This document shows positions 1-64,000 of a DNA stretch of 64,000 bases, piece by piece. The position numbers were made by a program, and so were the translations under genes. Below the pieces are notes generated by a model that saw only the letters and a list, made by a program, of their open reading frames with translations, ran no database searches and was not told the DNA's origin. How positions within the stretch are numbered: the first letter of the stretch is position 1; each line of letters opens with the position of its first letter. Source of the DNA: Candidatus Sulfotelmatobacter sp. (GTDB lineage Bacteria; Acidobacteriota; Terriglobia; Terriglobales; Acidobacteriaceae); assembly GCA_036500765.1 (NCBI GenBank), contig DASYBM010000002.1, positions 226,874-290,873 of the forward strand, in the 5' to 3' direction.

Positions 1-191
1 ACAGCATCACCTCCGCCCTTCGCAAGGGCGATCGCGTGGCTCTGATAGGCTTCGGCACCTTCTCGGTATCGCAGAGAAAAGCGCGCAACGGCCGCAATCC
101 CCAAACTGGCGCCACGATCAAGATTGCTGCCCGCAAAGTCGCGAAGTTTAGTCCAGGAGCCGAACTCAAGAAGTCGGTGAACAAGAAGTAG
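1..191 (+). CDS. hup: HU/IHF-family nucleoid DNA-binding protein, C-terminal part (5' end lies outside the window)
   Basis: Frame-3 translation reads ...[67 protein letters not shown]...R.GRNP.TG is the HU beta-arm signature. Stop TAG at 189-191. Absent from the ORF track because the start is off-window. Confidence 0.85.
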
Positions 192-246
192 GTGGCGGCA
201 GGTGTGCAGATCGTACGATTCAGATCGCACGATAGACGATCGCAGA

Positions 247-276
247 ACGGCAGGGGATCGGCCCTGCCGTTTTTTC
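247..276 (+). terminator. Rho-independent terminator after hup
   Basis: Perfect 9-bp stem acggcaggg (247-255) / ccctgccgt (262-270) with loop gatcgg, followed by a T5 run (271-275). Confidence 0.7.
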
Positions 277-279
277 TTT

Positions 280-2025
280 GTGATCGACTGGTTGTGCCGC
301 GCTCTAATCTCGGGTTTCCTGCTCCTCTCCTCGCCGCTATGGGCGCAAAGCCCCAAGGCGCCTGCGACATCCTCCGCGCCCATCGCCACATTCGTCGACA
401 TCGCCGAAGAAGCCGGACTCACGGCGCAGAACGTTTTTGGCGGTCTCGACACCAAGAAATACATTATTGAAACCACTGGAACTGGCGTCGCAATCTTCGA
501 CTACGACAATGACGGCTGGCCCGACATCCTGCTGGTGAATGGCACGCGACTTGGAGCAGCGAAGCTCGGAGGCTTTCCCGCTGGACAGAGTCCCACGAAT
601 CATCTCTATCGCAATAATCATGACGGAACTTTCAGCGATGTGACCGCCCAATCCGGTTTAGCCGGCAGCGGCTGGGGCCAGGGCGTGTGCGTCGGCGACT
701 ACGACAATGACGGGTGGGAGGATGTCTACATCACCTACTACGGCAAGAACCGCCTCTACCACAATCAGCATGGAGTGTTCACCGATGTTGCCGAGAAGTC
801 CGGAGTCGTGGGATCGGGCAAGGCGTGGGGAACGGGTTGTGCGTTTGTTGATTATGATCGCGATGGGCATCTTGACTTAATCGTCGCGAATTACGTGGAC
901 TTCGACCTGGCCACCGCGCCGGCGCCCGGAGAGCGCTCCACCTGCATCTGGAAGGGCGTTCCGGTAATGTGCGGCCCGCGCGGCCTGCCCGGCGGTAAAA
1001 ACATCCTCTACCACAACCGCGGCAACGGCACGTTTGAAGATGTCAGCGTCAAAGCCCGCATCGACCGCACTGACGGACACTATGCCTTTAGCGTTTCGAC
1101 GTTCGATTTCGACGAGGACGGATGGCCCGATATTTACATCGCCTGCGACAGCACCCCCAGCATTCTCTATCGCAACAATCACGACGGCACTTTTACTGAT
1201 TTGGCAGTCACGGCGGGCGCGGCATTCAATGAAGATGGCCGCGAACAGGCCGGCATGGGCTCGACAATTGGCGATTACAACGGCGACGGCCACCTCGACA
1301 TTTTCAAAACCAATTTTTCCGATGACACGTCGACCCTTTACAAGAACGGCGGCGACGGAACCTTCACGGACTCCACCGCTGCAGCGGGCCTGGGCCTCTA
1401 CACGCAATATCTGGGCTGGGGAACTATGTTTCTCGATTTCGACAACGATGGCTGGCCCGACTTGATTCTCGTAAACGGCCACGTCTATCCGGAAGTCGAC
1501 AGTCAGCACCTGGGCAGCAGCTATAAAGAGCCGCGCATTCTTTTTCACAACAATGGCGACGGTACTTTCACCGACATCTCTGCCGCGGCCGGAGCAGGAA
1601 TCACCGCGGTTGCTTCGTCCCGCGGCTTGGCGGTCGGCGATCTGTGGAACGACGGTCGAGAATCGGTCATCATCAGTAACATGAACGCCGTGCCTAGCTT
1701 ACTCGTCAATCACGTGCACAATGTGAATCACTGGGTGGCGATTCACACCGTGGGCACGAAATCGAATCGCGATGGCATCGGCGCTCGTATTCGCGTGAAA
1801 ACCGCAGCCCGCATCCTGGTCGATGAAGTGCGCAGCGGCTCGAGCTACATCTCGAACAGCGACATGCGCGTCCACTTTGGCTTGGGAAAGGCCGACAAGA
1901 TCGAATGGATTGAGATTCGCTGGCCCAGCGGATTGACCGAGCGATTCCCGAATCTTCCGGCAGATCAAATTTACACGCTCAAAGAAGGTTCGGGCACCGC
2001 CGAAGCGGAGACGAAGAAGCAATGA
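280..2025 (+). CDS. CRTAC1-family secreted protein (FG-GAP/VCBS repeats plus C-terminal ASPIC/UnbV domain)
   Basis: Repeated DYDNDGWxD / DYDRDGHLD / DFDNDGWPD calcium-binding FG-GAP motifs. C-terminus TKSNRDGIGARIRV...EVRSGSSYISNSDMRVHFGLG...IRWPSG is UnbV/ASPIC-like. The track start at 202 lies inside the hup terminator, so the in-frame GTG at 280 is preferred; it gives the signal peptide VIDWLCRALISGFLLLSSPLWAQS. Confidence 0.8.
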   Translation: MIDWLCRALISGFLLLSSPLWAQSPKAPATSSAPIATFVDIAEEAGLTAQNVFGGLDTKKYIIETTGTGVAIFDYDNDGWPDILLVNGTRLGAAKLGGFPAGQSPTNHLYRNNHDGTFSDVTAQSGLAGSGWGQGVCVGDYDNDGWEDVYITYYGKNRLYHNQHGVFTDVAEKSGVVGSGKAWGTGCAFVDYDRDGHLDLIVANYVDFDLATAPAPGERSTCIWKGVPVMCGPRGLPGGKNILYHNRGNGTFEDVSVKARIDRTDGHYAFSVSTFDFDEDGWPDIYIACDSTPSILYRNNHDGTFTDLAVTAGAAFNEDGREQAGMGSTIGDYNGDGHLDIFKTNFSDDTSTLYKNGGDGTFTDSTAAAGLGLYTQYLGWGTMFLDFDNDGWPDLILVNGHVYPEVDSQHLGSSYKEPRILFHNNGDGTFTDISAAAGAGITAVASSRGLAVGDLWNDGRESVIISNMNAVPSLLVNHVHNVNHWVAIHTVGTKSNRDGIGARIRVKTAARILVDEVRSGSSYISNSDMRVHFGLGKADKIEWIEIRWPSGLTERFPNLPADQIYTLKEGSGTAEAETKKQ

Positions 2026-3846
2026 CTACTTCTTGGCTTTAGGATCTTTCGTGAATTGCATGGTGCGTGTAATCCCCTCGCCTTCCTTTACGTAAATCAC
2101 CTGATTCACTTTGACGTCTTTGAGCACATCCACCCGCCCGCTCGGCCAGTGAACTTCGAGCGCATCAACCTTCTCAGCCTTCCCCAATCCGAAGTGAACC
2201 CGCAGATCATTCTGCGAGAAGTATCCGCCGCCACTGCGCACTTCGTCGATCTGCTGATGAGGTTTTGTTTCGCCGGCGACATGAGTCACGCATTTCAGAC
2301 GAGCGCCAATTCCGCTCCGATTCGATTTCGTTCCGATCGTGCGAATCTTGATCCAGTTGTGCTCGAGCTTTGTGTCGCAGCGCAGCAATTGCGGGTAGTC
2401 GTTTACGGTGTTGATAACGACATCGATGTCCCCATCATTGTCGAAATCGCCAAATGCCGCGCCCCGTGACGGACTCGGTTCAGAAATTCCCGGCCCGGCC
2501 TGCAAGGACACGTCTGCGAAATGGCCGTTGTGCAGATTCTGATAGAGCAACTTGCGCTGCGCGTAACCCGCCTCAGTTTTGAGTTGCTCGACTTCAGGAT
2601 ACACATGCCCGTTGCAGATCAGAATATCGGCCCAGCCATCGTTGTCCATATCAAAGAAACCGCATCCCCAGCCGAGATATTGCGTATGTGTGCCGAGTCC
2701 GGCGGTGAACGTTGCATCTTCGAAACTGGCGCCACCCACATTGTGATAAAGCGACGGCGTGTCGCCGGCGAAGTTGGTTTTGACCAGATCGAGATTCCCG
2801 TCAAGATCGTAGTCGGCGGCAGAAATACCCATACCGGCTTGCGGCTTGCCGTCGGGACTGAGTGCGCATCCGGCTTCAATGGCGATGTCCTGGAATTTCC
2901 CATTTTTCTTGTTTTGGTAAAGCGCACTCGCGGTCGAGTCGTTGGCCACATAAATATCGGGCCAACCGTCATTATCCAGGTCTGCCGTCAGCACGCCCAG
3001 GCCGTAGGTTCCATTCGCGTTCAGAATGCCTGCCGCTTCCGAGACATCGCTGAACGTTCCATCGCCGTTGTTGTGGTAAAGAATGTTCTTGCCGCCCTGG
3101 AGTCCGGGCGGTCCGCACGCCACCATCACGCTTTTATAGAGGCACGGACCCGACTCGGGCACGGGGGCCGTTGCCAAATCCAGGTCGATATAGTTCGCTA
3201 CGAACAGATCAAGCCGGCCATCGCGATCGTAATCGACGAAGGCGCAGCCCGTATTCCATCGCGTGCCTTTGCCCGCCACGCCGGCCTTCTGGCTGACATC
3301 GCTGAATGTGCCATCGCCATTGTTGTGATACAAAACGTTCTTTCCGAAGTAGGTGACAAATAGATCGTCCCAGCCATCATTGTCATAGTCGCCGATGCAA
3401 ACGCCTTGTCCCCAGCCAGAGTGCGCGACTCCGGCCTTCATGGTGACGTCGGTGAATGTCCCATCGCGATTGTTGCGAAACAAATGCGAAGTGGGTTCGG
3501 CACCAACCGGAAAACCCTCCAGCCGCGAGCCATTCACCAGAAAAATGTCGAGCCAGCCATCGTTATCGTAGTCGTAAAAAGCGACACCGCAGCCCGTGGT
3601 TTCCAGCAGGTATTTGTTTTTATGCTCACCGCCGAAAATCGTTTTGGCATTCAGTCCAGATTCGCGACCAACATTGACAAAGCTGATCCCGAGATCTTGC
3701 TCTTCTTTCATCGAAGCAGTCTTATCCTGCGCGGGCGCACCGGCGTGCAGCCAGCGCGGACGCGCCATCGCCAAGACGCTTTCCAGGGAAAGCACCAAGG
3801 CCGAACGGCTCAGAGATTTTAAAAAAATGCGACGTGAAGGGAACAA
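2026..3846 (-). CDS. CRTAC1-family secreted protein (FG-GAP/VCBS repeats plus ASPIC/UnbV), paralogue of 280-2025, Tat-like signal
   Basis: N-terminus MFPSRRIFLKSL...AMA is twin-arginine-like. It has the same DYDNDGW repeats and a TKSNRSGIGARLK...EVRSGGGYFSQNDLRVHFGLG...VHWPSG tail. By eye it is about 60% identical to the neighbouring gene. Confidence 0.8.
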   Translation of the reverse strand: MFPSRRIFLKSLSRSALVLSLESVLAMARPRWLHAGAPAQDKTASMKEEQDLGISFVNVGRESGLNAKTIFGGEHKNKYLLETTGCGVAFYDYDNDGWLDIFLVNGSRLEGFPVGAEPTSHLFRNNRDGTFTDVTMKAGVAHSGWGQGVCIGDYDNDGWDDLFVTYFGKNVLYHNNGDGTFSDVSQKAGVAGKGTRWNTGCAFVDYDRDGRLDLFVANYIDLDLATAPVPESGPCLYKSVMVACGPPGLQGGKNILYHNNGDGTFSDVSEAAGILNANGTYGLGVLTADLDNDGWPDIYVANDSTASALYQNKKNGKFQDIAIEAGCALSPDGKPQAGMGISAADYDLDGNLDLVKTNFAGDTPSLYHNVGGASFEDATFTAGLGTHTQYLGWGCGFFDMDNDGWADILICNGHVYPEVEQLKTEAGYAQRKLLYQNLHNGHFADVSLQAGPGISEPSPSRGAAFGDFDNDGDIDVVINTVNDYPQLLRCDTKLEHNWIKIRTIGTKSNRSGIGARLKCVTHVAGETKPHQQIDEVRSGGGYFSQNDLRVHFGLGKAEKVDALEVHWPSGRVDVLKDVKVNQVIYVKEGEGITRTMQFTKDPKAKK

Positions 3847-3965
3847 GAGGTCGCTACCTGCCCACTCGGCTCGTGCTAGAATTCGCCCCTACTTCTTATA
3901 TTCAGGGAACCGCGACTTTGCAAGCTCCGGCGAAGCCGAATCCCGCTTCGAAAGAGAAGGTCGCG

Positions 3966-6593
3966 ATGGATTCTCACCCAAGAAACATTCCGCGTTCCGC
4001 CTTGTCCGGCAAACTTTCGTCCAACAAGAGTTTGTTCGCAGGAATTTCATTTTCGAGCATTTCAAAGATCTCCATTTTGTTGCGAACTTGGCTGATCCTT
4101 GCCACTCTTTCGGCCGCCCAGTCCCCAACGCAAGAACTCGTGCGCACGGTTCGCTCCTGGGAGTTTCTTCCAGTGCTTGGCACTCGCGCAGGATTATTCG
4201 GCAGTGAAACGGGACAATTCGAAGCCTGGGTCTATCCCCTAAAGATTTTCCGTGACTTTCATCTGACCTTCCACGTTGGCGATCGCGCACTTCCAGCGGA
4301 GAGCCTGGCTCGGACGCTCACGGTCCGCCCCGAGTCGGCCTCGATCCTCTACGCCGGCGATTCCTTCCGTGTGCGCGAAACTCTGTGCGTTCCGGTGCAC
4401 GAGTCTGGGGCCGTCATCCTCCTCGATATCGAGACCGAGCAGCCGCTGGAGGTGGAAGCCGCATTCACCGCGGACTTCCAACTGGAATGGCCCGCGGCGC
4501 TGGGCGGAACGTATGTGAATTGGAATGCGAAGCAGCAAGCTTTCGTGTTCGGTGAAGAAGCGAAGAAGTTCTTCGCCCTGGTTGGCTCACCCACGGGCGG
4601 GAATGCGAGACTCGCCTATGAAACGAATTATTCTTCATCCGACCAGGACTCGCTGCGGCTCGGCGTCACGCAAAAAGGAAAAGACACAAAAGTATTGGTG
4701 ATCGCGGCCTCCGTTGGCGGCCGAGCGGATGCCGAGAAAACCTACCAGCAACTGTTGACTTCCTATGCCGACTTGGTGCGCCAGTCCGCGGAGTACTATC
4801 GCGCCTATCTCGACAATACCGTGAGCCTCGAACTACCCGATGATGCGTTGCAACAGGCCTACGACTGGGCACGGATCAGCACGATTCAAGGGATGGTGGC
4901 GAATCCTTATCTTGGGACTGGGCTCGTCGCGGGCTACCGAACCTCAGGAGCCGGACAGCGACCCGGCTTCGCGTGGTTCTTTGGACGAGATTCCCTATGG
5001 ACGTCGTTCGCCCTGAACGCCGAAGGAGATTATTCCAGCACTCGAACCGCGCTGGAGTTCATCAGCAAGTATCAGCGCGAAGACGGAAAAGTGCCGCATG
5101 AGATCTCGCAGAGCGCAAACCTGGTGCCGTGGTTCAAGGACTATCCTTACGCGTATGTTTCCGCCGATGCGACTCCGTTGTTCATCATCGCAATGAATGA
5201 CTATGCGTCGCAGAGCGGTGACGTTGCATTCGCACGCGACAAGTGGGACAACGTCTGGCGCGCGTACCAGTTTTTGCGTTCCACTTACGATGGGCAAGGC
5301 TTCGCCCAGAACGCGGGCGTTGGCCACGGGTGGGTCGAAGGCGGGCCGCTGCTTCCCGTCAAGAATGAGTATTATCAGGCCGGACTTGCCGTCGAAGCAT
5401 TGCGGGCGCTATCCAATTTAGCGCGCCTCGTCGGGAAGGACGACATCAGCAATCGGCTCGCCGCAGAGTTCGAGCATAGCAAGCCCGCGCTCGATGAAGC
5501 ATTCTGGTCCCCCGAGAAGAAGAGCTACGCATTCGCTTTGAAGCCCGACGATCAGCGCTCCGATGAAACCAGCGTGCTGGCGATGGTTCCGATGTGGTTT
5601 GGATTGGCCGAAGCCGACCGGGCGGACCAGACGATCACGCAACTCGCCCGGGAGGATCACCAGACGGACTGGGGCATGCGCATCATCTCGAAGCGGTCAA
5701 GCGTCTATAACGGATCGGGTTACCATTACGGCTCGGTGTGGCCACTGTTTACGGGATGGGCTTCGGTGGCCGAATACCGCTACCATCGCGCCTTCCCGGC
5801 ATATTCCAACCTGCGGTCCAACGCTCTGCTCGGTGTTGACGGCGCGCTCGGCCACTTCACCGAAGTGCTGTCGGGAGATTACTACCAGTCATTTTCAACG
5901 AGTTCGCCGCATCAGATCTGGTCCGCCGCAATGGTGATCAGTCCAATCTTGCGGGGCATGTTTGGCCTGCAGACCGACGCCGAGAAGCATGAGATTATCC
6001 TTGCTCCGCATGTGCCGTCCGACTGGACATCGTTCGCCATCCGCCATGTGCACGTCGGGAAGATCGGCGCTGACTTTCAATATCGCAAGACGGCTGATCG
6101 GGTGACCCTCGAGATCAAACGCACTGGGACAGGCGATTGTTGGGTGGAATTTTCTCCAGCGTTCAGTCTGCGCACGCAAGTTGTGAGCGTTCAGTTGAAC
6201 GGACGCCCTTTGCCCTTCAAGATGCTGCCCAACAAAAATGATGAGCACTTATCCCTTCGTTTTCCCATAAAGGATGGCTCCAATGAAGTGGCGATTCGAG
6301 TAAGAAACGACTTCGGATTGGCCTACTCGAACGAACTCCCGCACTTGGGGAGTGCGAGTCGCGGACTTCGAGTCCTCGCCGAATCCTGGAATGCATCGAA
6401 GACTGAGTTAACCGTGGAAGTCTCGGGAGTCGTGGGAAGCCGCTACGAGTTCGATGTTTGGAATCCAGCTCAGATCTCTTCTGTTCAAGGGGCGACCCTC
6501 ACCAAGAGTGGGAAGCTGGAAATCCAGATGCCGCAAGGCGCGTCGGAAACCTACTTGCAGCAAAGAGTCGTAATTCGGTTTGGGCGGGCTTAA
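3966..6593 (+). CDS. Six-hairpin glycoside hydrolase, amylo-alpha-1,6-glucosidase (GDE_C)-like; start uncertain
   Basis: Motif GYRTSGAGQRPGFAWFFGRDSLWTSFAL is typical of the GDE_C / debranching-like catalytic domain. The track start at 3834 would overlap the divergent gene start at 3846. The first internal ATG is at 3966. A hydrophobic stretch LLRTWLILATLSAAQS suggests an even later start and secretion. Confidence 0.55.
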   Translation: MDSHPRNIPRSALSGKLSSNKSLFAGISFSSISKISILLRTWLILATLSAAQSPTQELVRTVRSWEFLPVLGTRAGLFGSETGQFEAWVYPLKIFRDFHLTFHVGDRALPAESLARTLTVRPESASILYAGDSFRVRETLCVPVHESGAVILLDIETEQPLEVEAAFTADFQLEWPAALGGTYVNWNAKQQAFVFGEEAKKFFALVGSPTGGNARLAYETNYSSSDQDSLRLGVTQKGKDTKVLVIAASVGGRADAEKTYQQLLTSYADLVRQSAEYYRAYLDNTVSLELPDDALQQAYDWARISTIQGMVANPYLGTGLVAGYRTSGAGQRPGFAWFFGRDSLWTSFALNAEGDYSSTRTALEFISKYQREDGKVPHEISQSANLVPWFKDYPYAYVSADATPLFIIAMNDYASQSGDVAFARDKWDNVWRAYQFLRSTYDGQGFAQNAGVGHGWVEGGPLLPVKNEYYQAGLAVEALRALSNLARLVGKDDISNRLAAEFEHSKPALDEAFWSPEKKSYAFALKPDDQRSDETSVLAMVPMWFGLAEADRADQTITQLAREDHQTDWGMRIISKRSSVYNGSGYHYGSVWPLFTGWASVAEYRYHRAFPAYSNLRSNALLGVDGALGHFTEVLSGDYYQSFSTSSPHQIWSAAMVISPILRGMFGLQTDAEKHEIILAPHVPSDWTSFAIRHVHVGKIGADFQYRKTADRVTLEIKRTGTGDCWVEFSPAFSLRTQVVSVQLNGRPLPFKMLPNKNDEHLSLRFPIKDGSNEVAIRVRNDFGLAYSNELPHLGSASRGLRVLAESWNASKTELTVEVSGVVGSRYEFDVWNPAQISSVQGATLTKSGKLEIQMPQGASETYLQQRVVIRFGRA

Positions 6594-6672
6594 CCCAACC
6601 TCGCAGGCGTTCCAGGAAAGGATTACACTCTGCGCAACCCACTTCGTGATAACTCGCCCAAGGAGTCGCGGT

Positions 6673-8373
6673 ATGCAATCTAAGTCCTCATGGATTTTGG
6701 CTGGTTCTTTATTGTATCTCCCCTTGCTTGCGGTCTCGGCTCAGAATGCGGGCACCAAACCGGTCGACGCCGAAGGCCACCAGTGGTGGCAGCACGCCGT
6801 TTTTTATGAAATTTATCCGCGTAGCTTTGCGGATAGCAACAATGACGGCGTCGGCGACCTGAAAGGCATAACCTCCAGGCTAGATTATTTGAAGGATCTC
6901 GGCGTCGATGCAATTTGGATCACTCCCTGCTTTCCTTCGCCGCACATAGACTTCGGATACGACGTCTCTGACTACGAAGATATCGATCCCATGTATGGTT
7001 CGCTCTCGGATTTCGAAACGCTGGCCACTGAGGCCAAAAAGCACGGCATTCGTATCATCCTCGATTTCGTGGTGAATCACACGTCCGATCAGCACAAGTG
7101 GTTTCTGGATTCGAAATCATCGAAGACGTCGGAGCATCGCGACTGGTATATCTGGCGCGATGGCAAAACATCCGGGCAGCCGCCCAATAACTGGACTTCA
7201 ACATTCGGCGGTTCGGCATGGAAGTTCGATCCCACGACCAACCAGTACTACTACCATTACTTCTATGCCGAGCAGCCCGACCTGAACTGGCGCAACCCGG
7301 CAGTGAAGGATGCGATGTTTGATGTGACGCGTTGGTGGTACAAGCGCGGCGTCTCGGGCTTTCGTTTGGACGCCGTGGACACATTATTCGAAGATCCGAA
7401 TCTGCGCGACAACCCGGTTCTACCAGGCAAGAATGCATTCGGCGATCCCAAGCAGCAGGAGATTTACAACAAGAAACTTCCCGAGGTCCATGATGCACTG
7501 CGCGGATTGCGCAAAGTCGCGGATGAAAACAACGCAGTCCTCATTGGAGAAACCTGGACCGCCGACATTCACGAACTGAACAAATATTACGGCCAAGACA
7601 ACAATGAATTGCAGTTGCCCATGGACTTTCTTTTCACCAGAGTCGACAAACTTTCGCCCGCCGAATTCCGCAAGCAGATCGCTGAGATCGACGCTGCCTC
7701 CGGATGGCCGACGTTCGTCATCGGCAGCCACGACATTCCCCGCTCCTACGACCGTTATGGCGACGGCGCGCATAACGATCAGATTGCAAAGCTTATGGCT
7801 GGACTGTATCTCACGCTGCGCGGCACACCGATCATGTACTACGGAGAAGAGATTGGAATGAAGACGACTCCCCCGACCCGCAAGGAAGATGTGAAAGATC
7901 CGATTGGCCGCACGGGATGGCCCAAGGAAAAAGGGCGGGACGGCGAGCGCACACCGATGCAGTGGGACGGGAGTGAAAACGCCGGCTTCTCCCAGGCAAC
8001 CCCGTGGCTCCCCGTCCCGGCGACGGCCAGGACTCACAACGTAGCTGACGAGTCGAAAGATCCTGACTCGGTACTGAGCTTTTACAAAAACTTGATCAAA
8101 GTACGCCGTACAAATAGAGCGCTACTCGACGGGAGCTATACACCGCTTAACGAGAACGATCAGAATGTCCTGTCTTACTTGCGTTCGTATAAAGATCAAG
8201 TTGTCCTGGTCGCGCTGAACATGTCAGGAGCGGAGCGGAAGGTGAGTTTCGACATTAGCAAGAATGGATTCTCTTCGGCAAAGGCTCTTGTGGCAACGGG
8301 AAAGTCATCGGCCAAAGGCGATGTGGTGATCCTGGAACCTTACGGCGTTTTTATCGGCCAGCTCATAAAGTGA
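6673..8373 (+). CDS. GH13 alpha-glucosidase / oligo-1,6-glucosidase-like alpha-amylase family enzyme, secreted
   Basis: GH13 conserved regions are present: DAIWITPCFPSP..DFGYDVSDY, VNHTS, GFRLDAVD (nucleophile), GETW (acid/base) and GSHD. ATG at 6673 is preceded by aggag (6661-6665) and gives the signal peptide MQSKSSWILAGSLLYLPLLAVSAQ. The track start at 6580 overlaps the upstream gene. Confidence 0.85.
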   Translation: MQSKSSWILAGSLLYLPLLAVSAQNAGTKPVDAEGHQWWQHAVFYEIYPRSFADSNNDGVGDLKGITSRLDYLKDLGVDAIWITPCFPSPHIDFGYDVSDYEDIDPMYGSLSDFETLATEAKKHGIRIILDFVVNHTSDQHKWFLDSKSSKTSEHRDWYIWRDGKTSGQPPNNWTSTFGGSAWKFDPTTNQYYYHYFYAEQPDLNWRNPAVKDAMFDVTRWWYKRGVSGFRLDAVDTLFEDPNLRDNPVLPGKNAFGDPKQQEIYNKKLPEVHDALRGLRKVADENNAVLIGETWTADIHELNKYYGQDNNELQLPMDFLFTRVDKLSPAEFRKQIAEIDAASGWPTFVIGSHDIPRSYDRYGDGAHNDQIAKLMAGLYLTLRGTPIMYYGEEIGMKTTPPTRKEDVKDPIGRTGWPKEKGRDGERTPMQWDGSENAGFSQATPWLPVPATARTHNVADESKDPDSVLSFYKNLIKVRRTNRALLDGSYTPLNENDQNVLSYLRSYKDQVVLVALNMSGAERKVSFDISKNGFSSAKALVATGKSSAKGDVVILEPYGVFIGQLIK

Positions 8374-8422
8374 GTAAAATAGGCATTAGCCGTGAGGCCT
8401 TCGTTTCGACGACACGACGAGG

Positions 8423-8782
8423 ATGCACGAACTGTCCATTGCGATGAGCATTGTGGACGCAGCGCTCGAAGAGGCGCAGCGTCGCGGGATCCAGGTCAGT
8501 GCGGTGCATCTCAGGCTAGGCGCGCTTTCCGGCGTGGTCAAAGATGCGCTTTTGTTTTCCTATGAAGTGGCATGCCAGGATACGCCGCTGCAAGGGTCGC
8601 AATTGATCGTGGAAGATGTTCCGGTGATCGTGTTTTGCCTGCAATGCCAGAAGGAACAATTGCTGCAGTCGGTGCAGTTGTTTGCGTGTCCGGAGTGCGG
8701 CGCGCCGACCATGAATGTGCGCCAGGGCAAGGAGCTTGAAGTGTTTGCGCTGGAGGTCAAAGAAGAAGAGGTGCGGCGGTGA
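8423..8782 (+). CDS. hypA: Hydrogenase/urease nickel-insertion metallochaperone HypA
   Basis: N-terminal MHELSI nickel-binding motif and two CxxC zinc-knuckle pairs (CLQC...CPEC) in a 119-aa protein. Confidence 0.85.
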   Translation: MHELSIAMSIVDAALEEAQRRGIQVSAVHLRLGALSGVVKDALLFSYEVACQDTPLQGSQLIVEDVPVIVFCLQCQKEQLLQSVQLFACPECGAPTMNVRQGKELEVFALEVKEEEVRR

Positions 8783-9459
8783 GCGAGCCCCGTCTGGTAG
8801 AAGTGCGCCGGAATGTCTTAAAGCAGAACGACGTGATCGCGCGCGCGCTGCGCGAACAGTTCCGCGCAACAGGAGTATTCGTGGTAAGCCTGGTTTCAAG
8901 TCCGGGCTCGGGTAAGACTGCATTCCTCGAAAAGACGCTGACGCAAATGCAGCCTCGTTATCGCGTCGCGGCGCTGGTGGGAGATCTGGCGACAGAAAAT
9001 GATGCGACACGATTGGCGCGGAGCAAGGCTCCAGTCAAGCAGATTACGACCGGGACGCTTTGCCATCTGGAGGCGGCGATGGTGCAGAATGCGCTGGCTG
9101 ATTGGGATCTAAATAAACTGGATTTATTGTTTATCGAAAACGTCGGGAACCTGGTTTGCCCATCTTCCTATGATCTGGGGGAAAATCTTCGGCTAGTATT
9201 GATGTCGGTGACCGAGGGCGAAGATAAGCCGCTGAAGTATCCGACGATATTCAACAGCGCCGACGTCGCGATCATAACCAAGAACGAACTTGCAGCCGCG
9301 GTGGAGTTTGACTGGGAATCAGCTCGGAAGAGCATTCAGTCGGTGCGACCGGGAATGCAGATCTTCCGGCTATCGGCGAAAACCGGCGAAGGGATGGAAG
9401 AGTACTTCGACTTTCTCTCGCGGCAGTTTGCGGAGCAGAGGGCTGTCGCAAAGATTTAG
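8779..9459 (+). CDS. hypB: Nickel-dependent GTPase HypB
   Basis: P-loop SSPGSGKT, the CH metal-site motif (GTLCHLEAAMV) and ENVGNLVCP. The GTG start overlaps the hypA stop (GTGA). Confidence 0.85.
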   Translation: MSEPRLVEVRRNVLKQNDVIARALREQFRATGVFVVSLVSSPGSGKTAFLEKTLTQMQPRYRVAALVGDLATENDATRLARSKAPVKQITTGTLCHLEAAMVQNALADWDLNKLDLLFIENVGNLVCPSSYDLGENLRLVLMSVTEGEDKPLKYPTIFNSADVAIITKNELAAAVEFDWESARKSIQSVRPGMQIFRLSAKTGEGMEEYFDFLSRQFAEQRAVAKI

Positions 9460-9748
9460 ACTTTCGCTTCGCCCTACTCTTCCTCTTTCACATTCCGAGT
9501 CGCGGTTCGATAAATCGGAAGCCCTACTTGGCGACGGCATTGTTTTGCTTCTCCCCTAAGACAACAATTGCGGCGCGCACCACGGGCGGACTGAAGGCGA
9601 ATCGGCGTGCCCGTGGACTGATCGCGCAGATTGATGGCTGTGTCGTTCGGGCCGCGGCGAAGAAAAATGCGCGAAAGCGCGCTCCGGCGATGCTATGATG
9701 GCGCGTTCTTAAGATTCAGAGAGCCCCTGGAAGGCGGTTACCGCACTC

Positions 9749-11056
9749 ATGGCAATGGCGACCTCCAACGCTTCTACAAACACAACTACCGCACCGGGCA
9801 GCGGACAAAGTTACGGCGCTGCGCTGGCTGTGGTGACCACGCTCTTCTTCATGTGGGGATTTCTTACCTGCTTGAACGACATCTTAGTTCCTCATCTGAA
9901 GTCGATTTTCGACCTCACTTATGCGGAGGTCATGCTGATCCAGTTCGCTTTCTTCGGCTCATATTTCCTCTTCTCGATCCCATCGGCTAAGCTGATAGAT
10001 TGGATTGGATATCAGAAATCGATGGTGGTTGGCCTGCTCACCATGGGACTCGGCGCATTTCTGTTTGTACCGGCCGCGAGCGTTCCGTCGTTTCCTTTAT
10101 TCCTGGGCGCGCTCATCGTTCTCGCAGCAGGGATTACGTGCCTGCAAGTGGCCGCGAATCCTTACGTCACGGTTCTGGGAAAACCAGAGACGGCTTCGAG
10201 CCGACTAAATCTCACGCAGGCATTTAATTCGCTGGGCACATTTCTGGCGCCGTTTTTCGGCGGGATGCTGATTCTAAGTGCTGCGCCGAAAACTATGGAT
10301 CAAATCCGCGCGATGACGCCCGATGTCTTGCAGGCGTACCGTGTCCATGAGGCCGCGACGGTCAAAACGCCGTATGTCGGACTTGGAATTGCGCTGGTAT
10401 TGCTCGCTGTGGCGATCGGGAGTTTCAAACTGCCGACCATCGCGCATGCGCAGCACAAAGTCGGCGAGAAAGTGAACGACTCGATCTGGCGGCATCCGAA
10501 TTTAATTTTCGGCGCTCTCGCCATCTTCGTCTACGTTGGCGGCGAAGTCTCCATTGGGAGCTTTCTAGTGAACTATTTCGGCCAGCCGGAGATTGGCGGC
10601 CTGACGGAAAAGGTTGCGGCGAGCTACGTGGCTTTCTATTGGGGCGGCGCCATGGTTGGGCGTTTCATCGGCTCGGGGTTGTTGCAAAAGATGAGCACGC
10701 GACAACTCCTGGGAATCTGCGCGGTGTGCGCGGGCGCGCTGGTTGCCATCTCGATGCTTACGACCGGACCCACCGCGATGTATAGCATCATCCTGGTAGG
10801 GTTCTTCAACTCGATCATGTTCCCGAGCATCTTTACTCTGGGCGTGGCCGAATTGGGTCCGCTGACGGGGGACGGGTCGGGAGTCATGATTATGGCCATT
10901 GTTGGCGGGGCGATTCTTCCCGTAGCACAGGGCGCGATTGCCGATCGCATTGGCATACATCACGCATTCTTCCTTCCGGTATTGTGTTACCTGTACATCT
11001 TGTTCTTTGCCTTGAACGGATCGAAACCCAACAGCGAGCGTTATGCGAAGGCGTGA
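9749..11056 (+). CDS. MFS sugar:H+ symporter of the FucP/GluP (fucose or glucose/galactose) family
   Basis: Signature FFMWGFLTCLNDILVPHLK near the N-terminus, about 12 hydrophobic segments, 435 aa. Confidence 0.8.
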   Translation: MAMATSNASTNTTTAPGSGQSYGAALAVVTTLFFMWGFLTCLNDILVPHLKSIFDLTYAEVMLIQFAFFGSYFLFSIPSAKLIDWIGYQKSMVVGLLTMGLGAFLFVPAASVPSFPLFLGALIVLAAGITCLQVAANPYVTVLGKPETASSRLNLTQAFNSLGTFLAPFFGGMLILSAAPKTMDQIRAMTPDVLQAYRVHEAATVKTPYVGLGIALVLLAVAIGSFKLPTIAHAQHKVGEKVNDSIWRHPNLIFGALAIFVYVGGEVSIGSFLVNYFGQPEIGGLTEKVAASYVAFYWGGAMVGRFIGSGLLQKMSTRQLLGICAVCAGALVAISMLTTGPTAMYSIILVGFFNSIMFPSIFTLGVAELGPLTGDGSGVMIMAIVGGAILPVAQGAIADRIGIHHAFFLPVLCYLYILFFALNGSKPNSERYAKA

Positions 11057-11146
11057 GTCGCGGCCTGCAAGGGTACGGTGGAGAACACAGACCAGGCCCT
11101 GCATAAGTTTGATAATATGTTGCGGCGCTGAGTTGTCATATCCTTG

Positions 11147-11162
11147 ACTAAAACGATTTAGT
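11147..11162. promoter_or_regulatory. Candidate LacI-family operator (CG-centred pseudo-palindrome) overlapping a TTGACT -35-like box
   Basis: ACTAAAACGATTTAGT has 14 of 16 positions palindromic around a central CG. It lies 6-21 nt upstream of the LacI-family gene start at 11168. TTGACT is at 11144-11149. Confidence 0.4.
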
Positions 11163-11167
11163 TCAAT

Positions 11168-12199
11168 ATGGGGCAAATTAAGAAGCCGGGCCAACCGGAG
11201 GTCATCACTCTTAAGGCCGTCGCCCAACATATAGGACTCACGCCAGGCACAGTCTCGGCAGTTCTGAACGATTCGCCGTCGGCGCGGTCCATTCCGCAGG
11301 AGACCAAGAATCGGATCCACGCAGCCGCCAAGGAACTCAATTACCGTCCTAACTTTTTTGCGCGCACGTTGCGCAACAAGCGCACCTACACCATTGGAGT
11401 GATTGCGGAAGAGATTGGCGACTCGTACAGCTCGCCGATCATCAGCGGCATCGAGCAATACTTGCGGCAGCGCGATTATTTTTTTCTGACCGTAGTGCAC
11501 CGGCACGATGCCGGTTTGCTGAATCGATATTCACAGCTGCTCTCGGAACGGGGAGTTGAGGGTATTATCACCGTAGACACGACGGTGCAGGAAGCTCCCG
11601 CTCTGCCTACCGTGGCTGTGGCCGGCCACAAGATCTTAAGGGGCGTCACCAACATTACGCTCGACCACATCAAAGCGGCGATTCTGGCTTTGAACCATTT
11701 GGCGGAACTCGGCCACGAGCGGATCGCTTTCATGAAGGGAAATCCCGTAAGCTCCGATGCGAAGGACCGCTGGGACGCGATCCGCCAAGTGGCCGCAGAA
11801 ATTGGATTGAAGATCGATCCCGAACTGACGGTGCAGATCGATACCGACGACCCGACGCCGAAGTTGGGCTATCCTTTTGCCAAACAACTCTTGGCCCGCA
11901 AAGTGCCATTCACCGCGTTGTTCGCTTACAACGATATTTCTGCCATTGGCGCAATTCGGGCGTTACAAGAACATGGACTGCGGGTTCCGCAGGACGTTTC
12001 GGTGATGGGGTTCGATGACATTCCTGGAGCCGCCTACCACACGCCCAGTTTAACCACGGTGCAACAGCCGCTAAACCGAATGGGGGAAGTGGCGGCGCAG
12101 GTGCTGCTGGAACGGATTGAGGGGAAGAAAGAATATCCCTCCGAAATTGCGATTGAGCCTGCGTTGGTGGTGCGGGAATCGACGGCTAAGACCGCTTAA
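11168..12199 (+). CDS. LacI-family transcriptional regulator
   Basis: N-terminal HTH TLKAVAQHIGLTPGTVSAVLND followed by a periplasmic-binding-protein-like sugar-sensor domain (YNDISAIGAIRAL..G.RVPQDVSVMGFDD). Confidence 0.9.
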   Translation: MGQIKKPGQPEVITLKAVAQHIGLTPGTVSAVLNDSPSARSIPQETKNRIHAAAKELNYRPNFFARTLRNKRTYTIGVIAEEIGDSYSSPIISGIEQYLRQRDYFFLTVVHRHDAGLLNRYSQLLSERGVEGIITVDTTVQEAPALPTVAVAGHKILRGVTNITLDHIKAAILALNHLAELGHERIAFMKGNPVSSDAKDRWDAIRQVAAEIGLKIDPELTVQIDTDDPTPKLGYPFAKQLLARKVPFTALFAYNDISAIGAIRALQEHGLRVPQDVSVMGFDDIPGAAYHTPSLTTVQQPLNRMGEVAAQVLLERIEGKKEYPSEIAIEPALVVRESTAKTA

Positions 12200-12245
12200 T
12201 AGTCCGATATAGTAATCCGAGGGCGGGCCGCCGCCAATTCCCACC

Positions 12246-13445
12246 ATGCCTTTTTCTGACGCAGCAACTGCTACAGCATCCTCAGCAAAATCCGCCAAAG
12301 CTCTTACGCTGGCGGCCTACGCTTCGTTCGTGCCGATCGGAATCGCGACCGTGCTATTGGGTCCGATGCTGCCAATATTGTCGACCCGATGGTCGCTGAA
12401 CTATTCGCAAGCGGGCCGGCTATTTCCTACACAGTACATAGCGTCGACCGTGGCAGTCGCTTTGTCTGGAGTGCTGGTTTCGCGTTGGGGATTTCGATTT
12501 GCCATCAAGGCCGGACTGGTGCTGGCGACTGCGGGAGTGGGCCTGCTGCTGGCCGGTCCGGAAACCCTCGGCATGGCATGTATTGCGGCATACGGAGGCG
12601 GCCTGGGGCTTGCGGTTCCGGCGGCCAATCTGTTGGTGGCGGAGGTCAATCCGGGACGGCGTAGCGCTACCTTGAATCTGCTGAATTTCTGCTGGAGTGC
12701 GGGCTCAGTGGCTTCGCCCTTTCTGGTCGCAGCCGCGGCCAAACGAGACGAGATTCCGCTCTTGCTGGCTTGCATTGCGGGATTTCTGCTGCTGGTTGCG
12801 CTGGGCATCGCGGCCATGCCCTCTTCCATCATCGAACCATCGGTCGCGCGAGAGGCCAAACCGAGCCGAGGGCTCGGGATCGATTGGAAGAATCCAGCGT
12901 TGCCGAACCTAGCGGCACTTTTTTTCATTTACGTCGGCACGGAAAATGGATTCGGATTGTGGGTAGCCACCTATGCGAAGAGCCTGGGCAGTTTGAGCAT
13001 AACCACGGCGTTGATGACGCCCTCGTTTTTCTACTCGGCGCTGCTGGCTGGACGTTTGCTGGCCCCGCTCCTGCTGCGGTTGACGAACGAGGTGCGCCTG
13101 GCGCAGGCGGGATTGCTGGTGGCATGCGCGGGGATGGGCGGGCTGCTGTTCTCGCACGCCCTGCCCGGGGTATTGTTGAGCGCCTGCCTGGCTGGATTCG
13201 GTCTCTCCATTGTCTACCCGATCGCGGTCGCGCTTTTGTCGCTGGAGTTTGGGGCGTCGGCAGCGCGTGTGGGATCGCTGCTGTTTACGCTTTCGAATTT
13301 GGGGGGCGGATTACTGCCGTGGATTGTCGGTGTTTCATCGACGCGATTCGGGACGCTCAGGGCGGGATTGATTATGCCCTTGATCGGAAGCGGGCTGATG
13401 TATGTGCTCTATCTGCGGAAATGGAAGACGGAGCCGGGTGTCTAG
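12246..13445 (+). CDS. MFS transporter
   Basis: 399 aa with about 12 predicted TM segments and Gly/Ala/Leu-rich helices. Substrate cannot be read from the sequence. Confidence 0.7.
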   Translation: MPFSDAATATASSAKSAKALTLAAYASFVPIGIATVLLGPMLPILSTRWSLNYSQAGRLFPTQYIASTVAVALSGVLVSRWGFRFAIKAGLVLATAGVGLLLAGPETLGMACIAAYGGGLGLAVPAANLLVAEVNPGRRSATLNLLNFCWSAGSVASPFLVAAAAKRDEIPLLLACIAGFLLLVALGIAAMPSSIIEPSVAREAKPSRGLGIDWKNPALPNLAALFFIYVGTENGFGLWVATYAKSLGSLSITTALMTPSFFYSALLAGRLLAPLLLRLTNEVRLAQAGLLVACAGMGGLLFSHALPGVLLSACLAGFGLSIVYPIAVALLSLEFGASAARVGSLLFTLSNLGGGLLPWIVGVSSTRFGTLRAGLIMPLIGSGLMYVLYLRKWKTEPGV

Positions 13446-13557
13446 CCGACCATACCAAGCAAGTGGCGTCCCTGCGGGACTCCTTCTTTTTGTTCGCTCC
13501 TTTCCGGGCACTCCCGTGCCGGCTTTGGCATGCCGCCTCGCGGCTGTAGTTGATCGG

Positions 13558-14712
13558 CTAGGTGCGTACGAATCTGGCGGCGAGACGACTGAGTCGCACC
13601 AGGCGATATATCGGGAAAAGCGGTGGAGGTAAATGGACTGCCTGCCAGTCGCTGGGGCCAGAAGTAAAAGCCAGACGCTTCAGGAATCGTAGGCGATCGG
13701 CGGGGCGTTCGCGGAGACGCATCATCAACCGGAAGTACGCCACCGATTCCACGTTGTAGGAGGACTGGGTGGCAAGATGAGTTTGAATCTCGTCTGCCAG
13801 AGCCGGCGTTACCGGATCTTCGGGAAGACAGGTTTGCGCGGCAGAAGGCATGACCGCATTCAAAAGCCGATTCGCGAGCACCATCGTGACCCGAACGATA
13901 CGGACAATGCCCAAGGCTTGCGCCTGAGAGCCGATCCAATTCCAATCCAACGTTGGGAGCGCCATGATGCGGGCAATATCACAAAGCCAGATCAAACGTC
14001 CCCACACATGTTTGGCTGCGTGCGCCGATAGTAATAGGACCAAGTCTTCCGGCGCAGGAGTTGGCATCGGACGACCAGCAACCGGCACAGTAATAGCGCG
14101 CTGGAACAAGCAGTTCATTTCAAAATCGATGGCATAAAACCGCGGCTGCATCGCCCATTGCACCTCAAGAAGATTGGGACCGGCGGGGCCGTCGAAGGCG
14201 CATTCGTATCCTGACTTCAGGTAGGCACGCTCCTCAGCTGGAGAAAAATCCAGGTGCGGCATGTAACCGAGATCGCGGACCGCGTCCCGGATGTGAGGGA
14301 AGTCCTGGGGATGGATGAGCAGATCGATATCGCCGGACTGACGAAGCGCGATGTCGCCGTAGATTGTTTCAGCCAGCGCCAGCCCCTTGTAAGGCATCGC
14401 CTGAAGACCGAGCCCAGACAAGTGGTCAAGGATTCGAATCAACTCACAGGACAGCAATAACGTCTTGTGGAGATTGGTTTGGAACCGCTGCTTCAGCGAA
14501 GACAGTTCCTTGCGACGAACGTCTTCTACTTCGACAACAGCTTGATGAAGAAGTGGAAGAGTACCGTGGCGTTCGGCGAGATCGAAAAGAACTTCCCAGC
14601 GGATGGACTCGCGTGACAAAGACCGAATGTGGAAAATCTGTTCCTTGCGTGAAACTTCAGAACACGCCGCTAGGAGAAGGGACCACTCGGCTTCGAGTGT
14701 AGCGGAAGGCAT
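13558..14712 (-). CDS. Nucleotidyltransferase-fold protein (uncharacterised NTase family, PF14907-like)
   Basis: NTase-fold motif ...YGDIALRQSGDIDLLIHPQDF..., 384 aa. It is the last gene of the rSAM/PqqD/kinase operon, 30 nt downstream of the rSAM gene. Confidence 0.6.
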   Translation of the reverse strand: MPSATLEAEWSLLLAACSEVSRKEQIFHIRSLSRESIRWEVLFDLAERHGTLPLLHQAVVEVEDVRRKELSSLKQRFQTNLHKTLLLSCELIRILDHLSGLGLQAMPYKGLALAETIYGDIALRQSGDIDLLIHPQDFPHIRDAVRDLGYMPHLDFSPAEERAYLKSGYECAFDGPAGPNLLEVQWAMQPRFYAIDFEMNCLFQRAITVPVAGRPMPTPAPEDLVLLLSAHAAKHVWGRLIWLCDIARIMALPTLDWNWIGSQAQALGIVRIVRVTMVLANRLLNAVMPSAAQTCLPEDPVTPALADEIQTHLATQSSYNVESVAYFRLMMRLRERPADRLRFLKRLAFTSGPSDWQAVHLPPPLFPIYRLVRLSRLAARFVRT

Positions 14713-14742
14713 GTGTTCGTTCGGACCGCGAAACGGTCCGGA

Positions 14743-15903
14743 TCACCCGATCGTGCCGTGCGCCGAAGTGACAACGGCTGACGCAAGGGGACGAATCTGC
14801 ACCAGAGTCGCGTGTCCCATCGCCTTATCCATCCAATCCAGATTCACGCCAGCCGCTTGCTTGGCTAGCATATTGGCCGAGGGAATCCCGGTCCGAGCGT
14901 AGGACTTCTGACAATCCTGCGACGAAGGCCCCCGCATGTTGCCTTCCATGTAGGCGAGACCGGGGCAGCGTGTGCAGGTTGTGGCGTGACTACATGAGGA
15001 GCACGTCGGCAAATGCTTGGTGCGGATCGAGCGCACTTCATTCATTTGGTCGGAATAGCGCCAAATGTCGACGAAGCGCTGCTGGCGTACGTTCCCAGTC
15101 GGCAGCGGAAACTGCACGCACGGGAATACGTCGCCGTACGGTGAAACGTAACACGCCGTGTGGCCGGCACTGCACGGCACGGATTCGAGGTCGCTTTCGC
15201 CCGGCGGCGGGGGGATCGCGCAATATTCGTCAGTGTCGCCCACCAGGGCTGTATCGCGGAAAACCTGCCGCAACGCGGTCGTGTCAACGCCAAGATCGAG
15301 AGTGGAGCGGTTGCCGTCCATCATGGGCGTGACAGTGGGATCGAGAGTACATTCGACGCCAAGTTCAGCGGCGAGCGCGCGCACGCCGGAATAATCCTGC
15401 ATGTTCTGCGTCATCAGAACGTTGGCGATGATGACTTTTAATCCCTGCGATTTCAGAAAGCGGATGGCAGCAAGGGAACGCTTGAGCGAGCCAGGAATCA
15501 GCGTGATGGCGTCGTGAACTTCGGGGCGGTGCGAGTAAATGCTGACCTGAATCGATTCGACATGAAGATCGCGGAGGCGGGCGGCCTCATGCTCGCGGAT
15601 GAGGACAGCGTTGGTCTTGAGCTTCACGCAGAACATGAGACGGCGGGCGTGTTCGAGAAGCTCGAAGAAATCCTTGCGCAGAAAAATCTCGCCGCCGCTG
15701 AGCGTGAGAATGAACACCCCGGCGTCGGCCATTTGATCGAACAAGTGCTTGATTTCCGTTGTGGTCATCTCACCGTGATCGTCATGATCGAGATAACAGT
15801 GAACACAGCGCTCATTGCAGCGATAAGTGAGATCGACCTGGACGCTGAGGGGAATGTTGAGTTTCAGCGCTTTCTCGGACATTTCCTGTAGAAGCGCGCT
15901 CAT
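14743..15903 (-). CDS. Radical SAM enzyme with C-terminal SPASM-type auxiliary cluster domain (peptide-modifying type)
   Basis: CX3CX2C motif CNERCVHCY at residues 29-37. C-terminal Cys array CSAGHTACYVSPYGDVFPC...CSSCSHATTCTRCPG matches the SPASM pattern. The ATGA start/stop overlap with the PqqD-like gene indicates translational coupling. Confidence 0.9.
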   Translation of the reverse strand: MSALLQEMSEKALKLNIPLSVQVDLTYRCNERCVHCYLDHDDHGEMTTTEIKHLFDQMADAGVFILTLSGGEIFLRKDFFELLEHARRLMFCVKLKTNAVLIREHEAARLRDLHVESIQVSIYSHRPEVHDAITLIPGSLKRSLAAIRFLKSQGLKVIIANVLMTQNMQDYSGVRALAAELGVECTLDPTVTPMMDGNRSTLDLGVDTTALRQVFRDTALVGDTDEYCAIPPPPGESDLESVPCSAGHTACYVSPYGDVFPCVQFPLPTGNVRQQRFVDIWRYSDQMNEVRSIRTKHLPTCSSCSHATTCTRCPGLAYMEGNMRGPSSQDCQKSYARTGIPSANMLAKQAAGVNLDWMDKAMGHATLVQIRPLASAVVTSAHGTIG

Positions 15904-16232
15904 CGGGATTCTCCAAGGGCCGAGTTTGGCGTCCTGATCGGTCTGTCTACAATTGGGTGATCTGAGATTTGCAATATCTCATGCGTGGCTAGTTCCCGCG
16001 CCAGGGTTTCGGCGTCGTGCAATGCCTCAGAGGGCTCCACTTCGAACTCAGAGCAGATGCGGTGCTCAACGATTTCGTCGAGCGGAGTGCTGCCGTCGGC
16101 GGATTGCCACAGAATGGTCGCGGTCTTGTTCAGAGTAAAGAGCGTGGAATCACGGCCCGACATGATCATCATTTCGCCGTCGAGACTGCGGGCTGCGACT
16201 CGCGGATTGCGGGCAAGGTAAAGTCGGCTCAT
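15900..16232 (-). CDS. PqqD-family protein (RiPP recognition element / peptide chaperone)
   Basis: 110 aa. The pattern ...ARSLDGEMMIMSGRDSTLFTLNKTATILWQSADGSTPLDEIVEHRICSEFEVEPSEALHDAETLARELATHEIL is the typical PqqD winged-helix layout. It overlaps both neighbours by 4 nt. Confidence 0.75.
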   Translation of the reverse strand: MSRLYLARNPRVAARSLDGEMMIMSGRDSTLFTLNKTATILWQSADGSTPLDEIVEHRICSEFEVEPSEALHDAETLARELATHEILQISDHPIVDRPIRTPNSALGESR

Positions 16233-17098
16233 CCGATCAACTCCCAGACCCGGGCATCGGGTACAAAAGTGAGGCGCGACACCGGGACCCGGCTCACGAA
16301 CTCGAAGGCGGAATGAAATGTGGCTTGCACCAGTTCCTCATCCTGCGCGAAAAACAGAAGATTAGCAAGTAGCGATCGAGTCGCTTCCCCGGGCGCCAGG
16401 GGATCGATGCGATTCACCGGGCCTTTGGCGAGCAAGTAGAGGGCGGCGATCGGAGCCGAAACATTTTCGCCGAGCTTGGCTAGTTCGCCGGTAAACGGCG
16501 TACCGTACGCCATGTAGCCGCCATCGTGCTTGCGCACGCCTTCCCTGCGCAGATCTTCCTTTCGGGCGCTTTCTTTTCGAACGTAGGAAATTTCGTCGGT
16601 CAACAATGTTGCGTCGGGCGGGGCCAGCCGGGAGATCGTGGTTTTACCGGCCTCCGAAACGCCGGCGAATAAGAAAGCCCTGCCATTGCGTATGGCGCTG
16701 GCGGAGTGCAGAAGGAATCCGCCCTGACGGGCAAGCACGAGCGTGTGGACAATGCGCAGCACGGCGTCGATCGAATAAGGATTGGCCGACTGGCGAATCC
16801 ACCCACGACGCGAAGCGGGCTCCCACTCGGCGCGAAAATCTCCTCGCTCCATGGTCCAGCGGCCCTCATGTTGAGTAACGCTTACTACGGCATAAGGATC
16901 GGCGAAGGTGGCGGGTCTGAGGTCAACATCGAATTCAATTTCCACGGGTCTGTCCGCCCGCTCCGAGACCACGAATCCGGCATAGCGGTCTTGCAGCATC
17001 GCCAGAAAGCCCGCATCTGTGGCCAGGACGCGGACGGGCATGCCTCCGATTTCAATCACGAGGCTGAGGCGGTCGACTTCAGTGGTTAGCTCGGGCAA
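16229..17098 (-). CDS. HPr-kinase-C-terminal-like P-loop protein (HprK-related kinase)
   Basis: Walker-A-like FAGVSEAGKTT in a 289-aa protein with no other recognisable domain. The call also rests on gene context next to PqqD and the NTase. Confidence 0.55.
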   Translation of the reverse strand: MPELTTEVDRLSLVIEIGGMPVRVLATDAGFLAMLQDRYAGFVVSERADRPVEIEFDVDLRPATFADPYAVVSVTQHEGRWTMERGDFRAEWEPASRRGWIRQSANPYSIDAVLRIVHTLVLARQGGFLLHSASAIRNGRAFLFAGVSEAGKTTISRLAPPDATLLTDEISYVRKESARKEDLRREGVRKHDGGYMAYGTPFTGELAKLGENVSAPIAALYLLAKGPVNRIDPLAPGEATRSLLANLLFFAQDEELVQATFHSAFEFVSRVPVSRLTFVPDARVWELIG

Positions 17099-17601
17099 AC
17101 GACGTCTCGATCCTGATTGCGGCTCGGAGTCTGGCGCATGCCATGAATGCCTGCGACTACACGGGCAGCGAACTTAGAACGCTGAATCATGGCCGCTACT
17201 GCGTGCTCGAAGAAGCTCTGATTCTGGCGCGGGCGAATGAATTTGCCGTTACGCTCGATCAGGGAAACTCTCCCCATGACTTCGCCTTCCGGCACTGGCG
17301 GATCCGCGGCAGCCATCGCATCCCCGCGGGTCACGATTTCGAAAGCTGGTCGGTGGCCTGGGGCGACCGTGCGACGCACAACTCTATGTACTACGAGTCG
17401 CCGGTCGCGGCCGTACAAGACGATGTCGCCTTCTGAAATGCAACCGGTGGAGATGCGCTCGATCGTGAGCATGTCTCCAGGCATGATGGCTGGCAGCATG
17501 CTCCATCCTGTAACACACAGACGCAAAGTACCGGACGAGCGCAAGACTTCACTCGCCAGTTCGCACTTCAACGCGTGCACGGCATTGGCGGCGGGACTCA
17601 C
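17086..17601 (-). CDS. S24/S26-family serine peptidase (signal-peptidase-I/LexA-like fold), candidate leader peptidase; start reassigned
   Basis: Motif RLCVTGWSMLPAIMPGDML (nucleophile-Ser region), then GDIVLY and RGDAM. The track start at 17664 would overlap the 56-aa small ORF. An in-frame GTG at 17601 lies 8 nt after that ORF's stop and leaves about 33 aa before the catalytic Ser region. Confidence 0.6.
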   Translation of the reverse strand: MSPAANAVHALKCELASEVLRSSGTLRLCVTGWSMLPAIMPGDMLTIERISTGCISEGDIVLYGRDRRLVVHRVVRRTVAPGHRPAFEIVTRGDAMAAADPPVPEGEVMGRVSLIERNGKFIRPRQNQSFFEHAVAAMIQRSKFAARVVAGIHGMRQTPSRNQDRDVVCPS

Positions 17602-17609
17602 ACGTGGTT

Positions 17610-17780
17610 CTAGGAAACCTTGGAACTCGTACAGCCCCCTTGGGTCGCGCTTATCTTGCCGCACGAAAGCGCGCTGGTTACAAACACCTGTTCGAAGCGA
17701 AAAGCGGGCTTTTCGTACGGTTTCTTGTTGGTCTCCGAGGTGCGCGGAGCGTCATCGGAAGAAAAGTTGTTCATCGCCAT
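17610..17780 (-). CDS. Candidate RiPP precursor peptide (56 aa), not in the ORF track
   Basis: Hand translation of the minus strand gives MAMNNFSSDDAPRTSETNKKPYEKPAFRFEQVFVTSALSCGKISATQGGCTSSKVS*. ATG at 17780-17778, with AAGG 8-11 nt upstream; TAG at 17612-17610. It sits immediately upstream of the peptidase/kinase/PqqD/rSAM genes on the same strand. The N-terminal half is hydrophilic and leader-like, with a YEKPAF motif. The C-terminal half is rich in Cys, Ser, Thr and Gly. Confidence 0.5.
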   Translation of the reverse strand: MAMNNFSSDDAPRTSETNKKPYEKPAFRFEQVFVTSALSCGKISATQGGCTSSKVS

Positions 17781-17804
17781 AAAGGACCTTGCCTACAGCA
17801 GAAT

Positions 17805-19958
17805 TCACTGAGGCTCCTGCATCGCGCAGGCGCCCGTGCCGGATGTTCCACAAACCTGACTGCCCAGAGTAAAAAAGTATACCTGAGAAGCGCCCGTTAA
17901 AGTGCCGCTGTTCACAGCGTTGTCGATAATAATCCCGCCCGTGCCGGAGGCTGCGGGAATGGCCGCGTTGGGCCAAGGGCCGGCATTGGTCCAAATCGCC
18001 GTGCCATCTGTAGTCGTGCCGCCAACGTTTGTGTTCCATGTGGGAACAGCGCCGCCAGACCTCCCGCTCAAAGGCAATACCTCAACGTTGTTGTTGCTGT
18101 CAATAATACGGGAGACGTTGCCGTAGATATGGTTGGCGGTCCATCCCGTCAATGTGTTAACCGTTGTCGCTCCCTGGTTCACCCAAGTGACGCCGCCGTC
18201 CACCGTCTGGTTACTGGGATTGGTAGGCCACACGGGTTCGGATGTGCTCGTTGTACCGGCCGTAATAGCCGTATTGAGGTACAACGTGTTGTTCGCGGTT
18301 CGGAGAACTAATATCTGCTGACCCACGTTAAAGTGAGTGGAAGCGCGCCACGGCATGCTGATGAAATTCATCATGCAGCCCCTGTTGGCGCACGGCGTCG
18401 GCCGGGCGCTGTTGGCAACGCTAAAGAAAATCCGTTCGGTCGTGCCTACGCTGGTATTCGGGTTCGAAAAGTCTGTTACGGGAGAACAGGCGGGCTTTTG
18501 CGCGGCGGGAGTCAGTGGCGCTATCGCAGCGGCTGCGCCGAAAACGCCGCTGTTAATCGGCACCCGGTACAAATTAGGGTCTCCTCCCGTGTTGCCGCAA
18601 ACGTAGAGGTTTCCCGTGGCCCCCGCAGATCCATAATAGGTACTGTCAAAGCCGCCAATGTATAGCGGGTTCGGAGTATTGCCGCTCGCGACGCTGGTCC
18701 CGACGAGCACATTGGATCCCTTGGAACCGGACGCGAATGTCGTGGAAAGTTGGAAGACAGCGCTACAGGCGACGCCGCCGCAGCTCGTGCTGCCATCGCT
18801 CGAAGAGAACACATAGATCAAGCTGTTGGTGACATCGAGGATTGGACTCTCCACCAGACCGGTGCCGAAATCCAATTTTCCGGACGCGGTGGCCGTGGTG
18901 CCGGTCGCCGAAGGCACTCGATAAAAGAACCCGCCCGCATCGCCCACAAATACGTTCCTGGATATGTGGTCATAGACGGGATTGGAAAGTGCGCTGGGAT
19001 TGGTCGTATTAACCTGAACTGGGAAACCGCCCGCGCTGACTTCGCCCGGAGGGTTTAGGGCGGTGCCCTTGAATACTCCGGTAATTTTATGAAGCCAGCC
19101 GATAGCGCCACCAGTCCAGGCTATGTCATTCGTGTAATCGTAATATGCCGATGAAGTTCTGTCGTCGACAGCGACCCCGTGCCCGTCGTGCAGGAAAACC
19201 TCGGTCATGCAAGGGGCGACACAAGTCGGATAGAGCGCATTGGATACGGATGTCGGTACACCCGGCGCGCCAACGGTTTCGGTAGCTGATGCCTTCCATT
19301 TCAGAATCACCAGTCCGGCTAGGCCCGTAGGGCTGCCCGAAGTCTGTACGAACGCGACCTGTGTGCCATCCAGAGACAGCACTGGAGAGGTGAGAATGAG
19401 ACCGCCAGTGTTGTAGGCCCAATAGACCGAAGGCACAGTGCCTCCGCATCCGGAGTAGAGATTGTCGAATGCGACCACGCTGGCTTGCGTTCCAGATCCA
19501 ATTACCCCAGTAGTGTAGACGACATAATCCGGGGTGGCGGCGGCGCCGCAGTTCGCGATACTGGTGTTAAACGAAAATTTGGCGGGATAGTTAGTCGCAC
19601 CCGGCGCGGCCGCACCGCCGAGCGTCTGCGGCCAGACGTTGCTGGGAGTATTCCCCGGGTTCAAATCGGCCGCTTCCGGCTTCAGCACCTGAGACTGTCC
19701 GCGGCGATACAGCTGTTGCCAATAACGCGGATCGTCGTTGAGCAGGCGAGCTTGTTCCTCCGATGCGGGCGCAGTGAAGATAACGTGACTGTGACTCCAG
19801 TCGGTAGGCAGAGGGATTCCGCGGCCAGCGGGCTTAGCCGCCTGGCCGGTTAACACCCATCCCAAGACCGCCAATCCAGACAAGCTCACACCCAGCCGGA
19901 GAAATCGTGCGGAGGTACCGTTCATTTGTGCAGACTCCATGGGTCTCGCGAGATGCAA
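17805..19958 (-). CDS. Large secreted hypothetical protein (Gly/Ser/Thr/Asn-rich, possibly beta-propeller-like) with two C-terminal W...DG..W repeat modules
   Basis: N-terminal signal/anchor FLRLGVSLSGLAVLGWVLTGQAA. 717 aa. Two tandem C-terminal modules: TAGTTSTSEPVWPTNPSNQTVDGGVTWVNQG and SGRSGGAVPTWNTNVGGTTTDGTAIWTNAG. Its stop is 24 nt upstream of the small ORF start. Confidence 0.6.
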   Translation of the reverse strand: MHLARPMESAQMNGTSARFLRLGVSLSGLAVLGWVLTGQAAKPAGRGIPLPTDWSHSHVIFTAPASEEQARLLNDDPRYWQQLYRRGQSQVLKPEAADLNPGNTPSNVWPQTLGGAAAPGATNYPAKFSFNTSIANCGAAATPDYVVYTTGVIGSGTQASVVAFDNLYSGCGGTVPSVYWAYNTGGLILTSPVLSLDGTQVAFVQTSGSPTGLAGLVILKWKASATETVGAPGVPTSVSNALYPTCVAPCMTEVFLHDGHGVAVDDRTSSAYYDYTNDIAWTGGAIGWLHKITGVFKGTALNPPGEVSAGGFPVQVNTTNPSALSNPVYDHISRNVFVGDAGGFFYRVPSATGTTATASGKLDFGTGLVESPILDVTNSLIYVFSSSDGSTSCGGVACSAVFQLSTTFASGSKGSNVLVGTSVASGNTPNPLYIGGFDSTYYGSAGATGNLYVCGNTGGDPNLYRVPINSGVFGAAAAIAPLTPAAQKPACSPVTDFSNPNTSVGTTERIFFSVANSARPTPCANRGCMMNFISMPWRASTHFNVGQQILVLRTANNTLYLNTAITAGTTSTSEPVWPTNPSNQTVDGGVTWVNQGATTVNTLTGWTANHIYGNVSRIIDSNNNVEVLPLSGRSGGAVPTWNTNVGGTTTDGTAIWTNAGPWPNAAIPAASGTGGIIIDNAVNSGTLTGASQVYFFTLGSQVCGTSGTGACAMQEPQ

Positions 19959-20054
19959 AAGGCTTGCGGGCCGTGCTCAAAAATGCGCCGTCTTGCAAAT
20001 AGTTTCTAACGTTGTGCCTGTTCGTGCAGAGCCGCAGTTGGGCGATCGACCGAA

Positions 20055-23024
20055 ATGTGCAATCTCTCGATCGCGTTCCAATCTCGCAGACTCGAAACTC
20101 CAACGCAAAGTGGACTCACGTCTTCCATCGGGAGGCTGGATTGGCGAGGATTCTACCCTGTATGCAGGGCGCAACGCAAACCTGTTTTCCCGCCCCAGTG
20201 CGCGATATCATTCACAGACCTTACAATAGAAAACGTAGAACTTATTCCCCGAGAATGTCATCGAAGTAGTTCGCCTGATGCCGGGCCTAAAACCCTAGAA
20301 AACGGACTGGAGAAACAAATTTTGGACGGATACGAGAATGCGACGGAAAAGCTAGCAGAAGGTACGGAGCAAACCGTGGATTCGAGCAAGGTCACGAATG
20401 CGCTGACGCGGGGTGACATTGCGAATCTTACGGCGGACGGCAGCCAGCCCGCAGAAACGCTGATGAACGTGGTGGCCCTGATCGCCAAGAGGTTCCGAAC
20501 CGACGTGTGCTCGGCATATTTGCTGGAGCCGGATCGCGCCAACCTCGTGCTGGCGGCAACCGTGGGCCTGCGTCGGGAGTGCATCGGCGTTCTCCGGATG
20601 GCTGTGAATGAAGGGCTCACCGGCCTGGTCGCGGAACTCGTACGGCCGGTGGCGGTCGAGCAGGTAAAGAATCATCCCCGGTTCAAATACTTTCGAGATG
20701 CAGGCGAGGATGCCTACCAGTCGTTTCTTGGCGTTCCGTTGGTTGAACGGGGAGTTCTACAGGGAGTACTGGTGGTGCAAACCGTCGAAGCGCGCGTTTT
20801 CAGCGACGACGAAATTCGGATGCTCACGGAAGCGGCCACCCAGGTCGCACCCGTGGTCAGTGAAGCGCGCACACTCGACCGCTTCATTGCCCCGCTGCAA
20901 GAGAGGCTGTGGGCGCTGGCCCGCAATCTGTGGTGGAGCTGGGACCACAATTCCTCGAGCCTGTTCCTGGATCTGGATCCCGCACGCTGGAACGAACTCA
21001 ACCACAATCCGGTGGCACTGTTGGCGGAACTTCCGCTGGCCAAGCTCGAAGCGCGTGCGGCGGAAATCATGCTGCACAGTCGCGTGAATTACGCGTACCG
21101 GCGAATGCTCGAGTATCTGGAAGCGGATCTGACCTGGGGCGCGAAGAACGCCGGCGTCCTGCGTCCGCATCCTGTCGCTTATTTTTCCGCCGAGTTCGGC
21201 TTGCATGAATCGCTGCCGGTATATTCCGGCGGGCTCGGTGTTTTGGCAGGAGATCACATCAAAAGTGCGTCTGACCTGGATATTCCTCTGGTCGGGATCG
21301 GTTTGTTTTATGGCCAGGGATATTTTCGGCAACGGCTCGATCTCAACGGATGGCAGCGCGAAGAATATCTCAAGACCGATGTCAATCAGATGGCGATGGA
21401 GGTGGCGATCGGCAAGGATGGCCTGCCGGTCATGGTGGAGATCGAGACGCGTAGCGGGCGCATTCACGCAAAGGTTTGGCGGGTGAAGGTGGGACGGCGC
21501 GACCTGTTGCTGCTTGACTCCGACGTGGAAGGCAATGCTCCCGAGGACCGCGAATTGACCTCGCGGTTGTACGGGGGAGATCTGCGCATTCGCATCCGGC
21601 AGGAGTTGCTGCTGGGCGTGGGCGGATTGCGCGCTCTCAAGGCGCTGGGGATTTCTCCCGGCGTTCTTCACTTGAACGAAGGCCATAGTGCTTTTGCCGT
21701 GCTGGAAGCGGTTCGGCAGCGGATGGAAGATGAAGGTATCGGGTTTGACGCCGCGGTGCCGCGCGTCTCACGTGAGGTTGTGTTCACCACGCATACTCCG
21801 GTACCGGCGGGACATGACCGGTTCGATGCCGGCCTGGTCGAAGAGCACATCGGACCGCTTCGCGAGGCGCTTGGGCTTTCGCCGGAAACCCTGCTGGGGC
21901 TGGGCCGCGAGAATTCCAGCAACGGCGACGAATTATTTTGTATGACCGTGCTGGCGTTGCGGCTTTCGCGCCGTGCCAATGCCGTTTCGGCGCTCCATGC
22001 GGAAGTCTCGCGCGCGATGTGGACGAAGCTGTTTCGCAACAAACTGGAAGACGATGTTCCGATTGGACACATCACCAACGGCGTGCACGTTCCATCCTGG
22101 CTGGCTCCGGAGATGTTTCGACTCTACGATCGCCACCTGGGAAGGGACTGGAACCAGCGCAGCAGTGAAGCGAAAATCTGGCTAGGGATTGAGGATGTGG
22201 ACGATGGCGAACTGTGGGAGACGCACCTTAACCTGAAATCGCAGCTCATCGAATTTGTGCGGCGGCGAGCGGTGGAGCAGGCGCAGCGTCGCGGTGAACC
22301 CCAGGAAACCCTCCAGCGTCTGGAGCGTGTCTTGAGTCCGGATGCGCTCACCATCGGATTCGCGCGGCGTTTTGCCACATACAAGCGGGCTAATCTGATT
22401 CTGGCCAATATCGAGCGGCTGGCTTCCATGGTGAACGATCCCAATCGGCCGGTGCAGTTTGTGTTTTCGGGCAAGGCTCATCCCCTCGATGAGCCCGGCA
22501 AGCGGTTGTTGCAGCAAATCGCCGAATTGATGCGCGATCCTAAATTCCGGGACAAGTTTGTATTCGTTGAGGACTATGACATCAACGTAGGACGCCACTT
22601 TGTGCAGGGCGTCGATGTCTGGCTCAACAATCCGCGCCGTCCGCTGGAGGCCTCCGGCACGAGTGGACAGAAAGTGGTTCTGAACGGTGGCCTGAATCTT
22701 TCCATCCTGGATGGCTGGTGGGCTGAGGCATTCGATGGCATGAATGGATTTGCCATCGGAACGGGAAGAACGCATTCCAATATGGCAGTTCACGATGCCC
22801 GCGATGGAGAAGACCTGATGCGGACGCTTCGTGAAGAAGTGATTCCGCTTTATTACCAGCGCGATCGCGATGGACTTCCGCGGGGCTGGATCAAACGCAT
22901 GAAACGCACGATCCGTACTCTGGGCTGGAGATTCAATGCCGACCGCATGGTGATGGATTACACGCAGAAGTGCTACGTGCCGGCGGCCGGAGGAACATCG
23001 AGCGATATGAGATCAAACTCGTAG
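20055..23024 (+). CDS. glgP: Alpha-glucan phosphorylase (GT35, maltodextrin/glycogen phosphorylase, DUF3417-type) with N-terminal GAF domain
   Basis: GAF-like block: LMNVVALIAKRFRTDVCSAYLLEPDRANLVLAATVGL...EGLTGLV...FLGVPLVERGVLQGVLVVQT. Then WWSWDHNSSSLFLDLDPARWNELNHNP (DUF3417). Catalytic core: GGLGVLAGDHIKSASDL and the PLP-Lys region EASGTSGQKVVLNGGLNLSILDGWW. The start is uncertain; an in-frame TTG at 20322 with an upstream GGAG is an alternative. Confidence 0.85.
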   Translation: MCNLSIAFQSRRLETPTQSGLTSSIGRLDWRGFYPVCRAQRKPVFPPQCAISFTDLTIENVELIPRECHRSSSPDAGPKTLENGLEKQILDGYENATEKLAEGTEQTVDSSKVTNALTRGDIANLTADGSQPAETLMNVVALIAKRFRTDVCSAYLLEPDRANLVLAATVGLRRECIGVLRMAVNEGLTGLVAELVRPVAVEQVKNHPRFKYFRDAGEDAYQSFLGVPLVERGVLQGVLVVQTVEARVFSDDEIRMLTEAATQVAPVVSEARTLDRFIAPLQERLWALARNLWWSWDHNSSSLFLDLDPARWNELNHNPVALLAELPLAKLEARAAEIMLHSRVNYAYRRMLEYLEADLTWGAKNAGVLRPHPVAYFSAEFGLHESLPVYSGGLGVLAGDHIKSASDLDIPLVGIGLFYGQGYFRQRLDLNGWQREEYLKTDVNQMAMEVAIGKDGLPVMVEIETRSGRIHAKVWRVKVGRRDLLLLDSDVEGNAPEDRELTSRLYGGDLRIRIRQELLLGVGGLRALKALGISPGVLHLNEGHSAFAVLEAVRQRMEDEGIGFDAAVPRVSREVVFTTHTPVPAGHDRFDAGLVEEHIGPLREALGLSPETLLGLGRENSSNGDELFCMTVLALRLSRRANAVSALHAEVSRAMWTKLFRNKLEDDVPIGHITNGVHVPSWLAPEMFRLYDRHLGRDWNQRSSEAKIWLGIEDVDDGELWETHLNLKSQLIEFVRRRAVEQAQRRGEPQETLQRLERVLSPDALTIGFARRFATYKRANLILANIERLASMVNDPNRPVQFVFSGKAHPLDEPGKRLLQQIAELMRDPKFRDKFVFVEDYDINVGRHFVQGVDVWLNNPRRPLEASGTSGQKVVLNGGLNLSILDGWWAEAFDGMNGFAIGTGRTHSNMAVHDARDGEDLMRTLREEVIPLYYQRDRDGLPRGWIKRMKRTIRTLGWRFNADRMVMDYTQKCYVPAAGGTSSDMRSNS

Positions 23025-23037
23025 CTTTGAGCCTGGA

Positions 23038-24117
23038 ATGACAACTAGAAAAGTCGACCTGAAGACTTTGCCGAAAGTTCTGCTCCACGAGCACCTGGAC
23101 GGGGTTCTACGCCCGCGGACCGTGATCGAGTTGGCCGCCAGCGGAAATTATTCGGAGTTACCCACCAAAGATCCTGAGGCGCTGGCCACCTGGTTCTATC
23201 AGGGCGCGAACCAGGGAAGCCTGGCCAAGTATCTCGAAGGTTTCAAGCATACGATTGCCGTTACACAGACGGAGGAAGCGCTCGAGCGAGTCGCGTACGA
23301 GCAAGCCGAAGATCTGAGTAAAGACAGCGTGATTTATTACGAAACCCGCTTCGCGCCTATTTTTCACACGACCAAAGGATTGACGCACCAGCAGGTGGTC
23401 TCCGCCGTACTCAAAGGCATGGCCCGCGGGACGCAGGACTTTGGCATCCGGTCGGGGCTCATCATTTGCGCGATGCGCAATATGAACGTGTCTCTCGAAA
23501 TGGCGGAATTGGCAGTCGACTTTCGCCAACGTGGTGTAGTTGGATTCGATCTCGCGGGCGAGGAGGGGGGCTATCCCCCAAAAAAGCATGTGGACGCATT
23601 TCATTACATTCAGCGCGAGAACTTCAACATCACGGTCCATGCCGGCGAGGGCTACGGAAAAGAATCGATTTGGCAGGCGATTCAATACTGCGGCGCCCAC
23701 CGCATCGGTCACGGCACGCGTCTGATTGATGACATCGCCGTTGCCGATGGCAAGGCGGTCAAGTTGGGCGACTTGGCGCAATACGTTCTCGACAAAAGAA
23801 TTCCGTTGGAAATCTGCCTTCTCAGCAATGTCCATACCGGGGCTACGCCCGCCCTCAATCAACATCCGTTCAAGATTTTCTATGAGCAGGGATTTCGAGT
23901 GACGCTCAACACCGATAATCGACTCATGAGCAACACTTCGATGACAAGGGAATTTGAAGCTGCATCGGAAACTTTCGGCCTCACCCTGAAGGATTTCGAG
24001 AAGATCACGATCAATGCGATGAAGAGTGCATTCCTACCCTACGATCGGCGTTGCGACTTCATCTACAAAACGATTAAGCCAGGCTATGCGCGAATTCGCG
24101 AACAGATTGCAGGATGA
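23038..24117 (+). CDS. add: Adenosine deaminase
   Basis: LPKVLLHEHLDG zinc-binding motif, GFDLAGEE, HAGE and TLNTDN motifs. Confidence 0.9.
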   Translation: MTTRKVDLKTLPKVLLHEHLDGVLRPRTVIELAASGNYSELPTKDPEALATWFYQGANQGSLAKYLEGFKHTIAVTQTEEALERVAYEQAEDLSKDSVIYYETRFAPIFHTTKGLTHQQVVSAVLKGMARGTQDFGIRSGLIICAMRNMNVSLEMAELAVDFRQRGVVGFDLAGEEGGYPPKKHVDAFHYIQRENFNITVHAGEGYGKESIWQAIQYCGAHRIGHGTRLIDDIAVADGKAVKLGDLAQYVLDKRIPLEICLLSNVHTGATPALNQHPFKIFYEQGFRVTLNTDNRLMSNTSMTREFEAASETFGLTLKDFEKITINAMKSAFLPYDRRCDFIYKTIKPGYARIREQIAG

Positions 24118-24133
24118 CGAACTGGCCCATCGC

Positions 24134-24601
24134 ATGGACAATCCTTTCATGGCGCGCGCCATTCAACTCTCCATCGACAATGTAGTTTCCGTCAGAGGTG
24201 GCCCCTTCGGGGCCGTGATCGTCAAAAACGGCAGCGTCGTGGCCGAGGGCGCGAATCGCGTCACTACCACCAATGATCCAACGGCGCACGCCGAAATCGT
24301 CGCCATCCGGGAAGCCTGTGCCAAGGTTGGCGGCTTCGAGCTTCGGGATTGCGAAATTTACACCTCGTGCGAGCCATGCCCTATGTGCCTGGGTGCGATC
24401 TACTGGGCGCGGATCGCGCGGGTTTATTTCGGCAATTTAGCCGCCGACGCTTCCAGGATCGGATTCGACGATTCCTTCATCTATGCCGAGCTGGCCCAGC
24501 CTTTGCCGCAGCGCTCGATTCCCATGATCCAAATGATGCGCGAACAGGCCTTGGCCGCGTTTCGCGCATGGCAGGAAAGGCTAGACAAGATCCCTTATTG
24601 A
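24134..24601 (+). CDS. CDA-fold nucleoside/nucleobase deaminase (guanine deaminase GuaD-like or TadA-like)
   Basis: HAE (TAHAEIVAIREA) and PCPMC zinc motifs. With the ATG at 24134 the protein is 155 aa. The track start at 24026 overlaps add. Confidence 0.8.
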   Translation: MDNPFMARAIQLSIDNVVSVRGGPFGAVIVKNGSVVAEGANRVTTTNDPTAHAEIVAIREACAKVGGFELRDCEIYTSCEPCPMCLGAIYWARIARVYFGNLAADASRIGFDDSFIYAELAQPLPQRSIPMIQMMREQALAAFRAWQERLDKIPY

Positions 24602-24636
24602 AAGCTCAAAGTAACTGTGGCGGCGCAGCTGCGACC

Positions 24637-25620
24637 TCACTGAAAGCGGTATCCCGGCTTAAGCGCGCAGCGATAAACGCGGCCGTGGTCAGGATTGACA
24701 ATCCCGGTGCAGTTGGCCCAACTCAGCAAAAGTGCGGGGCCGAGCGGGAAAATGGTGGTCTGGCCATTCAGGTCAGCTTCAATGCTCACGCTTTCTGCGG
24801 CGGATGGCAGAGTGAAGCTCATGTCCTGCCCAAAGATGACAGGATAGGACCAATGTTCGCTTTGGCTTTCCATGGGATGAAAAACTTCGGCCTCCAAAAG
24901 GAAAGTTGCGGTGTCGGACCAGTCGCGAGCTGAAACCGTCACGATCTGGCCCCCCTGCGAGGTATGGTCGCCTTCAATTTTTGTGAAAGGACAGGGTCCG
25001 GCAATGCAGGACGCTCGGGCATCTCGGAATTCATTTCCCGCTCCTGCGTCTAAGGACGCCGACCCGACTACCGCCTTCCATTTTCCATCAGGTGAGCAAG
25101 GATGCTGACCATTACAGGGCACGTTGCCTTTGTTCTCGATCTGGAAGGTTCGAACCTCACTCCCAACGTTGAGCGTCGTGAGGCCTTTGACCGTATATCT
25201 CGCGCGGATATTGGCCACTTTGACCTCCGGTTGACTAGCCGCAGCGGGCGTGCTGGATAGCGGAACGAGATGGATGATGTAAAGCTTGTCGCCGACGTAA
25301 TCGTCGAGGTCAAGCGGACGATAGCGCGCGTGACGGAAGTGGAGCGTGATAGCGTGTCCTCGCCGGATCGGTGTGCGCAGGGTGAGGGTGAAGAAACCCG
25401 AGGAGTCCGAGGCGCAGTCGGATGTAGCCAGATTGCCGCCAGAAACAATAACTCCCGCGATGGGAGACTCTTTTCTCGGATCGGTATCCTGTACTATCAC
25501 GGCCCCTTTCAGGGAAATCGGCTTGCGTCTTCCCCACTGGAGCAACGCCAGAGCGCCCGCAATAATTACGAAGGACACCAGCAAGGCGATCCAAAGCTCT
25601 ATTTTGTGTGCGCGAGTCAT
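24637..25620 (-). CDS. Membrane-anchored hypothetical protein with carboxypeptidase-regulatory-like N-terminal beta domain
   Basis: The internal ATG at 25620 gives MTRAHKIELWIALLVSFVIIAGALALLQW (a single TM anchor). This is followed by GAVIVQD...PIAGVIVS...SDSSGFFTLTL. No catalytic motif was recognised. Confidence 0.55.
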   Translation of the reverse strand: MTRAHKIELWIALLVSFVIIAGALALLQWGRRKPISLKGAVIVQDTDPRKESPIAGVIVSGGNLATSDCASDSSGFFTLTLRTPIRRGHAITLHFRHARYRPLDLDDYVGDKLYIIHLVPLSSTPAAASQPEVKVANIRARYTVKGLTTLNVGSEVRTFQIENKGNVPCNGQHPCSPDGKWKAVVGSASLDAGAGNEFRDARASCIAGPCPFTKIEGDHTSQGGQIVTVSARDWSDTATFLLEAEVFHPMESQSEHWSYPVIFGQDMSFTLPSAAESVSIEADLNGQTTIFPLGPALLLSWANCTGIVNPDHGRVYRCALKPGYRFQ

Positions 25621-25807
25621 ATTCGAAAATCCTTTGCAAAATCTATTATGATGATGAGTGTAGGGCGAACGGTTTCTCCATGACAACGATGCGGGCCCTT
25701 TCTGCATCTTTTAACGATTGGCGGGAGTCCAGCCAGAGTTTCTCATTCCTTTTTGCTTGCGTTTCCATTTGACGGGAGGGTCTCAAGATTAACGTTGGCG
25801 GAAATAC

Positions 25808-27127
25808 ATGATCGAAGCAAGGCCTAATCTGCTTTCACGCCGGCAGGTTTTGCGTCTGTTCCTGGGCGCCGGCTCTTGTGCGCCGTTTGCGACGGTTCTC
25901 TCCAGCGTGCGCCTGGAGGCGCAGTCCAAAACAGGGACGCCGGCTTTATCGCCAGAGGATGACAAGTTCCTAAATGATGTAGAGCAGGCTAGTTTTCTCT
26001 TCTTCTGGGAACAAGGCAACCCTAAGACGGGGATGGTCAAGGATCGCTGTGACGTTCACAAACCCGCTCGAAAGGATGCCGCCAGTATCGCGGCCACCGG
26101 CTTTGGCCTGACGGCTCTCTGCATCGGAGATCAGCGTGGTTTTATCTCCCGTACAGACGCGCTGGAACGAGTGTTCGCGACCCTGCGTTTTTTGTGGAGG
26201 AAGCTGCCCAACCACCGCGGATTTTTTTATCACTTCGCCAACCCCGAAACCGGCGAGCGCATGTTCGACTCCGAAGTATCTTCCGTGGATACGACAATTC
26301 TGCTGTGTGGAATTGTGACCTGCCGCGAACACTTCCATCATCCCGCGGTTGCTGAACTGGCGAATCTCATCCTAAACCGCGTGGATTGGAGCTGGCTCTC
26401 GGAAGACACAGCCCTACTCACGCACGGATGGACGCCGGAGGTCGGATTCCTCCCATCGCGATGGGATCATTACAGCGAACTGATGATGGTGTATCTACTG
26501 GGCATGGGGGCTTCGGTGCATCCTCTGCAACAGGAAACCTGGAACGCATGGAAGCGTTTGACATTTGACTACGAGGGCATGAGGTATATCGGTTCCTTCG
26601 CGCCGCTGTTTGTGCATCAATACTCGCAGGCGTGGTTCGATTTTCGCGGCCGTCGCGACAAATATGCGGATTACTTCCAGAATTCCGTGACTGCAACGGA
26701 AGTGCATCGGCGTTTTTGTATAGAGCTGGGCAAGCAGTTCCCGGATTACAGCGACGACCTTTGGGGGATTACCGCTTCCGATTCGCAGAACGGTTACGTT
26801 GTTTGGGGTGGGCCTCCCGCAATGGGTCCAATCGACGGTAGCGTGGTGCCGAGCGCGGCCGCGGGATCGCTACCGTTCCTACCCGCGGCCACGCTGCGCG
26901 TTTTGAAAACGATCCAAAGCCGATATCCCTCCGCCTGGGGCAAATACGGCTTTGTCAATGCCTTCAATCCCCTTAAAAATTGGTATGACACCGACGTGAT
27001 CGGGATCGATACAGGGATCACGATGTTGATGGCGGAAAATCTGCGAACCGGATTCGTGTGGGACACCTTTATGAAGTCGCCGGAGGCGCAGCGTGGAATT
27101 GAACGCGCCGGCCTACAAAAATACTAG
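25808..27127 (+). CDS. 'Glucoamylase family' / GH144-like protein, probable endo-beta-1,2-glucanase, Tat-exported
   Basis: Tat-like LSRRQVLRLFLGAGS. Motifs FLFFWEQGNPKTGMVKDR and SIAATGFGLTALCIG are those I associate with the PF10091 / GH144 (alpha/alpha)6 family. Confidence 0.55.
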   Translation: MIEARPNLLSRRQVLRLFLGAGSCAPFATVLSSVRLEAQSKTGTPALSPEDDKFLNDVEQASFLFFWEQGNPKTGMVKDRCDVHKPARKDAASIAATGFGLTALCIGDQRGFISRTDALERVFATLRFLWRKLPNHRGFFYHFANPETGERMFDSEVSSVDTTILLCGIVTCREHFHHPAVAELANLILNRVDWSWLSEDTALLTHGWTPEVGFLPSRWDHYSELMMVYLLGMGASVHPLQQETWNAWKRLTFDYEGMRYIGSFAPLFVHQYSQAWFDFRGRRDKYADYFQNSVTATEVHRRFCIELGKQFPDYSDDLWGITASDSQNGYVVWGGPPAMGPIDGSVVPSAAAGSLPFLPAATLRVLKTIQSRYPSAWGKYGFVNAFNPLKNWYDTDVIGIDTGITMLMAENLRTGFVWDTFMKSPEAQRGIERAGLQKY

Positions 27128-27414
27128 CCGAGAGGAACGCTTAGTTCCGTCAGATGTGAACCAAAACGCCGCCACGCCGAAAGGCGCAGACGGGGAATTA
27201 TTTCAAGATGATGGTTCAAAACGGTTTCGAACTACCATCCGTAGGGTATCGAACGGATGAAACTGGCAAGCGAACAGAACTGAAATTACTGGAAAGACAG
27301 CATAACCACCACGAACGCCGACTCTACTCTGAAGGAATCTTCGCACTGCGGATGTGTATTCGGCAGCATCAAAGGAACTACCGGCTAGAGTCCGGCTCCG
27401 GGAGGTGAATTCCT

Positions 27415-28179
27415 ATGTCGAATGAGATCGGGGCGATCAGCGAACTCCAGACTCTACACGCTGGAGAACGAACGAATGCGGAAGGCAAGCCGGTGATGAA
27501 CACGATTCTTTTATCAATCCCCGATGAGGAGTTTGACCTGATCCGCCCGCACCTGCGGTTTCTGGTGTTGCCGCACCACCGTACGCTGCACGAGCCCAAT
27601 CGCAAGGCGGAGTTCGCCTATTTCCTGAACCGAGGCATGGTTTCTCTGGTGGTGACTGCGGGCCGGGGACAAAGTGTGGAAGCGGGCGTCGTCGGGAACG
27701 AGGGATTTTCGCCGATCCCATTGGCGGCCGGCATCAGGAGAATTCCGCACCGCGCCGTGATGCAGGTTGGCGGAGAAGGGTTCAAGGTTAACGCCGATGC
27801 CATGGAGACAGCTCTACAATCCAGCCCACAGTTCCAGCGACTGCTGAATCGGTATGCGGCAGTTCACGGCATGCAAGTCGCCCAGACTGCCGGCTGCAAT
27901 CGGCTCCATAATCTCGAGCAACGTTTTTCCCGATGGCTGCTCCTGATTCAGGATCGTGTTGAGTCCGGTCTGCTGCGCATCACCCACGATTTTCTGGCGA
28001 CTATGCTTGGAACCGATCGCCCCAGTGTGTCTTTGGTAGCGGGCGGACTGCAACGGAAACGCATTATCGAGTACACGCATGGCTCGGTGAAAATTCTGAA
28101 TCGCAAGAAACTCGAAGCTTCGGCTTGCGAATGCTACGGAATTACGCAGCTGTTCAACGCGGAAATGGGTCTTCGGTAG
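27415..28179 (+). CDS. Crp/Fnr-family transcriptional regulator
   Basis: Cyclic-nucleotide-binding-like beta-roll in the N-terminal half. C-terminal HTH ITHDFLATMLGTDRPSVSLVAGGLQRKRII. Confidence 0.8.
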   Translation: MSNEIGAISELQTLHAGERTNAEGKPVMNTILLSIPDEEFDLIRPHLRFLVLPHHRTLHEPNRKAEFAYFLNRGMVSLVVTAGRGQSVEAGVVGNEGFSPIPLAAGIRRIPHRAVMQVGGEGFKVNADAMETALQSSPQFQRLLNRYAAVHGMQVAQTAGCNRLHNLEQRFSRWLLLIQDRVESGLLRITHDFLATMLGTDRPSVSLVAGGLQRKRIIEYTHGSVKILNRKKLEASACECYGITQLFNAEMGLR

Positions 28180-28430
28180 GAAGCGCCGCTGCGCGCTTAT
28201 GAGAGTACTGCGGCCTTATTGGATTTTCGGCGATTTCGGACGACGGAAGGCCGTCCCCGTTTTTCCTCAACCAGCCTGCCCTTGTCACTGGGGCATTGAT
28301 CCAACCTATTGAAACGATTCGTCATCGAAGCTGAGTCCGATCGAGCAAGCCATGGCTTTCAGTAGATTCGATGGTCATCCGGGAACGGAACCCATGGGGT
28401 GGCCGTCCCTTCGGCAGATATAGGTGCGTA

Positions 28431-30251
28431 ATGTCGAGTCGGCAAAACTTGTGGAGCAGTTGGCATGACCGTCTGGCCGCGCTTCGCAATATTCCCGTCG
28501 TCCTGCGTATCGTTTGGGAATCCGGCGGGACAGTCGTAGCGCTCGGTCTGATATTTCGCTTAGTGGCTTCGCTATTGCCCATCGCCCTACTGTGGGTAAC
28601 CAAGCTGATCATCGACAGCGTGGTGCATGCCGTAAACGCCCATCAACCCGTGCCGCGACATCTTTGGCACTTGGTGGAAATCGAATTTGGACTGGCGGTT
28701 TTCGCCAGCGTTCTGAGTCGCACGGTCGATTACCTCGACCAACTGCTCGCCGACAACTACACGCGCCACGTCAGCATTCAAGTCATGAAGCATGCAGCAG
28801 AGCTCGACCTGCTGGCCTATGAAGATCCTGTCTTTTATGATCGCTTGGAACGAGCGCGGGTACAGGCCACAGACCGTCTGGGCATGATTCAATCGATGGG
28901 GCGACTGGTGCAGCAGGTTGTCACGACGGTTTCGCTTTCCGTTTCCATCATGGTCTTTTCCCCGTGGCTGCTGCTGCTTTTGATTGCAGGAGTGGTTCCG
29001 GCATTCCTCGGAGAGAGTCACTTCGCATTCTTGAGCTATGCCAAAAATTTCCGGCAAACACCGATTCGCCGACAACTCGACTATTTGCGCGTATTAGGAG
29101 GCAGCAAAGAAGCGGCCAAAGAACTGAAGCTCTTTGGGTTGAAAGATTTCCTGACGGAACGGTTCACCAAGCTCTCCGATCAAATCTATTTTGAAGATGT
29201 GGCCCTGGCCCGCCGCCGCTTGGTGGCCGGGGCGCTATTGTCAATTGTTGGCGCGGCCGGTTATTACGGCGCCTACGTACTGGTGATTTGGCGGACAGTC
29301 ACGGGAGTGCTGAGCATTGGAACGCTGACATTTCTGGCGGGCGCGATTCTGCAAGCCAGCACTAATATTCAACAGATTTTTTCGACGGTGTCGAGCATCG
29401 CCGATCAGGCTTTGTTTCTTACCGATCTGATTGCGTTTCTCCAGATGAAGCCGACAATCCGCTCGAAACCCCAAGCCCTGCCCGCGCCCAAGCCCATCCG
29501 TCAGGGATTCGAGTTCCGCAACGTTTCCTTCCGCTATCCCGGCGGAGTGCATCTGATTCTTAACCATTTCAATTTTCGCATTCACCCTGGAGAGCGGGTC
29601 GCACTGATCGGCGAGAACGGTCAGGGAAAGACCACCATCGTCAAACTGCTCACCCGCCTTTACGATCCGGTCGAGGGACAGATCCTGCTCGATGGCATCG
29701 ACCTTCGCGAATACAGCCTTGAGAGTCTGTACCGAGAGATTGGCGTGATTTTCCAGGATTTCATGCGCTTTGAAATGACGGCTAGCGAGAACATTTCTGT
29801 GGGACGAATCGAGGAACTCGACAACCTTCCTCTGGTACAGGTTTCGGCGGAGAAAAGTCTGGCCGATGAAGTGGTCCGCAAACTTCCCCGCGGGTACGAG
29901 CAAATGCTGGGCCGCCGTTTCGAGGGCGGCGTGGATCTTTCCGGAGGCGAGTGGCAAAAAGTTGCGCTCGCTCGCGCCTATCTGCGGGATGCGCAAGTTC
30001 TCATTCTGGACGAGCCCACCGCCGCGCTCGACGCCCGCAGCGAATTCGAGGTATTTCAGCGCTTTGCCGAACTCACGCGAGGCAAGATGGCGCTCTTTAT
30101 TTCGCACCGATTTTCGACGGTACGAATGGCCGACCGCATCGTCGTAATCGAAGACGGCCGCGTCGCCGAAGAGGGCAGACATGACGAGTTGACTCACCTC
30201 GGTGGCCGATATGCCGAGATGTTTGAAATGCAAGCTGCGAGTTATCGCTAG
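28431..30251 (+). CDS. ABC exporter, fused permease/ATPase (MsbA/NdvA-like type)
   Basis: Six-TM N-terminal domain. Walker A GENGQGKTT, signature LSGGEWQKVALARA, Walker B VLILDEPTAALD. ATG at 28431 is preferred over the track start at 28371. Confidence 0.9.
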   Translation: MSSRQNLWSSWHDRLAALRNIPVVLRIVWESGGTVVALGLIFRLVASLLPIALLWVTKLIIDSVVHAVNAHQPVPRHLWHLVEIEFGLAVFASVLSRTVDYLDQLLADNYTRHVSIQVMKHAAELDLLAYEDPVFYDRLERARVQATDRLGMIQSMGRLVQQVVTTVSLSVSIMVFSPWLLLLLIAGVVPAFLGESHFAFLSYAKNFRQTPIRRQLDYLRVLGGSKEAAKELKLFGLKDFLTERFTKLSDQIYFEDVALARRRLVAGALLSIVGAAGYYGAYVLVIWRTVTGVLSIGTLTFLAGAILQASTNIQQIFSTVSSIADQALFLTDLIAFLQMKPTIRSKPQALPAPKPIRQGFEFRNVSFRYPGGVHLILNHFNFRIHPGERVALIGENGQGKTTIVKLLTRLYDPVEGQILLDGIDLREYSLESLYREIGVIFQDFMRFEMTASENISVGRIEELDNLPLVQVSAEKSLADEVVRKLPRGYEQMLGRRFEGGVDLSGGEWQKVALARAYLRDAQVLILDEPTAALDARSEFEVFQRFAELTRGKMALFISHRFSTVRMADRIVVIEDGRVAEEGRHDELTHLGGRYAEMFEMQAASYR

Positions 30252-30259
30252 GTGCTTTT

Positions 30260-33200
30260 ATGCCGCTGAATCGTCGCATTCAAGCCGTCATCGCGGAAGA
30301 AGCGACCCACGCTTCAACTACGGTCGACGACCAAATGGAGTTCCAGGCCCTGCGCGCGAAAGGCGAACGGCTGGCTTCGGAACTGGCGTGGATGCCGCGC
30401 ATAAAATCCTCCAATACCTTCTCAGCCCGTTGTCGTCAACTGAAAATCCATCTGGCTTCAGTGATTGCGGCGGTAAATTCCTTAACCACTCGTTCCCGTC
30501 TTTCAGCCGATGCCCGCTTGATTCGGGAGAACGAATCTCTGATCTATTCGGAGTTGCTGAGTGTCAGCTCGGATCTGAAATTACGCAGGCGTTTGCCGCA
30601 CGTTCACACCCGCAACGCCGAAAATATTCCTCGTATACTCGCTTTTGCGCAAGGCTTCTTCACGGCCACCGAATACCGCTTCTGTGAGCAGAGACTGACC
30701 TCGTTCTGCCTGGGCTTCCAGGAGATGGCCCCCCTGGAATTGCGTGAAATCAACGCCTTGGTTCCGGCCTTGAAGCTAGTACTGCTTGAGGAGATAGCAA
30801 CATGCGCCCGGCGCGCGTTCAATGGTAATAGCGAAGAGCGCGGCTTGCCCGATTTAGATGTCTGCATTCGGAGCCTTCGTGAAGTCGTGCAAATTTCCTG
30901 GGAAGACGTGCTTGGGCCGCTCATCTTGTTCGACGATGTTCTGCGGAAAGATCCGGTTGGCTGCTATGCCAACATGGACCCTGAGAGCTGGCGCCTTTAT
31001 CGCAATCACCTGGCAAGAATTGCGGTGCAGTCCGACCTTACCGAGAGGCAAGTAGCCGAGGAGGCGCTGGCACTTGCGCGCGAAGCTCAAGCTCGAAGCT
31101 ACGAAGATCCCCGGATCGCGCTGCGAGAATCGCATATTGGCTATTACATTGTGGGCGAAGGTGCCGAACGCCTGGTCGAGCGGGTTGGCAGCAGGCGAAC
31201 CGTGATGCAGAAGCTGCGCGCCTGGCTGCGCCGGTATCCTGACGAGGTCTTCTTCCCCGGGATTGTCCTCATCACCTGCTCTCTGGTCGCCGCATGCCTG
31301 TTTATGGTGACTTCGCCGGATAGTTCGCTCGGGTTCATATTCGTCTCGGCGCTGTTGTTGCTATTGCCAAGTTCCCAGAGCGCAGTGCAAATCACCGACT
31401 ACATCATCACGGCGCTGCTACCACCGGAAATTCTTCCCAAGCTTGACTTTTCCAAAGCGGTCCCCGCCGATTGCCTGACGCTCGTCGTGATTCCGACTTT
31501 GTTGTTGAATGAAAAACAAGTGCGTGCGCTGGCAGAGGACCTGGAGGTGCGGTTTCTGGGAAACCACGATCCCAATATCCATTTCGCGATCCTCTCCGAC
31601 CTGCCGGATTCTTATCATCTGGACCGCGAAGACAGCCCGCTGATTGATCTTTGTTCTTCTTTGATCAGGGAACTGAATGAGAAATATAAAGGGCAAGGGA
31701 AAGGTGCCTTCTTGATGTTCCATCGGCACCGCGTTTACAACCCGCGGGAAAGAGGCTGGATGGGATGGGAACGAAAACGAGGCAAGCTGCTCGACCTGAA
31801 TAAGCTGTTGCGTGGACAATACGACAGCTTCCCGATCAAAGTCGGTGACTTGTCGATTCTTCCCAAAGTCCGCTACGTGATAACACTGGATACGGACACA
31901 GAATTGCCGCGCGGAGCGGCGCAGCGCATGATCGGCACCCTGGCTCATCCCTTGAATCGGGCGATTGTCGATCCCGAACGGAACATCGTGGTCGCAGGCT
32001 ACGGAATCTTGCAGCCCCGGGTTGGGGTAAGTGTACAAAGCACCGTCCGCTCCCGACTGGCTGCCATCTATGCCGGTGAAACCGGGTTGGACATTTATAC
32101 GAGGGCGGTTTCCGACGCCTATCAGGACCTTTACGGCGAAGGCAGCTTTACCGGCAAAGGAATTTACGATGTCGACGCGGTGCACCGGGTGCTCGATAGC
32201 CGGTTTCCGCGCAATGCGCTTCTCAGTCACGATCTGATCGAGGGCGCCTACGCGCGCGCGGGTTTAGCCAGCGACATCGAGTTGATCGAGGATTATCCCT
32301 CGCACTATAGCGCCTATAACCGTCGCAAACACCGCTGGCTACGCGGCGACTGGCAGATTGCCGGATGGCTTTCGTCGGAAGTGCCGGATGAATCGGGTGC
32401 GCGGGTTCCGAACCCAATCTCCAGGATCTCCCGCTGGAAGATCCTGGACAACTTGCGGCGCAGCCTGGTCGAACCTGGCACGTTCCTGCTGCTTCTTTTC
32501 GGCTGGCTCGTGCCCGGCGGCCGGCACGTGGCCTGGACCGTAGCTGCCTTTTTTCTTTTGTCTCTTCCGATATTCTTTCAGCTCGTCTTTAGCCTGGTGC
32601 GGGCGGCGGTCAAGCGCAAGAGCACGATCGCACGCGAAGCCGTCAGCACATTTCTTACGGGCAGCTTCACCACCTTGCTCACGCTCGTTTTTCTTGGCCA
32701 CCAGACTCTGCTCTCGGTCGATGCCGTAGTCCGCGCGATATTTCGCCGCACGGTTTCGCGCGAACGCCTTCTGGAGTGGGAAACAGCGGCCGAGTCGGAA
32801 GCCGCCATTCGCCTTACTCCGGTCGACCGATATCTCAATTGGATGCCGGCCATCGCAGTAGTCATCGCTCTGGTCGTATGGCGTGCGCAGCCCAGCGCTC
32901 TCGTTGCCGCTCTGCCGGTCCTGATGTTGTGGGCTTCCAGCAAGTTCATTTCGGTCTGGTTGAACCGGTCGCCAATCGCTCCCCGGGCTGAGTTACCCCG
33001 GAAAGACTTGCGGTTTCTGCGCCGATCGGCATTGCGTATCTGGCGCTACTTTTCCGAGTTTTGCACGGCGGAACATAACTGGCTAATTCCAGATAATGTT
33101 CAGGAAAAACCGCCTGCGGTCGCGGCCCGGGTTTCGCCCACCAATCTTGGTTTGCTCTTGAACGCACAACAGGTGGCCTGTGAATTTGGCTATCTCACCG

Positions 33201-34744
33201 TTCCCGAATTGGCGGCGCAAACCCGGCGGACTCTTGATACGCTCGCACGTCTCCCGAAATATCGCGGCCATCTTCTGAACTGGTACGACACGCACACCCT
33301 GGAAGCGCTTCCGCCGCAGTTCGTCTCTTCGGTCGATAGCGGAAACCTGTTGGCCTCACTTTGGACTTTGCAGCAGGGATGTCTGGCTTGCCTCCAAGAA
33401 CCGCTTTTCCAGCCATCTCTGGCTGAGGGACTTCTCGATTGTTTAAGAGAACTGGCCACGCTGCGAGTACTCCCTCGCAAAGTGCTTTCTCGCTGCGAAA
33501 AGGATCTTCAAGGGGGAGATTGGCTTTCTGCAGCACAAGCACTCTGCGGAACCGCTGCCGACGAAATGCGGCCGCGTCCCAAGTCCCGGCACGCCGCGGA
33601 GATTCAATGGTTTCGAGAGCAGACGCTCACCCGGCTCCAGGCGATTTACAGCTTAGTCCAATCCTATGCCCCGTGGGATCTGGCGGAATTCCAGCCTCTC
33701 CAAACCGATGGTCTTGTGAGCGCCACAGTGCCGCCGTCTTTGCAGCTATTACCGCAGTTCATTGACGACTTGCAGCATCGCCTCGATCAAGCGGTGATCT
33801 CCGCTTCGGGCGAGCAAAAGAAACTTATTGAGGATTTGCTGCGGCTTCTCCCCCAGGCTGCGGCAAATGCCAGCCAACTGGCCGATACTCTTCGAACGGT
33901 CGCGTCCGACGCCAGGAAGCTGGCCGATGCCATGGATTTCGGTTTCCTTTTTAACCGTCGCCGTAAACTGATGTCGGTGGGATTCAATGTCCAGACTCAG
34001 CAACTTGAGCTGGCATGTTACGATCTGCTCGCGACCGAGTCCCGCACCGCAGTATTCGTCGCTATCGCCAAAGACGATATTCCTCAGGAATGCTGGTTCC
34101 GGATGGGTCGCGCCCACACCGTGGAACAAGGGCACCCTATCCTACTTTCCTGGACGGGGACGATGTTCGAATACTTAATGCCGACCCTGTGGATGCGTTC
34201 GTACGCGAACACGCTGCTCGACCGAAGTCGCCTTGCGGTAGTGAGTTGCCAACGGGAGTATGGAACCAGGAAAGGCGTGCCGTGGGGGATTTCCGAATCG
34301 GCATACTATAAGCTCGACGAAGCCGGCAATTATCAGTATCTCGCGATGGGAGTTCCACAACTCGGACTGATGAAACGGGAGTCTTGTCCTCTCGTTATCT
34401 CTCCGTACTCTACCTTTCTTGCAGTGACGGTAGATTCGACGGAGGCATTGCGAAATCTTCGCCGCATGGAGAAGCTGGGATGGTTCGGTCCGTACGGTTT
34501 TTATGAGGCCGCCGATTATTCCGCCTCAAGTCGCTTTGGCTGGCGCCGCCAGCAGATCGTCTATAGCTGGATGGCGCACCACCAAGGAATGAGTTTGCTC
34601 TCGATCGCCAATCTGCTCTGCGACAATGTAGTGCAACGCTGGTTCCACAGTAATCGCCGCGTCCAGGCGACCGATCTCCTGTTACATGAAAAGCCAGTTT
34701 CGCATGTATCGCCGACGCGGCTGCCGCGCATGACGGTCGCTTAG
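30260..34744 (+). CDS. Cyclic-beta-1,2-glucan-synthase-like protein: GT84 glycosyltransferase plus glucoamylase-like (cyclisation-type) domain, without a GH94 phosphorylase domain
   Basis: GT84-type motifs: HFAILSDLPD, ITLDTDTELPRGAAQRMIGTLAHPLN, GILQPRV, LLSHDLIEGAYARAGLASDIELIEDYP and RKHRWLRGDWQI, with flanking TM segments. The C-terminal third carries SPTNLGLLL, VDSGNLLASL, LLSWTGTMFEYLMPTLWM and PWGISESAY, as in the middle region of Cgs/NdvB. The protein ends at 1494 aa. Confidence 0.7.
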   Translation: MPLNRRIQAVIAEEATHASTTVDDQMEFQALRAKGERLASELAWMPRIKSSNTFSARCRQLKIHLASVIAAVNSLTTRSRLSADARLIRENESLIYSELLSVSSDLKLRRRLPHVHTRNAENIPRILAFAQGFFTATEYRFCEQRLTSFCLGFQEMAPLELREINALVPALKLVLLEEIATCARRAFNGNSEERGLPDLDVCIRSLREVVQISWEDVLGPLILFDDVLRKDPVGCYANMDPESWRLYRNHLARIAVQSDLTERQVAEEALALAREAQARSYEDPRIALRESHIGYYIVGEGAERLVERVGSRRTVMQKLRAWLRRYPDEVFFPGIVLITCSLVAACLFMVTSPDSSLGFIFVSALLLLLPSSQSAVQITDYIITALLPPEILPKLDFSKAVPADCLTLVVIPTLLLNEKQVRALAEDLEVRFLGNHDPNIHFAILSDLPDSYHLDREDSPLIDLCSSLIRELNEKYKGQGKGAFLMFHRHRVYNPRERGWMGWERKRGKLLDLNKLLRGQYDSFPIKVGDLSILPKVRYVITLDTDTELPRGAAQRMIGTLAHPLNRAIVDPERNIVVAGYGILQPRVGVSVQSTVRSRLAAIYAGETGLDIYTRAVSDAYQDLYGEGSFTGKGIYDVDAVHRVLDSRFPRNALLSHDLIEGAYARAGLASDIELIEDYPSHYSAYNRRKHRWLRGDWQIAGWLSSEVPDESGARVPNPISRISRWKILDNLRRSLVEPGTFLLLLFGWLVPGGRHVAWTVAAFFLLSLPIFFQLVFSLVRAAVKRKSTIAREAVSTFLTGSFTTLLTLVFLGHQTLLSVDAVVRAIFRRTVSRERLLEWETAAESEAAIRLTPVDRYLNWMPAIAVVIALVVWRAQPSALVAALPVLMLWASSKFISVWLNRSPIAPRAELPRKDLRFLRRSALRIWRYFSEFCTAEHNWLIPDNVQEKPPAVAARVSPTNLGLLLNAQQVACEFGYLTVPELAAQTRRTLDTLARLPKYRGHLLNWYDTHTLEALPPQFVSSVDSGNLLASLWTLQQGCLACLQEPLFQPSLAEGLLDCLRELATLRVLPRKVLSRCEKDLQGGDWLSAAQALCGTAADEMRPRPKSRHAAEIQWFREQTLTRLQAIYSLVQSYAPWDLAEFQPLQTDGLVSATVPPSLQLLPQFIDDLQHRLDQAVISASGEQKKLIEDLLRLLPQAAANASQLADTLRTVASDARKLADAMDFGFLFNRRRKLMSVGFNVQTQQLELACYDLLATESRTAVFVAIAKDDIPQECWFRMGRAHTVEQGHPILLSWTGTMFEYLMPTLWMRSYANTLLDRSRLAVVSCQREYGTRKGVPWGISESAYYKLDEAGNYQYLAMGVPQLGLMKRESCPLVISPYSTFLAVTVDSTEALRNLRRMEKLGWFGPYGFYEAADYSASSRFGWRRQQIVYSWMAHHQGMSLLSIANLLCDNVVQRWFHSNRRVQATDLLLHEKPVSHVSPTRLPRMTVA

Positions 34745-34838
34745 TTTTGAAGCCGATTTTCATTGCGCCACAAATTGCTGTGGCGCTTGATTGCTGTTTG
34801 TTTTTGTGGGCTCCGTTTTTTCTGTAAAGTAACGCGGC

Positions 34839-36356
34839 ATGAAAAAAATCTTCAGATACGAATCCCTGCTCGTCGTTGTTATTGCCCTGCTTATTTCGTG
34901 CACCCTTCCGAATATGTATGGGCAAACTCCGGCAGCTTCGGATACCCTACTCGTCGACGGCGCCGCCCCGACACACCCATTCCCCCACTTTTGGGAACAA
35001 ATGTTTGGCTCCGGTCGAGCCATTCTCGTGCTCCGCGACAGCTACCGTCAGGATTTGCGTGCGGTTCACCAGATTACCGACTTCGAATATGTGCGATTTC
35101 ATGCCATTTTTGACGATGAAGTCGGTATCTACGATGAGGATGGCGAGGGAAAACCGGTTTACGACTTTTCCTATGTCGATCAGATCTACGATGGGTTATT
35201 GGCCGACGGAGTCAAGCCTTTTGTAGAAATCAGCTTCATGCCTAACAAGCTCGCAGCGGCTGCGAAGTTGCAGCCTTTTTGGTATAAACCGAACGTATCG
35301 CCGCCTAAAGATTGGGCAAAATGGGATGCGCTCATCGCCGCTTTCGTGGGCCATCTGATCGACCGCTATGGAATCGACGAAGTTGCCGCGTGGTATTTCG
35401 AAGTCTGGAATGAGCCAAATCTTGACTTCTGGGCCGGCGAACCAAAGCAATCCACGTACTGGGAACTGTATGACCACACGGTTCTCGCCATCAAGAAGGT
35501 GAACGCGCGGCTTCGTGTAGGAGGACCGGCTACGGCTCAGGCCGCATGGGTCAGCCCATTCCTCCAGCATTGCACACAAAACAACATCCCCGTAGATTTC
35601 GTTTCTACTCACGTCTACGGAAACGACAGTTCGACCGACGTGTTCGGCACGACCGAAGATATACCGCGCAACCAAATGGTGTGCCGCGCCGTTCAGAAAG
35701 TTCACCAGCAAATCCGCGATTCCGCTAAACCAGGCCTGCCGCTCATCTGGAGTGAATTCAACGCCAGTTACAAGAACGAGACCGACGTCACCGATGCTGT
35801 ATATATGGGTCCATGGCTGGCCGAGACGATTCAGCAATGCGACGGGCTGGTGAATATCATGTCCTATTGGACGTTTTCCGATGTCTTCGAAGAACAAGGC
35901 GTAGTGAAGAAGCCGTTCTACGGAGGATATGGTTTGCTGGCGGAAGATTCTATCCCGAAGCCGGCATTCGAAGCTTTCCGGTTGCTGCACAAGCTGGGAA
36001 ACGAGCGGCTCACTTTGGACTCCGATTCCGCGCTGGTCACCCGGCGTGAGAATGGCTCAATCGTAATCGCCGTATGGAATTACCAGCCGCCCGAGCATTC
36101 CGGGCGAAGCAGGAACGTTGCTCTCCGTTTCAAGAATATAAATGCGAGCCATGCGTCCGTATGGCGGGTGGATGTGAATCATGGCGACTTCCACGAATCG
36201 TACAAGAAAATGCATGAACCCCGCTATCCGACGCCGGCCCAGATTCGACAGCTTCGCGCCTCCTCAGAGATCGAGCCGGTGGTGCGGGACATTACAAATA
36301 GTGAACTCGAGTTGGACGTGCCGGCTTCGGGCTTGGCCTTGATTGAGCTGAAATGA
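34839..36356 (+). CDS. GH39-like glycoside hydrolase (beta-xylosidase family), secreted
   Basis: FWEQMFGSGRAILVLRDSYRQDL...YVRFHAIFDD, acid/base motif YFEVWNEPNL, candidate nucleophile region LIWSEFN, N-terminal signal peptide. Confidence 0.7.
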   Translation: MKKIFRYESLLVVVIALLISCTLPNMYGQTPAASDTLLVDGAAPTHPFPHFWEQMFGSGRAILVLRDSYRQDLRAVHQITDFEYVRFHAIFDDEVGIYDEDGEGKPVYDFSYVDQIYDGLLADGVKPFVEISFMPNKLAAAAKLQPFWYKPNVSPPKDWAKWDALIAAFVGHLIDRYGIDEVAAWYFEVWNEPNLDFWAGEPKQSTYWELYDHTVLAIKKVNARLRVGGPATAQAAWVSPFLQHCTQNNIPVDFVSTHVYGNDSSTDVFGTTEDIPRNQMVCRAVQKVHQQIRDSAKPGLPLIWSEFNASYKNETDVTDAVYMGPWLAETIQQCDGLVNIMSYWTFSDVFEEQGVVKKPFYGGYGLLAEDSIPKPAFEAFRLLHKLGNERLTLDSDSALVTRRENGSIVIAVWNYQPPEHSGRSRNVALRFKNINASHASVWRVDVNHGDFHESYKKMHEPRYPTPAQIRQLRASSEIEPVVRDITNSELELDVPASGLALIELK

Positions 36357-36564
36357 GCTCTTCGGGGCAATGAACCGGGACGAGGCTGCGGTTTGCACCA
36401 GCGCAATACTTCGGTAGAGGAAAGTGCGGAGGATTCTGCAGGAAACTATGGCGGCGTTTACAGGTTCAAAATGATGGTTCCTCCCGGCGAATTGCCGTAA
36501 GAACTAAGGTGGCGATGGCAAGCCATGGCGTCGTTGAAAGCGGCTTGCGGCCAGGCGGTGAACC

Positions 36565-37587
36565 ATGCCGGTCCTTCGGAACGCGAGTCACGTTTTCGCG
36601 GCCGCTCTTCAGATCACACTAAGTGTTTTTCTTCTTCTCGGTGTGCTCGATACCGCGCTTCCCGCCCAAACTGACGTGAACGATGTTCACGTTGTACCCA
36701 GAAGGAGCCCTATCGCGCTGTCCGATGCTCTAGTGTCCAGCGTCGGCGGTCTTCACTTAATCAAGTCGGATGTGAATCTGGTGCTGGTTCCGGTGAGCGT
36801 GACCGATCCCCTGGAGCGCCTGGTGACCGGTCTGAATCAGGAGAACTTTCAGCTTTTCGAGGGCAAAAAGCCGCAGGAAATCCGCCACTTTTCCAGTGAA
36901 GACGTGCCCATTTCCGTGGGCATCATTCTGGATGCGAGCGGCAGCATGGGCAACAAGATGGATCGCGTGCGCGAAGCCGTAAGTCAATTCTGCGACGCCG
37001 CAAATCCTCGGGATGAGTTCTTCATGGTGATGTTTTCCGACGAGCCTCGCGTGGCGACAGACTTTACCTTCTCCCCCGAAGATCTCGAAAGAGACTTGCT
37101 GTTCACGAAACCGAAAGGGCGAACAGCCCTGCTCGACGCCATCTACCTTGGCTTGCATATGATGGACAATGCCACATATGCCAAGAAGGCCCTGCTCATC
37201 ATCTCGGACGGCGGCGACAACCATAGTCGCTATACCGAAAAGGAAATCAAAACGGCGGCGAGGGAATCGGACGTAATGGTTTACGCCGTTGGAACCTTTG
37301 ACCGGTATGCGCCGACGCAGGAAGAGATGCTCGGCCCCGGCCTGCTGTCGCAAATCGCGAGTTCTACGGGAGGCCGGTCCTTCGTGGTCGAGAACGCGGT
37401 CGCATTGCCGGAGATTACGCGGCGGATCGGAGCAGAGCTTCGAACCCAATACGTTCTGGGTTATCGTCCGCAGGACGTCGCGCCAGACGGGAAATGGCAC
37501 AAGATTCAAGTGAAATTAAGATTGCCAAAAAAGTTTTCTTTCCTGCGCGCCCATGCCAGGTCTGGATATTACGCGGCCAGCAGGTAG
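36565..37587 (+). CDS. VWA domain protein (acidobacterial VWFA-related type)
   Basis: MIDAS-like ILDASGSM. Architecture: signal peptide, then a beta-sandwich (NQENFQLFEGKKPQEI), then a VWA domain (ALLIISDGGDN) and a C-terminal ...YVLGY. Confidence 0.8.
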   Translation: MPVLRNASHVFAAALQITLSVFLLLGVLDTALPAQTDVNDVHVVPRRSPIALSDALVSSVGGLHLIKSDVNLVLVPVSVTDPLERLVTGLNQENFQLFEGKKPQEIRHFSSEDVPISVGIILDASGSMGNKMDRVREAVSQFCDAANPRDEFFMVMFSDEPRVATDFTFSPEDLERDLLFTKPKGRTALLDAIYLGLHMMDNATYAKKALLIISDGGDNHSRYTEKEIKTAARESDVMVYAVGTFDRYAPTQEEMLGPGLLSQIASSTGGRSFVVENAVALPEITRRIGAELRTQYVLGYRPQDVAPDGKWHKIQVKLRLPKKFSFLRAHARSGYYAASR

Positions 37588-37625
37588 GCCCAGCACGGCG
37601 AAGCCGGAATCGTAAGGACTCGCAA

Positions 37626-37775
37626 ATGATTCGAAAACTACGAACAGGCCAATACCGTTTGTACTCGCGCAAGAAGAACCCTAAGACAGGCAAGCGCCGA
37701 AATCTCGGCACGTTCGCTACTCGACGTGCCGCAGAAGCGCACGAACGAGCGGTTCAATATTTCAAGCGTAGTTGA
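37626..37775 (+). CDS. Small basic conserved-looking protein (49 aa)
   Basis: MIRKLRTGQYRLYSRKKNPKTGKRRNLGTFATRRAAEAHERAVQYFKRS. I recall similar short basic proteins in many genomes but cannot name the family. Chosen over the longer track ORF starting at 37494, which overlaps the VWA gene. Confidence 0.4.
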   Translation: MIRKLRTGQYRLYSRKKNPKTGKRRNLGTFATRRAAEAHERAVQYFKRS

Positions 37776-37807
37776 AGGTTGGGTTCAGGCGCTACATAAA
37801 GGCGGGA

Positions 37808-37840
37808 AGAAAAAAAGTCCCGACCCATGAGGTCGGGACT
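37808..37840 (-). terminator. Rho-independent terminator for the Gln/Gly-rich small gene (possibly bidirectional)
   Basis: Perfect 10-bp stem agtcccgacc (37816-37825) / ggtcgggact (37831-37840) with loop catga. The A-run 37809-37816 becomes a T-run on the minus strand. Confidence 0.65.
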
Positions 37841-37865
37841 TCAAGAGTAGATGAAGCGTCACCAA

Positions 37866-38072
37866 CTAGGAGGCGCGCCGCTGGCGGTCCTGATTTTCGT
37901 TGTCCAATTCATTCTCGCCTTGGCCGCTCTTCTTTTGCTGCCCGGGCTGGTTCTGTTGACCACCCTGACCGGTCTGCCCTTTCTGGCCCTGCTGTCCAGG
38001 TTGATTGCCCGACTGTCCACCTTGCTGACCAGTCTGGCCCTGCTGTCGGTTCTTCTCCATGTCGTCTGCCAT
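37866..38072 (-). CDS. Small Gln/Gly-rich intrinsically disordered protein (68 aa)
   Basis: MADDMEKNRQQGQTGQQGGQSGNQPGQQGQKGQTGQGGQQNQPGQQKKSGQGENELDNENQDRQRRAS. Strong SD: the minus strand reads TAAAAGGAGGACTATTTC-ATG. A terminator hairpin lies downstream. Confidence 0.6.
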   Translation of the reverse strand: MADDMEKNRQQGQTGQQGGQSGNQPGQQGQKGQTGQGGQQNQPGQQKKSGQGENELDNENQDRQRRAS

Positions 38073-38192
38073 GAAATAGTCCTCCTTTTAGAATGCGCGA
38101 CTGGGCGCATCTGCACTCAATTCACTGCCTCAACTTAGTTGCCGAAGAATCAGCGAAGGTTGGGGGGAAACGGATGGGGGCGGCGCGCATGG

Positions 38193-39488
38193 CTAGTGCA
38201 GCGTATCAACTTGTGGCGACGGTATTTGCGGAAGAGGGAAGGCTCTTAACTGATGCAGCTCATCCTGCGTTTTCTGCCACGCCACTGCATTCCGTTTGGT
38301 GGCAATGGGAGCATTCGGGTCGCTATAGAAAGTCAAAATGTTCTGCTGCAACTCTGGGGTGAGCTGATCGAAATTGTGCTGCACCAATTGATCCAACAGG
38401 CGCGCGTAGGCCTTGTCTGTGAGTACATACTCGCCGGCGTGTGTAATTCGCCCGGTGTCGAAGTCGGTGTTGGGAAGCTGAAGATGTCGTGCCCGAACTT
38501 CGATCAGAAGGCTCCGGTAGTTATCCAGGGTGCGATTAACGCTGGCAATGTAAAGATCCTCGGTTTTTTGAGTTGGAATCTTGAAGTCGAGTGCTTTAAA
38601 CGGTCCGACCTTGGGCACAAAATTGAGAAAGAAGGCCAGCACTCGCGTGCCGAATCCGGGCCGCCGGTATCCTTTGCCCCACTCGCGCTGATAGTTCGCG
38701 CGCGAAAGGTAATATCGAAACTTGCGGGCGTTGAAATTTGGGGTCTCGGCCACCAGTTCTTTTTTTCGCGACAGCAACGCCACCCTTGTCATCTCGGGAA
38801 GTATTGAGCTGATCGCACGCCGGAAGGTGCCAATTGCCAAATCCTCTTTCGTCAGCACCTCCGTCAGCGGAATGTCGTATGTATCCTGAAAAGCGCGCTC
38901 CAGCACGGGCTTGGAGATTTCAAATCCGATGAAGTCATGGTACCGGTCCGAAGTGTAGCGATTCTTGGCCACCTGAGTCACATCGAAGCCAAATTCCGTG
39001 CGGATATGAGCCTTGGGGTTATCCTCATACGTCACTTCGGGCCCAAATTTTTTCCGTAGCTTGGGAAATTCCAGCGCCACCGCCTGATTCACCACAGGAT
39101 GGCCTAAATTGTCCGCCGAATAGTGCGACAACGCGCCCAGGGCAAAAGCGTATTCATCGACATCTGAAGATTCGTTGATCAGGTTGACGATGAAGTCTCC
39201 GCTACGCACGTAGTGAGTGAGGTCGCTGAAGTATTTGTTGCCGAAGGGATAGTAGCCCATGTCCTGAATGAGCGAACCGCCGTAGGCGAAGGCATGCGCC
39301 TTCTTTAGGTCTTCGGCGCTCGCGTGGGGGAAACGCTTGAGCAGCAGAGGCTGAATGTCGTCCTTCCATAACAGATCTACGACTTCTTCATGGGTTAGCA
39401 CGGAGTACCCGCCGCAAACGCCTGACAATGAAAAAACCAGAGTCAAGCCCAGCAATAGTTGCCAAACACCGCGGAATTGATCTGTCAA
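38193..39488 (-). CDS. Zinc-dependent phospholipase C family-like protein, secreted
   Basis: After the signal peptide: GYSVLTHEEVVDLLWKDDIQPLLLKRFP...AHAFAYGGSLIQDMGYYPFGNKYFSDLTHYVRSGDF. This matches the N-terminal pattern I recall for this family. TTG start. Confidence 0.55.
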   Translation of the reverse strand: MTDQFRGVWQLLLGLTLVFSLSGVCGGYSVLTHEEVVDLLWKDDIQPLLLKRFPHASAEDLKKAHAFAYGGSLIQDMGYYPFGNKYFSDLTHYVRSGDFIVNLINESSDVDEYAFALGALSHYSADNLGHPVVNQAVALEFPKLRKKFGPEVTYEDNPKAHIRTEFGFDVTQVAKNRYTSDRYHDFIGFEISKPVLERAFQDTYDIPLTEVLTKEDLAIGTFRRAISSILPEMTRVALLSRKKELVAETPNFNARKFRYYLSRANYQREWGKGYRRPGFGTRVLAFFLNFVPKVGPFKALDFKIPTQKTEDLYIASVNRTLDNYRSLLIEVRARHLQLPNTDFDTGRITHAGEYVLTDKAYARLLDQLVQHNFDQLTPELQQNILTFYSDPNAPIATKRNAVAWQKTQDELHQLRAFPLPQIPSPQVDTLH

Positions 39489-39744
39489 GCCAGTCCTTTC
39501 CAGGTCGCCTTTTGCGGGTGGATGAGCATGGTTTGCCGTCGTCGTAACAACAACGCCGCATCTGTTAGTTGCCGAAAGCAGGTCGGGGTTGACGGAAAAT
39601 CAAAATCCCTGAGCTCAGTGTACAGGCATATTGCCTTCCTGTTACCAGATGTTCCGTAATGACAGGTGGCCTGTTGGGGAATTACCGTGGGTTTGCGTCA
39701 TTGGACTTCGGGCTTCTACAAATTCGAAAGCGGAGGAAACGCAC

Positions 39745-39900
39745 ATGAGTATCTGGGCAATATTATTCGTCGTCCTGTTAATTGCATGGCTGGGCGGATT
39801 CACGGTTTTCCATGTAGCTGGTGGACTGATTCACCTGCTGTTGGTCTTCGCGGTCATTTCCCTGATTTTGCATTTTGTGATGGGAAGCCGCACCGCATAG
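39745..39900 (+). CDS. Small two-TM membrane protein (lmo0937-like family)
   Basis: MSIWAILFVVLLIAWLGGFTVFHVAGGLIHLLLVFAVISLILHFVMGSRTA. GGAGGA lies 8 nt upstream of the ATG at 39745. Confidence 0.6.
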   Translation: MSIWAILFVVLLIAWLGGFTVFHVAGGLIHLLLVFAVISLILHFVMGSRTA

Positions 39901-39993
39901 CCACGCTAGCATCGTACTCGCACACGGGAGTGTGGCTCAGCAAAAACGCGACTAACAACATGAACTAACTTATCAATTTAAGGAGTGTGAAGT

Positions 39994-40305
39994 ATGAGCA
40001 AGTTACTCAATTCGCTGTTAAAAACCGCGGTCTTCGTCGCGAACCAATATTATGAGCAAGTCGACCGAGCTGCCGACCGTGTTACCGATCGCGTTTCCGA
40101 TATCGTAGACCGTAGCAAAGAGATCGTGCGCGGGTCTGAGAACCATACGCTGCGCAACGTGTTAAGCTTTGCGGCCGGTATGGGCGTCGGGGTGGGTGCG
40201 GGGATACTGCTCGCGCCGGCCAGCGGAAGCGAAATTCGCAGCTCGATCAAAGGAAAGGTTCGCAATATCAGGAGCCAGGCGAGCCAAGCGACTCAAGCGA
40301 GCTGA
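39994..40305 (+). CDS. YtxH domain protein
   Basis: Hydrophobic segment plus the LLAPASGSEIRSSIKGKV motif typical of YtxH. AAGGAG SD upstream. Confidence 0.7.
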   Translation: MSKLLNSLLKTAVFVANQYYEQVDRAADRVTDRVSDIVDRSKEIVRGSENHTLRNVLSFAAGMGVGVGAGILLAPASGSEIRSSIKGKVRNIRSQASQATQAS

Positions 40306-40400
40306 GGTGGCACAGGCAGCGAACCGATTCGGGGAAAGCCTTAGTGATCTTCTCGAGAAGCGAACCAAGGCTCCGCGTCGGCAACCTGTTCAAATATGAA

Positions 40401-40422
40401 AGGCCAGCATTTCTGCTGGCCT
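40401..40422 (-). terminator. Hairpin terminator downstream of the 40444-40776 gene
   Basis: 9-bp stem aggccagca / tgctggcct with loop tttc. The minus-strand reading is followed by TTTCATATTTG. Confidence 0.5.
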
Positions 40423-40443
40423 CGGGGAGCGCTTCTACGCTGG

Positions 40444-40776
40444 TTATTGCGGTTGCGAACTGTCTTTCTTCATGTTGTCTCCTGCCATTTTGAGGGAGAC
40501 CACATCAACGGAGCTGGCGTCGGCGGAAACGCGCGCTTTCAGGGTAACATGATGTCCCTCATGCCCCTTCACCGCGTCGGGATTTGTAATCGTCAAAGTC
40601 TTCCCGTCCTTGTCACTTGTGAACGTCTTGCCGTCATCGCTGATTTTTCCGGTGAGGTGGGTAGCCTTCGCCGAAGTGTCGTTCTTCATTGTGCCCTGGC
40701 TCATAGTGTCTTGAGCGAGCAGGCTGAGTGACGTCAGCACGCTCAATGCGAAGACAATCGTCATCAGTTTCCTCAT
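40444..40776 (-). CDS. Small secreted hypothetical protein (110 aa)
   Basis: The internal ATG gives the signal peptide MRKLMTIVFALSVLTSLSLLAQD. The mature part is hydrophilic and contains HEGHH. Confidence 0.6.
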   Translation of the reverse strand: MRKLMTIVFALSVLTSLSLLAQDTMSQGTMKNDTSAKATHLTGKISDDGKTFTSDKDGKTLTITNPDAVKGHEGHHVTLKARVSADASSVDVVSLKMAGDNMKKDSSQPQ

Positions 40777-41197
40777 TGCGATCTCCTTTGCGAAACTATT
40801 CCGGGACGGTGCCAATCCAGCCAGGCGACCTACTCCGGGGAAGAAGGATAGTCGTGAGGGTCCGAATGCCGGCCACAAGCAGGTCGACGCTAACCCATGA
40901 CTATCCTGAATCGAGTCCTGAGCTTAACGAACCGACGAACCTCTATCAATACTGTGAATGCCTTAGCCGCTTGGGCTGAAGATAATGCCACCGATTCGTT
41001 CCGGCCCTCACAAACGCCCAGCTTTGCCAACCAAGCTGCTTTAGCATGGATGAGCTGCCGATTTACTAGATAACTCAATACTTTCCGCGCAACCTCCCAA
41101 GAGAGTTCTACTTCTAAGCATTCCGGCTAGGTCTTCAGAACCCATTGGAGAACTTGGCCGGTTCGGCGTTTGAACCGGCCAGGAGAAAGAACGCACA

Positions 41198-42361
41198 ATG
41201 AGAAACTTCTTCGTTCGAGCCGGATTGCTGTTGGCCGCGGTGACGATAGCGATGTCATTGGCATCGTTCGGGCAGGTCCGCATATCAGTGTCGTTTGGTC
41301 CGCCGGCGCTCCCTGTCTATGACCAGCCGCTCTGTCCGGGCGACGGCTATATCTGGACGCCCGGTTATTGGGCTTGGGACGACGATGACGGCGATTACTA
41401 CTGGGTGCCGGGCACCTGGGTGTTGGCGCCCGAGGTTGGTTTCCTCTGGACTCCGCCCTACTGGGCGTGGGCTGATGGCGGATTTATGTTTTACGACGGT
41501 TACTGGGGACCGCACGTCGGTTTCTATGGCGGCATCAATTACGGCTTCGGCTATTTTGGCGAAGGTTTTGTGGGCGGACGCTGGGACGGTGGACACTTCT
41601 TCTACAACCGCGCCGTGATGAATGTAAATGTCACCAACGTTCACAACGTCTATAACGAGACTGTCGTCAACAGGAATGTAACGGTAAATCGGGTGAGCTA
41701 TAACGGCGGTAATGGCGGTATTAATGCTCGTCCGACTCCGCAGGAGGAAGCTGTCGCTCATGAGCGGCACATTCCGCCCGCGGCCACGCAGGTTCAGCAC
41801 ATGCAGGCTGCCCGCGGCAATCCGGAATTTCGAGCTTCGACAAATCATGGCAAGCCCGCTGTGGCCGCAACCGCCAGGCCAGGGGTATTCACCGGCCGCG
41901 AAGCCGTTCCGGCGCGAGAAGCCGGCGCGCCGTATAACCATCCGCCAGCTCGTGGAGCCGCTCAACCAAGACCAGAAAATGCTGGCCGCCCGGCGACTGA
42001 AGGGCGTCCCGCGGAGAATGGCGGACGGCCTGCAACTGCAGTTCATCCCAACGACCTCCCACCCATGGAGCGTCCGGCCGCACCGAACACAGGGAACGAC
42101 AAGCTCGATCAGAAATATGCGCAGCAGCAGCAAAAGCTTCAGCAGAAGCAAACTCAGGAACGGCAGAAGCTGCAACAGCAGCAGGAAAACGAACATCAGC
42201 AATTAGCCAAGCAGAATGCGGATGATGCCAGAAAGCAGCAAGTCGAGCAGAAGCATCAGCAGCAGACGCAGCAATTGCAGCAGAGGCACGTGCTTCAACA
42301 ACAGCAACTACAGCAGAGGCAGGCGCCACGAGGCCCAGCGCCATCGAGGCCTAAGAAGTAA
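41198..42361 (+). CDS. YXWGXW-repeat protein with Gln-rich coiled-coil tail
   Basis: Signal peptide, then GYIWTPGYWAWDDDDGDYYWVPGTWV...LWTPPYWAWADGGFMFYDGYWGPHVGFYGGINYGFGY. C-terminal 80 aa are QQQQKLQQKQTQERQKLQQQQENEHQQL...QQQLQQRQ. Confidence 0.75.
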   Translation: MRNFFVRAGLLLAAVTIAMSLASFGQVRISVSFGPPALPVYDQPLCPGDGYIWTPGYWAWDDDDGDYYWVPGTWVLAPEVGFLWTPPYWAWADGGFMFYDGYWGPHVGFYGGINYGFGYFGEGFVGGRWDGGHFFYNRAVMNVNVTNVHNVYNETVVNRNVTVNRVSYNGGNGGINARPTPQEEAVAHERHIPPAATQVQHMQAARGNPEFRASTNHGKPAVAATARPGVFTGREAVPAREAGAPYNHPPARGAAQPRPENAGRPATEGRPAENGGRPATAVHPNDLPPMERPAAPNTGNDKLDQKYAQQQQKLQQKQTQERQKLQQQQENEHQQLAKQNADDARKQQVEQKHQQQTQQLQQRHVLQQQQLQQRQAPRGPAPSRPKK

Positions 42362-42431
42362 ATTGAACAGGGCGCAAAAGCTCACGTCAGTGAAGATTTG
42401 CCGATCTAACCTGCCACATCGCACAGCAAAC

Positions 42432-45047
42432 TCACTGCGGCTGCATCGCTTCGTCAACCACCACTTTGCCGCCCTTGTCGGCGGTAACGATTTTGTGCAC
42501 CGGCGCATACCCGCTCAGAGTAATGTCGACCACGTAGTTGCCGGGATCGAGCGCCACGTCCACCGGCGACATTTTGTCGAGCATGTGCTGGTTGATCGCC
42601 ACCTGCGCGCCCTTGGGCGTGGTGTGAATGCTGACCAATGCCTGTCCCGCGGGTGCGCCCTTCCCGCCAAATAACTTGAACTTGCCGACTGTCTTGATAT
42701 TCTCCGTGTTGCCCAGCGAGCGCAACGTGGGAGAGAAGTTAAACGTCTGCCCCAGCACGAACTGGGCGTTCATGGTTTCGTCAATGTAACCCGGCATCCG
42801 CACCAGCACCACATGCTGACCTTTGTCCACGCTGACCTGCGCCGGTGTTTTCGTGCCCACGTCGCGGCCGTCAACGTAGATGTTGGCTCCCGGCGGATCG
42901 CTTTTCACCACCAGTGTGGCCATCAATTGCGCCAGATGGATGGTGGCCGTCGCCCGGTTCGCGGAAACGACATTCACCGTCCGCGTATCGGTGGCGTAAC
43001 CCGGCTTGCTGATCGTGATCGAGTGCACCCCTGGTTGCAGATTGCTCAAGGCAAACGGGGTGACCCAGCTCGGGTCCGTCTGCCCATCCACCTGCACTTG
43101 AGCGCCCTGCGGTGTGGAATCAACTGCTAAGCCTCCTGGAATCGCGGCGGGAGCGGGAGCGGACTTCTTCTTGGCACTTCGTGGCGCTTTCGAATTCGCA
43201 GCGGGCCGGGTCTCAACAGGTTCGGGCTCAGCCGCCGCGGGCGGTTCGGGATTGCTAGGTTGAGCCACGGGCTGGGCTGGGACAGGTTGCGGCGGGGGGG
43301 CCGACTGGATTGCCTGCGGCTGCGCGGGCGCTTGCGTCACCGCGGCAGAATGGTCCGAGCCGGAGTCATCGTCGCTGTTCAGCCCGTGCACATACATCGT
43401 CACGGCAATGCCGATCACCAGAATCAGCGCGACCGCTCCGCCAATGGCATAAAGCATGAGCTTGGGCGGAACATTCTTGATCTCTTTAATCGCTTTTTCG
43501 GCGACTTCCCGCGGCTGAACCCTGGGCTTCTCCTCGGCCTTCCGGTTGCCCGAGTAGACGCTTGTTGTTGCCGGGGCTGCGGACTGCATCTGCGGAAGCG
43601 GAGGCGGAGGCGGCGGTGGCGGAATATATACTTCCTTCAGGGGAGGCAACTCCGTCATCTCCGAAAAGCTCACACCAGCGCTGCCCTTCGACCCTCCCCC
43701 GGCCATCATCGGATCGACCGCGATCTTGGGAGAGTCGTTGGAAACTTCTTCGGAAACCTGCGGTTCGAAAGCCTCGATTTCCGGCTCATCGGCTACGGAC
43801 GAGGACATGGATGCGCGGGGCGTGGTTGTGCTTGATAGCATTTCCGGCGCGTCGTTCTCGCTGGACTCGTTCGATTCGACGGAAGTCGAAAGATCCGCCT
43901 GCGCTGGCTCGTATTCCGAAACCTCCCGCGGCGATGCCGCGCTCTGGCCACTCCCCGCCCCGGCCGCCGCCGCAGCGGTTTTCGGAGCAGCGAGCCGCGA
44001 AACTGGCTTGGCCAATTTCGACTTCGTCTCAGCTGCGATCGCGGGGACGGTAAGCTTGGAAGCTGATGGAGTTGCAGGCCGCGCCATTGCTGCTGGAGTC
44101 GGCACCGGTGTCGCCTGCTTGGCCGCCGAAGGCGCCACAGATTTCGCCTGCGCCACCGGACTCGGCCTGGGCGCCACCGGCGCAGCCTTCGGCGCAACCG
44201 CCGCCTTGGGCGCTTCCGTTTTCTTCGCCGGCCTCGATTCTTTACAATTTTCCAGATCGTCGAGCAACTCGCGCGCGCTCTGATAACGCTGCGCGGGATC
44301 CTTCGCGAGCGCCTTGATGATGAGATTGCTCAGAACCGGATGCACTTTAGGATTCACCTGAATCGGCGCAGTCGGTGTGGTGTCGAGGATGCATTGCCGC
44401 AAACTCTCGGTGTCCTCGCCATCAAAGGCCTTCCGCTCCGTCACCATTTCATAGAGCATCGCGCCCAGACTGAACAGGTTCGATCGCGAATCGCACACAT
44501 CGCTCAGCACTTGCTCCGGCGACATGTAATGCAGAATGGACGGAACTCCGTCGGGAACAAGCTGAACCATGTTCCCCACCTGCGAAACCCCGTACCCCAG
44601 AATCTTGACCGTCCCATCCCAGCCACACATGATTTTGGCCGGCTCCAGGCTGTAATGAACGATGTTGCTCGCCTTGGCGTGTTCCAGTCCGGTGGTCAAC
44701 TGCCGGCCAATATCGAGCAGATCCCAAATCGAAAATCCTTCGTTGCGCGCCAGCATCGTGGCAATGCTGTTGCCTTGTATGTATTCCATGGCGGCGCAGA
44801 ACTGGCCGTCGATGACGCTGGCACTGGATACTTTGGTGATATTAGAGATGCTCAAAACCTTGCAGGCTTCCACTTCGGCCAGCAGCACCTGTTCCAGCGC
44901 CGCCGCGCCATCGCCAAACGCGCTCAACTGGATCGCCTTCAACGCGATCGTCTGCCCACTCTCCGTATCGTTGACTTTGTACACCACGCCCGTAGGCGAT
45001 TTCGACAGCTCGCTCAAAATTTCGAAGTGGCCGATTTTCGTAGGCAT
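42432..45047 (-). CDS. Ser/Thr-protein-kinase-fold protein (predicted pseudokinase) with TM segment and C-terminal PEGA domains
   Basis: Kinase fold: TIALKAI, YMSPEQ, DSRSNLFSLGAMLYEM. The catalytic loop reads HYSLEPAK instead of HRDLKPxN, and DFG reads GYG. A long Pro/Ala-rich linker and one TM follow. There are at least three PEGA-like modules (GAQVQVDG, GANIYVDG, GAQVAINQ). ATG at 45047 is preferred. Confidence 0.8.
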   Translation of the reverse strand: MPTKIGHFEILSELSKSPTGVVYKVNDTESGQTIALKAIQLSAFGDGAAALEQVLLAEVEACKVLSISNITKVSSASVIDGQFCAAMEYIQGNSIATMLARNEGFSIWDLLDIGRQLTTGLEHAKASNIVHYSLEPAKIMCGWDGTVKILGYGVSQVGNMVQLVPDGVPSILHYMSPEQVLSDVCDSRSNLFSLGAMLYEMVTERKAFDGEDTESLRQCILDTTPTAPIQVNPKVHPVLSNLIIKALAKDPAQRYQSARELLDDLENCKESRPAKKTEAPKAAVAPKAAPVAPRPSPVAQAKSVAPSAAKQATPVPTPAAMARPATPSASKLTVPAIAAETKSKLAKPVSRLAAPKTAAAAAGAGSGQSAASPREVSEYEPAQADLSTSVESNESSENDAPEMLSSTTTPRASMSSSVADEPEIEAFEPQVSEEVSNDSPKIAVDPMMAGGGSKGSAGVSFSEMTELPPLKEVYIPPPPPPPPLPQMQSAAPATTSVYSGNRKAEEKPRVQPREVAEKAIKEIKNVPPKLMLYAIGGAVALILVIGIAVTMYVHGLNSDDDSGSDHSAAVTQAPAQPQAIQSAPPPQPVPAQPVAQPSNPEPPAAAEPEPVETRPAANSKAPRSAKKKSAPAPAAIPGGLAVDSTPQGAQVQVDGQTDPSWVTPFALSNLQPGVHSITISKPGYATDTRTVNVVSANRATATIHLAQLMATLVVKSDPPGANIYVDGRDVGTKTPAQVSVDKGQHVVLVRMPGYIDETMNAQFVLGQTFNFSPTLRSLGNTENIKTVGKFKLFGGKGAPAGQALVSIHTTPKGAQVAINQHMLDKMSPVDVALDPGNYVVDITLSGYAPVHKIVTADKGGKVVVDEAMQPQ

Positions 45048-45250
45048 TGTCGTTTTTCCAGAACCCCGTTCCCCCGCGGGCACTCGCCTTGGTGCGCCAA
45101 TCGTTGGCGGCGGATTCCCCGGGGGAAATGTACGGTTAGAATATCGCCGCTGGAGTTAGTCTTCGAGTTACCAAGGTAAGCAAGGAAAGACGGGAGTGAA
45201 TGTCCTGTGGGGGAGCAGCGGGTGAACGGAAGATGGAGTGGAGGCGGGTC

Positions 45251-45266
45251 TTTGACCCGGGTCAAA
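45251..45266. repeat. Perfect 16-bp palindrome between the RND operon end and the kinase-like gene start
   Basis: tttgacccgggtcaaa reads identically on both strands. It could be a terminator hairpin or an operator. Confidence 0.4.
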
Positions 45267-45305
45267 AGCCCGGTCCTATACCATCACAGGCCACACGAAA
45301 CTAAT

Positions 45306-48300
45306 TTACGATGCAGGTTCAGGCTCAACCCGGGCGACCGGACCCTTACCGCGCTCCCGCCAGCCCTCAATAATCAGATACAGCACGGGGATGAAGAATA
45401 AATTCAGGATGGTCGACATGATCATTCCCCCAAACACGGTCGTGCCCACGGAATGCCGACCGTTTTCTCCTGCGCCCGTAGCCAGCACCAGCGGTACCAC
45501 GCCGAGAATGAACGCCAGCGACGTCATTACGATTGGACGCAGCCGAATCGTGGCCGCCTGCACCGCGGATTCCAATAGAGGCGTGCCGCGCTCGCGCAAC
45601 TGTTCGGCAAATTCCACGATCAGAATCGCATTCTTGCTCGATAACCCGACCAGCATTACCAATCCGACCTGACAGAAGACATCATTCTGTAGCCCGCGCA
45701 GCGCTTGCGCCCCCAGGGCTCCCAGCAGCGCCATGGGCACCGCCAGCAATACAATAAAGGGCAGCACGTAGCTTTCATACAGGGCTGCCAGAGTCAGATA
45801 GACGACCAGAGTGCCCAGCCCGAACAATATCAGCGAGGTCCCGCCCGCAGCCAATTCTTCCAGCGACAACCCCGTCCAGCTGTAGGTGAATCCCTGGGGC
45901 ATCTTCGAAGCGAGCTGCTCCATCGTCGCGATCGCCTGCCCGGAGCTGTATCCCGGAGCCGGTGAGCCGTCGATTTCCGCGGAGCGGAATAGATTGTAGT
46001 GGTTGATGACCTGCGGGGTCGTTGTCTGCGTGACGCTAATCAGGTTCTCCAGCGGCACCATCGCCCCACTGTCGGAGCGAACGTAAAATTGGTTCATCTC
46101 TTGCGCGGTGGCGCGGAATTCTTTATCCGCCTGGACGTAAACCCGATACGAGCGGTTGGCGAAATCGAAATCGTTCACATAGGACGAGCCCATGTAGACA
46201 CCCAGGGCATCGGTGATTTGCGACAGGGGCACGTGCAGGCTCTTCGCCTTCTCGCGATCAATCGTCACCAGATATTGCGGATCATTTGCGGTAAATTGGG
46301 TGAATAGACGAGTCAAGCCCTTCTGTTGCGCCGCTTGCTGCATTATGCCTTGAGTCGCGGCGGCTAGTTGGTCGAGTGTGTGCGCCCCCTGATCCTGCAC
46401 CACAAACTGAAAGCCGCCGAATTGTCCCAGTCCCTGAATCGGAGGCGGCAGCGTGGGAAACACAATTGCTCCAGAAACGCCAAACATTCGGGGGCGAATG
46501 CGGTTCAAGATCGCGGTTGCGGAATGTTCCTCGCCCTTGCGCCGCGAATACCGTTTCAGCGGAACGAAAATGATACCCTGATTCGCCGCCGATCCCGCAA
46601 AACTGAAGCCGGCGACCACGAACGTTCCGTTCGATTCCGGCACATCCGCCAGCAAATCTGAGACCTGCTTCCCGATCGCCTTGGTGTATTCGAGCGATGC
46701 CCCCGACGGCGCTTGAATCACGACGATGAAATACCCCTGGTCTTCATCCGGGACAAAGCCGGTGGGCACGAGCCTAAACACGTAGTAAGTAAGCCCGAGT
46801 CCGGCAAGGAAGAGCAGCGAGGCCACCAGCCGGTAGTTCAGCAGGAATCTCAGCGCTTGCTGGTAAGCATTCGTCACCCCGCCCATCAACTTGTCAAACT
46901 GGCGGAAAATCCACAGCTTCTCGTGATGCCCGCCGCTCAAGAAAATTGCCGCCAGAGAGGGCGCCAGCGTCAGTGCGTTGAACGCCGAAATGGAGATAGA
47001 GAACGCAATCGTCAGCGCGAACTGCCGGAACAGGATACCCGTCGTCCCGGGGAAGAACGCCACCGGCACAAACACGGCCACCAGCACCAGCGAGGTCGCG
47101 ATCACAGCCCCTGTGATTTCCCCGGTCGCCGCCGACGCCGCTTTGTGCGAGTCGTGCTCGCCCCCTTGAATGTGGCGCTCGATGTTTTCAATCACCACGA
47201 TGGCATCGTCCACCACCAGCCCGGTCGCCAGCGTGATGCCGAACAACGTAAGCGTATTGATCGAGAAACCGAGCAACTTCACGAACACGAACGTGCCGAT
47301 CAGCGAAACCGGAGTGGCGATGAAGTGAATCATCGTGGTTCGCCAGTCGCCAAGGAAAATGAAGATCACCAGGATGACCAGCACAATCGCCGTGCCCACT
47401 GTGTAGGTGACGTCGCGAATGGATTCGCCAACCGCGTCAGTGGTATCGAAGGCGACGTTGTAGTGCATGCCCGGCGGGAAATTCTTCGATAGCCGGTCGA
47501 GTTCGGCAATCGCCCGGCGGTCGACATCGAGCGCATTCGCCGTGGAAAGCTGCGTGACGGCAATGCCGATCGCGGGCTGGCCGTTGAATAGCACATCGTT
47601 GGCGTAGCTTTCGGCGCCCAGTTCGGCACGCCCCACATCTTTTAGGCGAACCAGCGTGCCATCGGAATTTGTTTTCAGGATGATGTTGTCGAACTGCGCC
47701 GGCTCGCTCAACCGCCCCACCGCGCGCACGCTAACCTGGTACTGCTGGCCCGGGATCGCCGGCTGCTGGCCGACTTGCCCTGCCGCCACTTCCACGTTCT
47801 GCTCTGCGAGCGCGTTCACTACGTCGGTCGCGGTGAGCGCGCGGCCTGCCATGCGCACCGGGTCGAGCCACAACCGCATGGAGTATTTGCGTTCGCCGAA
47901 GATGATCACGTCGGCGACACCGGGAATGCGTTTGAGCGAATCCCGCACATAAATATCGAGATAGTTGCTGATGAAGAGCGTGGAGTATCGGTTGTTGTCG
48001 GAGAAAACCGCGCCGCCAAAGACAAAGTTCTGCGAGGTTTTCGCGGTCGTGATGCCGACGGCCTTGACCGCAGCGGGAAGCCGGCCCTGCGCCGTGTTCA
48101 CACGATTCTGGATATCGACGGTAGCGAGGTCGGGATCGCGGGTCAGATCGAAGGTCGCGATCACGCTGCTGGTGCCGTCATTGCCGCTGGTCGAGGTGAC
48201 GTACTTCATCCCCTCGGCGCCGTTGACTTGCTGTTCGATGGGAATCGTGACCGCGCTCTCTACGGTCTGCGCGCTGGCTCCAATGTAGACGCTGGTGACG

Positions 48301-48434
48301 CCCACCTGCGGCGGTGCGAGATTGGGAAATTGCGCAATGGGCAGAGTCGGCAGCACCGCCAGCCCTGCCAGAACAATCAGCAGCGCGCATACCGTGGCAA
48401 ACACCGGACGTCGAATAAAGAAGTCGACAAACAT
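45306..48434 (-). CDS. RND efflux transporter, inner-membrane permease (HAE1/AcrB family)
   Basis: 1042 aa. N-terminus MFVDFFIRRPVFATVCALLIVLAGL and a 12-TM, two-large-loop architecture typical of the ACR_tran family. Confidence 0.95.
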   Translation of the reverse strand: MFVDFFIRRPVFATVCALLIVLAGLAVLPTLPIAQFPNLAPPQVGVTSVYIGASAQTVESAVTIPIEQQVNGAEGMKYVTSTSGNDGTSSVIATFDLTRDPDLATVDIQNRVNTAQGRLPAAVKAVGITTAKTSQNFVFGGAVFSDNNRYSTLFISNYLDIYVRDSLKRIPGVADVIIFGERKYSMRLWLDPVRMAGRALTATDVVNALAEQNVEVAAGQVGQQPAIPGQQYQVSVRAVGRLSEPAQFDNIILKTNSDGTLVRLKDVGRAELGAESYANDVLFNGQPAIGIAVTQLSTANALDVDRRAIAELDRLSKNFPPGMHYNVAFDTTDAVGESIRDVTYTVGTAIVLVILVIFIFLGDWRTTMIHFIATPVSLIGTFVFVKLLGFSINTLTLFGITLATGLVVDDAIVVIENIERHIQGGEHDSHKAASAATGEITGAVIATSLVLVAVFVPVAFFPGTTGILFRQFALTIAFSISISAFNALTLAPSLAAIFLSGGHHEKLWIFRQFDKLMGGVTNAYQQALRFLLNYRLVASLLFLAGLGLTYYVFRLVPTGFVPDEDQGYFIVVIQAPSGASLEYTKAIGKQVSDLLADVPESNGTFVVAGFSFAGSAANQGIIFVPLKRYSRRKGEEHSATAILNRIRPRMFGVSGAIVFPTLPPPIQGLGQFGGFQFVVQDQGAHTLDQLAAATQGIMQQAAQQKGLTRLFTQFTANDPQYLVTIDREKAKSLHVPLSQITDALGVYMGSSYVNDFDFANRSYRVYVQADKEFRATAQEMNQFYVRSDSGAMVPLENLISVTQTTTPQVINHYNLFRSAEIDGSPAPGYSSGQAIATMEQLASKMPQGFTYSWTGLSLEELAAGGTSLILFGLGTLVVYLTLAALYESYVLPFIVLLAVPMALLGALGAQALRGLQNDVFCQVGLVMLVGLSSKNAILIVEFAEQLRERGTPLLESAVQAATIRLRPIVMTSLAFILGVVPLVLATGAGENGRHSVGTTVFGGMIMSTILNLFFIPVLYLIIEGWRERGKGPVARVEPEPAS

Positions 48435-48598
48435 GAAGAAATCAGCCCTCAGCAGACTTTAGACTTTGCTGCTCAATGACGACTCATATCTAGATTGGAA
48501 ATCGGCTTCCGGCTTTTCGCCTGGATGCAAAAAATCAGTATTGCCAAGTTTCAACGTCTGAATCGAGAATTCCGGAAGCCTGAAGCCGAGAGCGCCCG

Positions 48599-49708
48599 TC
48601 AACTCATGGGTATTACCGGCGCCCCATCCAGCAGAAACTGCGTCCCGGAAACGATCACCTTGTCGCCGGGCTTGATGCCATCCTGCACTTCGTAGTCGTT
48701 GCCGACGGTTTGGCCGATTTTCAGCGGCTTTTGCCGGGCCACGAAGGCTCCGCCATTTTGCGCTTCGGCTACGAATGCAAAATACTGGCCCGCCAGCCGC
48801 GACACGGCGAGAATCGGAACTTCGGGATTTTTGTGCGTCCCCCAGATCACACGGGCGCGAATGAACTGGGATTGCCGCAGGGCGTCGTTCCCATTCGTGA
48901 TGCGGGCCTTCACCAGCACGGTCTGCGTCGTATTATCCACCTGTGGAGAAATGAAGCTAATTCGCGAATCGGCCAGCACTTTGCCCTCGCCGTCAACCAC
49001 CTGCACTGGCAGATTCATCCTGAGCTGCGAGGAATGTTCGATTGGCACGTACACATAGGCTTCCAGGCTTCCTGGTTGGTCGACCGTCGTCAACTGCGTC
49101 GATACGGTTACGCGGTCCCCCACGCGCACCGGAATATCGCCGATGATTCCGCTGCGCGGCGCGACCACCTTGTAATAGTGAAGCTGCACTTCCTGCTCGC
49201 GCACTTGCGAGTCCAGCGCGTCCATTTGGGCCTGGGCCGAATCCAGCGTGGCCTTGGCCTGGTCCAGGTCCTGCTTGCTAACGACGCCGGCCGCGGCTAG
49301 ACCCTGCGTCCGCTGAAACTGCTGCTTGGCCCAACTCAGGTTTGCCTCTTGCGCCGCCCGCGAACTCTCCAGGCCCTTGACCGTGGCCTGCTGTTTCAGC
49401 GGATCGATTTCCATCAGAGCCGCTCCCGCCTCAACCCGGTCGCCGGAGTGGACGAAAATCTGCGTGATCTGCCCCTCGACCTGGGGCATGATCACGGCTG
49501 AATCCCGCGATTTCAGGGTGGCGACGTACTCGGTCGCGTCGCTGACCGGCACCGCTTTCGCTTCCAGCACCTTCACCGGCATCCCGCCCCCGCCTCCAGC
49601 CTGAGGATTCTGCGCTGCTTTGCCGGAACAACCAATGGTGATCGAGCTGGCCGCTAAAGCGGCGACCAGCAAGGCGTTTGCCGTGAATTTGCGAAACTGA
49701 TTTGCCAT
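48599..49708 (-). CDS. RND efflux periplasmic adaptor (membrane fusion protein), lipoprotein
   Basis: Lipobox ITIGC. Coiled-coil hairpin (AQEANLSWAKQQFQRTQGL...DQAKATLDSAQAQMDAL) flanked by lipoyl/beta-barrel segments. Confidence 0.9.
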   Translation of the reverse strand: MANQFRKFTANALLVAALAASSITIGCSGKAAQNPQAGGGGGMPVKVLEAKAVPVSDATEYVATLKSRDSAVIMPQVEGQITQIFVHSGDRVEAGAALMEIDPLKQQATVKGLESSRAAQEANLSWAKQQFQRTQGLAAAGVVSKQDLDQAKATLDSAQAQMDALDSQVREQEVQLHYYKVVAPRSGIIGDIPVRVGDRVTVSTQLTTVDQPGSLEAYVYVPIEHSSQLRMNLPVQVVDGEGKVLADSRISFISPQVDNTTQTVLVKARITNGNDALRQSQFIRARVIWGTHKNPEVPILAVSRLAGQYFAFVAEAQNGGAFVARQKPLKIGQTVGNDYEVQDGIKPGDKVIVSGTQFLLDGAPVIPMS

Positions 49709-49884
49709 AAGTCAGAAGATGTTGAAGAAATGCCCCAAAAACTGCCCCACACGACGTGTTCCACCTACAGATTACCCAGGCCTGGTGAAGGACGCAAAAA
49801 ATCGTCGCCGCCGATTTCAAGTCTTTCCTGGCGTGCTTTGCGTTTTAAAGCTTTTGACTTGGTCGCCGGCGAAGACAAAATCCT

Positions 49885-49967
49885 AGATCGCAAAGAAATG
49901 CCGCAAAGAACGCAAAGATCTAACGCAAAGATCTATGAATATAAAAGATCTATGAATATAGAAGATC
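49885..49967. repeat. Short tandem/direct repeat cluster with five (A)GATC cores upstream of the RND operon
   Basis: CGCAAAGA occurs four times (49889, 49902, 49911, 49924). The 16-nt unit aaagatctatgaatat occurs twice with 17-nt period (49927-49942, 49944-49959). AGATC cores are at 49885, 49916, 49929, 49946 and 49963. Confidence 0.7.
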
Positions 49968-49999
49968 GACGGTCTCGCCGTTTGAGACACCTCCCAAAC

Positions 50000-51508
50000 T
50001 CATGGATTCAGCGCCAGAAACGCCACGCTATAGCCGTTGAGGGTGAGCGTCATCTGAGCCGCGGGCGCCACCGCCGCCGGCACTGGTCCGCTGCTGGCGC
50101 CGGTTGTACTGTCAATCGTCACCAGCGTGCCGCTGGAGAACGATCCCAGCGCGGAAATGTCCACCAGTACGCTCAGCGACACGCCCGGCCCATTATTGTC
50201 GGTTGGCGAGTTCACCGCATGATTCGCCAGCATAATCACTACGCTTCCGTCGCTATTGATGACCGGCAAGGTTTCCAGTTCTGCGTCGTCGGTCGCGGTG
50301 TACGAAAGCAATTGCGAACCCGCAGTCGCAGGAAACTCCTGCCCCAGCCAATAATCGACCCAGTAGCCAAGTTGCAGCGTTCCGGTATTATAATCAACCT
50401 CTCCGAACTGTTGGTCGGCGTCGTAATCCCAATGGTAGAGCATCGGCACGATGCCCCTCTTGCCGAACTGCGAGAATACATACGGCCGCCACGCCGCGAA
50501 AAACGGACTCGATCCGCGTAGGTCGGTCACAAACGTCTGTCCCGGATTGCAAGCGCTCATGCCGTTGTCGCTGTAATCGGCATTGACGTTATTTTCCGTC
50601 ACCCAGATGGGAACGTTCGCGAATTTCGGCGAGAGATTAGAATGGATCGTCTGCACACTGCGGACAAATCCCGGAATCGTAGCCATCACCATCGCATCGG
50701 GGTCTGTTTGATCGCACGACGAATAGTAATGCGAGGCCACCACATCGACCTGCGCAGTTACGTTCTGCGCGAAGGTCAGCGCCCAGTCCTCGGAGCCACA
50801 GCACATTTCCAGTCCCACGAACTTCAGCGCCGGATCGACCGACTGCATCGCCGGAACCAGTGCGTTGTACATCGTGACGTACTCGCTCGCGTCGAGATTG
50901 TTATTGATGCTGGGCTCGTTATAGATGCCCCAGTAGGTGATGGGCTGCCCGCCGGGAGAGGAATAGGTGTTCCCGTTGGCCGTGAATCCGCCGGGAATGT
51001 TGTAATACTGGACCAGATTGGCCGCGTAGCCAGCGAACTGCGCGAAGGTCAGGTCCGTAAAAGCGTTCGCGCCGTTGCTGTCGTTTCCCGTGTACATGAA
51101 CGGCGGCGCCTTCGCGATCTGAAACTCGGGACTGTGATCGCCGACTCCGAGCACCGGCTGCGCGATTGCGTCGAGCACCGAGAAATTCCACGCCGTCGAA
51201 AAGTTGTCGGCCGCGCCCTGCGGCACCCCCTGCGAAACGCCCTGGAGCCGAATGTGGTGCGGTCCCAGTTTTCCCAGCGTCATGGTTGCGTCGGGATTGT
51301 TGCCGAAGAATTGGTAGTCCCACTCCGCCGGCTGAAATGCAGTCGACATCGCCATGTTAAAGGGCGCAGTCGTGGTCTTGGAAATTACGACTGACTCCTG
51401 CGGCGTCGTCGATCCCCCGCCGCCCGAACTCATCCCGCCCCCACCGCATCCGCAAGCCAATGCCAGCACCGCCCACAGTGCAGCAATCTTCAATGCAGCG
51501 GTTTTCAT
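50000..51508 (-). CDS. Clan GH-A-like glycoside hydrolase lipoprotein (family not resolved)
   Basis: The internal ATG at 51508 gives MKTAALKIAALWAVLALACGC (lipobox). YWGIYNEPS is an NEP acid/base-type motif and PIWVTENN a nucleophile-type motif. The longer track start at 51622 forms an ATGA overlap with the speB stop but would bury the signal peptide. Confidence 0.55.
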   Translation of the reverse strand: MKTAALKIAALWAVLALACGCGGGGMSSGGGGSTTPQESVVISKTTTAPFNMAMSTAFQPAEWDYQFFGNNPDATMTLGKLGPHHIRLQGVSQGVPQGAADNFSTAWNFSVLDAIAQPVLGVGDHSPEFQIAKAPPFMYTGNDSNGANAFTDLTFAQFAGYAANLVQYYNIPGGFTANGNTYSSPGGQPITYWGIYNEPSINNNLDASEYVTMYNALVPAMQSVDPALKFVGLEMCCGSEDWALTFAQNVTAQVDVVASHYYSSCDQTDPDAMVMATIPGFVRSVQTIHSNLSPKFANVPIWVTENNVNADYSDNGMSACNPGQTFVTDLRGSSPFFAAWRPYVFSQFGKRGIVPMLYHWDYDADQQFGEVDYNTGTLQLGYWVDYWLGQEFPATAGSQLLSYTATDDAELETLPVINSDGSVVIMLANHAVNSPTDNNGPGVSLSVLVDISALGSFSSGTLVTIDSTTGASSGPVPAAVAPAAQMTLTLNGYSVAFLALNP

Positions 51509-51618
51509 GCCTGCCGATTCTACTCCACCCAATCCGATGTTCCTGACCGATTCGGGCACTACATGAAAAACCTTCAACCACGAAGGCCGCGAAGTGTCAG
51601 AAGGAAACCGGTTGTCCT

Positions 51619-52461
51619 TCATGGTTGAAGATTTGCCTGTGCGTTACCCGTAATCATCTTTCCCAAAATTTCCTTCACAATTTTCGCAGCCACGGTTGCG
51701 GTCATTCCCGCAATGTCCTGCACCGGGTTGTATTCGACCACATCTGCTCCCACAATCTTTCCTTCAATGGCATGGAGATGCGCAATTGCCTCGCGCACCG
51801 ACATCCCGCCCGACTCGCGGTGCGAGACACCCGGCGCGAACGCCGGATCGAGCACATCCATATCGAATGTGATATACACCGGCGTTTCGGCCTTCAAGGT
51901 CCCGGCCGTCAACTTCTCGTAAGCCGGCAGGCCCTGCATCTCGACAACTTCCACGCCAAACTTCTGCGCTTGCTCCCGCTGATGCCGGTTGATCGTGCGA
52001 ATGCCTAGTTGCACCAATCTCTTGGCCAGTCCGGCCTCCATGATTCGCGCGAACGGGCAAGCATGCGACAGCCGATTTCCTTCGAACTCGTCGTACAAAT
52101 CGGGATGCGCGTCGAAATGAAAAATCGTCAACTCGGGATAGTGCCGCGCAAATGCCTTGACGATCGGAAAAGTAATCGAATGATCCCCGCCCAGCAACAT
52201 CGGACGCTTTCCCTGCTCGAGCAACTTGCCAACTCCTCCTTCAATCGTCGCGAAAGCATCCTCTTCGAGAAATTCCAGATCGCCCGCATCCTCATACGCT
52301 CCCGGAGAACCCAGGTCGACGCCCAACTCAGTCCACGAGTTCGAGGCATCACAGCGCAACGCCTCGCGGATCTTTGGCGGAGCTTCGCCCGCCCCTCGCA
52401 AATAGGACGAGTACCCGTCGAAGGGAATTCCCAGCAGGGCAGGCATGTCGAGAGGGCGCAT
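51619..52461 (-). CDS. speB: Agmatinase / ureohydrolase (arginase family)
   Basis: Mn-binding motifs GGDHSITFP, HFDAHPDLY, FDMDVLDPAFAPG and ESGG. Confidence 0.85.
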   Translation of the reverse strand: MRPLDMPALLGIPFDGYSSYLRGAGEAPPKIREALRCDASNSWTELGVDLGSPGAYEDAGDLEFLEEDAFATIEGGVGKLLEQGKRPMLLGGDHSITFPIVKAFARHYPELTIFHFDAHPDLYDEFEGNRLSHACPFARIMEAGLAKRLVQLGIRTINRHQREQAQKFGVEVVEMQGLPAYEKLTAGTLKAETPVYITFDMDVLDPAFAPGVSHRESGGMSVREAIAHLHAIEGKIVGADVVEYNPVQDIAGMTATVAAKIVKEILGKMITGNAQANLQP

Positions 52462-52711
52462 GGTTATTGTTGGCTGTGCTGAGAACTCGTTAGTTCTACG
52501 GTATTCACTTTAGAAAGTTTGGCAATCGGTGCGAAATTTGTAACCTGGGCTTCATATTCGCGACCATGCTTTCCAGTCTTTTCAGTGAGATGGCTCTCCG
52601 ACAGCTCGATTCAATTTCGAACGGGTGTGGATTTATTTTAATCTGGATTTCATAGTTGCATTGTCCCGCTCCGGCTAACGTCACCTGAGTAGTTCTTTCA
52701 GGAGGAAATAC

Positions 52712-54742
52712 ATGCCTACACCAGGTTTCCTGGCGAAAGCCAGGCAGCACCTCGCCGTTGCCACCAGCCTATTTGCCATCGTCGCGAATCTCGGAGCGCC
52801 GCTTCCCGCCGCCGCTCAAGATCCCGCGTACGATGTGACCACGACTACACCCATCAAACACGTGATCGTAATCATCGGAGAAAACCGCACTTTCGACCAT
52901 GTGTTCGCCACTTACCAACCGGTTGGCAGCGACACCGTCTCGAACCTCTTCTCCAAGGGCATCGTCAATGCAGACGGGACGCCCGGGCCCAATTTCTCGC
53001 TGGCCAGCCAATCGGCGGCGGTTGATAACAGCGCCGACGGTTATCAACTTAGCCCATCGGATAATACCGCGTACCCAGTGCTGCCCCCGGTGCTCGCGGG
53101 AGGTTACACCACGCCGCCATTTGCGACCGTCGCGGATGCCAAGAAGTACGAGTATGGCCTTCCCGAAAACTACTACGTTTACCTCACCAGCGGCGGCACG
53201 GGTTTGGCGCATGGAGTTGTCGATACTCGCATCCCCAACGCGACTACGCTGCCCAGCGGCCCATTCCAGCTAACCTCTGCGACCCACCCCTACGATGTGT
53301 ATGACAACAGCCCGGTGCATCGCTTTTACCAGATGTGGCAACAACTGGACTGCAACACGTCGAAAGCGGTCTCAGCCAATCCCAGCGGTTGCAGCGCCGA
53401 CCTCTTCCCTTGGGTCGAAACCACGGTGGGCGCCGGCACCAACGGACTGCCCCAGTCCGCCACCTTCAACGACACCACGACCGGAGAAGGCTCGACTTCG
53501 ATGGGCTTTTACAACATGCAACAGGGCGATGCCCCTTACCTGAAGTATCTTGCCGATCACTACGCGATCAGTGACAACTATCACCAGGCCGTGCTGGGTG
53601 GAACAGGCGCCAACCATGTCATGCTGGGGTTGGCTGACGCGATTTGGTTTAGCTCATCCAACGGCGACCCGGCCATGCCTCCTCACAACGAGCTTGTTGC
53701 CGCCGGCAGCCCGAACGCCGGCGTCGTGGACGAGATCGAAAATCCCAACGCTCAGGTCGGCACCAATAACTGGTACACGGAAGATGGTTACGGCGGCGGC
53801 TCGTATGGTTCCCCGTCCTATGGCGGAGGCACCTATACGAATTGCTCCGATACCAGCCAGCCCGGAGTTTCGGTGATCACCAGCTACCTGGGCGCGCTTT
53901 CGAATCCCATCGCTCCCAACTGCGACTCGGACCACTACTACCTGCTGAACAACTACAATCCCGGCTACTATGGGGACGGGACCAACGCCTACCTCGACAT
54001 CGACAATCCGAACTCGACGGTCTTCACCATTCCTCCGTCGCCCATGCGGTCTCTGGGCGATGCGTTGAATGAAAAGAACATCACCTGGGCGTACTTCGGC
54101 GAACAATGGGATGCCTATCTGGCAAATCCCTATAACAATTACGTGACCCCCGATAACCAATATTGCAATATCTGCAATCCATTCCAGTACGTCAACTCGA
54201 TCATGACGAGTGCAACGAACCGGAAGCACTTGCAGGACACGCTGAATCTCTATAAGTCGATTCAGGCCGGGAAACTGCCGGCAGTGTCGTACGTGAAACC
54301 CGATGGATGGCTCGACGGCCACCCGTCCTCTTCGAAGCTCGATCTGTTCGAGGGCTTCGTGAAGAAGATCGTCGACATGGTTCAGGCCCAACCGGACCTG
54401 TGGGCGACCACCGCGATCTTCGTCACCTTTGACGAAGGCGGTGGCTACTACGACTCCGGCTACGTTCAGCCTCTGGATTACTTTGGCGACGGCACCCGGA
54501 TTCCCGTGCTGGCCATTTCTCCCTTCACCAAAGCCGGCCACATCTCGCACGTGTATGCCGATCACGTTTCAATCGTGAAATTCATTGAAGCGAACTGGGG
54601 AGTGACTCCGCTCACCTCTCGCAGCCGCGATAACTACCCCAATCCAGTAACCAGCACGAGCGATCCCTACGTCCCGTTGAATAGCCCAGCGATCGGCAAT
54701 TTAATGGACCTGTTCGACTTCAGCGGCGGGCATAAGAAATAA
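52712..54742 (+). CDS. Phosphoesterase-family protein (PlcN/AcpA-type phospholipase C or acid phosphatase), secreted
   Basis: IKHVIVIIGENRTFDHVFATY near the N-terminus is the phosphoesterase-family hallmark. C-terminal FVTFDEGGGYYD. Signal peptide present. Confidence 0.75.
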   Translation: MPTPGFLAKARQHLAVATSLFAIVANLGAPLPAAAQDPAYDVTTTTPIKHVIVIIGENRTFDHVFATYQPVGSDTVSNLFSKGIVNADGTPGPNFSLASQSAAVDNSADGYQLSPSDNTAYPVLPPVLAGGYTTPPFATVADAKKYEYGLPENYYVYLTSGGTGLAHGVVDTRIPNATTLPSGPFQLTSATHPYDVYDNSPVHRFYQMWQQLDCNTSKAVSANPSGCSADLFPWVETTVGAGTNGLPQSATFNDTTTGEGSTSMGFYNMQQGDAPYLKYLADHYAISDNYHQAVLGGTGANHVMLGLADAIWFSSSNGDPAMPPHNELVAAGSPNAGVVDEIENPNAQVGTNNWYTEDGYGGGSYGSPSYGGGTYTNCSDTSQPGVSVITSYLGALSNPIAPNCDSDHYYLLNNYNPGYYGDGTNAYLDIDNPNSTVFTIPPSPMRSLGDALNEKNITWAYFGEQWDAYLANPYNNYVTPDNQYCNICNPFQYVNSIMTSATNRKHLQDTLNLYKSIQAGKLPAVSYVKPDGWLDGHPSSSKLDLFEGFVKKIVDMVQAQPDLWATTAIFVTFDEGGGYYDSGYVQPLDYFGDGTRIPVLAISPFTKAGHISHVYADHVSIVKFIEANWGVTPLTSRSRDNYPNPVTSTSDPYVPLNSPAIGNLMDLFDFSGGHKK

Positions 54743-54773
54743 CGAACCGTTGCAGTCAATTAGTACGCCTCAT

Positions 54774-54810
54774 GAAGCGGATGTCCCGTTAATATCGGGA
54801 CATCCGCTTC
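54774..54810 (+). terminator. Strong hairpin terminator after the phosphoesterase gene
   Basis: Perfect 15-bp stem gaagcggatgtcccg / cgggacatccgcttc with loop ttaatat. A T-rich tract follows 12 nt later. Confidence 0.65.
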
Positions 54811-54952
54811 GGCTGGCGCGATTTTTTAACACCGCTCGTCTTTACGCCTCCTTATGGCTGTGATAGAGTGTTCGCCTCTGTCGGAGAAGCCCCGGCAGAT
54901 CTCCTCCCCTTCGATTCGAACTTCGATCTGAACTTCCCGAGAGGTGATCTCA

Positions 54953-57466
54953 ATGAAGCGCAAATCCCTGCCCGCTATCTTCGTCCACAGTCTGCTCGCA
55001 GCCGTTGTTCTCTTTGCCTGCCAAACGTTCGCGACGGCCGGAACGGAAACCGTGCTCCACCAGTTCGTCAATGTGGGACAAGGCGCTTTCCCAGGCGCTA
55101 ACCTGGTTCAGGACGCACAAGGCAACGTCTACGGCACGACTTCCAGTGGCGGCACGTACGGCTTCGGAGTGGTGTTCAAGCTCAGTCGCAACTCCTCCGG
55201 CAAGTGGCAGCAGAAAGTTCTTCACAACTTCACGGGCCTCACCGACGGCTTCCAGCCCAATAGTCTCGCGATCGATGCAGAAGGCAATCTGTTTGGCGCC
55301 ACCACGGCCGGCGGCTCGACTTCCTATAGCACCTACGGCTACGGCGTCGTGTTCGAACTTTCGCCCGAGACAAACGGCTCTTGGGCTTTCATCGTTCTCC
55401 ACGACTTCGCGGGTGGAACGACGGATGGCTCTGCCCCGGCGGGCATCCTGCTCGACTCCCTGGGGAACGTCTACGGCGTCGCTACCGGCGGCATTGAAAA
55501 CACCTCGGCATGCGGAGGACCATGTGGGCTGGTTTTTCGGCTTAGTCCATCCAACAGTGGTTGGACTGAATCGTTCATATACAAATTCCAGGGTCAGGCG
55601 GACGGGGGCATTCCGGCTGCATCTTTGGCCATTGACTCGGCCGGCAATCTTTATGGCGCGACCACGGCAGAAACGCTGCCCTGGACTGTATTCAAACTAA
55701 CCCCGGCGTCCTCCCACTGGACCGAGACGACCCTGTTCACCATGGCTGATTCACAGACGCAGGGCGGCCGTCCCAACGGCGTTACCCTCGACTCGGCTGG
55801 AAATATTTACGGCACATCGGCGCAGGGCGGCGTCAATAACGACGGCGTTGTGTTCGAGTTGGTCCGCGGCTCCGGTTCGCAGTACACCGAGAGCGTCCTG
55901 CACGTCTTTGCCGGCGGCAACGACGGCAACTCTCCGTACGGAACCGTCAGTATCGACAGCGCGGGCAATTTGTACGGCACCACGTATGGAGGAGGATCCG
56001 GTTCAACCACCTGCGCCAGTTGCGGCACGGTGTACAGACTTTCTCCGAGCCTCAGTACCTGGAAGGAAACGATTCTTCACGACTTCGTTGGCGAAACCGA
56101 TGGAGCCAATCCACAAGGTGCGGTTCTCATCGATCCTTCCGGCGACCTCATCGGCACGACTCGTCTGGGCACCGAGGCCAATTTCGGCACCGTATTTGAG
56201 CTGGCCGGCGGCTCCTATAACGAGACTCAGGTTTACGGTTTTCCCGCTACTGACGGCGCCCAAATTCGGGGCGGCCTTGTGGAGGACGCCGCCGGAAACT
56301 TTTATGGCGTTGCGGCCACGGGCGGCGTTAATCAGTGTCCCCTTTCCAACTTTGGCTGTGGTTTGATCTTTAAACTCTCGCGCCAATCCAATGGAACCTG
56401 GGCGCGGACAATCATTCACAACTTCACGGGAACCCAAAACGGCGACGGCGACTATCCTCAGGGTAGTCTCATCTTCGACTCCGCCGGAAATCTTTACGGT
56501 ACGACCTCGAACAGTGTCTACGGAGGAGGCACTGTCTTCAAGCTGACGCCAACGGCCTCCGGTGGATGGAGTTTCCGAACCATCTATGAATTCGGCCGTC
56601 ACAATCACAGCGATGGAGCCAGTCCGTGGGGGACTTTGGTTATGGATAAGGCCGGCAATCTCTACGGCACGACCGTCAGTGGTGGAACTGGTTCGTACCT
56701 GAACTGCAACTACTGCGGCACCGTGTTCAAGCTCGCTCCCACCTCCAACCACGAATGGACGGAGAGCGTCATCTACAATTTCCAGGGCTTGCAAGACGGA
56801 TCTTTCCCCATCGCCGGCCTCAGTATCGACGCTGCCGGCAATCTGTATGGCACGACTGCCGAAGGCGGTATCGGGACGGGCGACCAGGGTCTAGGCGTCG
56901 TCTTCAAGCTTTCACCGAACTCCACGGGAACCTGGACGCAAAGCGTTCTCTACACTTTCACCGGCGGCCTTGACGGTGCCGGACCAAACGGCGGCGTGAT
57001 TCTCGATTCCGCGGGCAATCTTTACGGCACCACGCCAACCGGGGGCCCCGTTGGCTGCGGTTACGGCTGCGGCGTCGTCTACAAGTTGACACCCACAACC
57101 AGCGGTCCGTGGACGGAAACCGTGATCTACCCGTTTGCCGGAGTTCCCGACGGCACCATTCCACTCTCCACGCTGACCTGGGACGCGGCGGGCAACTTAT
57201 ATGGAACGACTGAGGAAGGTGGAAGCGCGTCCAACATCTTCTGCTTCGGCGGCGGCTGCGGCACCGTCTTCAAACTCGCTCCTTCGGCGGGCGGCTGGAC
57301 AGAGAGCGTGCTGTATAGCTTCAACGGCCCGGCCTCGGATGGAGCCGATCCCTTTGCCGGCGTCATTCTCGACTCTGCGGGAAAAATCTACGGCACCACC
57401 AGCGTCGGCGGCATCAACGGCTACACCTACGAAAACGGGGGGACGGTCTTCGAGATCACGCCGTAG
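54953..57466 (+). CDS. Secreted tandem-repeat protein, GloVer-type (choice-of-anchor) repeats, about 14 units
   Basis: Fourteen units of about 55 aa ending in G-N-(L/V/I)-Y-G-T-T...GG...G-(T/V)-V-F-(K/E)-L: GNVYGTT, GNLFGAT, GNVYGVA, GNLYGAT, GNIYGTS, GNLYGTT, GDLIGTT, GNFYGVA, GNLYGTT x5, GKIYGTT. Signal peptide MKRKSLPAIFVHSLLAAVVLFACQTFATA. Confidence 0.7.
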   Translation: MKRKSLPAIFVHSLLAAVVLFACQTFATAGTETVLHQFVNVGQGAFPGANLVQDAQGNVYGTTSSGGTYGFGVVFKLSRNSSGKWQQKVLHNFTGLTDGFQPNSLAIDAEGNLFGATTAGGSTSYSTYGYGVVFELSPETNGSWAFIVLHDFAGGTTDGSAPAGILLDSLGNVYGVATGGIENTSACGGPCGLVFRLSPSNSGWTESFIYKFQGQADGGIPAASLAIDSAGNLYGATTAETLPWTVFKLTPASSHWTETTLFTMADSQTQGGRPNGVTLDSAGNIYGTSAQGGVNNDGVVFELVRGSGSQYTESVLHVFAGGNDGNSPYGTVSIDSAGNLYGTTYGGGSGSTTCASCGTVYRLSPSLSTWKETILHDFVGETDGANPQGAVLIDPSGDLIGTTRLGTEANFGTVFELAGGSYNETQVYGFPATDGAQIRGGLVEDAAGNFYGVAATGGVNQCPLSNFGCGLIFKLSRQSNGTWARTIIHNFTGTQNGDGDYPQGSLIFDSAGNLYGTTSNSVYGGGTVFKLTPTASGGWSFRTIYEFGRHNHSDGASPWGTLVMDKAGNLYGTTVSGGTGSYLNCNYCGTVFKLAPTSNHEWTESVIYNFQGLQDGSFPIAGLSIDAAGNLYGTTAEGGIGTGDQGLGVVFKLSPNSTGTWTQSVLYTFTGGLDGAGPNGGVILDSAGNLYGTTPTGGPVGCGYGCGVVYKLTPTTSGPWTETVIYPFAGVPDGTIPLSTLTWDAAGNLYGTTEEGGSASNIFCFGGGCGTVFKLAPSAGGWTESVLYSFNGPASDGADPFAGVILDSAGKIYGTTSVGGINGYTYENGGTVFEITP

Positions 57467-57477
57467 CCTGACGTGAT

Positions 57478-57616
57478 TGTGTGGGGCGGACACTCCTGTC
57501 CGCCTGCGTGCAGTGACCGGACTCTTGGAACGCGCGTATTTCATGCGACCGCCGACGCGCGCACCAGGCTTCGATGGACAAGCGTGTCCGCCCCACACAG
57601 TCCGCCCCTCCCACAC
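57478..57616. repeat. REP-like palindromic element cluster between the repeat-protein gene and sucA
   Basis: Perfect 16-bp inverted repeat tgtgtggggcggacac (57478-57493) / gtgtccgccccacaca (57584-57599). There are four copies of the GGCGGAC/GTCCGCC core (57486, 57498, 57586, 57600). A local hairpin ggcggac-actcct-gtccgcc is present. Confidence 0.7.
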
Positions 57617-57684
57617 CATGTTTCTCCGCTTGACGAATCCCCCAACTTACCTCTCGCATCCTTTATCCTAGTAGCTGCATTCTT

Positions 57685-60252
57685 ATGACCCCGAAATCCA
57701 AAGCTTCCAATGGCGGCGCTCGTGCCGCTGTCGTCGAATCTGCCGCTATCGAACCTGCCGTTATGGAATCGGCCGTTCCCGAATCTACGAATGGCTCCAA
57801 TCCCGAGCGCGAACGCGTTTTCAACGCTTACCGCCAATGGGGATATCTCGAGGGCGATCTTGACCCGCTCGGTTTTCTACGTCCGCGGGAGACGCCGGAA
57901 CTCGAGCGCGACGGCGAGTACGCGCGCGAGGCGCAGGCAATTTATTCTTCGACCATCGGCATCGAGATCAATCACCTCTATCGACCGGAGCGGCGGCGCT
58001 GGGTTTATGAGCGCATGGAGTCGCCGTCGCAAGGTTTCGAGGTCACAGAAAAAGATCAGGCGCGCATCCTCGAATTGCTGACTCGGGCCGACGTGTTCGA
58101 GCAGGTCATGCAGCAGCGTTATCTCGGCAGCAAGCGGTTTTCGCTCGAAGGCGTGACCGCGCTCATTCCGCTGGTGGATGAAGTTCTCGATACAGCCGCA
58201 CAGCGCGGAGCGATCGAGTTGGTCATGGGCATGAGCCACCGCGGCCGCCTCAATGTGATTGCGCATGTGGCGCAGCGTCCGGCACAGGAAATTTTCGCGG
58301 GGTTTGAAGATGTCGACCCGCGCAGCGTGCTCGGCTCCGGCGACGTGAAATATCACATGGGAGCGACTGGCGAATACTTGACGCGCAGCGGCGCCAGGGT
58401 TCACATCCATCTGGTTTCAAATCCCAGTCATCTTGAAGCCGTCGATCCCGTCACCGTCGGCCGCACCCGCGCTAAGCAGGACCGCACCGGCGAAGGCGGA
58501 AGCGAAAAATATCTTCCGCTCATCGTGCATGGCGACGCGGCGTTTGCCGGACAAGGCATTCTCGCCGAGACCATGAACTATGCCGACCTTCCCGGCTTCA
58601 CCGTGGGCGGCACCATTCATGTGATCGTCAATAATCTGCTCGGCTTCACGACAAGCTATACCGAGGAGCACTCGACGCGCTTTGCCGCGTGCATCGCTCG
58701 ACGACAGTCGATTCCCATCTTCCACGTTAATGGCGAAGATGTGGACGCCGTGGTGCGCGTCGCGCGCATGGCCACCGAGTATCGCTACAAGTTCGGCACC
58801 GATGTCGTGATCGATCTCATCGGCTATCGCCGCCACGGGCACAGCGAGGTCGACGATCCGACGATCACGCAGCCGCTGCTCTATAAGAAGATCAAAGAGC
58901 ATCCGCCGCTGTGGGAGATTTACGCCGATGATACGGGCGCGACTGGCGCGCCGGAACAGGCGGCGGCCGTTCGAGCCGAATTCGAAGCCGCGCAGAAAGA
59001 CGCGGGCAGCATCAAGCACAAACCCCTGATGCGCGATCTGCCGAAATATTGGAATAACTATTTCGGCGGCGCTTACCGGCCGGAATACGAAGTCGAAACC
59101 GGATTGTCGTCGGAGGCATTATCCGAGCTCACGACTCGTCTCACTACGTATCCCGACGGCTTCCATATTCATCCCAAAGTAAAGAAGCTTCTCGAACAGC
59201 GCGCGGAAATGGGGACGGGGCAGCGCCCCGTCGATTACGGCATGGCCGAAGCGCTTGCTTTCGCGAGTCTGGTAAAGGCAGGAACGCATGTGCGTTTCAG
59301 CGGGCAGGATTCGCGGCGTGGCACTTTTAATCAGCGGCATTCGGTTCTGATCGACATCGAAAACGAAGACGAATACGTTCCACTCGAAAATATCGCGCCC
59401 GGTCAGGCGCGCTGCGAGATTTATAATTCAACGCTCTCCGAAGCCGGAGTGCTCGGCTTCGAATACGGCTACAGCCGCGACTATCCCGAATCGCTTGTGC
59501 TGTGGGAGGCGCAGTTTGGGGACTTCGTCAACGTGGCGCAAGCGATCATCGACCAGTTCATCAGCGCCGGAGAAGCTAAGTGGAATCTACTCTCCGGCGT
59601 GGTAATGCTGCTGCCGCACGGCTACGAAGGCCAGGGACCGGAACATTCGAGCGCCCGCATCGAGCGCTTCATTCAGCTCGCGGCAAAACATAATATTCAA
59701 ATCGCGCAACCGTCGAACGCTGCGCAATATTTCCATTTGCTGCGCCGGCAGGCGCTACGGCACTGGCGCAAGCCGCTGGTCGTCTTCACGCCCAAGAGCA
59801 TGCTGCGCCATGCTGACGCGAGTTCGCCGATTGAAGACTTCACGCACAAGAATTTTCTGAATGTGATTCCCGACACGCAAGTTGGCGAGGCCGACCGCAT
59901 CCTCGTCTGCACGGGAAAAATCGGTCACGAACTTCAGGCCGAGCGCAAGAAGAGAAAAGATACGAGCACTGCGATCATTTTTCTGGAGCAGCTTTACCCG
60001 TTTCCCGACCAGGAATTGGTTGCCGAATTCGATCGCCATGGTAAGCAGGCCGACATCGTCTGGGTGCAGGAAGAGCCCGCCAACATGGGAGCGCTCTTCA
60101 ACATGCTCCCGCGCCTGAAGCGCATCGCCGGTGATCGCCCGGTGCTGAGCGTTAAGCGAAGCTCCGGCGCCAGCCCTGCGACGGGGAGTTCGAAGGCGCA
60201 TGAAGTGGAACAGAAAACGCTGCTGACGCTGGCCTTCACCACGAAGGGTTAG
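57685..60252 (+). CDS. sucA: 2-oxoglutarate dehydrogenase E1 component
   Basis: YRQWGYLEGDLDPLG, GMSHRGRLNV, HGDAAFAGQG, GYRRHGHSEVDDP, AQFGDFVNVAQ and LLPHGYEGQGPEHSSARIERF are classic SucA motifs. Confidence 0.95.
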   Translation: MTPKSKASNGGARAAVVESAAIEPAVMESAVPESTNGSNPERERVFNAYRQWGYLEGDLDPLGFLRPRETPELERDGEYAREAQAIYSSTIGIEINHLYRPERRRWVYERMESPSQGFEVTEKDQARILELLTRADVFEQVMQQRYLGSKRFSLEGVTALIPLVDEVLDTAAQRGAIELVMGMSHRGRLNVIAHVAQRPAQEIFAGFEDVDPRSVLGSGDVKYHMGATGEYLTRSGARVHIHLVSNPSHLEAVDPVTVGRTRAKQDRTGEGGSEKYLPLIVHGDAAFAGQGILAETMNYADLPGFTVGGTIHVIVNNLLGFTTSYTEEHSTRFAACIARRQSIPIFHVNGEDVDAVVRVARMATEYRYKFGTDVVIDLIGYRRHGHSEVDDPTITQPLLYKKIKEHPPLWEIYADDTGATGAPEQAAAVRAEFEAAQKDAGSIKHKPLMRDLPKYWNNYFGGAYRPEYEVETGLSSEALSELTTRLTTYPDGFHIHPKVKKLLEQRAEMGTGQRPVDYGMAEALAFASLVKAGTHVRFSGQDSRRGTFNQRHSVLIDIENEDEYVPLENIAPGQARCEIYNSTLSEAGVLGFEYGYSRDYPESLVLWEAQFGDFVNVAQAIIDQFISAGEAKWNLLSGVVMLLPHGYEGQGPEHSSARIERFIQLAAKHNIQIAQPSNAAQYFHLLRRQALRHWRKPLVVFTPKSMLRHADASSPIEDFTHKNFLNVIPDTQVGEADRILVCTGKIGHELQAERKKRKDTSTAIIFLEQLYPFPDQELVAEFDRHGKQADIVWVQEEPANMGALFNMLPRLKRIAGDRPVLSVKRSSGASPATGSSKAHEVEQKTLLTLAFTTKG

Positions 60253-60278
60253 CGCCATTACTGATGTGGGACAGCGCA

Positions 60279-61052
60279 TTACGGGGCCGGTGGACAACGC
60301 TCATAGTGGATGGAATTGACGATGTCGATCGCTTCTCCGATCATCTTCTTCAGGTTGGGATCTCGATCGTCAGGAAGCCGTTCGGGGTGCCTCGCCTGAA
60401 AAGTTAAGGTGTATAGCTTCTGACCGCACCCCTCCCCCAGCGAATCGAGGAACAGGCCGGCGTCAGCTGTGGCGAAATTTCCTCCAAACCATCTTCGCTT
60501 CATTCCATTTTCATCGCTCCAGGCCTTTAGGTTTTGGTCGAGGCCACAACTCTCCCGCGCCTTGGGATCGGCAGGGTCGACAATCAGGTTGTTAAAGATG
60601 AAGATTCGGCTGGCTGGCTGGGTATGCGACCGCAAGTATGCGCCGCACTCCGCAACATCCTCGACGCCAGGCCATGGAATGTTGAAGGCCTCGTTAAGCC
60701 TTCCGCCTTCGATCCCGCTGGCGTGGCCTGTGCGATAGGCGAGTCCCAAGGTATAGCCGTTTTTCTCCAAGATGAGCTTCCCTTCGGCTTGACTGACGGA
60801 ACTGGCCAAAGAGATCGCCAGCCCGTCTGGATCCTTCAGCGCTGCGTCGGGCACGATACGCCAGCCAGCAGGAATAACGACGTTAATCTCACGATCTTCG
60901 TAAATCTTTGCTGGCGTGGCCTTGTGGCGCGAGCTCTGGGGCCGTTTCGACACCGGGGTCGGTGTCTGCGCCGGCGCCTGGGCAGTGAAGCCGCAGGCCG
61001 CTGCTGTTCCCATCGCTAGAGCTGTAACGAACTTGAGAAGACGAAACGACAT
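60279..61052 (-). CDS. Secreted hypothetical protein
   Basis: MSFRLLKFVTALAMGTAAACGFTAQA signal peptide, with GAGGGGA upstream of the ATG at 61052. No motif recognised. Confidence 0.55.
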   Translation of the reverse strand: MSFRLLKFVTALAMGTAAACGFTAQAPAQTPTPVSKRPQSSRHKATPAKIYEDREINVVIPAGWRIVPDAALKDPDGLAISLASSVSQAEGKLILEKNGYTLGLAYRTGHASGIEGGRLNEAFNIPWPGVEDVAECGAYLRSHTQPASRIFIFNNLIVDPADPKARESCGLDQNLKAWSDENGMKRRWFGGNFATADAGLFLDSLGEGCGQKLYTLTFQARHPERLPDDRDPNLKKMIGEAIDIVNSIHYERCPPAP

Positions 61053-61097
61053 GGAATTTCCCCTCATGAGCTTCTGCAGAGCACATCTTGGGCCAAA

Positions 61098-62180
61098 TCA
61101 GTTCGGAAAGTAAATGTTCGGATTGTTCGGTACTTGGGCAGCATCGATTGCGAAGCAGTGGCGTCCGGCGGAATGAGACCAAGCCTTTGAACGTGGAATG
61201 GATTCGTTCTGCTCGCTGGTTGCTGCAAATGTCGCACACAGCTCGTAGTGGCTTCCTTCTGCGACGCGGTACTCATACGCCACGCGAGTGATGGGATCAG
61301 CGAATACCATATCCGGTAACTCGTCAAGATGCCCAGGGAGCTTTTGATTCGAGTTCCAGATGGTATGGATTTTGTCACTCAGCTGATATAAATCCTGCAC
61401 GCGCTTTGCGTCGGCGCGCAGTAGTCGTTGACTACGTGGTGATCCAATGTACGAAAATCCAAAGATCAGCATAACCACCACCGCCACGCCGCTAACCCCT
61501 GCCATCCACCTGTTCCTGCTCCATTTATCGTGAGGCTCGGATTCTTCCGACCGTTTCAGCCCCCCAAAGTAGTAGAAGAAAACACCGCCGGAGAGCACCA
61601 GCACGACGAAGGCTTTGGCAAGGAATCGAGAGGTGATCTCGCCCCGAAGGAAATAGGTCAACGCGGCGATCAGATCACCGATGATGACGCATGCGGCAAT
61701 AACCAGCGCCATGTACGTCAACCACTTGCGGACGGGTGAGTTCAACTTCTCCGGGTGGATGCCCTCGTCGTGTAAAACTGCCCGGGAGACCAGCAGGTAA
61801 ATCGGAAAGGCCACCAGCACCGAAGCCATCGATCCGGCGGCGCTGTAAATATCGTACCCTTGGTAATAGCCTGCTGAAAATAAGGTGTCCGCCAGCCAAC
61901 GGTCGATCATTGTGAAGGCCAGTACGCCCAAGCCGATCGTCCAAATGGCCAGAGTCGAGAAGATGAGTAAGTGAAAGAAGGCGTCCTTGGCCGCCGTTCC
62001 GGTGCCCAGGCGGTGGGGGATCTCCATTCCTGTTACGCGTTCGTAGTGAGCAGCAAGCGCTTCGTAGACTTCTTTCTCCGGCCAGCCTCGAGCCGTGAGA
62101 ATGCCCACCAGCGACTGCTCTGACGCGCCGCTTGCCTTGGCGCGCTCAATGAATTCGTGGATGCCCGGGCTAGGAGCCAT
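61098..62180 (-). CDS. Multi-pass membrane protein with N-terminal soluble helical domain (DUF5671-like)
   Basis: MAPSPGIHEFIERAKASGASEQSLVGILTARGWPEKEVYEALAAHY, followed by about 6 TM helices and a C-terminal soluble region. Confidence 0.5.
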   Translation of the reverse strand: MAPSPGIHEFIERAKASGASEQSLVGILTARGWPEKEVYEALAAHYERVTGMEIPHRLGTGTAAKDAFFHLLIFSTLAIWTIGLGVLAFTMIDRWLADTLFSAGYYQGYDIYSAAGSMASVLVAFPIYLLVSRAVLHDEGIHPEKLNSPVRKWLTYMALVIAACVIIGDLIAALTYFLRGEITSRFLAKAFVVLVLSGGVFFYYFGGLKRSEESEPHDKWSRNRWMAGVSGVAVVVMLIFGFSYIGSPRSQRLLRADAKRVQDLYQLSDKIHTIWNSNQKLPGHLDELPDMVFADPITRVAYEYRVAEGSHYELCATFAATSEQNESIPRSKAWSHSAGRHCFAIDAAQVPNNPNIYFPN

Positions 62181-62319
62181 AGCCAGGATCGTATCGTAGT
62201 ATCTCGTCCTTTTCGAGTGCCTTGTCGGATGAGCCCGGATTCTAATTCGGGGTGCGCGATATTCGACGTTCATTGCAAGACGTGAGGTTGTGGATGGTTA
62301 CCCTAATTCGCACCCACGT

Positions 62320-62524
62320 CATGCGTCGCCGCTCCCAACTCCTCCGCGTAGCCATCGATGCTGGCGGCACTTTCACAGATTGCGTTTGGATTGACTCGTC
62401 GACCGAAGTCCCATGCGTACGCCAAATAACTATGAAGCTTTTCATGGCCATATATTGCGAACAGATCGGAGGGCCGGAGAGGAGCAGCTGCGTGCCCGTT
62501 CTACGCGCGTTCCGGCCTCATTAA
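62320..62524 (+). pseudogene. Remnant 5' end of a hydantoinase/oxoprolinase (hyuA-like) gene
   Basis: It encodes MRRRSQLLRVAIDAGGTFTDCVWIDSST, and homology then stops. 71 of 84 nt are identical to the start of the intact hyuA-like gene at 63294. The reading frame runs into the 3' end of vapC. Confidence 0.55.
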
Positions 62525-62893
62525 CAGATCCAGATTGGCAGCTGAGGCAAACGTCCGGAAATCCCGGTCCCGCGTAAGCAACGGGATATCTCGGTCGATA
62601 CAGGTCTGGGCGATCAGGGCATCACCCAGCCGGGCCTTGCGATGCTTTCGAAGCGCCTTTGCCCGCAGCATCCCCGCCCGTTGCCAGTAGCCAGCTTCAA
62701 TTTCTATCATGGGTATTTCGGAGAGAGTTTCGGCTACGCCCAAAGGAAGATCAGGGTCGCTCAACAACTCAGTGAGCACGGCAGGGGCCATGACTACCTG
62801 CCGCTCGGCGAGCGCCTTATCGAGCAGATCCACATCTTCGCCTCTGGCACCTTCCAGAAAGGCGATCCAAGTGCTCGTATCAGCCGCAATCAT
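62501..62893 (-). CDS. vapC: PIN-domain toxin, VapC family
   Basis: 130 aa with the acidic quartet in the expected spacing: D5 (IAADTS), E42 (LTELL), D101 (LGDALIA), D119 (TRDRDF). Confidence 0.85.
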   Translation of the reverse strand: MIAADTSTWIAFLEGARGEDVDLLDKALAERQVVMAPAVLTELLSDPDLPLGVAETLSEIPMIEIEAGYWQRAGMLRAKALRKHRKARLGDALIAQTCIDRDIPLLTRDRDFRTFASAANLDLLMRPERA

Positions 62894-62919
62894 TGGTCAT
62901 AAACTCATTGCTCGTAAAT

Positions 62920-63135
62920 TCAGCGGTCGGCTTTCAGTTCACTAAACGTGCGCGAGAAGAGCACTTTCCCTCGCAGTTTTCTCAAATGGGCGTAGGTCCT
63001 CGATGCAGCAACCAGCCGGAGCCCGGTACGGACCGTCTCTGTGATGCCCGCGCCGATGGCTACTTGGGCCTTTTCCAGCAGTTCCCCGGGTACCTCGACG
63101 GTGATCTTGCGCACAGTCTCCATATTGACGCCCAT
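62920..63135 (-). CDS. vapB: VapB-type antitoxin
   Basis: 71-aa protein encoded 26 nt upstream of vapC on the same strand. It has an RHH/DUF2191-like METVRKITVEVPGELLEKA N-terminus. Confidence 0.6.
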   Translation of the reverse strand: MGVNMETVRKITVEVPGELLEKAQVAIGAGITETVRTGLRLVAASRTYAHLRKLRGKVLFSRTFSELKADR

Positions 63136-63293
63136 TCTACCATATTCCGTACCAGCATTGATTATGGCACTGAGGCCCGCCTCGCGGAATCTAAATTCGC
63201 GGCTGTGCCCGGTTCCTCGCGTCCTTTGCGAGAAGAGCCGCCTTTCGCGAGAAGAAGGCTTCGCCGGATGTTACCCTAGTCCTCTCATACCGC

Positions 63294-64000
63294 ATGCCCA
63301 GCCGCTCTCAACCCCTGCGCATTGCCATCGACACTGGCGGCACATTCACCGACTGCGTTTGGATTGACTCGTCGACCCGCAGCCTGCGCCTGCTGAAAGT
63401 TTTTTCTACGCCGGCCGATCCCTCGCAGGCCATTGTCGAAGCACTCCACAAAATCGCACCTGGCGGAGACTTCCTCCTGCTTCATGGGACCACCGTGGGA
63501 ACCAACACGCTGCTCGAACGCAAGGGCGCGCGCACTGCTCTCGTCACCACCGCGGGATTCGAAGATGCCATCGAGATCGGACGCCAGGCCCGCCCCAAGC
63601 TTTACGATTTCTTCTTCGACCGCGTCGAGTCGCTTGTCCCCGCGAATCTGCGCTTCGGCATCGACGAACGCGTTGCCAGCGACGGCGAAATCCTGACATC
63701 TCCCACGGCGGAAGAATTGGGCTCGCTCGTAGAGCGCCTCGCCGACGCGAAGCCAGGGTCGATTGCGATCTCCCTACTCTTCTCATTCGCAAATCCGAAA
63801 AATGAACAGGCGATTGCGAAAGCGCTGAAGCGGCTGTCTGTGCCGCTCTCAGTCTCGCACGAAATCCTCCCTGAGTTTCGCGAGTATGAACGCACGTCCA
63901 CGGTAGTCATCAACGCCTATCTGCAGCCCGTGATGCAGCGCTATCTGCACAACCTCGCGGACCGGCTTCGGGCTCCCGGCTCTCGGCTTTCGGAAACCGA
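63294..64000 (+). CDS. hyuA: Hydantoinase/oxoprolinase A-subunit-like protein, N-terminal part (3' end outside the window)
   Basis: Hand translation gives MPSRSQPLRIAIDTGGTFTDCVWIDSSTRSLRLLKVFSTPADPSQAIVEAL...HGTTVGTNTLLERKGARTALVTTAGFEDAIEIGRQARPKLYD...SLLFSFANPKNEQAIAKAL...SHEILPEFREYERTSTVVINAYL. The frame is open to the window end, so it is missing from the ORF track. Confidence 0.85.
   Translation, partial: MPSRSQPLRIAIDTGGTFTDCVWIDSSTRSLRLLKVFSTPADPSQAIVEALHKIAPGGDFLLLHGTTVGTNTLLERKGARTALVTTAGFEDAIEIGRQARPKLYDFFFDRVESLVPANLRFGIDERVASDGEILTSPTAEELGSLVERLADAKPGSIAISLLFSFANPKNEQAIAKALKRLSVPLSVSHEILPEFREYERTSTVVINAYLQPVMQRYLHNLADRLRAPGSRLSET

Follow-up and report, generated by a model that had tools for sequence, protein, structure and literature searches.

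A compact run of minus-strand genes on a contig of Candidatus Sulfotelmatobacter sp. (DASYBM010000002.1), a soil member of the Acidobacteria, raises the question of what a radical SAM/SPASM enzyme, a PqqD-type protein, an HprK-like kinase, a nucleotidyltransferase-fold protein and an S24/S26 peptidase could make together, and whether such a gene set belongs to any known class of RiPP. We analysed a window of 64,000 nucleotides containing these genes. Our preferred reading, to which we give a probability of about 0.7, is a RiPP operon of an undescribed, widespread family in which the machinery of linear polyphosphorylated peptides (LPP) and phosphorylated lasso peptides is combined with a radical SAM/SPASM maturase.

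The layout described in the original prediction was recovered in full. ORF listing gave six co-directional minus-strand genes (Table 1) with ATGA-type 4-nt overlaps at 15900-15903 and 16229-16232, a 13-nt overlap at 17086-17098 and a 30-nt gap (14713-14742) between the radical SAM and NTP_transf_5 ORFs, while inspection of the sequence placed the stop of the small ORF at 17612-17610 and an in-frame GTG at 17601-17599, 8 nt downstream. All of the motifs quoted previously were found (CNERCVHC, CSAGHTAC...CSSCSHATTCTRC in the SPASM region, GVSEAGKTT, GDIDLLI and GWSMLP), and Pfam returned the domains proposed from them, namely Radical_SAM, SPASM, PqqD, NTP_transf_5 and Peptidase_S24.

Table 1 Features of the operon and its flanks, in window coordinates
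Feature	Position	Strand	Length	Details
MFS transporter, convergent	12246-13445	+		Pfam MFS_1 E 2e-20
NTP_transf_5 (PF14907) nucleotidyltransferase-fold protein	13558-14712	-	384 aa	Pfam E 8e-52; GDIDLLI 14314-14334 (residues 127-133)
Radical SAM/SPASM peptide maturase, no fused RRE	14743-15903	-	386 aa	Pfam Radical_SAM E 3e-21, SPASM E 4e-11
Discrete PqqD-type RiPP recognition element (RRE)	15900-16232	-	110 aa	Pfam PqqD E 4e-11
ScmC-family P-loop protein, HprK/PEPCK kinase superfamily	16229-17098	-	289 aa	TTG start; Walker A GVSEAGKTT 16637-16663 (residues 146-154), then LLTDE 16592-16606
SpI-like leader peptidase (archaeal/ER-type signal peptidase I, S24/S26 clan), soluble	17086-17601	-	171 aa	from GTG 17601
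Peptidase ORF, maximal	17086-17664	-	192 aa at most	
Precursor ORF	17610-17780	-	56 aa	
Predicted leader	17676-17780	-	residues 1-35	YEKP 17706-17717; F33-V34-T35 17676-17684
Predicted core	17613-17675	-	residues 36-56	SALSCGKISATQGGCTSSKVS; C40, C50, S56 invariant, K42 nearly so
Neighbour of 706-717 aa, hydrophobic N-terminal segment, all-beta, beta-propeller-like fold	17805-19958	-		24 nt upstream of precursor

The smallest ORF encodes a peptide (MAMNNFSSDDAPRTSETNKKPYEKPAFRFEQVFVTSALSCGKISATQGGCTSSKVS) to which no Pfam or NCBIfam family matched. Among the 80 best-matching species-level genome loci, out of at least 592 stretches encoding a relative of the radical SAM enzyme, it was present in 65, giving 66 precursors with that of the window. 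Nucleotide diversity at codon positions 1, 2 and 3 was 0.11, 0.06 and 0.52, and synonymous codon differences (20628) outnumbered non-synonymous ones (5976), a coding signature; homologous precursors were also found in distant metagenome loci. Judged by sequence, this is a real precursor gene. The 66 peptides follow the consensus KKPYEKPxFRxExVFVT[T/S]AL[S/T]CGK-x8-10-C-x6-8-S, each ending in Ser and containing exactly two Cys, with a Cys-to-Cys spacing of 8-10 residues and a tail of 6-8 residues beyond the second Cys. They display a conserved leader and a hypervariable core: mean identity is 87% over residues Y22 to K42, a block that extends into the core, and just 36% over the variable 15-residue C-terminal tail, and 63 of the 66 cores are unique. 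The residues invariant family-wide are Y, P, E (Y22, P25 and E30), L and C, and the terminal residue is Ser or Thr in nearly all members. YEKP is the predicted RRE-binding leader motif, and cleavage would follow F33-V34-T35, since F-3/E-2/T-1 guide the SpI-like peptidase in LPP; distant subfamilies have [FY]ET at this position. For the core without modifications we computed a monoisotopic mass of 1970.94 Da.

Whether gene order and the small upstream ORF are conserved had been raised with the original prediction, and both are kept in most of the 80 species-level genomes, in the order neighbour (706-717 aa)-precursor-S24 peptidase-kinase-PqqD-radical SAM-NTase. The operon occupies a conserved chromosomal neighbourhood in close relatives; in one clade, where the genomic context differs, only the five-gene core is retained. 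At 12 of the 80 loci the enzyme genes are intact and no precursor was found within 7 kb. Forty-four more distant kinase relatives, 29-57% identical and encoded on metagenome contigs with 31-69% GC, are accompanied by a radical SAM enzyme in 43 cases and a PqqD protein in 41, and precursor and peptidase were each found at 19 of the 25 distant loci with enough room. The module is conserved far outside this lineage. Because the order recurs in close genomes, the five-gene core is permuted in the distant loci (usual order K-B-rSAM-A-S) and the small ORF carries a coding signature, the grouping is more than chance.

The start codon of the peptidase is uncertain, its ORF being open up to 17664; a start at 17499 (137 aa), given by one gene caller, is probably wrong because it would remove the catalytic Ser. 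The protein matches Pfam Peptidase_S24 (E 2e-6) and NCBIfam sigpep_I_arch TIGR02228 (E 2e-11, 44 bits). BLASTP against the RRE-linked SpI peptidases of Popov et al. gave E-values of 1e-16 to 1e-20 for SSN cluster 3 and 8e-7 to 3e-13 for LppS cluster 1, compared with 0.008-0.7 for the housekeeping SipW, and Ser34 (GWSM), His72 (VHRV) and Asp94 (RGDA) align with the catalytic S29/H68/D93 of LppS. By these alignments the window peptidase is far nearer to RRE-linked RiPP peptidases than to SipW.

The best NCBIfam matches of the RRE were the lasso PqqD chaperones NF033530 and NF033536. The radical SAM enzyme has a complete motif set, comprising the CX3CX2C motif (CNERCVHC, residues 29-36), in which C29, C33 and C36 are conserved in 100% of 43 diverse homologues, and the full SPASM cysteines (C244, C262, C301, C304, C310, C313 and C331), kept in 95-100% of them. 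Its identity is 72-86% across the 80 genome loci, and its conservation and synteny are unusually high for a secondary-metabolite gene. The top HMM scores went to the heme enzymes AhbD and NirJ2, an assignment we rejected as these matches span the N-terminal half only and lie far under cut-off. Full-length matches were to the peptide maturases MftC, StsB, AlbA and SkfB, consistent with the peptide-modifying role first suggested.

The HprK-like kinase call stood: the protein falls within the HprK/PEPCK P-loop superfamily (precomputed Pfam annotation PF27840, ScmC), but Pfam Hpr_kinase_C gave no match. NCBIfam E-values were 2e-5 for ScmC, 0.013 for HprK_rel_A, 0.014 for PEPCK and 0.034 for HprK_rel_B; among 32 diverse family members ScmC matched all 32, HprK_rel_A and HprK_rel_B 26 each and PEPCK 14. 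A family profile searched against the PDB matched PEPCK (E 0.0013) across the His...P-loop stretch, and H131, G146, G151, K152 and D168 are invariant. As the solved HprK structures gave no significant sequence match and the AF2 model has a pLDDT of 48.5, kinase activity is predicted from the motifs and sub-threshold HMM matches. The phospho-acceptor is uncertain, since LppK (PMC13381572), and likewise BsfK, phosphorylates core Ser3 and not the C-terminus and the equivalent position here lacks conservation.

The NTP_transf_5 protein, an accessory member of the system, is encoded in most close loci, absent from the clade of loci L070-L080 and present in 7 of 25 distant loci. Membership of the 706-717-residue neighbour is uncertain: it occurs in most close loci, is lost along with the precursor in 12 and is absent from distant loci. 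The window protein has no Pfam match, a few homologues match PF13570, and the all-beta AF2 model (mean pLDDT 61) retrieved only generic propellers with Foldseek (TM 0.2-0.3). The MFS gene is syntenic in close relatives and absent from the L070-L080 clade and the distant loci; it is a candidate exporter by position only, and the loci show no conserved dedicated exporter.

The original prediction could not place the gene set in a named RiPP class. We likewise found no catalogued family of this exact architecture in the literature and family databases, but the set is no longer unplaceable because the S24/S26 peptidase, RRE, HprK-like kinase, NTP_transf_5 protein and YxxP leader are the LPP core. 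LPP (lppA-K-B-S-D-N of Paenibacillus alginolyticus; Popov et al., Nat Commun, May 2026, PMC13381572), which combines a SpI-like peptidase, RRE, HprK-like kinase and NTP_transf_5 protein with a YxxP…FET leader, is the closest characterised system. The two systems share a soluble SpI-like leader peptidase of archaeal type with TIGR02228 as best HMM and the Ser/His/Asp triad, a discrete PqqD RRE (LppB and the cluster-3 RREs give the same HMM profile), a kinase missed by Hpr_kinase_C, an NTP_transf_5 protein (LppN in LPP) and a precursor with YxxP, F-x-T ahead of the core and a C-terminal region that is hypervariable. LPP was however reported from Bacillota only, with a linear product and no mention of a radical SAM enzyme (PMC13381572), whereas that enzyme is integral to the present family, which occurs in Acidobacteriota and on contigs of widely ranging GC. 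LPP also has an MsbA-type exporter with no conserved counterpart found here, and its acceptor Ser3 is not conserved here, where the C-terminal Ser is invariant instead; in the window family the YxxP to F/Y-x-T spacing is two residues shorter, and the window peptidase is nearer to the uncharacterised SSN cluster 3 than to LppS. No description of a radical SAM enzyme joined to an LPP-type pathway was found in the literature.

Phosphorylated lasso peptides (paeninodin, pseudomycoidin and the Bsf type) likewise have a leader with YxxP, bound by a discrete B1 protein of the PqqD type, an HPr-kinase homologue, which targets the C-terminal Ser in paeninodin and pseudomycoidin, and a nucleotidyltransferase-fold partner that glycosylates the phosphate in pseudomycoidin. 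They differ in that neither a lasso cyclase nor a B2 cysteine protease is present among the scanned ORFs of the window, as first noted; leader removal is assigned to the serine SpI-like peptidase, and any ring would come from the radical SAM enzyme instead of macrolactam formation. The closest bioinformatic precedent is the bioinformatically defined SynChlorMet cassette (NCBIfam TIGR04248 ScmD, TIGR04249 ScmC, TIGR04250 ScmE and TIGR04251 ScmF; Pfam PF27840), in which an HprK-related ScmC-type P-loop protein, the family that also gave the best match to our kinase, lies beside a PqqD homologue and radical SAM/SPASM enzymes. Its four equivalog cut-offs were however missed (24 vs 125, 15 vs 100, 101 vs 400 and 59 vs 400 bits), the cassette has two radical SAM enzymes to the window's one, and the window family has an identified precursor, a SpI-like peptidase and often NTP_transf_5; we know of no SynChlorMet precursor. 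With the sactipeptide and ranthipeptide maturases SkfB, AlbA and StsB, and with the RRE-dependent radical SAM/SPASM systems MftB/MftC and PqqD/PqqE, the family shares the CX3CX2C and seven-Cys SPASM motifs, dependence on a PqqD-type RRE and Cys in the core, but the window RRE is a separate protein and the curated cut-offs of none are reached. None of these systems, to our knowledge, has a kinase, NTP_transf_5 or SpI-type leader peptidase.

From these parallels we infer a pathway, including its order of steps and export, that agrees with the leader-cleaved, Cys-crosslinked and possibly phosphorylated or further decorated product foreseen originally. The discrete RRE would bind the Y22-x-x-P25 motif and present the precursor to the other enzymes. 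The radical SAM enzyme, which lacks an RRE of its own, may then introduce one or two intramolecular crosslinks into the core, most likely thioethers from Cys40 and Cys50, with Lys42 as a candidate partner. The kinase would phosphorylate the Ser56 side chain, possibly several times, and the NTP_transf_5 protein, where encoded, may decorate the phosphate further, for instance with a sugar, as the nucleotidyltransferase of pseudomycoidin adds hexoses (PMC8498205). Finally the peptidase with the RRE would cut after F33-V34-T35, releasing a product of about 21 residues; the SpI-like peptidase of LPP cleaves behind FET in an RRE-dependent manner (PMC13381572).

The step most open to another reading is that of the radical SAM enzyme. 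It is possible, if unlikely, that the same pathway uses a different radical chemistry, such as epimerisation, crosslinking of Lys42 through a C-C or C-N bond, or a reaction of the MftC type on the C-terminal X-Val/Ala-Ser, leaving the Cys pair as a disulfide or auxiliary-cluster ligand. A simple disulfide could form, since some LPP precursors have two-Cys cores without any radical SAM enzyme. Among full-length NCBIfam matches the mycofactocin maturase MftC, whose target is a C-terminal Val-Tyr, scores best (132 bits vs a cut-off of 265), WgkB also scores highly, and the PDB matches include SuiB and PqqE. Across the family K42 is kept in at least 90% of members, and 59 of the 66 precursors have V, A or L in the last position but one. 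Yet the nearest solved structure is SkfB (E 1e-16), which forms thioethers, sactipeptide maturases align over their full length and two Cys at constrained spacing in all precursors are typical of thioether RiPPs; a streptide-type link is further disfavoured as no conserved aromatic residue was found in the core, among the 66 precursors or family-wide.

We consider it unlikely that the ScmC-type protein leaves no stable phosphate and instead serves the radical SAM enzyme as an ATP-dependent partner, through transient activation or as a scaffold, the product being crosslinked and unphosphorylated. The near-obligate trio of kinase, RRE and radical SAM enzyme would fit such a role, as would the scarcity of the phosphate-using NTP_transf_5 in distant loci, the confinement of HprK-type model matches to the P-loop region and the naming of the family after SynChlorMet, for which we know of no phosphorylation. 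The terminal Ser, or Ser/Thr in nearly all distant precursors, is however the acceptor of paeninodin-type kinases, NTP_transf_5 is found with kinases of this sort in the present window as well as in LPP and paeninodin-type lasso clusters, and the LPP precursor is phosphorylated before a peptidase of this kind cleaves it, phosphorylation promoting that cleavage. Very improbable is a product of the PQQ or mycofactocin kind, a small cofactor or housekeeping metabolite derived from the peptide, in which only the invariant residues would end up. The MftC match, the high identity of the radical SAM enzyme in a conserved neighbourhood, the missing conserved exporter and the 12 loci without a nearby precursor would all suit it, but the MftC and PqqE equivalog cut-offs are missed by wide margins, and no MftD/E/F-like or PqqB/C-like genes were found nearby. 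Constrained core length and Cys spacing with varying sequence fit a structured peptide and not a discarded scaffold, and for the leader, peptidase, kinase and NTase the parallels lie with LPP and lasso systems, which make peptides.

In the RiPP operon that we favour, soil Acidobacteria would add a radical SAM enzyme to an LPP-type pathway known from 2026.

The interpretation put forward in the original prediction, a candidate RiPP-type pathway encoded by a compact operon, is essentially right and the finding is real. The ORF listing and the sequence bear out six co-directional ORFs on the minus strand (see table), and every motif that had been quoted was found in the translations. The junctions are as claimed: two ATGA overlaps, one overlap of 13 nt, a gap of 30 nt and, after 8 nt beyond the small ORF, an in-frame GTG at 17601. 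The window matches a MAG of Candidatus Sulfotelmatobacter (Terriglobia, Acidobacteriota), whose protein VGM18_02210 is identical to the kinase-like gene product (100% identity). One public annotation has the peptidase start at 17499 (137 aa), past the catalytic Ser of GWSMLP; because homologues and the alignment to LppS demand it, a start upstream of ALKCEL is required, such as the GTG at 17601. Promoter and terminator scans over 13300-20300 performed no better than shuffles.

Features of the operon, of other parts of the window and of related loci (locus handles precede positions outside the window)
Feature	Position	Strand	Length or remark
Precursor (small ORF)	17610-17780	-	56 aa (ORF listing and sequence)
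Peptidase	17086-17601 (ORF up to 17664)	-	171-192 aa
Kinase-like protein	16229-17098	-	289 aa
PqqD	15900-16232	-	110 aa
rSAM/SPASM	14743-15903	-	386 aa
NTase	13558-14712	-	384 aa
Seventh co-directional gene	17805-19958	-	706-717 aa; ends 24 nt upstream of small ORF
Conserved intergenic stretch	19960-20300; L013-L043, ~5000-5300		Upstream of GAF-DUF3417-phosphorylase gene
Alpha-glucan phosphorylase	20055-23024	+	N-terminal GAF domains, DUF3417
FG-GAP/ASPIC (UnbV) repeat protein	202-2025	+	~606 aa
FG-GAP/ASPIC (UnbV) repeat protein	2026-3846	-	~606 aa
ABC ATPase-containing protein, then 1494-aa ORF	28371-34744	+	ABC protein 626 aa
1494-aa ORF	30260-34744	+	1494 aa
Ser/Thr protein kinase fused to PEGA domains	42432-45083	-
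Decayed precursor	L015:5253-5369		In-frame stop, second Cys lost
Three tandem precursors	L093:2988-3653
Two precursors	L106:7845-7931, 11323-11442
NTP_transf_5 and two epimerase/dehydratase genes	L095:2061-5381
PQQ_2/BamB-type propeller protein	L146:10467-12773

Four of the proteins were matched by Pfam to the families anticipated for them, namely Peptidase_S24 (E 2e-6), PqqD (E 4e-11), Radical_SAM and SPASM (3e-21 and 4e-11) and NTP_transf_5 (PF14907). The best NCBIfam model for the peptidase is the archaeal-type signal peptidase I TIGR02228 (E 2e-11, 44 bits; LppS-type peptidase, 37 bits). BLASTP against the supplementary sequences of Popov et al. (2026, PMC13381572), who described the linear polyphosphorylated peptides (LPP) and their leader peptidase LppS, gave 34-38% identity (E 1e-16 to 1e-20) to SSN cluster 3, an RRE-linked, uncharacterised group with members from Acidobacteriota, Myxococcota and candidate phyla, and 25-35% identity (E 8e-7 to 3e-13) to the LppS-type cluster 1, while the housekeeping SipW barely matched at all. 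Ser34, His72 and Asp94 align to the LppS catalytic residues S29, H68 and D93. For the PqqD protein the best NCBIfam models are lasso-peptide PqqD chaperones. The radical SAM enzyme has full-length HMM matches to MftC, StsB, AlbA and SkfB, the last being its closest solved structure (E 1e-16); its CX3CX2C motif and complete set of SPASM cysteines are 95-100% conserved among 43 homologues of 28-69% identity, and it lacks a fused RRE, which fits the presence of a separate PqqD gene.

The HprK-like P-loop proposed for the remaining protein found support at the level of the family. The window protein itself has no match in a Pfam scan, precomputed annotation assigning it to the recent family PF27840 "ScmC", and its NCBIfam matches to ScmC (2e-5), HprK_rel_A, PEPCK and HprK_rel_B are all sub-threshold and confined to the P-loop region. 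Searching 1.84 billion representatives yielded 5574 clusters at E<=1e-3 and 153 at E<=1e-30; among 32 diverse relatives (31-66% identical to the window protein) ScmC was matched by 32/32, HprK_rel_A and HprK_rel_B by 26/32 each and PEPCK by 14/32. H131, G146, G151, K152 and D168 are invariant in the family, whose profile matched PEPCK structures in the PDB across the "H-x-x-S…G-x-S-x-x-GKTT" stretch (E 0.0013); a shallow profile gave nothing relevant in that database, and the deeper one gave P-loop/PEPCK matches only and no HprK structure. An AF2 model built from an 18-sequence alignment (>=78% identical) had a mean pLDDT of 48.5, with the kinase domain below 50, and was left out of the fold search. 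We conclude that the kinase-like protein is a member of the HprK/PEPCK superfamily of P-loop proteins, in line with the original prediction.

With one genome scanned per GTDB species, at least 592 stretches encoding relatives of the radical SAM enzyme were identified; the best 80, which come almost entirely from Terriglobia MAGs, were used for comparison. By tblastn most of these best 80 of at least 592 loci share the order 717-aa gene, precursor, S24 peptidase, kinase, PqqD, rSAM, NTase and, convergently, MFS, so that both the small ORF and the gene order, whose conservation the original prediction had left to a comparison of neighbourhoods, are conserved. For a natural-product gene, the radical SAM gene shows unusually strong conservation and synteny. 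A few near-identical loci with 74-83% rSAM identity (L009, L037, L057, L060, L062) lie in MAGs labelled Binatia, Verrucomicrobiia or Dormibacterota and, being similar to the Terriglobia loci, look like binning errors. One clade (L070-L080) has precursor, S24 peptidase, kinase, PqqD and rSAM only, in a different genomic context without NTase or MFS and mostly without the 717-aa gene. In 12/80 close loci (L013, L016, L018, L020, L025, L029, L031, L032, L033, L043, L051, L062) the peptidase, kinase, PqqD, rSAM and NTase genes are intact directly beside the glucan-phosphorylase gene, with neither precursor nor 717-aa gene within 7 kb; loose six-frame patterns likewise found no precursor over this distance. 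A decayed precursor is present in L015, and LPP clusters are known whose precursors are encoded at another site of the genome (PMC13381572).

Eight relatives of the window kinase, sharing 33-38% identity with it, served as queries in a scan of metagenome contigs, and the 80 loci returned encode kinases 29-58% identical to the window protein on contigs with a GC content of 0.31-0.69. Where there was room downstream a homologous rSAM (28-69% identical) was found in 43/44 and PqqD in 41/44; where there was room for all genes, precursor, S24 peptidase and NTP_transf_5 were found in 19/25, 19/25 and 7/25, counts that are lower bounds because the window proteins served as queries. The commonest order in these distant loci, kinase-PqqD-rSAM-precursor-peptidase, is a permutation of that in the window, and a contig of 31% GC (L095) carries Pfam NTP_transf_5, PqqD, Radical_SAM with SPASM and Peptidase_S24 around a 42-aa precursor. 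As this linkage survives rearrangement and deep divergence, the core of the system consists of precursor, SpI-like peptidase, ScmC-type kinase, RRE and rSAM/SPASM, with the NTase as an accessory member. On the same 31%-GC contig the NTP_transf_5 gene adjoins two NAD-dependent nucleotide-sugar epimerase/dehydratase genes, which would fit a role of the NTase in sugar transfer and resembles those LPP clusters that are located in polysaccharide loci.

The small ORF does encode a precursor peptide, of which the window has one copy. Over Y22-K42 the alignment of sixty-six precursors (65 loci and the window) is free of gaps and shows the pattern KKPYEKPxFRxExVFVT[T/S]AL[S/T]CGK. Behind it come 8-10 variable residues, the second Cys and another 6-8 variable residues, and the C-terminal Ser that closes the peptide is invariant. 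Exactly two Cys and the C-terminal Ser occur in 66/66, 63/66 cores are unique, and the conserved block has a mean identity of 87% compared with 36% for the 15-residue variable tail. Nucleotide diversity at codon positions 1/2/3 is 0.11/0.06/0.52, and synonymous codon differences outnumber non-synonymous ones by 20628 to 5976. No Pfam or NCBIfam model matches these peptides. The precursors of distant loci are homologous to that of the window, with Y, P, E, L and the first Cys invariant, K24, K42 and the second Cys at least 90% conserved, and a terminal Ser in nearly all, or Thr in a low-GC subgroup. In distant subfamilies [F/Y]-E-T precedes the conserved A-L-x-C-x-K, where the window reads F33-V34-T35; since the former tripeptide directs cleavage by LppS, we predict by analogy that cleavage after T35 would release a 21-residue core, SALSCGKISATQGGCTSSKVS. 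Unmodified, this predicted core (S36-S56) has a neutral monoisotopic mass of 1970.94 Da, which falls to 1883.91 Da for a cut one residue later. Some distant loci hold several precursor genes: L093 has three in tandem, while L106 and L123 have two each, one of them aberrant in that it lacks C-x-K and ends in Cys.

In agreement with the original prediction, domains of the types lasso cyclase, B2 protease, YcaO, LanB/LanM and ATP-grasp turned up neither among the annotated genes within ~10 kb nor among 20 further window ORFs of at least 200 aa. The search over the same genes and ORFs, with the 1494-aa ORF left out, included the Asn-synthetase-like lasso cyclase (C) and the transglutaminase-like B2 protease, and a lasso cluster was rejected on the absence of both. 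What the operon does share with phosphorylated lasso peptides is a B1-type RRE, a leader with YxxP, here invariant, and an HPr-kinase homologue, and phosphorylation would be common to both. In paeninodin and pseudomycoidin the phosphate is on the C-terminal Ser, which fits the invariant C-terminal Ser behind a hypervariable core; as BsfK and LppK act on Ser3, this residue is a candidate rather than a settled phospho-acceptor. The nucleotidyltransferase of pseudomycoidin adds hexoses to the phosphate (PMC8498205). A sactipeptide or ranthipeptide pathway would call for an rSAM with CX3CX2C and full SPASM and for a Cys-containing core, and the window genes have these, the two Cys being invariant. 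The mycofactocin system does not fit: the window rSAM scores 132 bits against MftC TIGR03962 (cut-off 265), the precursor ends in K-V-S rather than Val-Tyr, and no MftD/E/F-like domains were found in the neighbourhood of the operon. Heme synthase, the label given to the rSAM by some automatic annotations, was rejected, the top scores to AhbD/NirJ2 spanning the N-terminal half only and falling far below the cut-off. The SynChlorMet models ScmC, ScmD, ScmE and ScmF are a bioinformatic precedent for combining a kinase-like protein with PqqD and rSAM/SPASM. However, the window kinase scores 24.1 bits, over the P-loop only, against ScmC TIGR04249 (cut-off 125 bits; best family member E 2.6e-12), the PqqD protein 15 bits against ScmD TIGR04248 (cut-off 100 bits), and the single rSAM 101 and 59 against ScmE and ScmF, the two rSAM/SPASM proteins of that cassette (cut-offs 400 bits). 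The window system is thus a relative of the SynChlorMet cassette rather than an instance of it.

LPP clusters have as conserved genes the archaeal-type SpI-like LppS, the discrete RRE LppB, the HprK-like LppK, the NTP_transf_5 protein LppN and an MsbA-type pump, with a precursor motif YxxPxVLxHQxIxFETxxS; LppK polyphosphorylates core Ser3, LppS needs LppB and cuts after T-1, F-3, E-2 and T-1 all mattering, and the family is described as Bacillota-restricted, its final product and role being reported as unknown (PMC13381572). Common to LPP and the window are a soluble archaeal-type SpI-like leader peptidase with a Ser/His/Asp triad, a discrete PqqD-type RRE, whose NCBIfam match profile is the same as that of LppB, and NTP_transf_5 (window NTase E 8e-52, LppN in the same Pfam family). 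LppS and LppB give the same HMM match profiles as their window counterparts, and for the window kinase, a candidate counterpart of LppK, the support is for membership of the HprK superfamily. The precursor motifs are related through Y-x-x-P...F-V-T ([FY]ET in distant members), although the spacing is two residues shorter in the window. Unlike LPP precursors, those of the window family depart from the LPP motif in having no conserved Ser near the start of the core, the position equivalent to Ser3 not being conserved among them. No MsbA-like ABC exporter is encoded in or beside the operon; next to it lies a convergent MFS gene, which the distant loci do not conserve, and no dedicated exporter is conserved across the close clade and distant loci compared. 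The LPP product is linear and its clusters have no cyclising or crosslinking enzyme, whereas the window operon contains an rSAM/SPASM gene, as do 43/44 of the kinase relatives; some rSAM-less LPP precursors also have two Cys (PMC13381572). The operon is best described as an rSAM-containing variant of the LPP/phosphorylated-lasso toolkit, widespread and uncharacterised. Our literature search for the combination of kinase, RRE, rSAM and SpI-like peptidase found no description of it, nor did searches on SynChlorMet, on PF14907 and on ScmC or HprK together with radical SAM enzymes bring up a relevant paper.

From the observed domain identities, conserved linkage and precursor anatomy a pathway can be proposed in which the RRE would bind the leader at YxxP, the rSAM would crosslink the core with the involvement of Cys40 and Cys50, Ser56 would be phosphorylated, NTP_transf_5 would decorate the phosphate and RRE-assisted cleavage would follow FVT. 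Four observations sit less easily with this pathway: the 12 close loci without a nearby precursor, the lack of a conserved exporter, the unusual conservation and synteny of the rSAM, and the Cys pairs of some rSAM-less LPP precursors. We tentatively assign a probability of about 0.4 to a new RiPP class of ~20-residue peptides that are rSAM-crosslinked and phosphorylated on the C-terminal Ser, sometimes with a further group on the phosphate, and whose leader is removed by a signal-peptidase-like enzyme. The precursor offers four fixed points (Cys40, Lys42, Cys50 and Ser56) and a predictable cleavage site, making the proposal directly testable.

The 706-717-aa protein encoded beside the precursor carries a hydrophobic segment at its N-terminus, its AF2 model is all-beta and propeller-like, and the 12 loci without a precursor lack its gene as well; a fold search with it gave generic beta-propeller matches only (TM 0.2-0.3). 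In L146 a PQQ_2/BamB-type propeller protein sits between precursor and peptidase, and since BLASTP and hhalign detected no homology between the two proteins, any link would be at fold level only. The intergenic stretch upstream of the phosphorylase gene has similar opposite-strand translated fragments ('LLYGxxAKLRT') even at loci without precursor and 717-aa gene, and may be a conserved regulatory element of the phosphorylase gene. Elsewhere in the window, two paralogous FG-GAP/ASPIC (UnbV) repeat proteins are encoded convergently with abutting ends, and further genes encode a Ser/Thr protein kinase with PEGA domains and an ABC ATPase-containing protein.

For a RiPP specialist the finding is interesting rather than astonishing. 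The LPP-like logic of leader, RRE, kinase, NTase and SpI-like peptidase is seen in Acidobacteriota and in metagenome contigs of very different base composition, joined to an rSAM maturase, so that the toolkit is older and more modular than the published account has it. For the orphan ScmC/SynChlorMet-type proteins, one relative now has a candidate substrate, a precursor family new to both Pfam and NCBIfam. On the reading as a RiPP class, a dominant group of soil Acidobacteria would inherit the pathway stably on the chromosome, and unrelated lineages would have it too. This pattern and the lack of a dedicated exporter hint that the role is physiological, for example in signalling or at the cell envelope, and not that of an antibiotic; the modelled beta-propeller protein encoded beside the precursor may be involved in it. 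Hundreds of species-level genomes of abundant soil bacteria carry the operon, so its product may be of ecological importance.

Follow-up and report, generated by a model that had tools for sequence, protein, structure and literature searches.

The window, a stretch of 64,000 nucleotides, carries an operon that probably makes a ribosomal modified peptide by a route akin to that of the linear polyphosphorylated peptides (LPP) of Bacillota, with an added radical-SAM (rSAM) step. We give this reading a probability of about 70%. It draws on the genes present, on their homologies and conservation and on catalytic motifs that are intact, from which we infer every chemical step. The closest studied relative of the operon appears to be the LPP pathway and not the lasso peptides.

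Genes of the operon

The seven genes of Table 1, with that of the kinase among them, resemble an operon of RiPP type, in which a small peptide would be modified. All the features described in the initial annotation were found where it had placed them, including the kinase-like gene with its GVSEAGKTT P-loop and the candidate precursor with the tail SSKVS. The general picture of a RiPP-type operon, in which an rSAM/SPASM gene stands beside those for a PqqD RRE, a peptide kinase and a PF14907 NTase and neither lasso cyclase nor B2 protease is among them, was also confirmed. The translational coupling of the kinase to the PqqD-like gene consists of an ATGA overlap between stop and start, and a similar overlap joins the PqqD stop to the rSAM start. 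The PF14907-type NTase indeed closes the operon, and the next gene is a convergent MFS gene. The gene order is A-S-K-B-rSAM-N. No ABC gene was present among the operon genes and no exporter was evident. A scan for promoters and terminators returned a number of sites no higher than chance. As a whole, the operon seems to correspond to the LPP core set without the exporter, plus an rSAM/SPASM enzyme.

Table 1. Genes of the operon, from the most upstream to the last one (positions in the window).
Gene product	Position	Strand	Remarks
Beta-propeller protein, 717 aa, N-terminal membrane helix	17805..19958	(-)	24 nt upstream of precursor
Precursor peptide, 56 aa, tail SSKVS	17610..17780	(-)	Leader carries KKPYEKPAFRFEQVFVT; predicted core SALSCGKISATQGGCTSSKVS
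Leader peptidase, archaeal/ER signal-peptidase-I type	17086..17601	(-)	Start revised to GTG 17601
LppK/ScmC-type P-loop peptide kinase (predicted), PEPCK/HprK superfamily	16229..17098	(-)	289-aa ORF, TTG start
Discrete PqqD-family RiPP recognition element	15900..16232	(-)	PF05402 4e-11
Radical SAM/SPASM peptide maturase, CNERCVHC + Cys-rich SPASM domain	14743..15903	(-)	PF04055 3e-21, PF13186 4e-11
PF14907 nucleotidyltransferase-fold protein, last gene	13558..14712	(-)	PF14907 7.7e-52; intact GDIDLL (DxD)

The peptidase matched TIGR02228 (2e-11, 44 bits, below the cut-off of 51.85), PF00717 (2e-6) and, by BLASTP, LppS (8e-11), and its nearest solved chains were SEC11A/C. The Ser of GWSMLP and the His of VVHRVV could be read from the sequence. 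The listed ORF of 192 aa overlaps the precursor, and the GTG at 17601, located 8 nt past the precursor stop, is the more likely start, as suggested by the sequence itself and by a 159-aa homologue at locus L006.

The AF2 model of the beta-propeller protein showed a helix at residues 16–40 and a propeller core, and its fold and profile matches were to generic beta-propellers only. Paralogues of this protein flank both orphan copies of the precursor elsewhere in the genome; three precursor–propeller gene pairs for a single maturation operon were counted in one genome. The association of the propeller gene with the operon is likely.

Lineage of the kinase and its partners

The LPP pathway (LppA/K/B/S/D/N) was described in Paenibacillus alginolyticus DSM 5050, and LppK is an experimentally characterised Ser kinase (Popov et al., Nat Commun 2026, PMC13381572). 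The window kinase aligned with LppK over its full length (BLASTP 5e-23, residues 16–289 against 7–261), with an identity of only 24%, and the comparison of profiles by hhalign gave a probability of 99.9% (E 2e-32, 256 columns). The BLASTP match to the lasso-linked PbaK was limited to the P-loop (0.007), and hhalign against the PbaK family covered only the P-loop/catalytic domain (E 6e-11, 135 columns). In the tree, the kinase grouped with LppK and apart from the 40 lasso-linked PbaK homologues, with a support of 100/100 for the split. Because BLASTP, hhalign and the tree all favour LppK over PbaK, the kinase belongs to the LppK/ScmC lineage and not to that of the paeninodin/lasso kinases PadeK/PbaK. 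The P-loop occupies residues 146–154, and positions G146, S148, A150, G151, K152, T153, T154, H131 and D168-E169 (LTDE) were invariant among 25 homologues.

The initial annotation had called this protein HprK-like, which holds at the level of the superfamily and no further. The best match of the AF2 model (pLDDT 84) was ATP-PEPCK (E 3e-10), the HprK/P fold coming at about 1e-3. PF07475, which PbaK itself matches at 2.5e-8, was found neither in the kinase nor anywhere in the genome (99.3% complete). The best NCBIfam match of the window kinase was ScmC, with 24.1 bits for a cut-off of 125; ScmC is also the best match for LppK. The PF27840 "ScmC" label precomputed in a large protein database was present on the kinase and on all 120 homologues listed. 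If the protein were a true HPr kinase/phosphorylase, or some non-RiPP kinase merely adjoining RiPP genes, its P-loop and PEPCK/HprK fold would be explained; yet the genome holds neither HPr (PF00381) nor a canonical HprK, and the kinase is coupled to the PqqD gene and linked to PqqD and rSAM genes at all 80 loci examined below. With HPr absent and this linkage invariant, such an explanation is effectively refuted.

A second proposal of the initial annotation was that a paeninodin-type lasso tailoring module, made of a PadeK-like kinase, the NTase and a B1-like RRE, had been recombined with an rSAM/SPASM enzyme taking the place of the lasso cyclase and protease. The same functional trio exists in the paeninodin and pseudomycoidin clusters (PadeK, PsmK, PsmN), in which the Ser kinase is ATP-dependent and of the same superfamily, the NTase is of the PF14907 family and the precursors PadeA and PsmA end in Ser (PMC6993621), like the precursor of the window. 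The RRE resembles lasso B1 proteins, its nearest solved chains being TfuB1 (6e-5) and TbiB1 (1e-3), and it had no BLASTP match to LppB. The NTase was closer to the lasso-linked PbaN (2e-22) than to LppN (4e-12). The kinase, on the contrary, fell with LppK and has no more than its catalytic domain in common with PbaK. The rSAM enzyme does not stand in for the protease, as the operon possesses a leader peptidase of its own, of another class. The predicted core in the window is devoid of Asp and Glu, and would offer no acceptor for a macrolactam. The pairing of such kinases with rSAM enzymes also recurs in divergent clusters, as described below. We consider the origin from a lasso module to be improbable. 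In the genome as a whole, the search for Asn-synthetase-like cyclases found three AsnB-like genes (open frames of 639–667 aa), all on other contigs (C4 and C16), and no B2 protease (PF13471). A lasso peptide formed by a cyclase encoded elsewhere was rejected, given the absence of this protease and of any acidic residue in the predicted core.

The rSAM protein possesses a CX3CX2C motif and a SPASM Cys cluster, and is accompanied by a partner RRE and a peptide. It reached the cut-off of no NCBIfam equivalog, and its best solved relative was SkfB (1e-16). Like the sactipeptide/ranthipeptide maturases (SkfB, AlbA, CteB-type), it is an rSAM/SPASM enzyme associated with an RRE and a Cys-containing core; here, however, the RRE is a separate protein, and the cluster also codes for the kinase, the SpI-like peptidase and the NTase. 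The SCM (SynChlorMet) cassette, reportedly first described by Haft and Basu in 2011, is represented in NCBIfam by ScmC, ScmD, ScmE and ScmF and also places rSAM/SPASM enzymes, two in that cassette against one here, beside a P-loop protein of ScmC type and a PqqD-like protein. The scores were far below the equivalog cut-offs (24.1/125 for ScmC, 101/400 for ScmE, 59/400 for ScmF) and ScmD was not matched. Literature searches on the kinase/PqqD/radical SAM/NTase architecture, including in Acidobacteria, returned nothing beyond the LPP paper, and those on SynChlorMet/ScmC only unrelated "SCMC" papers.

Conservation in Acidobacteriota

Eighty species-level acidobacterial loci were compared. The kinase, PqqD and rSAM genes were together in 80/80, and the peptidase was present in 77/80. 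The propeller gene was upstream in 59/80 loci, and the NTase gene was adjacent in 56/80 and missing next to the other 24. An ABC exporter (LppD or PbaD match) was seen in only 6–7 of the 80. Matches to the lasso cyclase PbaC or the protease PbaB2 were found neither in these loci nor in 20 loci with distant acidobacterial paralogues of the kinase. Since an rSAM/SPASM gene was nearby in 14 of these 20 loci, the pairing of kinase and rSAM appears to be habitual rather than a one-off swap. The combination of an ScmC-type kinase, PqqD and rSAM/SPASM recurs in divergent clusters and is implied by the names of the NCBIfam SCM-cassette models. The data therefore do not point to the modular exchange of the initial annotation as one recombination in which a lasso core was replaced, and they give no direction of exchange.

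The operon is widespread in soil Acidobacteriota. In the protein database, the matches numbered more than 6,700 clusters at 90% identity, the best 150 matches among 50%-identity representatives were all orthologues (35–80% identity), and a homologue was present in 82 of the 401 sampled genomes of the phylum.

LPPs have been called restricted to Bacillota, with linear products (PMC13381572). Like the operon described here, LPP clusters have a kinase of this lineage and architecture, a PF14907 NTase and a leader peptidase of the SpI-like kind; in both, the PqqD RRE is a discrete protein, although the two RREs are not detectably close. The differences concern the phylum, the gene order (A-K-B-S-D-N in LPP), the MsbA-type exporter of the LPP core set, and the rSAM/SPASM enzyme, LPP clusters having no cross-linking enzyme. 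Since this enzyme is encoded at every one of the 80 loci, a linear product is unlikely.

The terminal Ser and the proposed pathway

The precursor was recovered by tblastn similarity in 76 of the 80 loci (75 distinct sequences). All 76 end in Ser, and so do the 12 complete candidate precursors (12/12) from distant acidobacterial clusters, whose kinases show 26–45% BLAST identity to that of the window. The initial annotation had rightly singled out this residue, which appears to be strongly selected: Ser represents 12% of precursor residues, and no other Ser position is invariant among the 76 precursors. The same invariance holds for the C-x-K motif and for a second Cys, so that the predicted core of about 21 residues has two invariant Cys and one invariant Ser.

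The leader YEKPAFRFEQVFVT parallels that of LppA, YARPMVLSQQPVRFET, but is two residues shorter; both have YxxP, and F-x-T before the core (F-[V/E]-T here). The LPP motif is YxxPxVLxHQxIxFETxxS, in which the Ser at core position 3 accepts the phosphate (PMC13381572). FET..S was found in 19/20 LppA homologues and in 0/76 of the precursors studied here, in which L, M or I stands at T+3. Conversely, none of the 20 LppA homologues ends in Ser. As these are associated with a kinase and no rSAM, the terminal Ser seems, in every cluster examined, to be tied to the rSAM no less than to the kinase. Among the six distant-paralogue loci without rSAM, four were searched for precursors, and no credible small ORF emerged above the noise of high-GC ORFs.

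We propose the following pathway. The PqqD protein would bind the 56-aa precursor at its YxxP leader, and the rSAM/SPASM enzyme would modify the Cys-containing core, probably by a cross-link involving the invariant C-x-K and second Cys. The LppK/ScmC-type kinase would then phosphorylate a Ser with ATP. Where present, the PF14907 protein may add a further group to the phosphate, as does PsmN, which is required for the addition of a hexose to the phospho-Ser of pseudomycoidin (PMC6993621); LppN was inactive in the published heterologous host (PMC13381572). Finally, the SpI-like peptidase would cut behind F-[V/E]-T to remove the leader, much as LppS cuts behind F-E-T.

The invariant C-terminal Ser is the most likely target of the kinase, at about even odds. 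The terminal Ser is the phospho-acceptor in two studied lasso systems, with a kinase in both and, in pseudomycoidin, also with an NTase of this family (PMC6993621). LppK, however, phosphorylates Ser3 of the core and not a terminal Ser, and does not accept Thr, and LppA is poorly cleaved when unphosphorylated (PMC13381572). The kinase of the window may act close to the leader–core junction in the same pathway, licensing cleavage, the terminal Ser serving the rSAM enzyme (as a cross-link partner or in C-terminal processing) or export. Ser or Thr occupies core position +1 in 63/76 precursors (T/S/M/R/L/Q/N in all) and core position +4 in 70/76 (S/T/A/F in all). The terminal Ser is seen only where the rSAM is present and never in the rSAM-less LPP clusters. 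The longest single-stretch NCBIfam alignment of the rSAM protein was to MftC, an rSAM enzyme acting on a C-terminal residue. Nevertheless, at least ten precursors (e.g., FETRALTCGK and FVTTALACGK) have no Ser at either +1 or +4, and phosphorylation at the junction seems rather unlikely.

With two invariant Cys and one invariant Ser in such a short core, a phospho-Ser could also be eliminated to dehydroalanine and attacked by a core Cys, giving a lanthionine-like ring, the rSAM modification being separate. Phosphorylation followed by elimination is an established route in class II–IV lanthipeptides, but the operon encodes no lyase or cyclase homologue, and LppK and PsmK, the closest kinases studied so far, leave stable, even multiple, phosphates (PMC13381572, PMC6993621); we hold this to be very improbable.

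In the proposed pathway with the terminal Ser as target, the mature product might have about 21 residues, a cross-link through Cys and a phospho-Ser C-terminus, perhaps with a glycosyl on the phosphate, rSAM and kinase both converging on the terminal Ser. Rather than being a free antibiotic, it might act with the membrane-anchored beta-propeller protein, as a ligand or small subunit. This complete picture is speculative, and quite unlikely to be right in all its parts.

The system is real and uncharacterised; it differs from LPP by the radical-SAM enzyme and by a peptide that always ends in Ser. The core of LPP-type kinase, RRE and SpI-peptidase is now seen in Acidobacteriota, always joined to a radical-SAM enzyme, and its substrate signature is strict (YxxP leader, C-x-K, second Cys, terminal Ser). 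The locus links LPP, phosphorylated lasso peptides and SCM-type rSAM cassettes, which have so far been treated apart, and it offers a tractable case for testing if a terminal Ser can be a target of ScmC/LppK-type kinases. It reveals a large RiPP family, as yet uncharacterised, in a phylum from which few natural products have been studied.

Organization of the operon and class of the kinase

Seven successive minus-strand ORFs, separated by small gaps or overlapping, were present in the window (Table). From its TTG start at 17098, the kinase gene shares 13 nt with the end of the peptidase gene, and the N-terminus predicted from this start (MPELTTE) is conserved in relatives. Both the kinase/PqqD and the PqqD/rSAM junctions are ATGA overlaps. 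As mechanically listed, the 192-aa peptidase ORF has 55 nt in common with the precursor gene (window 17601-17664). Judging from the sequence, the in-frame GTG at 17601, 8 nt past the precursor stop, is the more likely start and is a better fit to the 159-aa homologues; the one in locus L006 starts 4 nt past its own precursor. In profile searches of Pfam/NCBIfam the peptidase matched the archaeal-type signal peptidase I (TIGR02228, 2e-11). The catalytic motifs, read from the sequence, are intact in all four operon enzymes. The initial annotation described the kinase gene and its neighbours correctly in every particular.

Genes of the operon and their presence in 80 kinase-carrying loci
Product	Window position	Strand	Basis	Loci (tblastn)
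717-aa protein	17805-19958	-	ORF	59/80
Precursor, 56 aa	17610-17780	-	ORF	75/80 (E 1e-5)
S24/S26-type peptidase	17086-17664 as listed	-	ORF; start revised to the likelier GTG 17601	77/80
Kinase, 289 aa	16229-17098	-	ORF, TTG start	80/80
PqqD protein	15900-16232	-	ORF; Pfam/NCBIfam, 4e-11	80/80
rSAM/SPASM enzyme	14743-15903	-	ORF; Radical_SAM and SPASM matches (Pfam/NCBIfam)	80/80
PF14907 protein (NTase)	13558-14712	-	ORF; NTP_transf_5, 7.7e-52	56/80

The P-loop GVSEAGKTT, H131 and D168-E169 of the kinase are invariant across 25 homologues. The kinase had no match in the Pfam copy searched, whose families do not include the PF27840 model, and its sole NCBIfam match was ScmC, with 24 bits for a cut-off of 125. 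At the equivalog level the operon is not an SCM cassette. In a large protein database the kinase and every listed homologue carry the PF27840 label 'ScmC'. Because its AF2 model (pLDDT 84, pTM 0.82) best matches ATP-dependent PEP carboxykinases over both domains (E 3e-10), with HprK/P catalytic domains at about 1e-3, we assign the kinase, on the modelled fold, to the P-loop kinases of the PEPCK/HprK superfamily. The earlier term "HprK-like" holds at that level only; the sequence evidence for it is weak, with the low ScmC score and no PF07475 match genome-wide.

Kinase residues ~176-190 (window 16520-16580) form a charged insertion, about 15 residues long (SARKEDLRREGVRKH), that is missing from 22 of 24 aligned homologues. 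At this position, probably within a surface loop, the kinases of loci L077 and L078 have low-complexity insertions that are far longer.

Relationship to the LPP and lasso systems

The clusters of the linear polyphosphorylated peptide (LPP) pathway, defined in Bacillota, include a precursor (LppA), an HprK-like kinase (LppK), an RRE (LppB), an SpI-like leader peptidase (LppS), an exporter (LppD) and an NTP transferase (LppN); LppK polyphosphorylates the core Ser3, and LppS cuts after T-1 of F-E-T (Popov et al. 2026, PMC13381572). The reference lpp genes and the adjoining lasso pba genes were both identified in a P. alginolyticus DSM 5050 locus (L088) reached via PDB chain 9x90_B. Over the 64 residues compared, this chain (deposited as 'Lasso peptide biosynthesis PqqD family chaperone') matches with 100% identity the RRE encoded beside the B2 protease at L088 9932-10237; it is therefore PbaB1, not LppB.

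The kinase aligned with LppK over its full length (BLASTP 5e-23, 24% identity), whereas the match to PbaK (0.007) covered only 59 residues around the P-loop. The same order was seen between families, with hhalign values of 99.9% (E 2e-32, 256 columns) for LppK and 97.1% (E 6e-11, 135 columns) for PbaK. The initial annotation inferred that the tailoring module, kinase included, came from lasso-type clusters. Against this, an ML tree built from 25 acidobacterial, 22 LppK and 40 PbaK sequences split the acidobacterial kinases and LppK from PbaK with support of 100/100. The best NCBIfam matches were ScmC for LppK, ScmD for LppB and the true HPr(Ser) kinase for PbaK. The operon peptidase matched LppS (BLASTP 8e-11), and the NTase matched PbaN at 2e-22 and LppN at 4e-12. 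By BLASTP the operon RRE matched neither LppB nor PbaB1, and the solved structures nearest to it are those of the lasso B1 proteins TfuB1 and TbiB1.

A lasso system was rejected. A genome-wide search of the source genome found no PF13471, PF07475 or HPr, and its three AsnB-like genes are all on other contigs; neither a lasso cyclase nor B2 was found in the 80 loci or in 20 further ones.

Distribution of the cluster and its paralogues

The 80 loci came from species-level genomes, nearly all Acidobacteriota. Among 401 sampled genomes of this phylum, 82 had a kinase homologue (E<=1e-10), about a dozen of them a close orthologue; a search of 50%-identity representatives gave 5,574 clusters at E<=1e-3. 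The 20 further loci comprised 19 with distant kinase paralogues (~26-34% BLAST identity) and L181 with a nearer homologue (45%). An rSAM/SPASM gene was near the kinase homologue in 14 of the 20. Many of these loci additionally encode PqqD and an SpI-like peptidase. This recurrence with divergent kinases argues that the pairing of ScmC-type kinase and rSAM/SPASM enzyme is an old, recurrent arrangement, and it does not resemble one swap into a lasso cluster, the kind of recombination initially proposed. Within the literature searchable here, no description of the acidobacterial rSAM-containing family was found, and we consider it undescribed in that scope.

Four loci (L020, L026, L069, L076) lack the precursor and propeller genes, and two of them the peptidase too; a glucan phosphorylase gene directly adjoins the leftover kinase-PqqD-rSAM-NTase genes. 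These clusters are possibly decaying or supplied in trans. L041, a MAG labelled Verrucomicrobiia, has the operon with acidobacterial LacI/MFS synteny (kinase identity 66-74%), and L064, labelled Deferrimicrobiaceae, has it without these flanks. For both, transfer seems less likely than mis-binning.

Kinase, peptidase and rSAM genes of the operon type each occur once in the source genome, and precursor genes three times. The paralogues on contigs C1 (~49875-49991, -; C-terminal part ...KKPYLKPAFRYEPVFVTSALTCGKLAGTSAHCNIIRKVS) and C16 (~443400-443543, +; ...KKPYVKPEFRFEKVFETSALTCGKTVTEGQCHSARKVS) share the leader and C-G-K motif of the window precursor and end in ...RKVS. Neither has maturation genes nearby, and each adjoins a paralogue of the 717-aa beta-propeller protein, so that the genome holds three precursor-propeller pairs and one maturation operon. 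For the 717-aa protein, AF2 modelled a membrane helix at the N-terminus and a propeller, and the structural matches were generic only. On contig C13, the interval 50302-52719 holds a second PqqD gene (52 bits) and, ~1.3 kb downstream of it, a further rSAM/SPASM-like gene with 24% identity to the operon rSAM; the two belong to a separate system that matures a peptide or a cofactor.

Precursor peptides and proposed pathway

At a looser tblastn cut-off (E 1e-3), precursors were recovered from 76 of the 80 loci (75 distinct), with the consensus KKPYEKPxFRxExVF[V/E]T-x-A-L-[S/T/A/F]-C-G-K-x(6-8)-C-x(5-7)-S(end). The last residue is Ser in all 76, the sole invariant Ser, and the two residues before it vary. 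F-x-T is followed by T (47), S (16) or others (13), and the first Cys is preceded by S (58), T (12), A (5) or F (1). LppA homologues had FET..S in 19 of 20 and a terminal Ser in none of 20. Candidate precursors from distant loci combine a [K/R][K/R]xYxxP leader with two or more Cys; the complete ones (12, from nine loci) all end in Ser. Tandem pairs of precursor genes, MKKTYEKPAI...C.K...C......TS and all Ser-terminated, were seen in the divergent acidobacterial clusters L175 (11583-12070) and L178 (11772-12210).

Homologues that have been studied support a role for each of three operon enzymes. The kinase would phosphorylate Ser with ATP, by homology to LppK and, at the superfamily level, to PsmK; the SpI-like peptidase would remove the leader after F-x-T with the help of the RRE, as LppS does; and the PF14907 protein would decorate the phosphate, like PsmN (PMC6993621). 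The terminal Ser is our preferred site of phosphorylation because it alone among the Ser residues is invariant and because paeninodin and pseudomycoidin are phosphorylated at theirs (PMC6993621). We put this site at about 50%, since LppK, the nearest studied kinase, uses Ser3 and the terminal Ser was observed only in clusters with an rSAM gene. The rSAM reaction may be a Cys-based cross-link, given the invariant C-x-K motif and second Cys. We propose that the operon, which departs from LPP clusters in the exporter, the Ser3 motif and, probably, the linear product, would work like an LPP pathway extended by an rSAM step.
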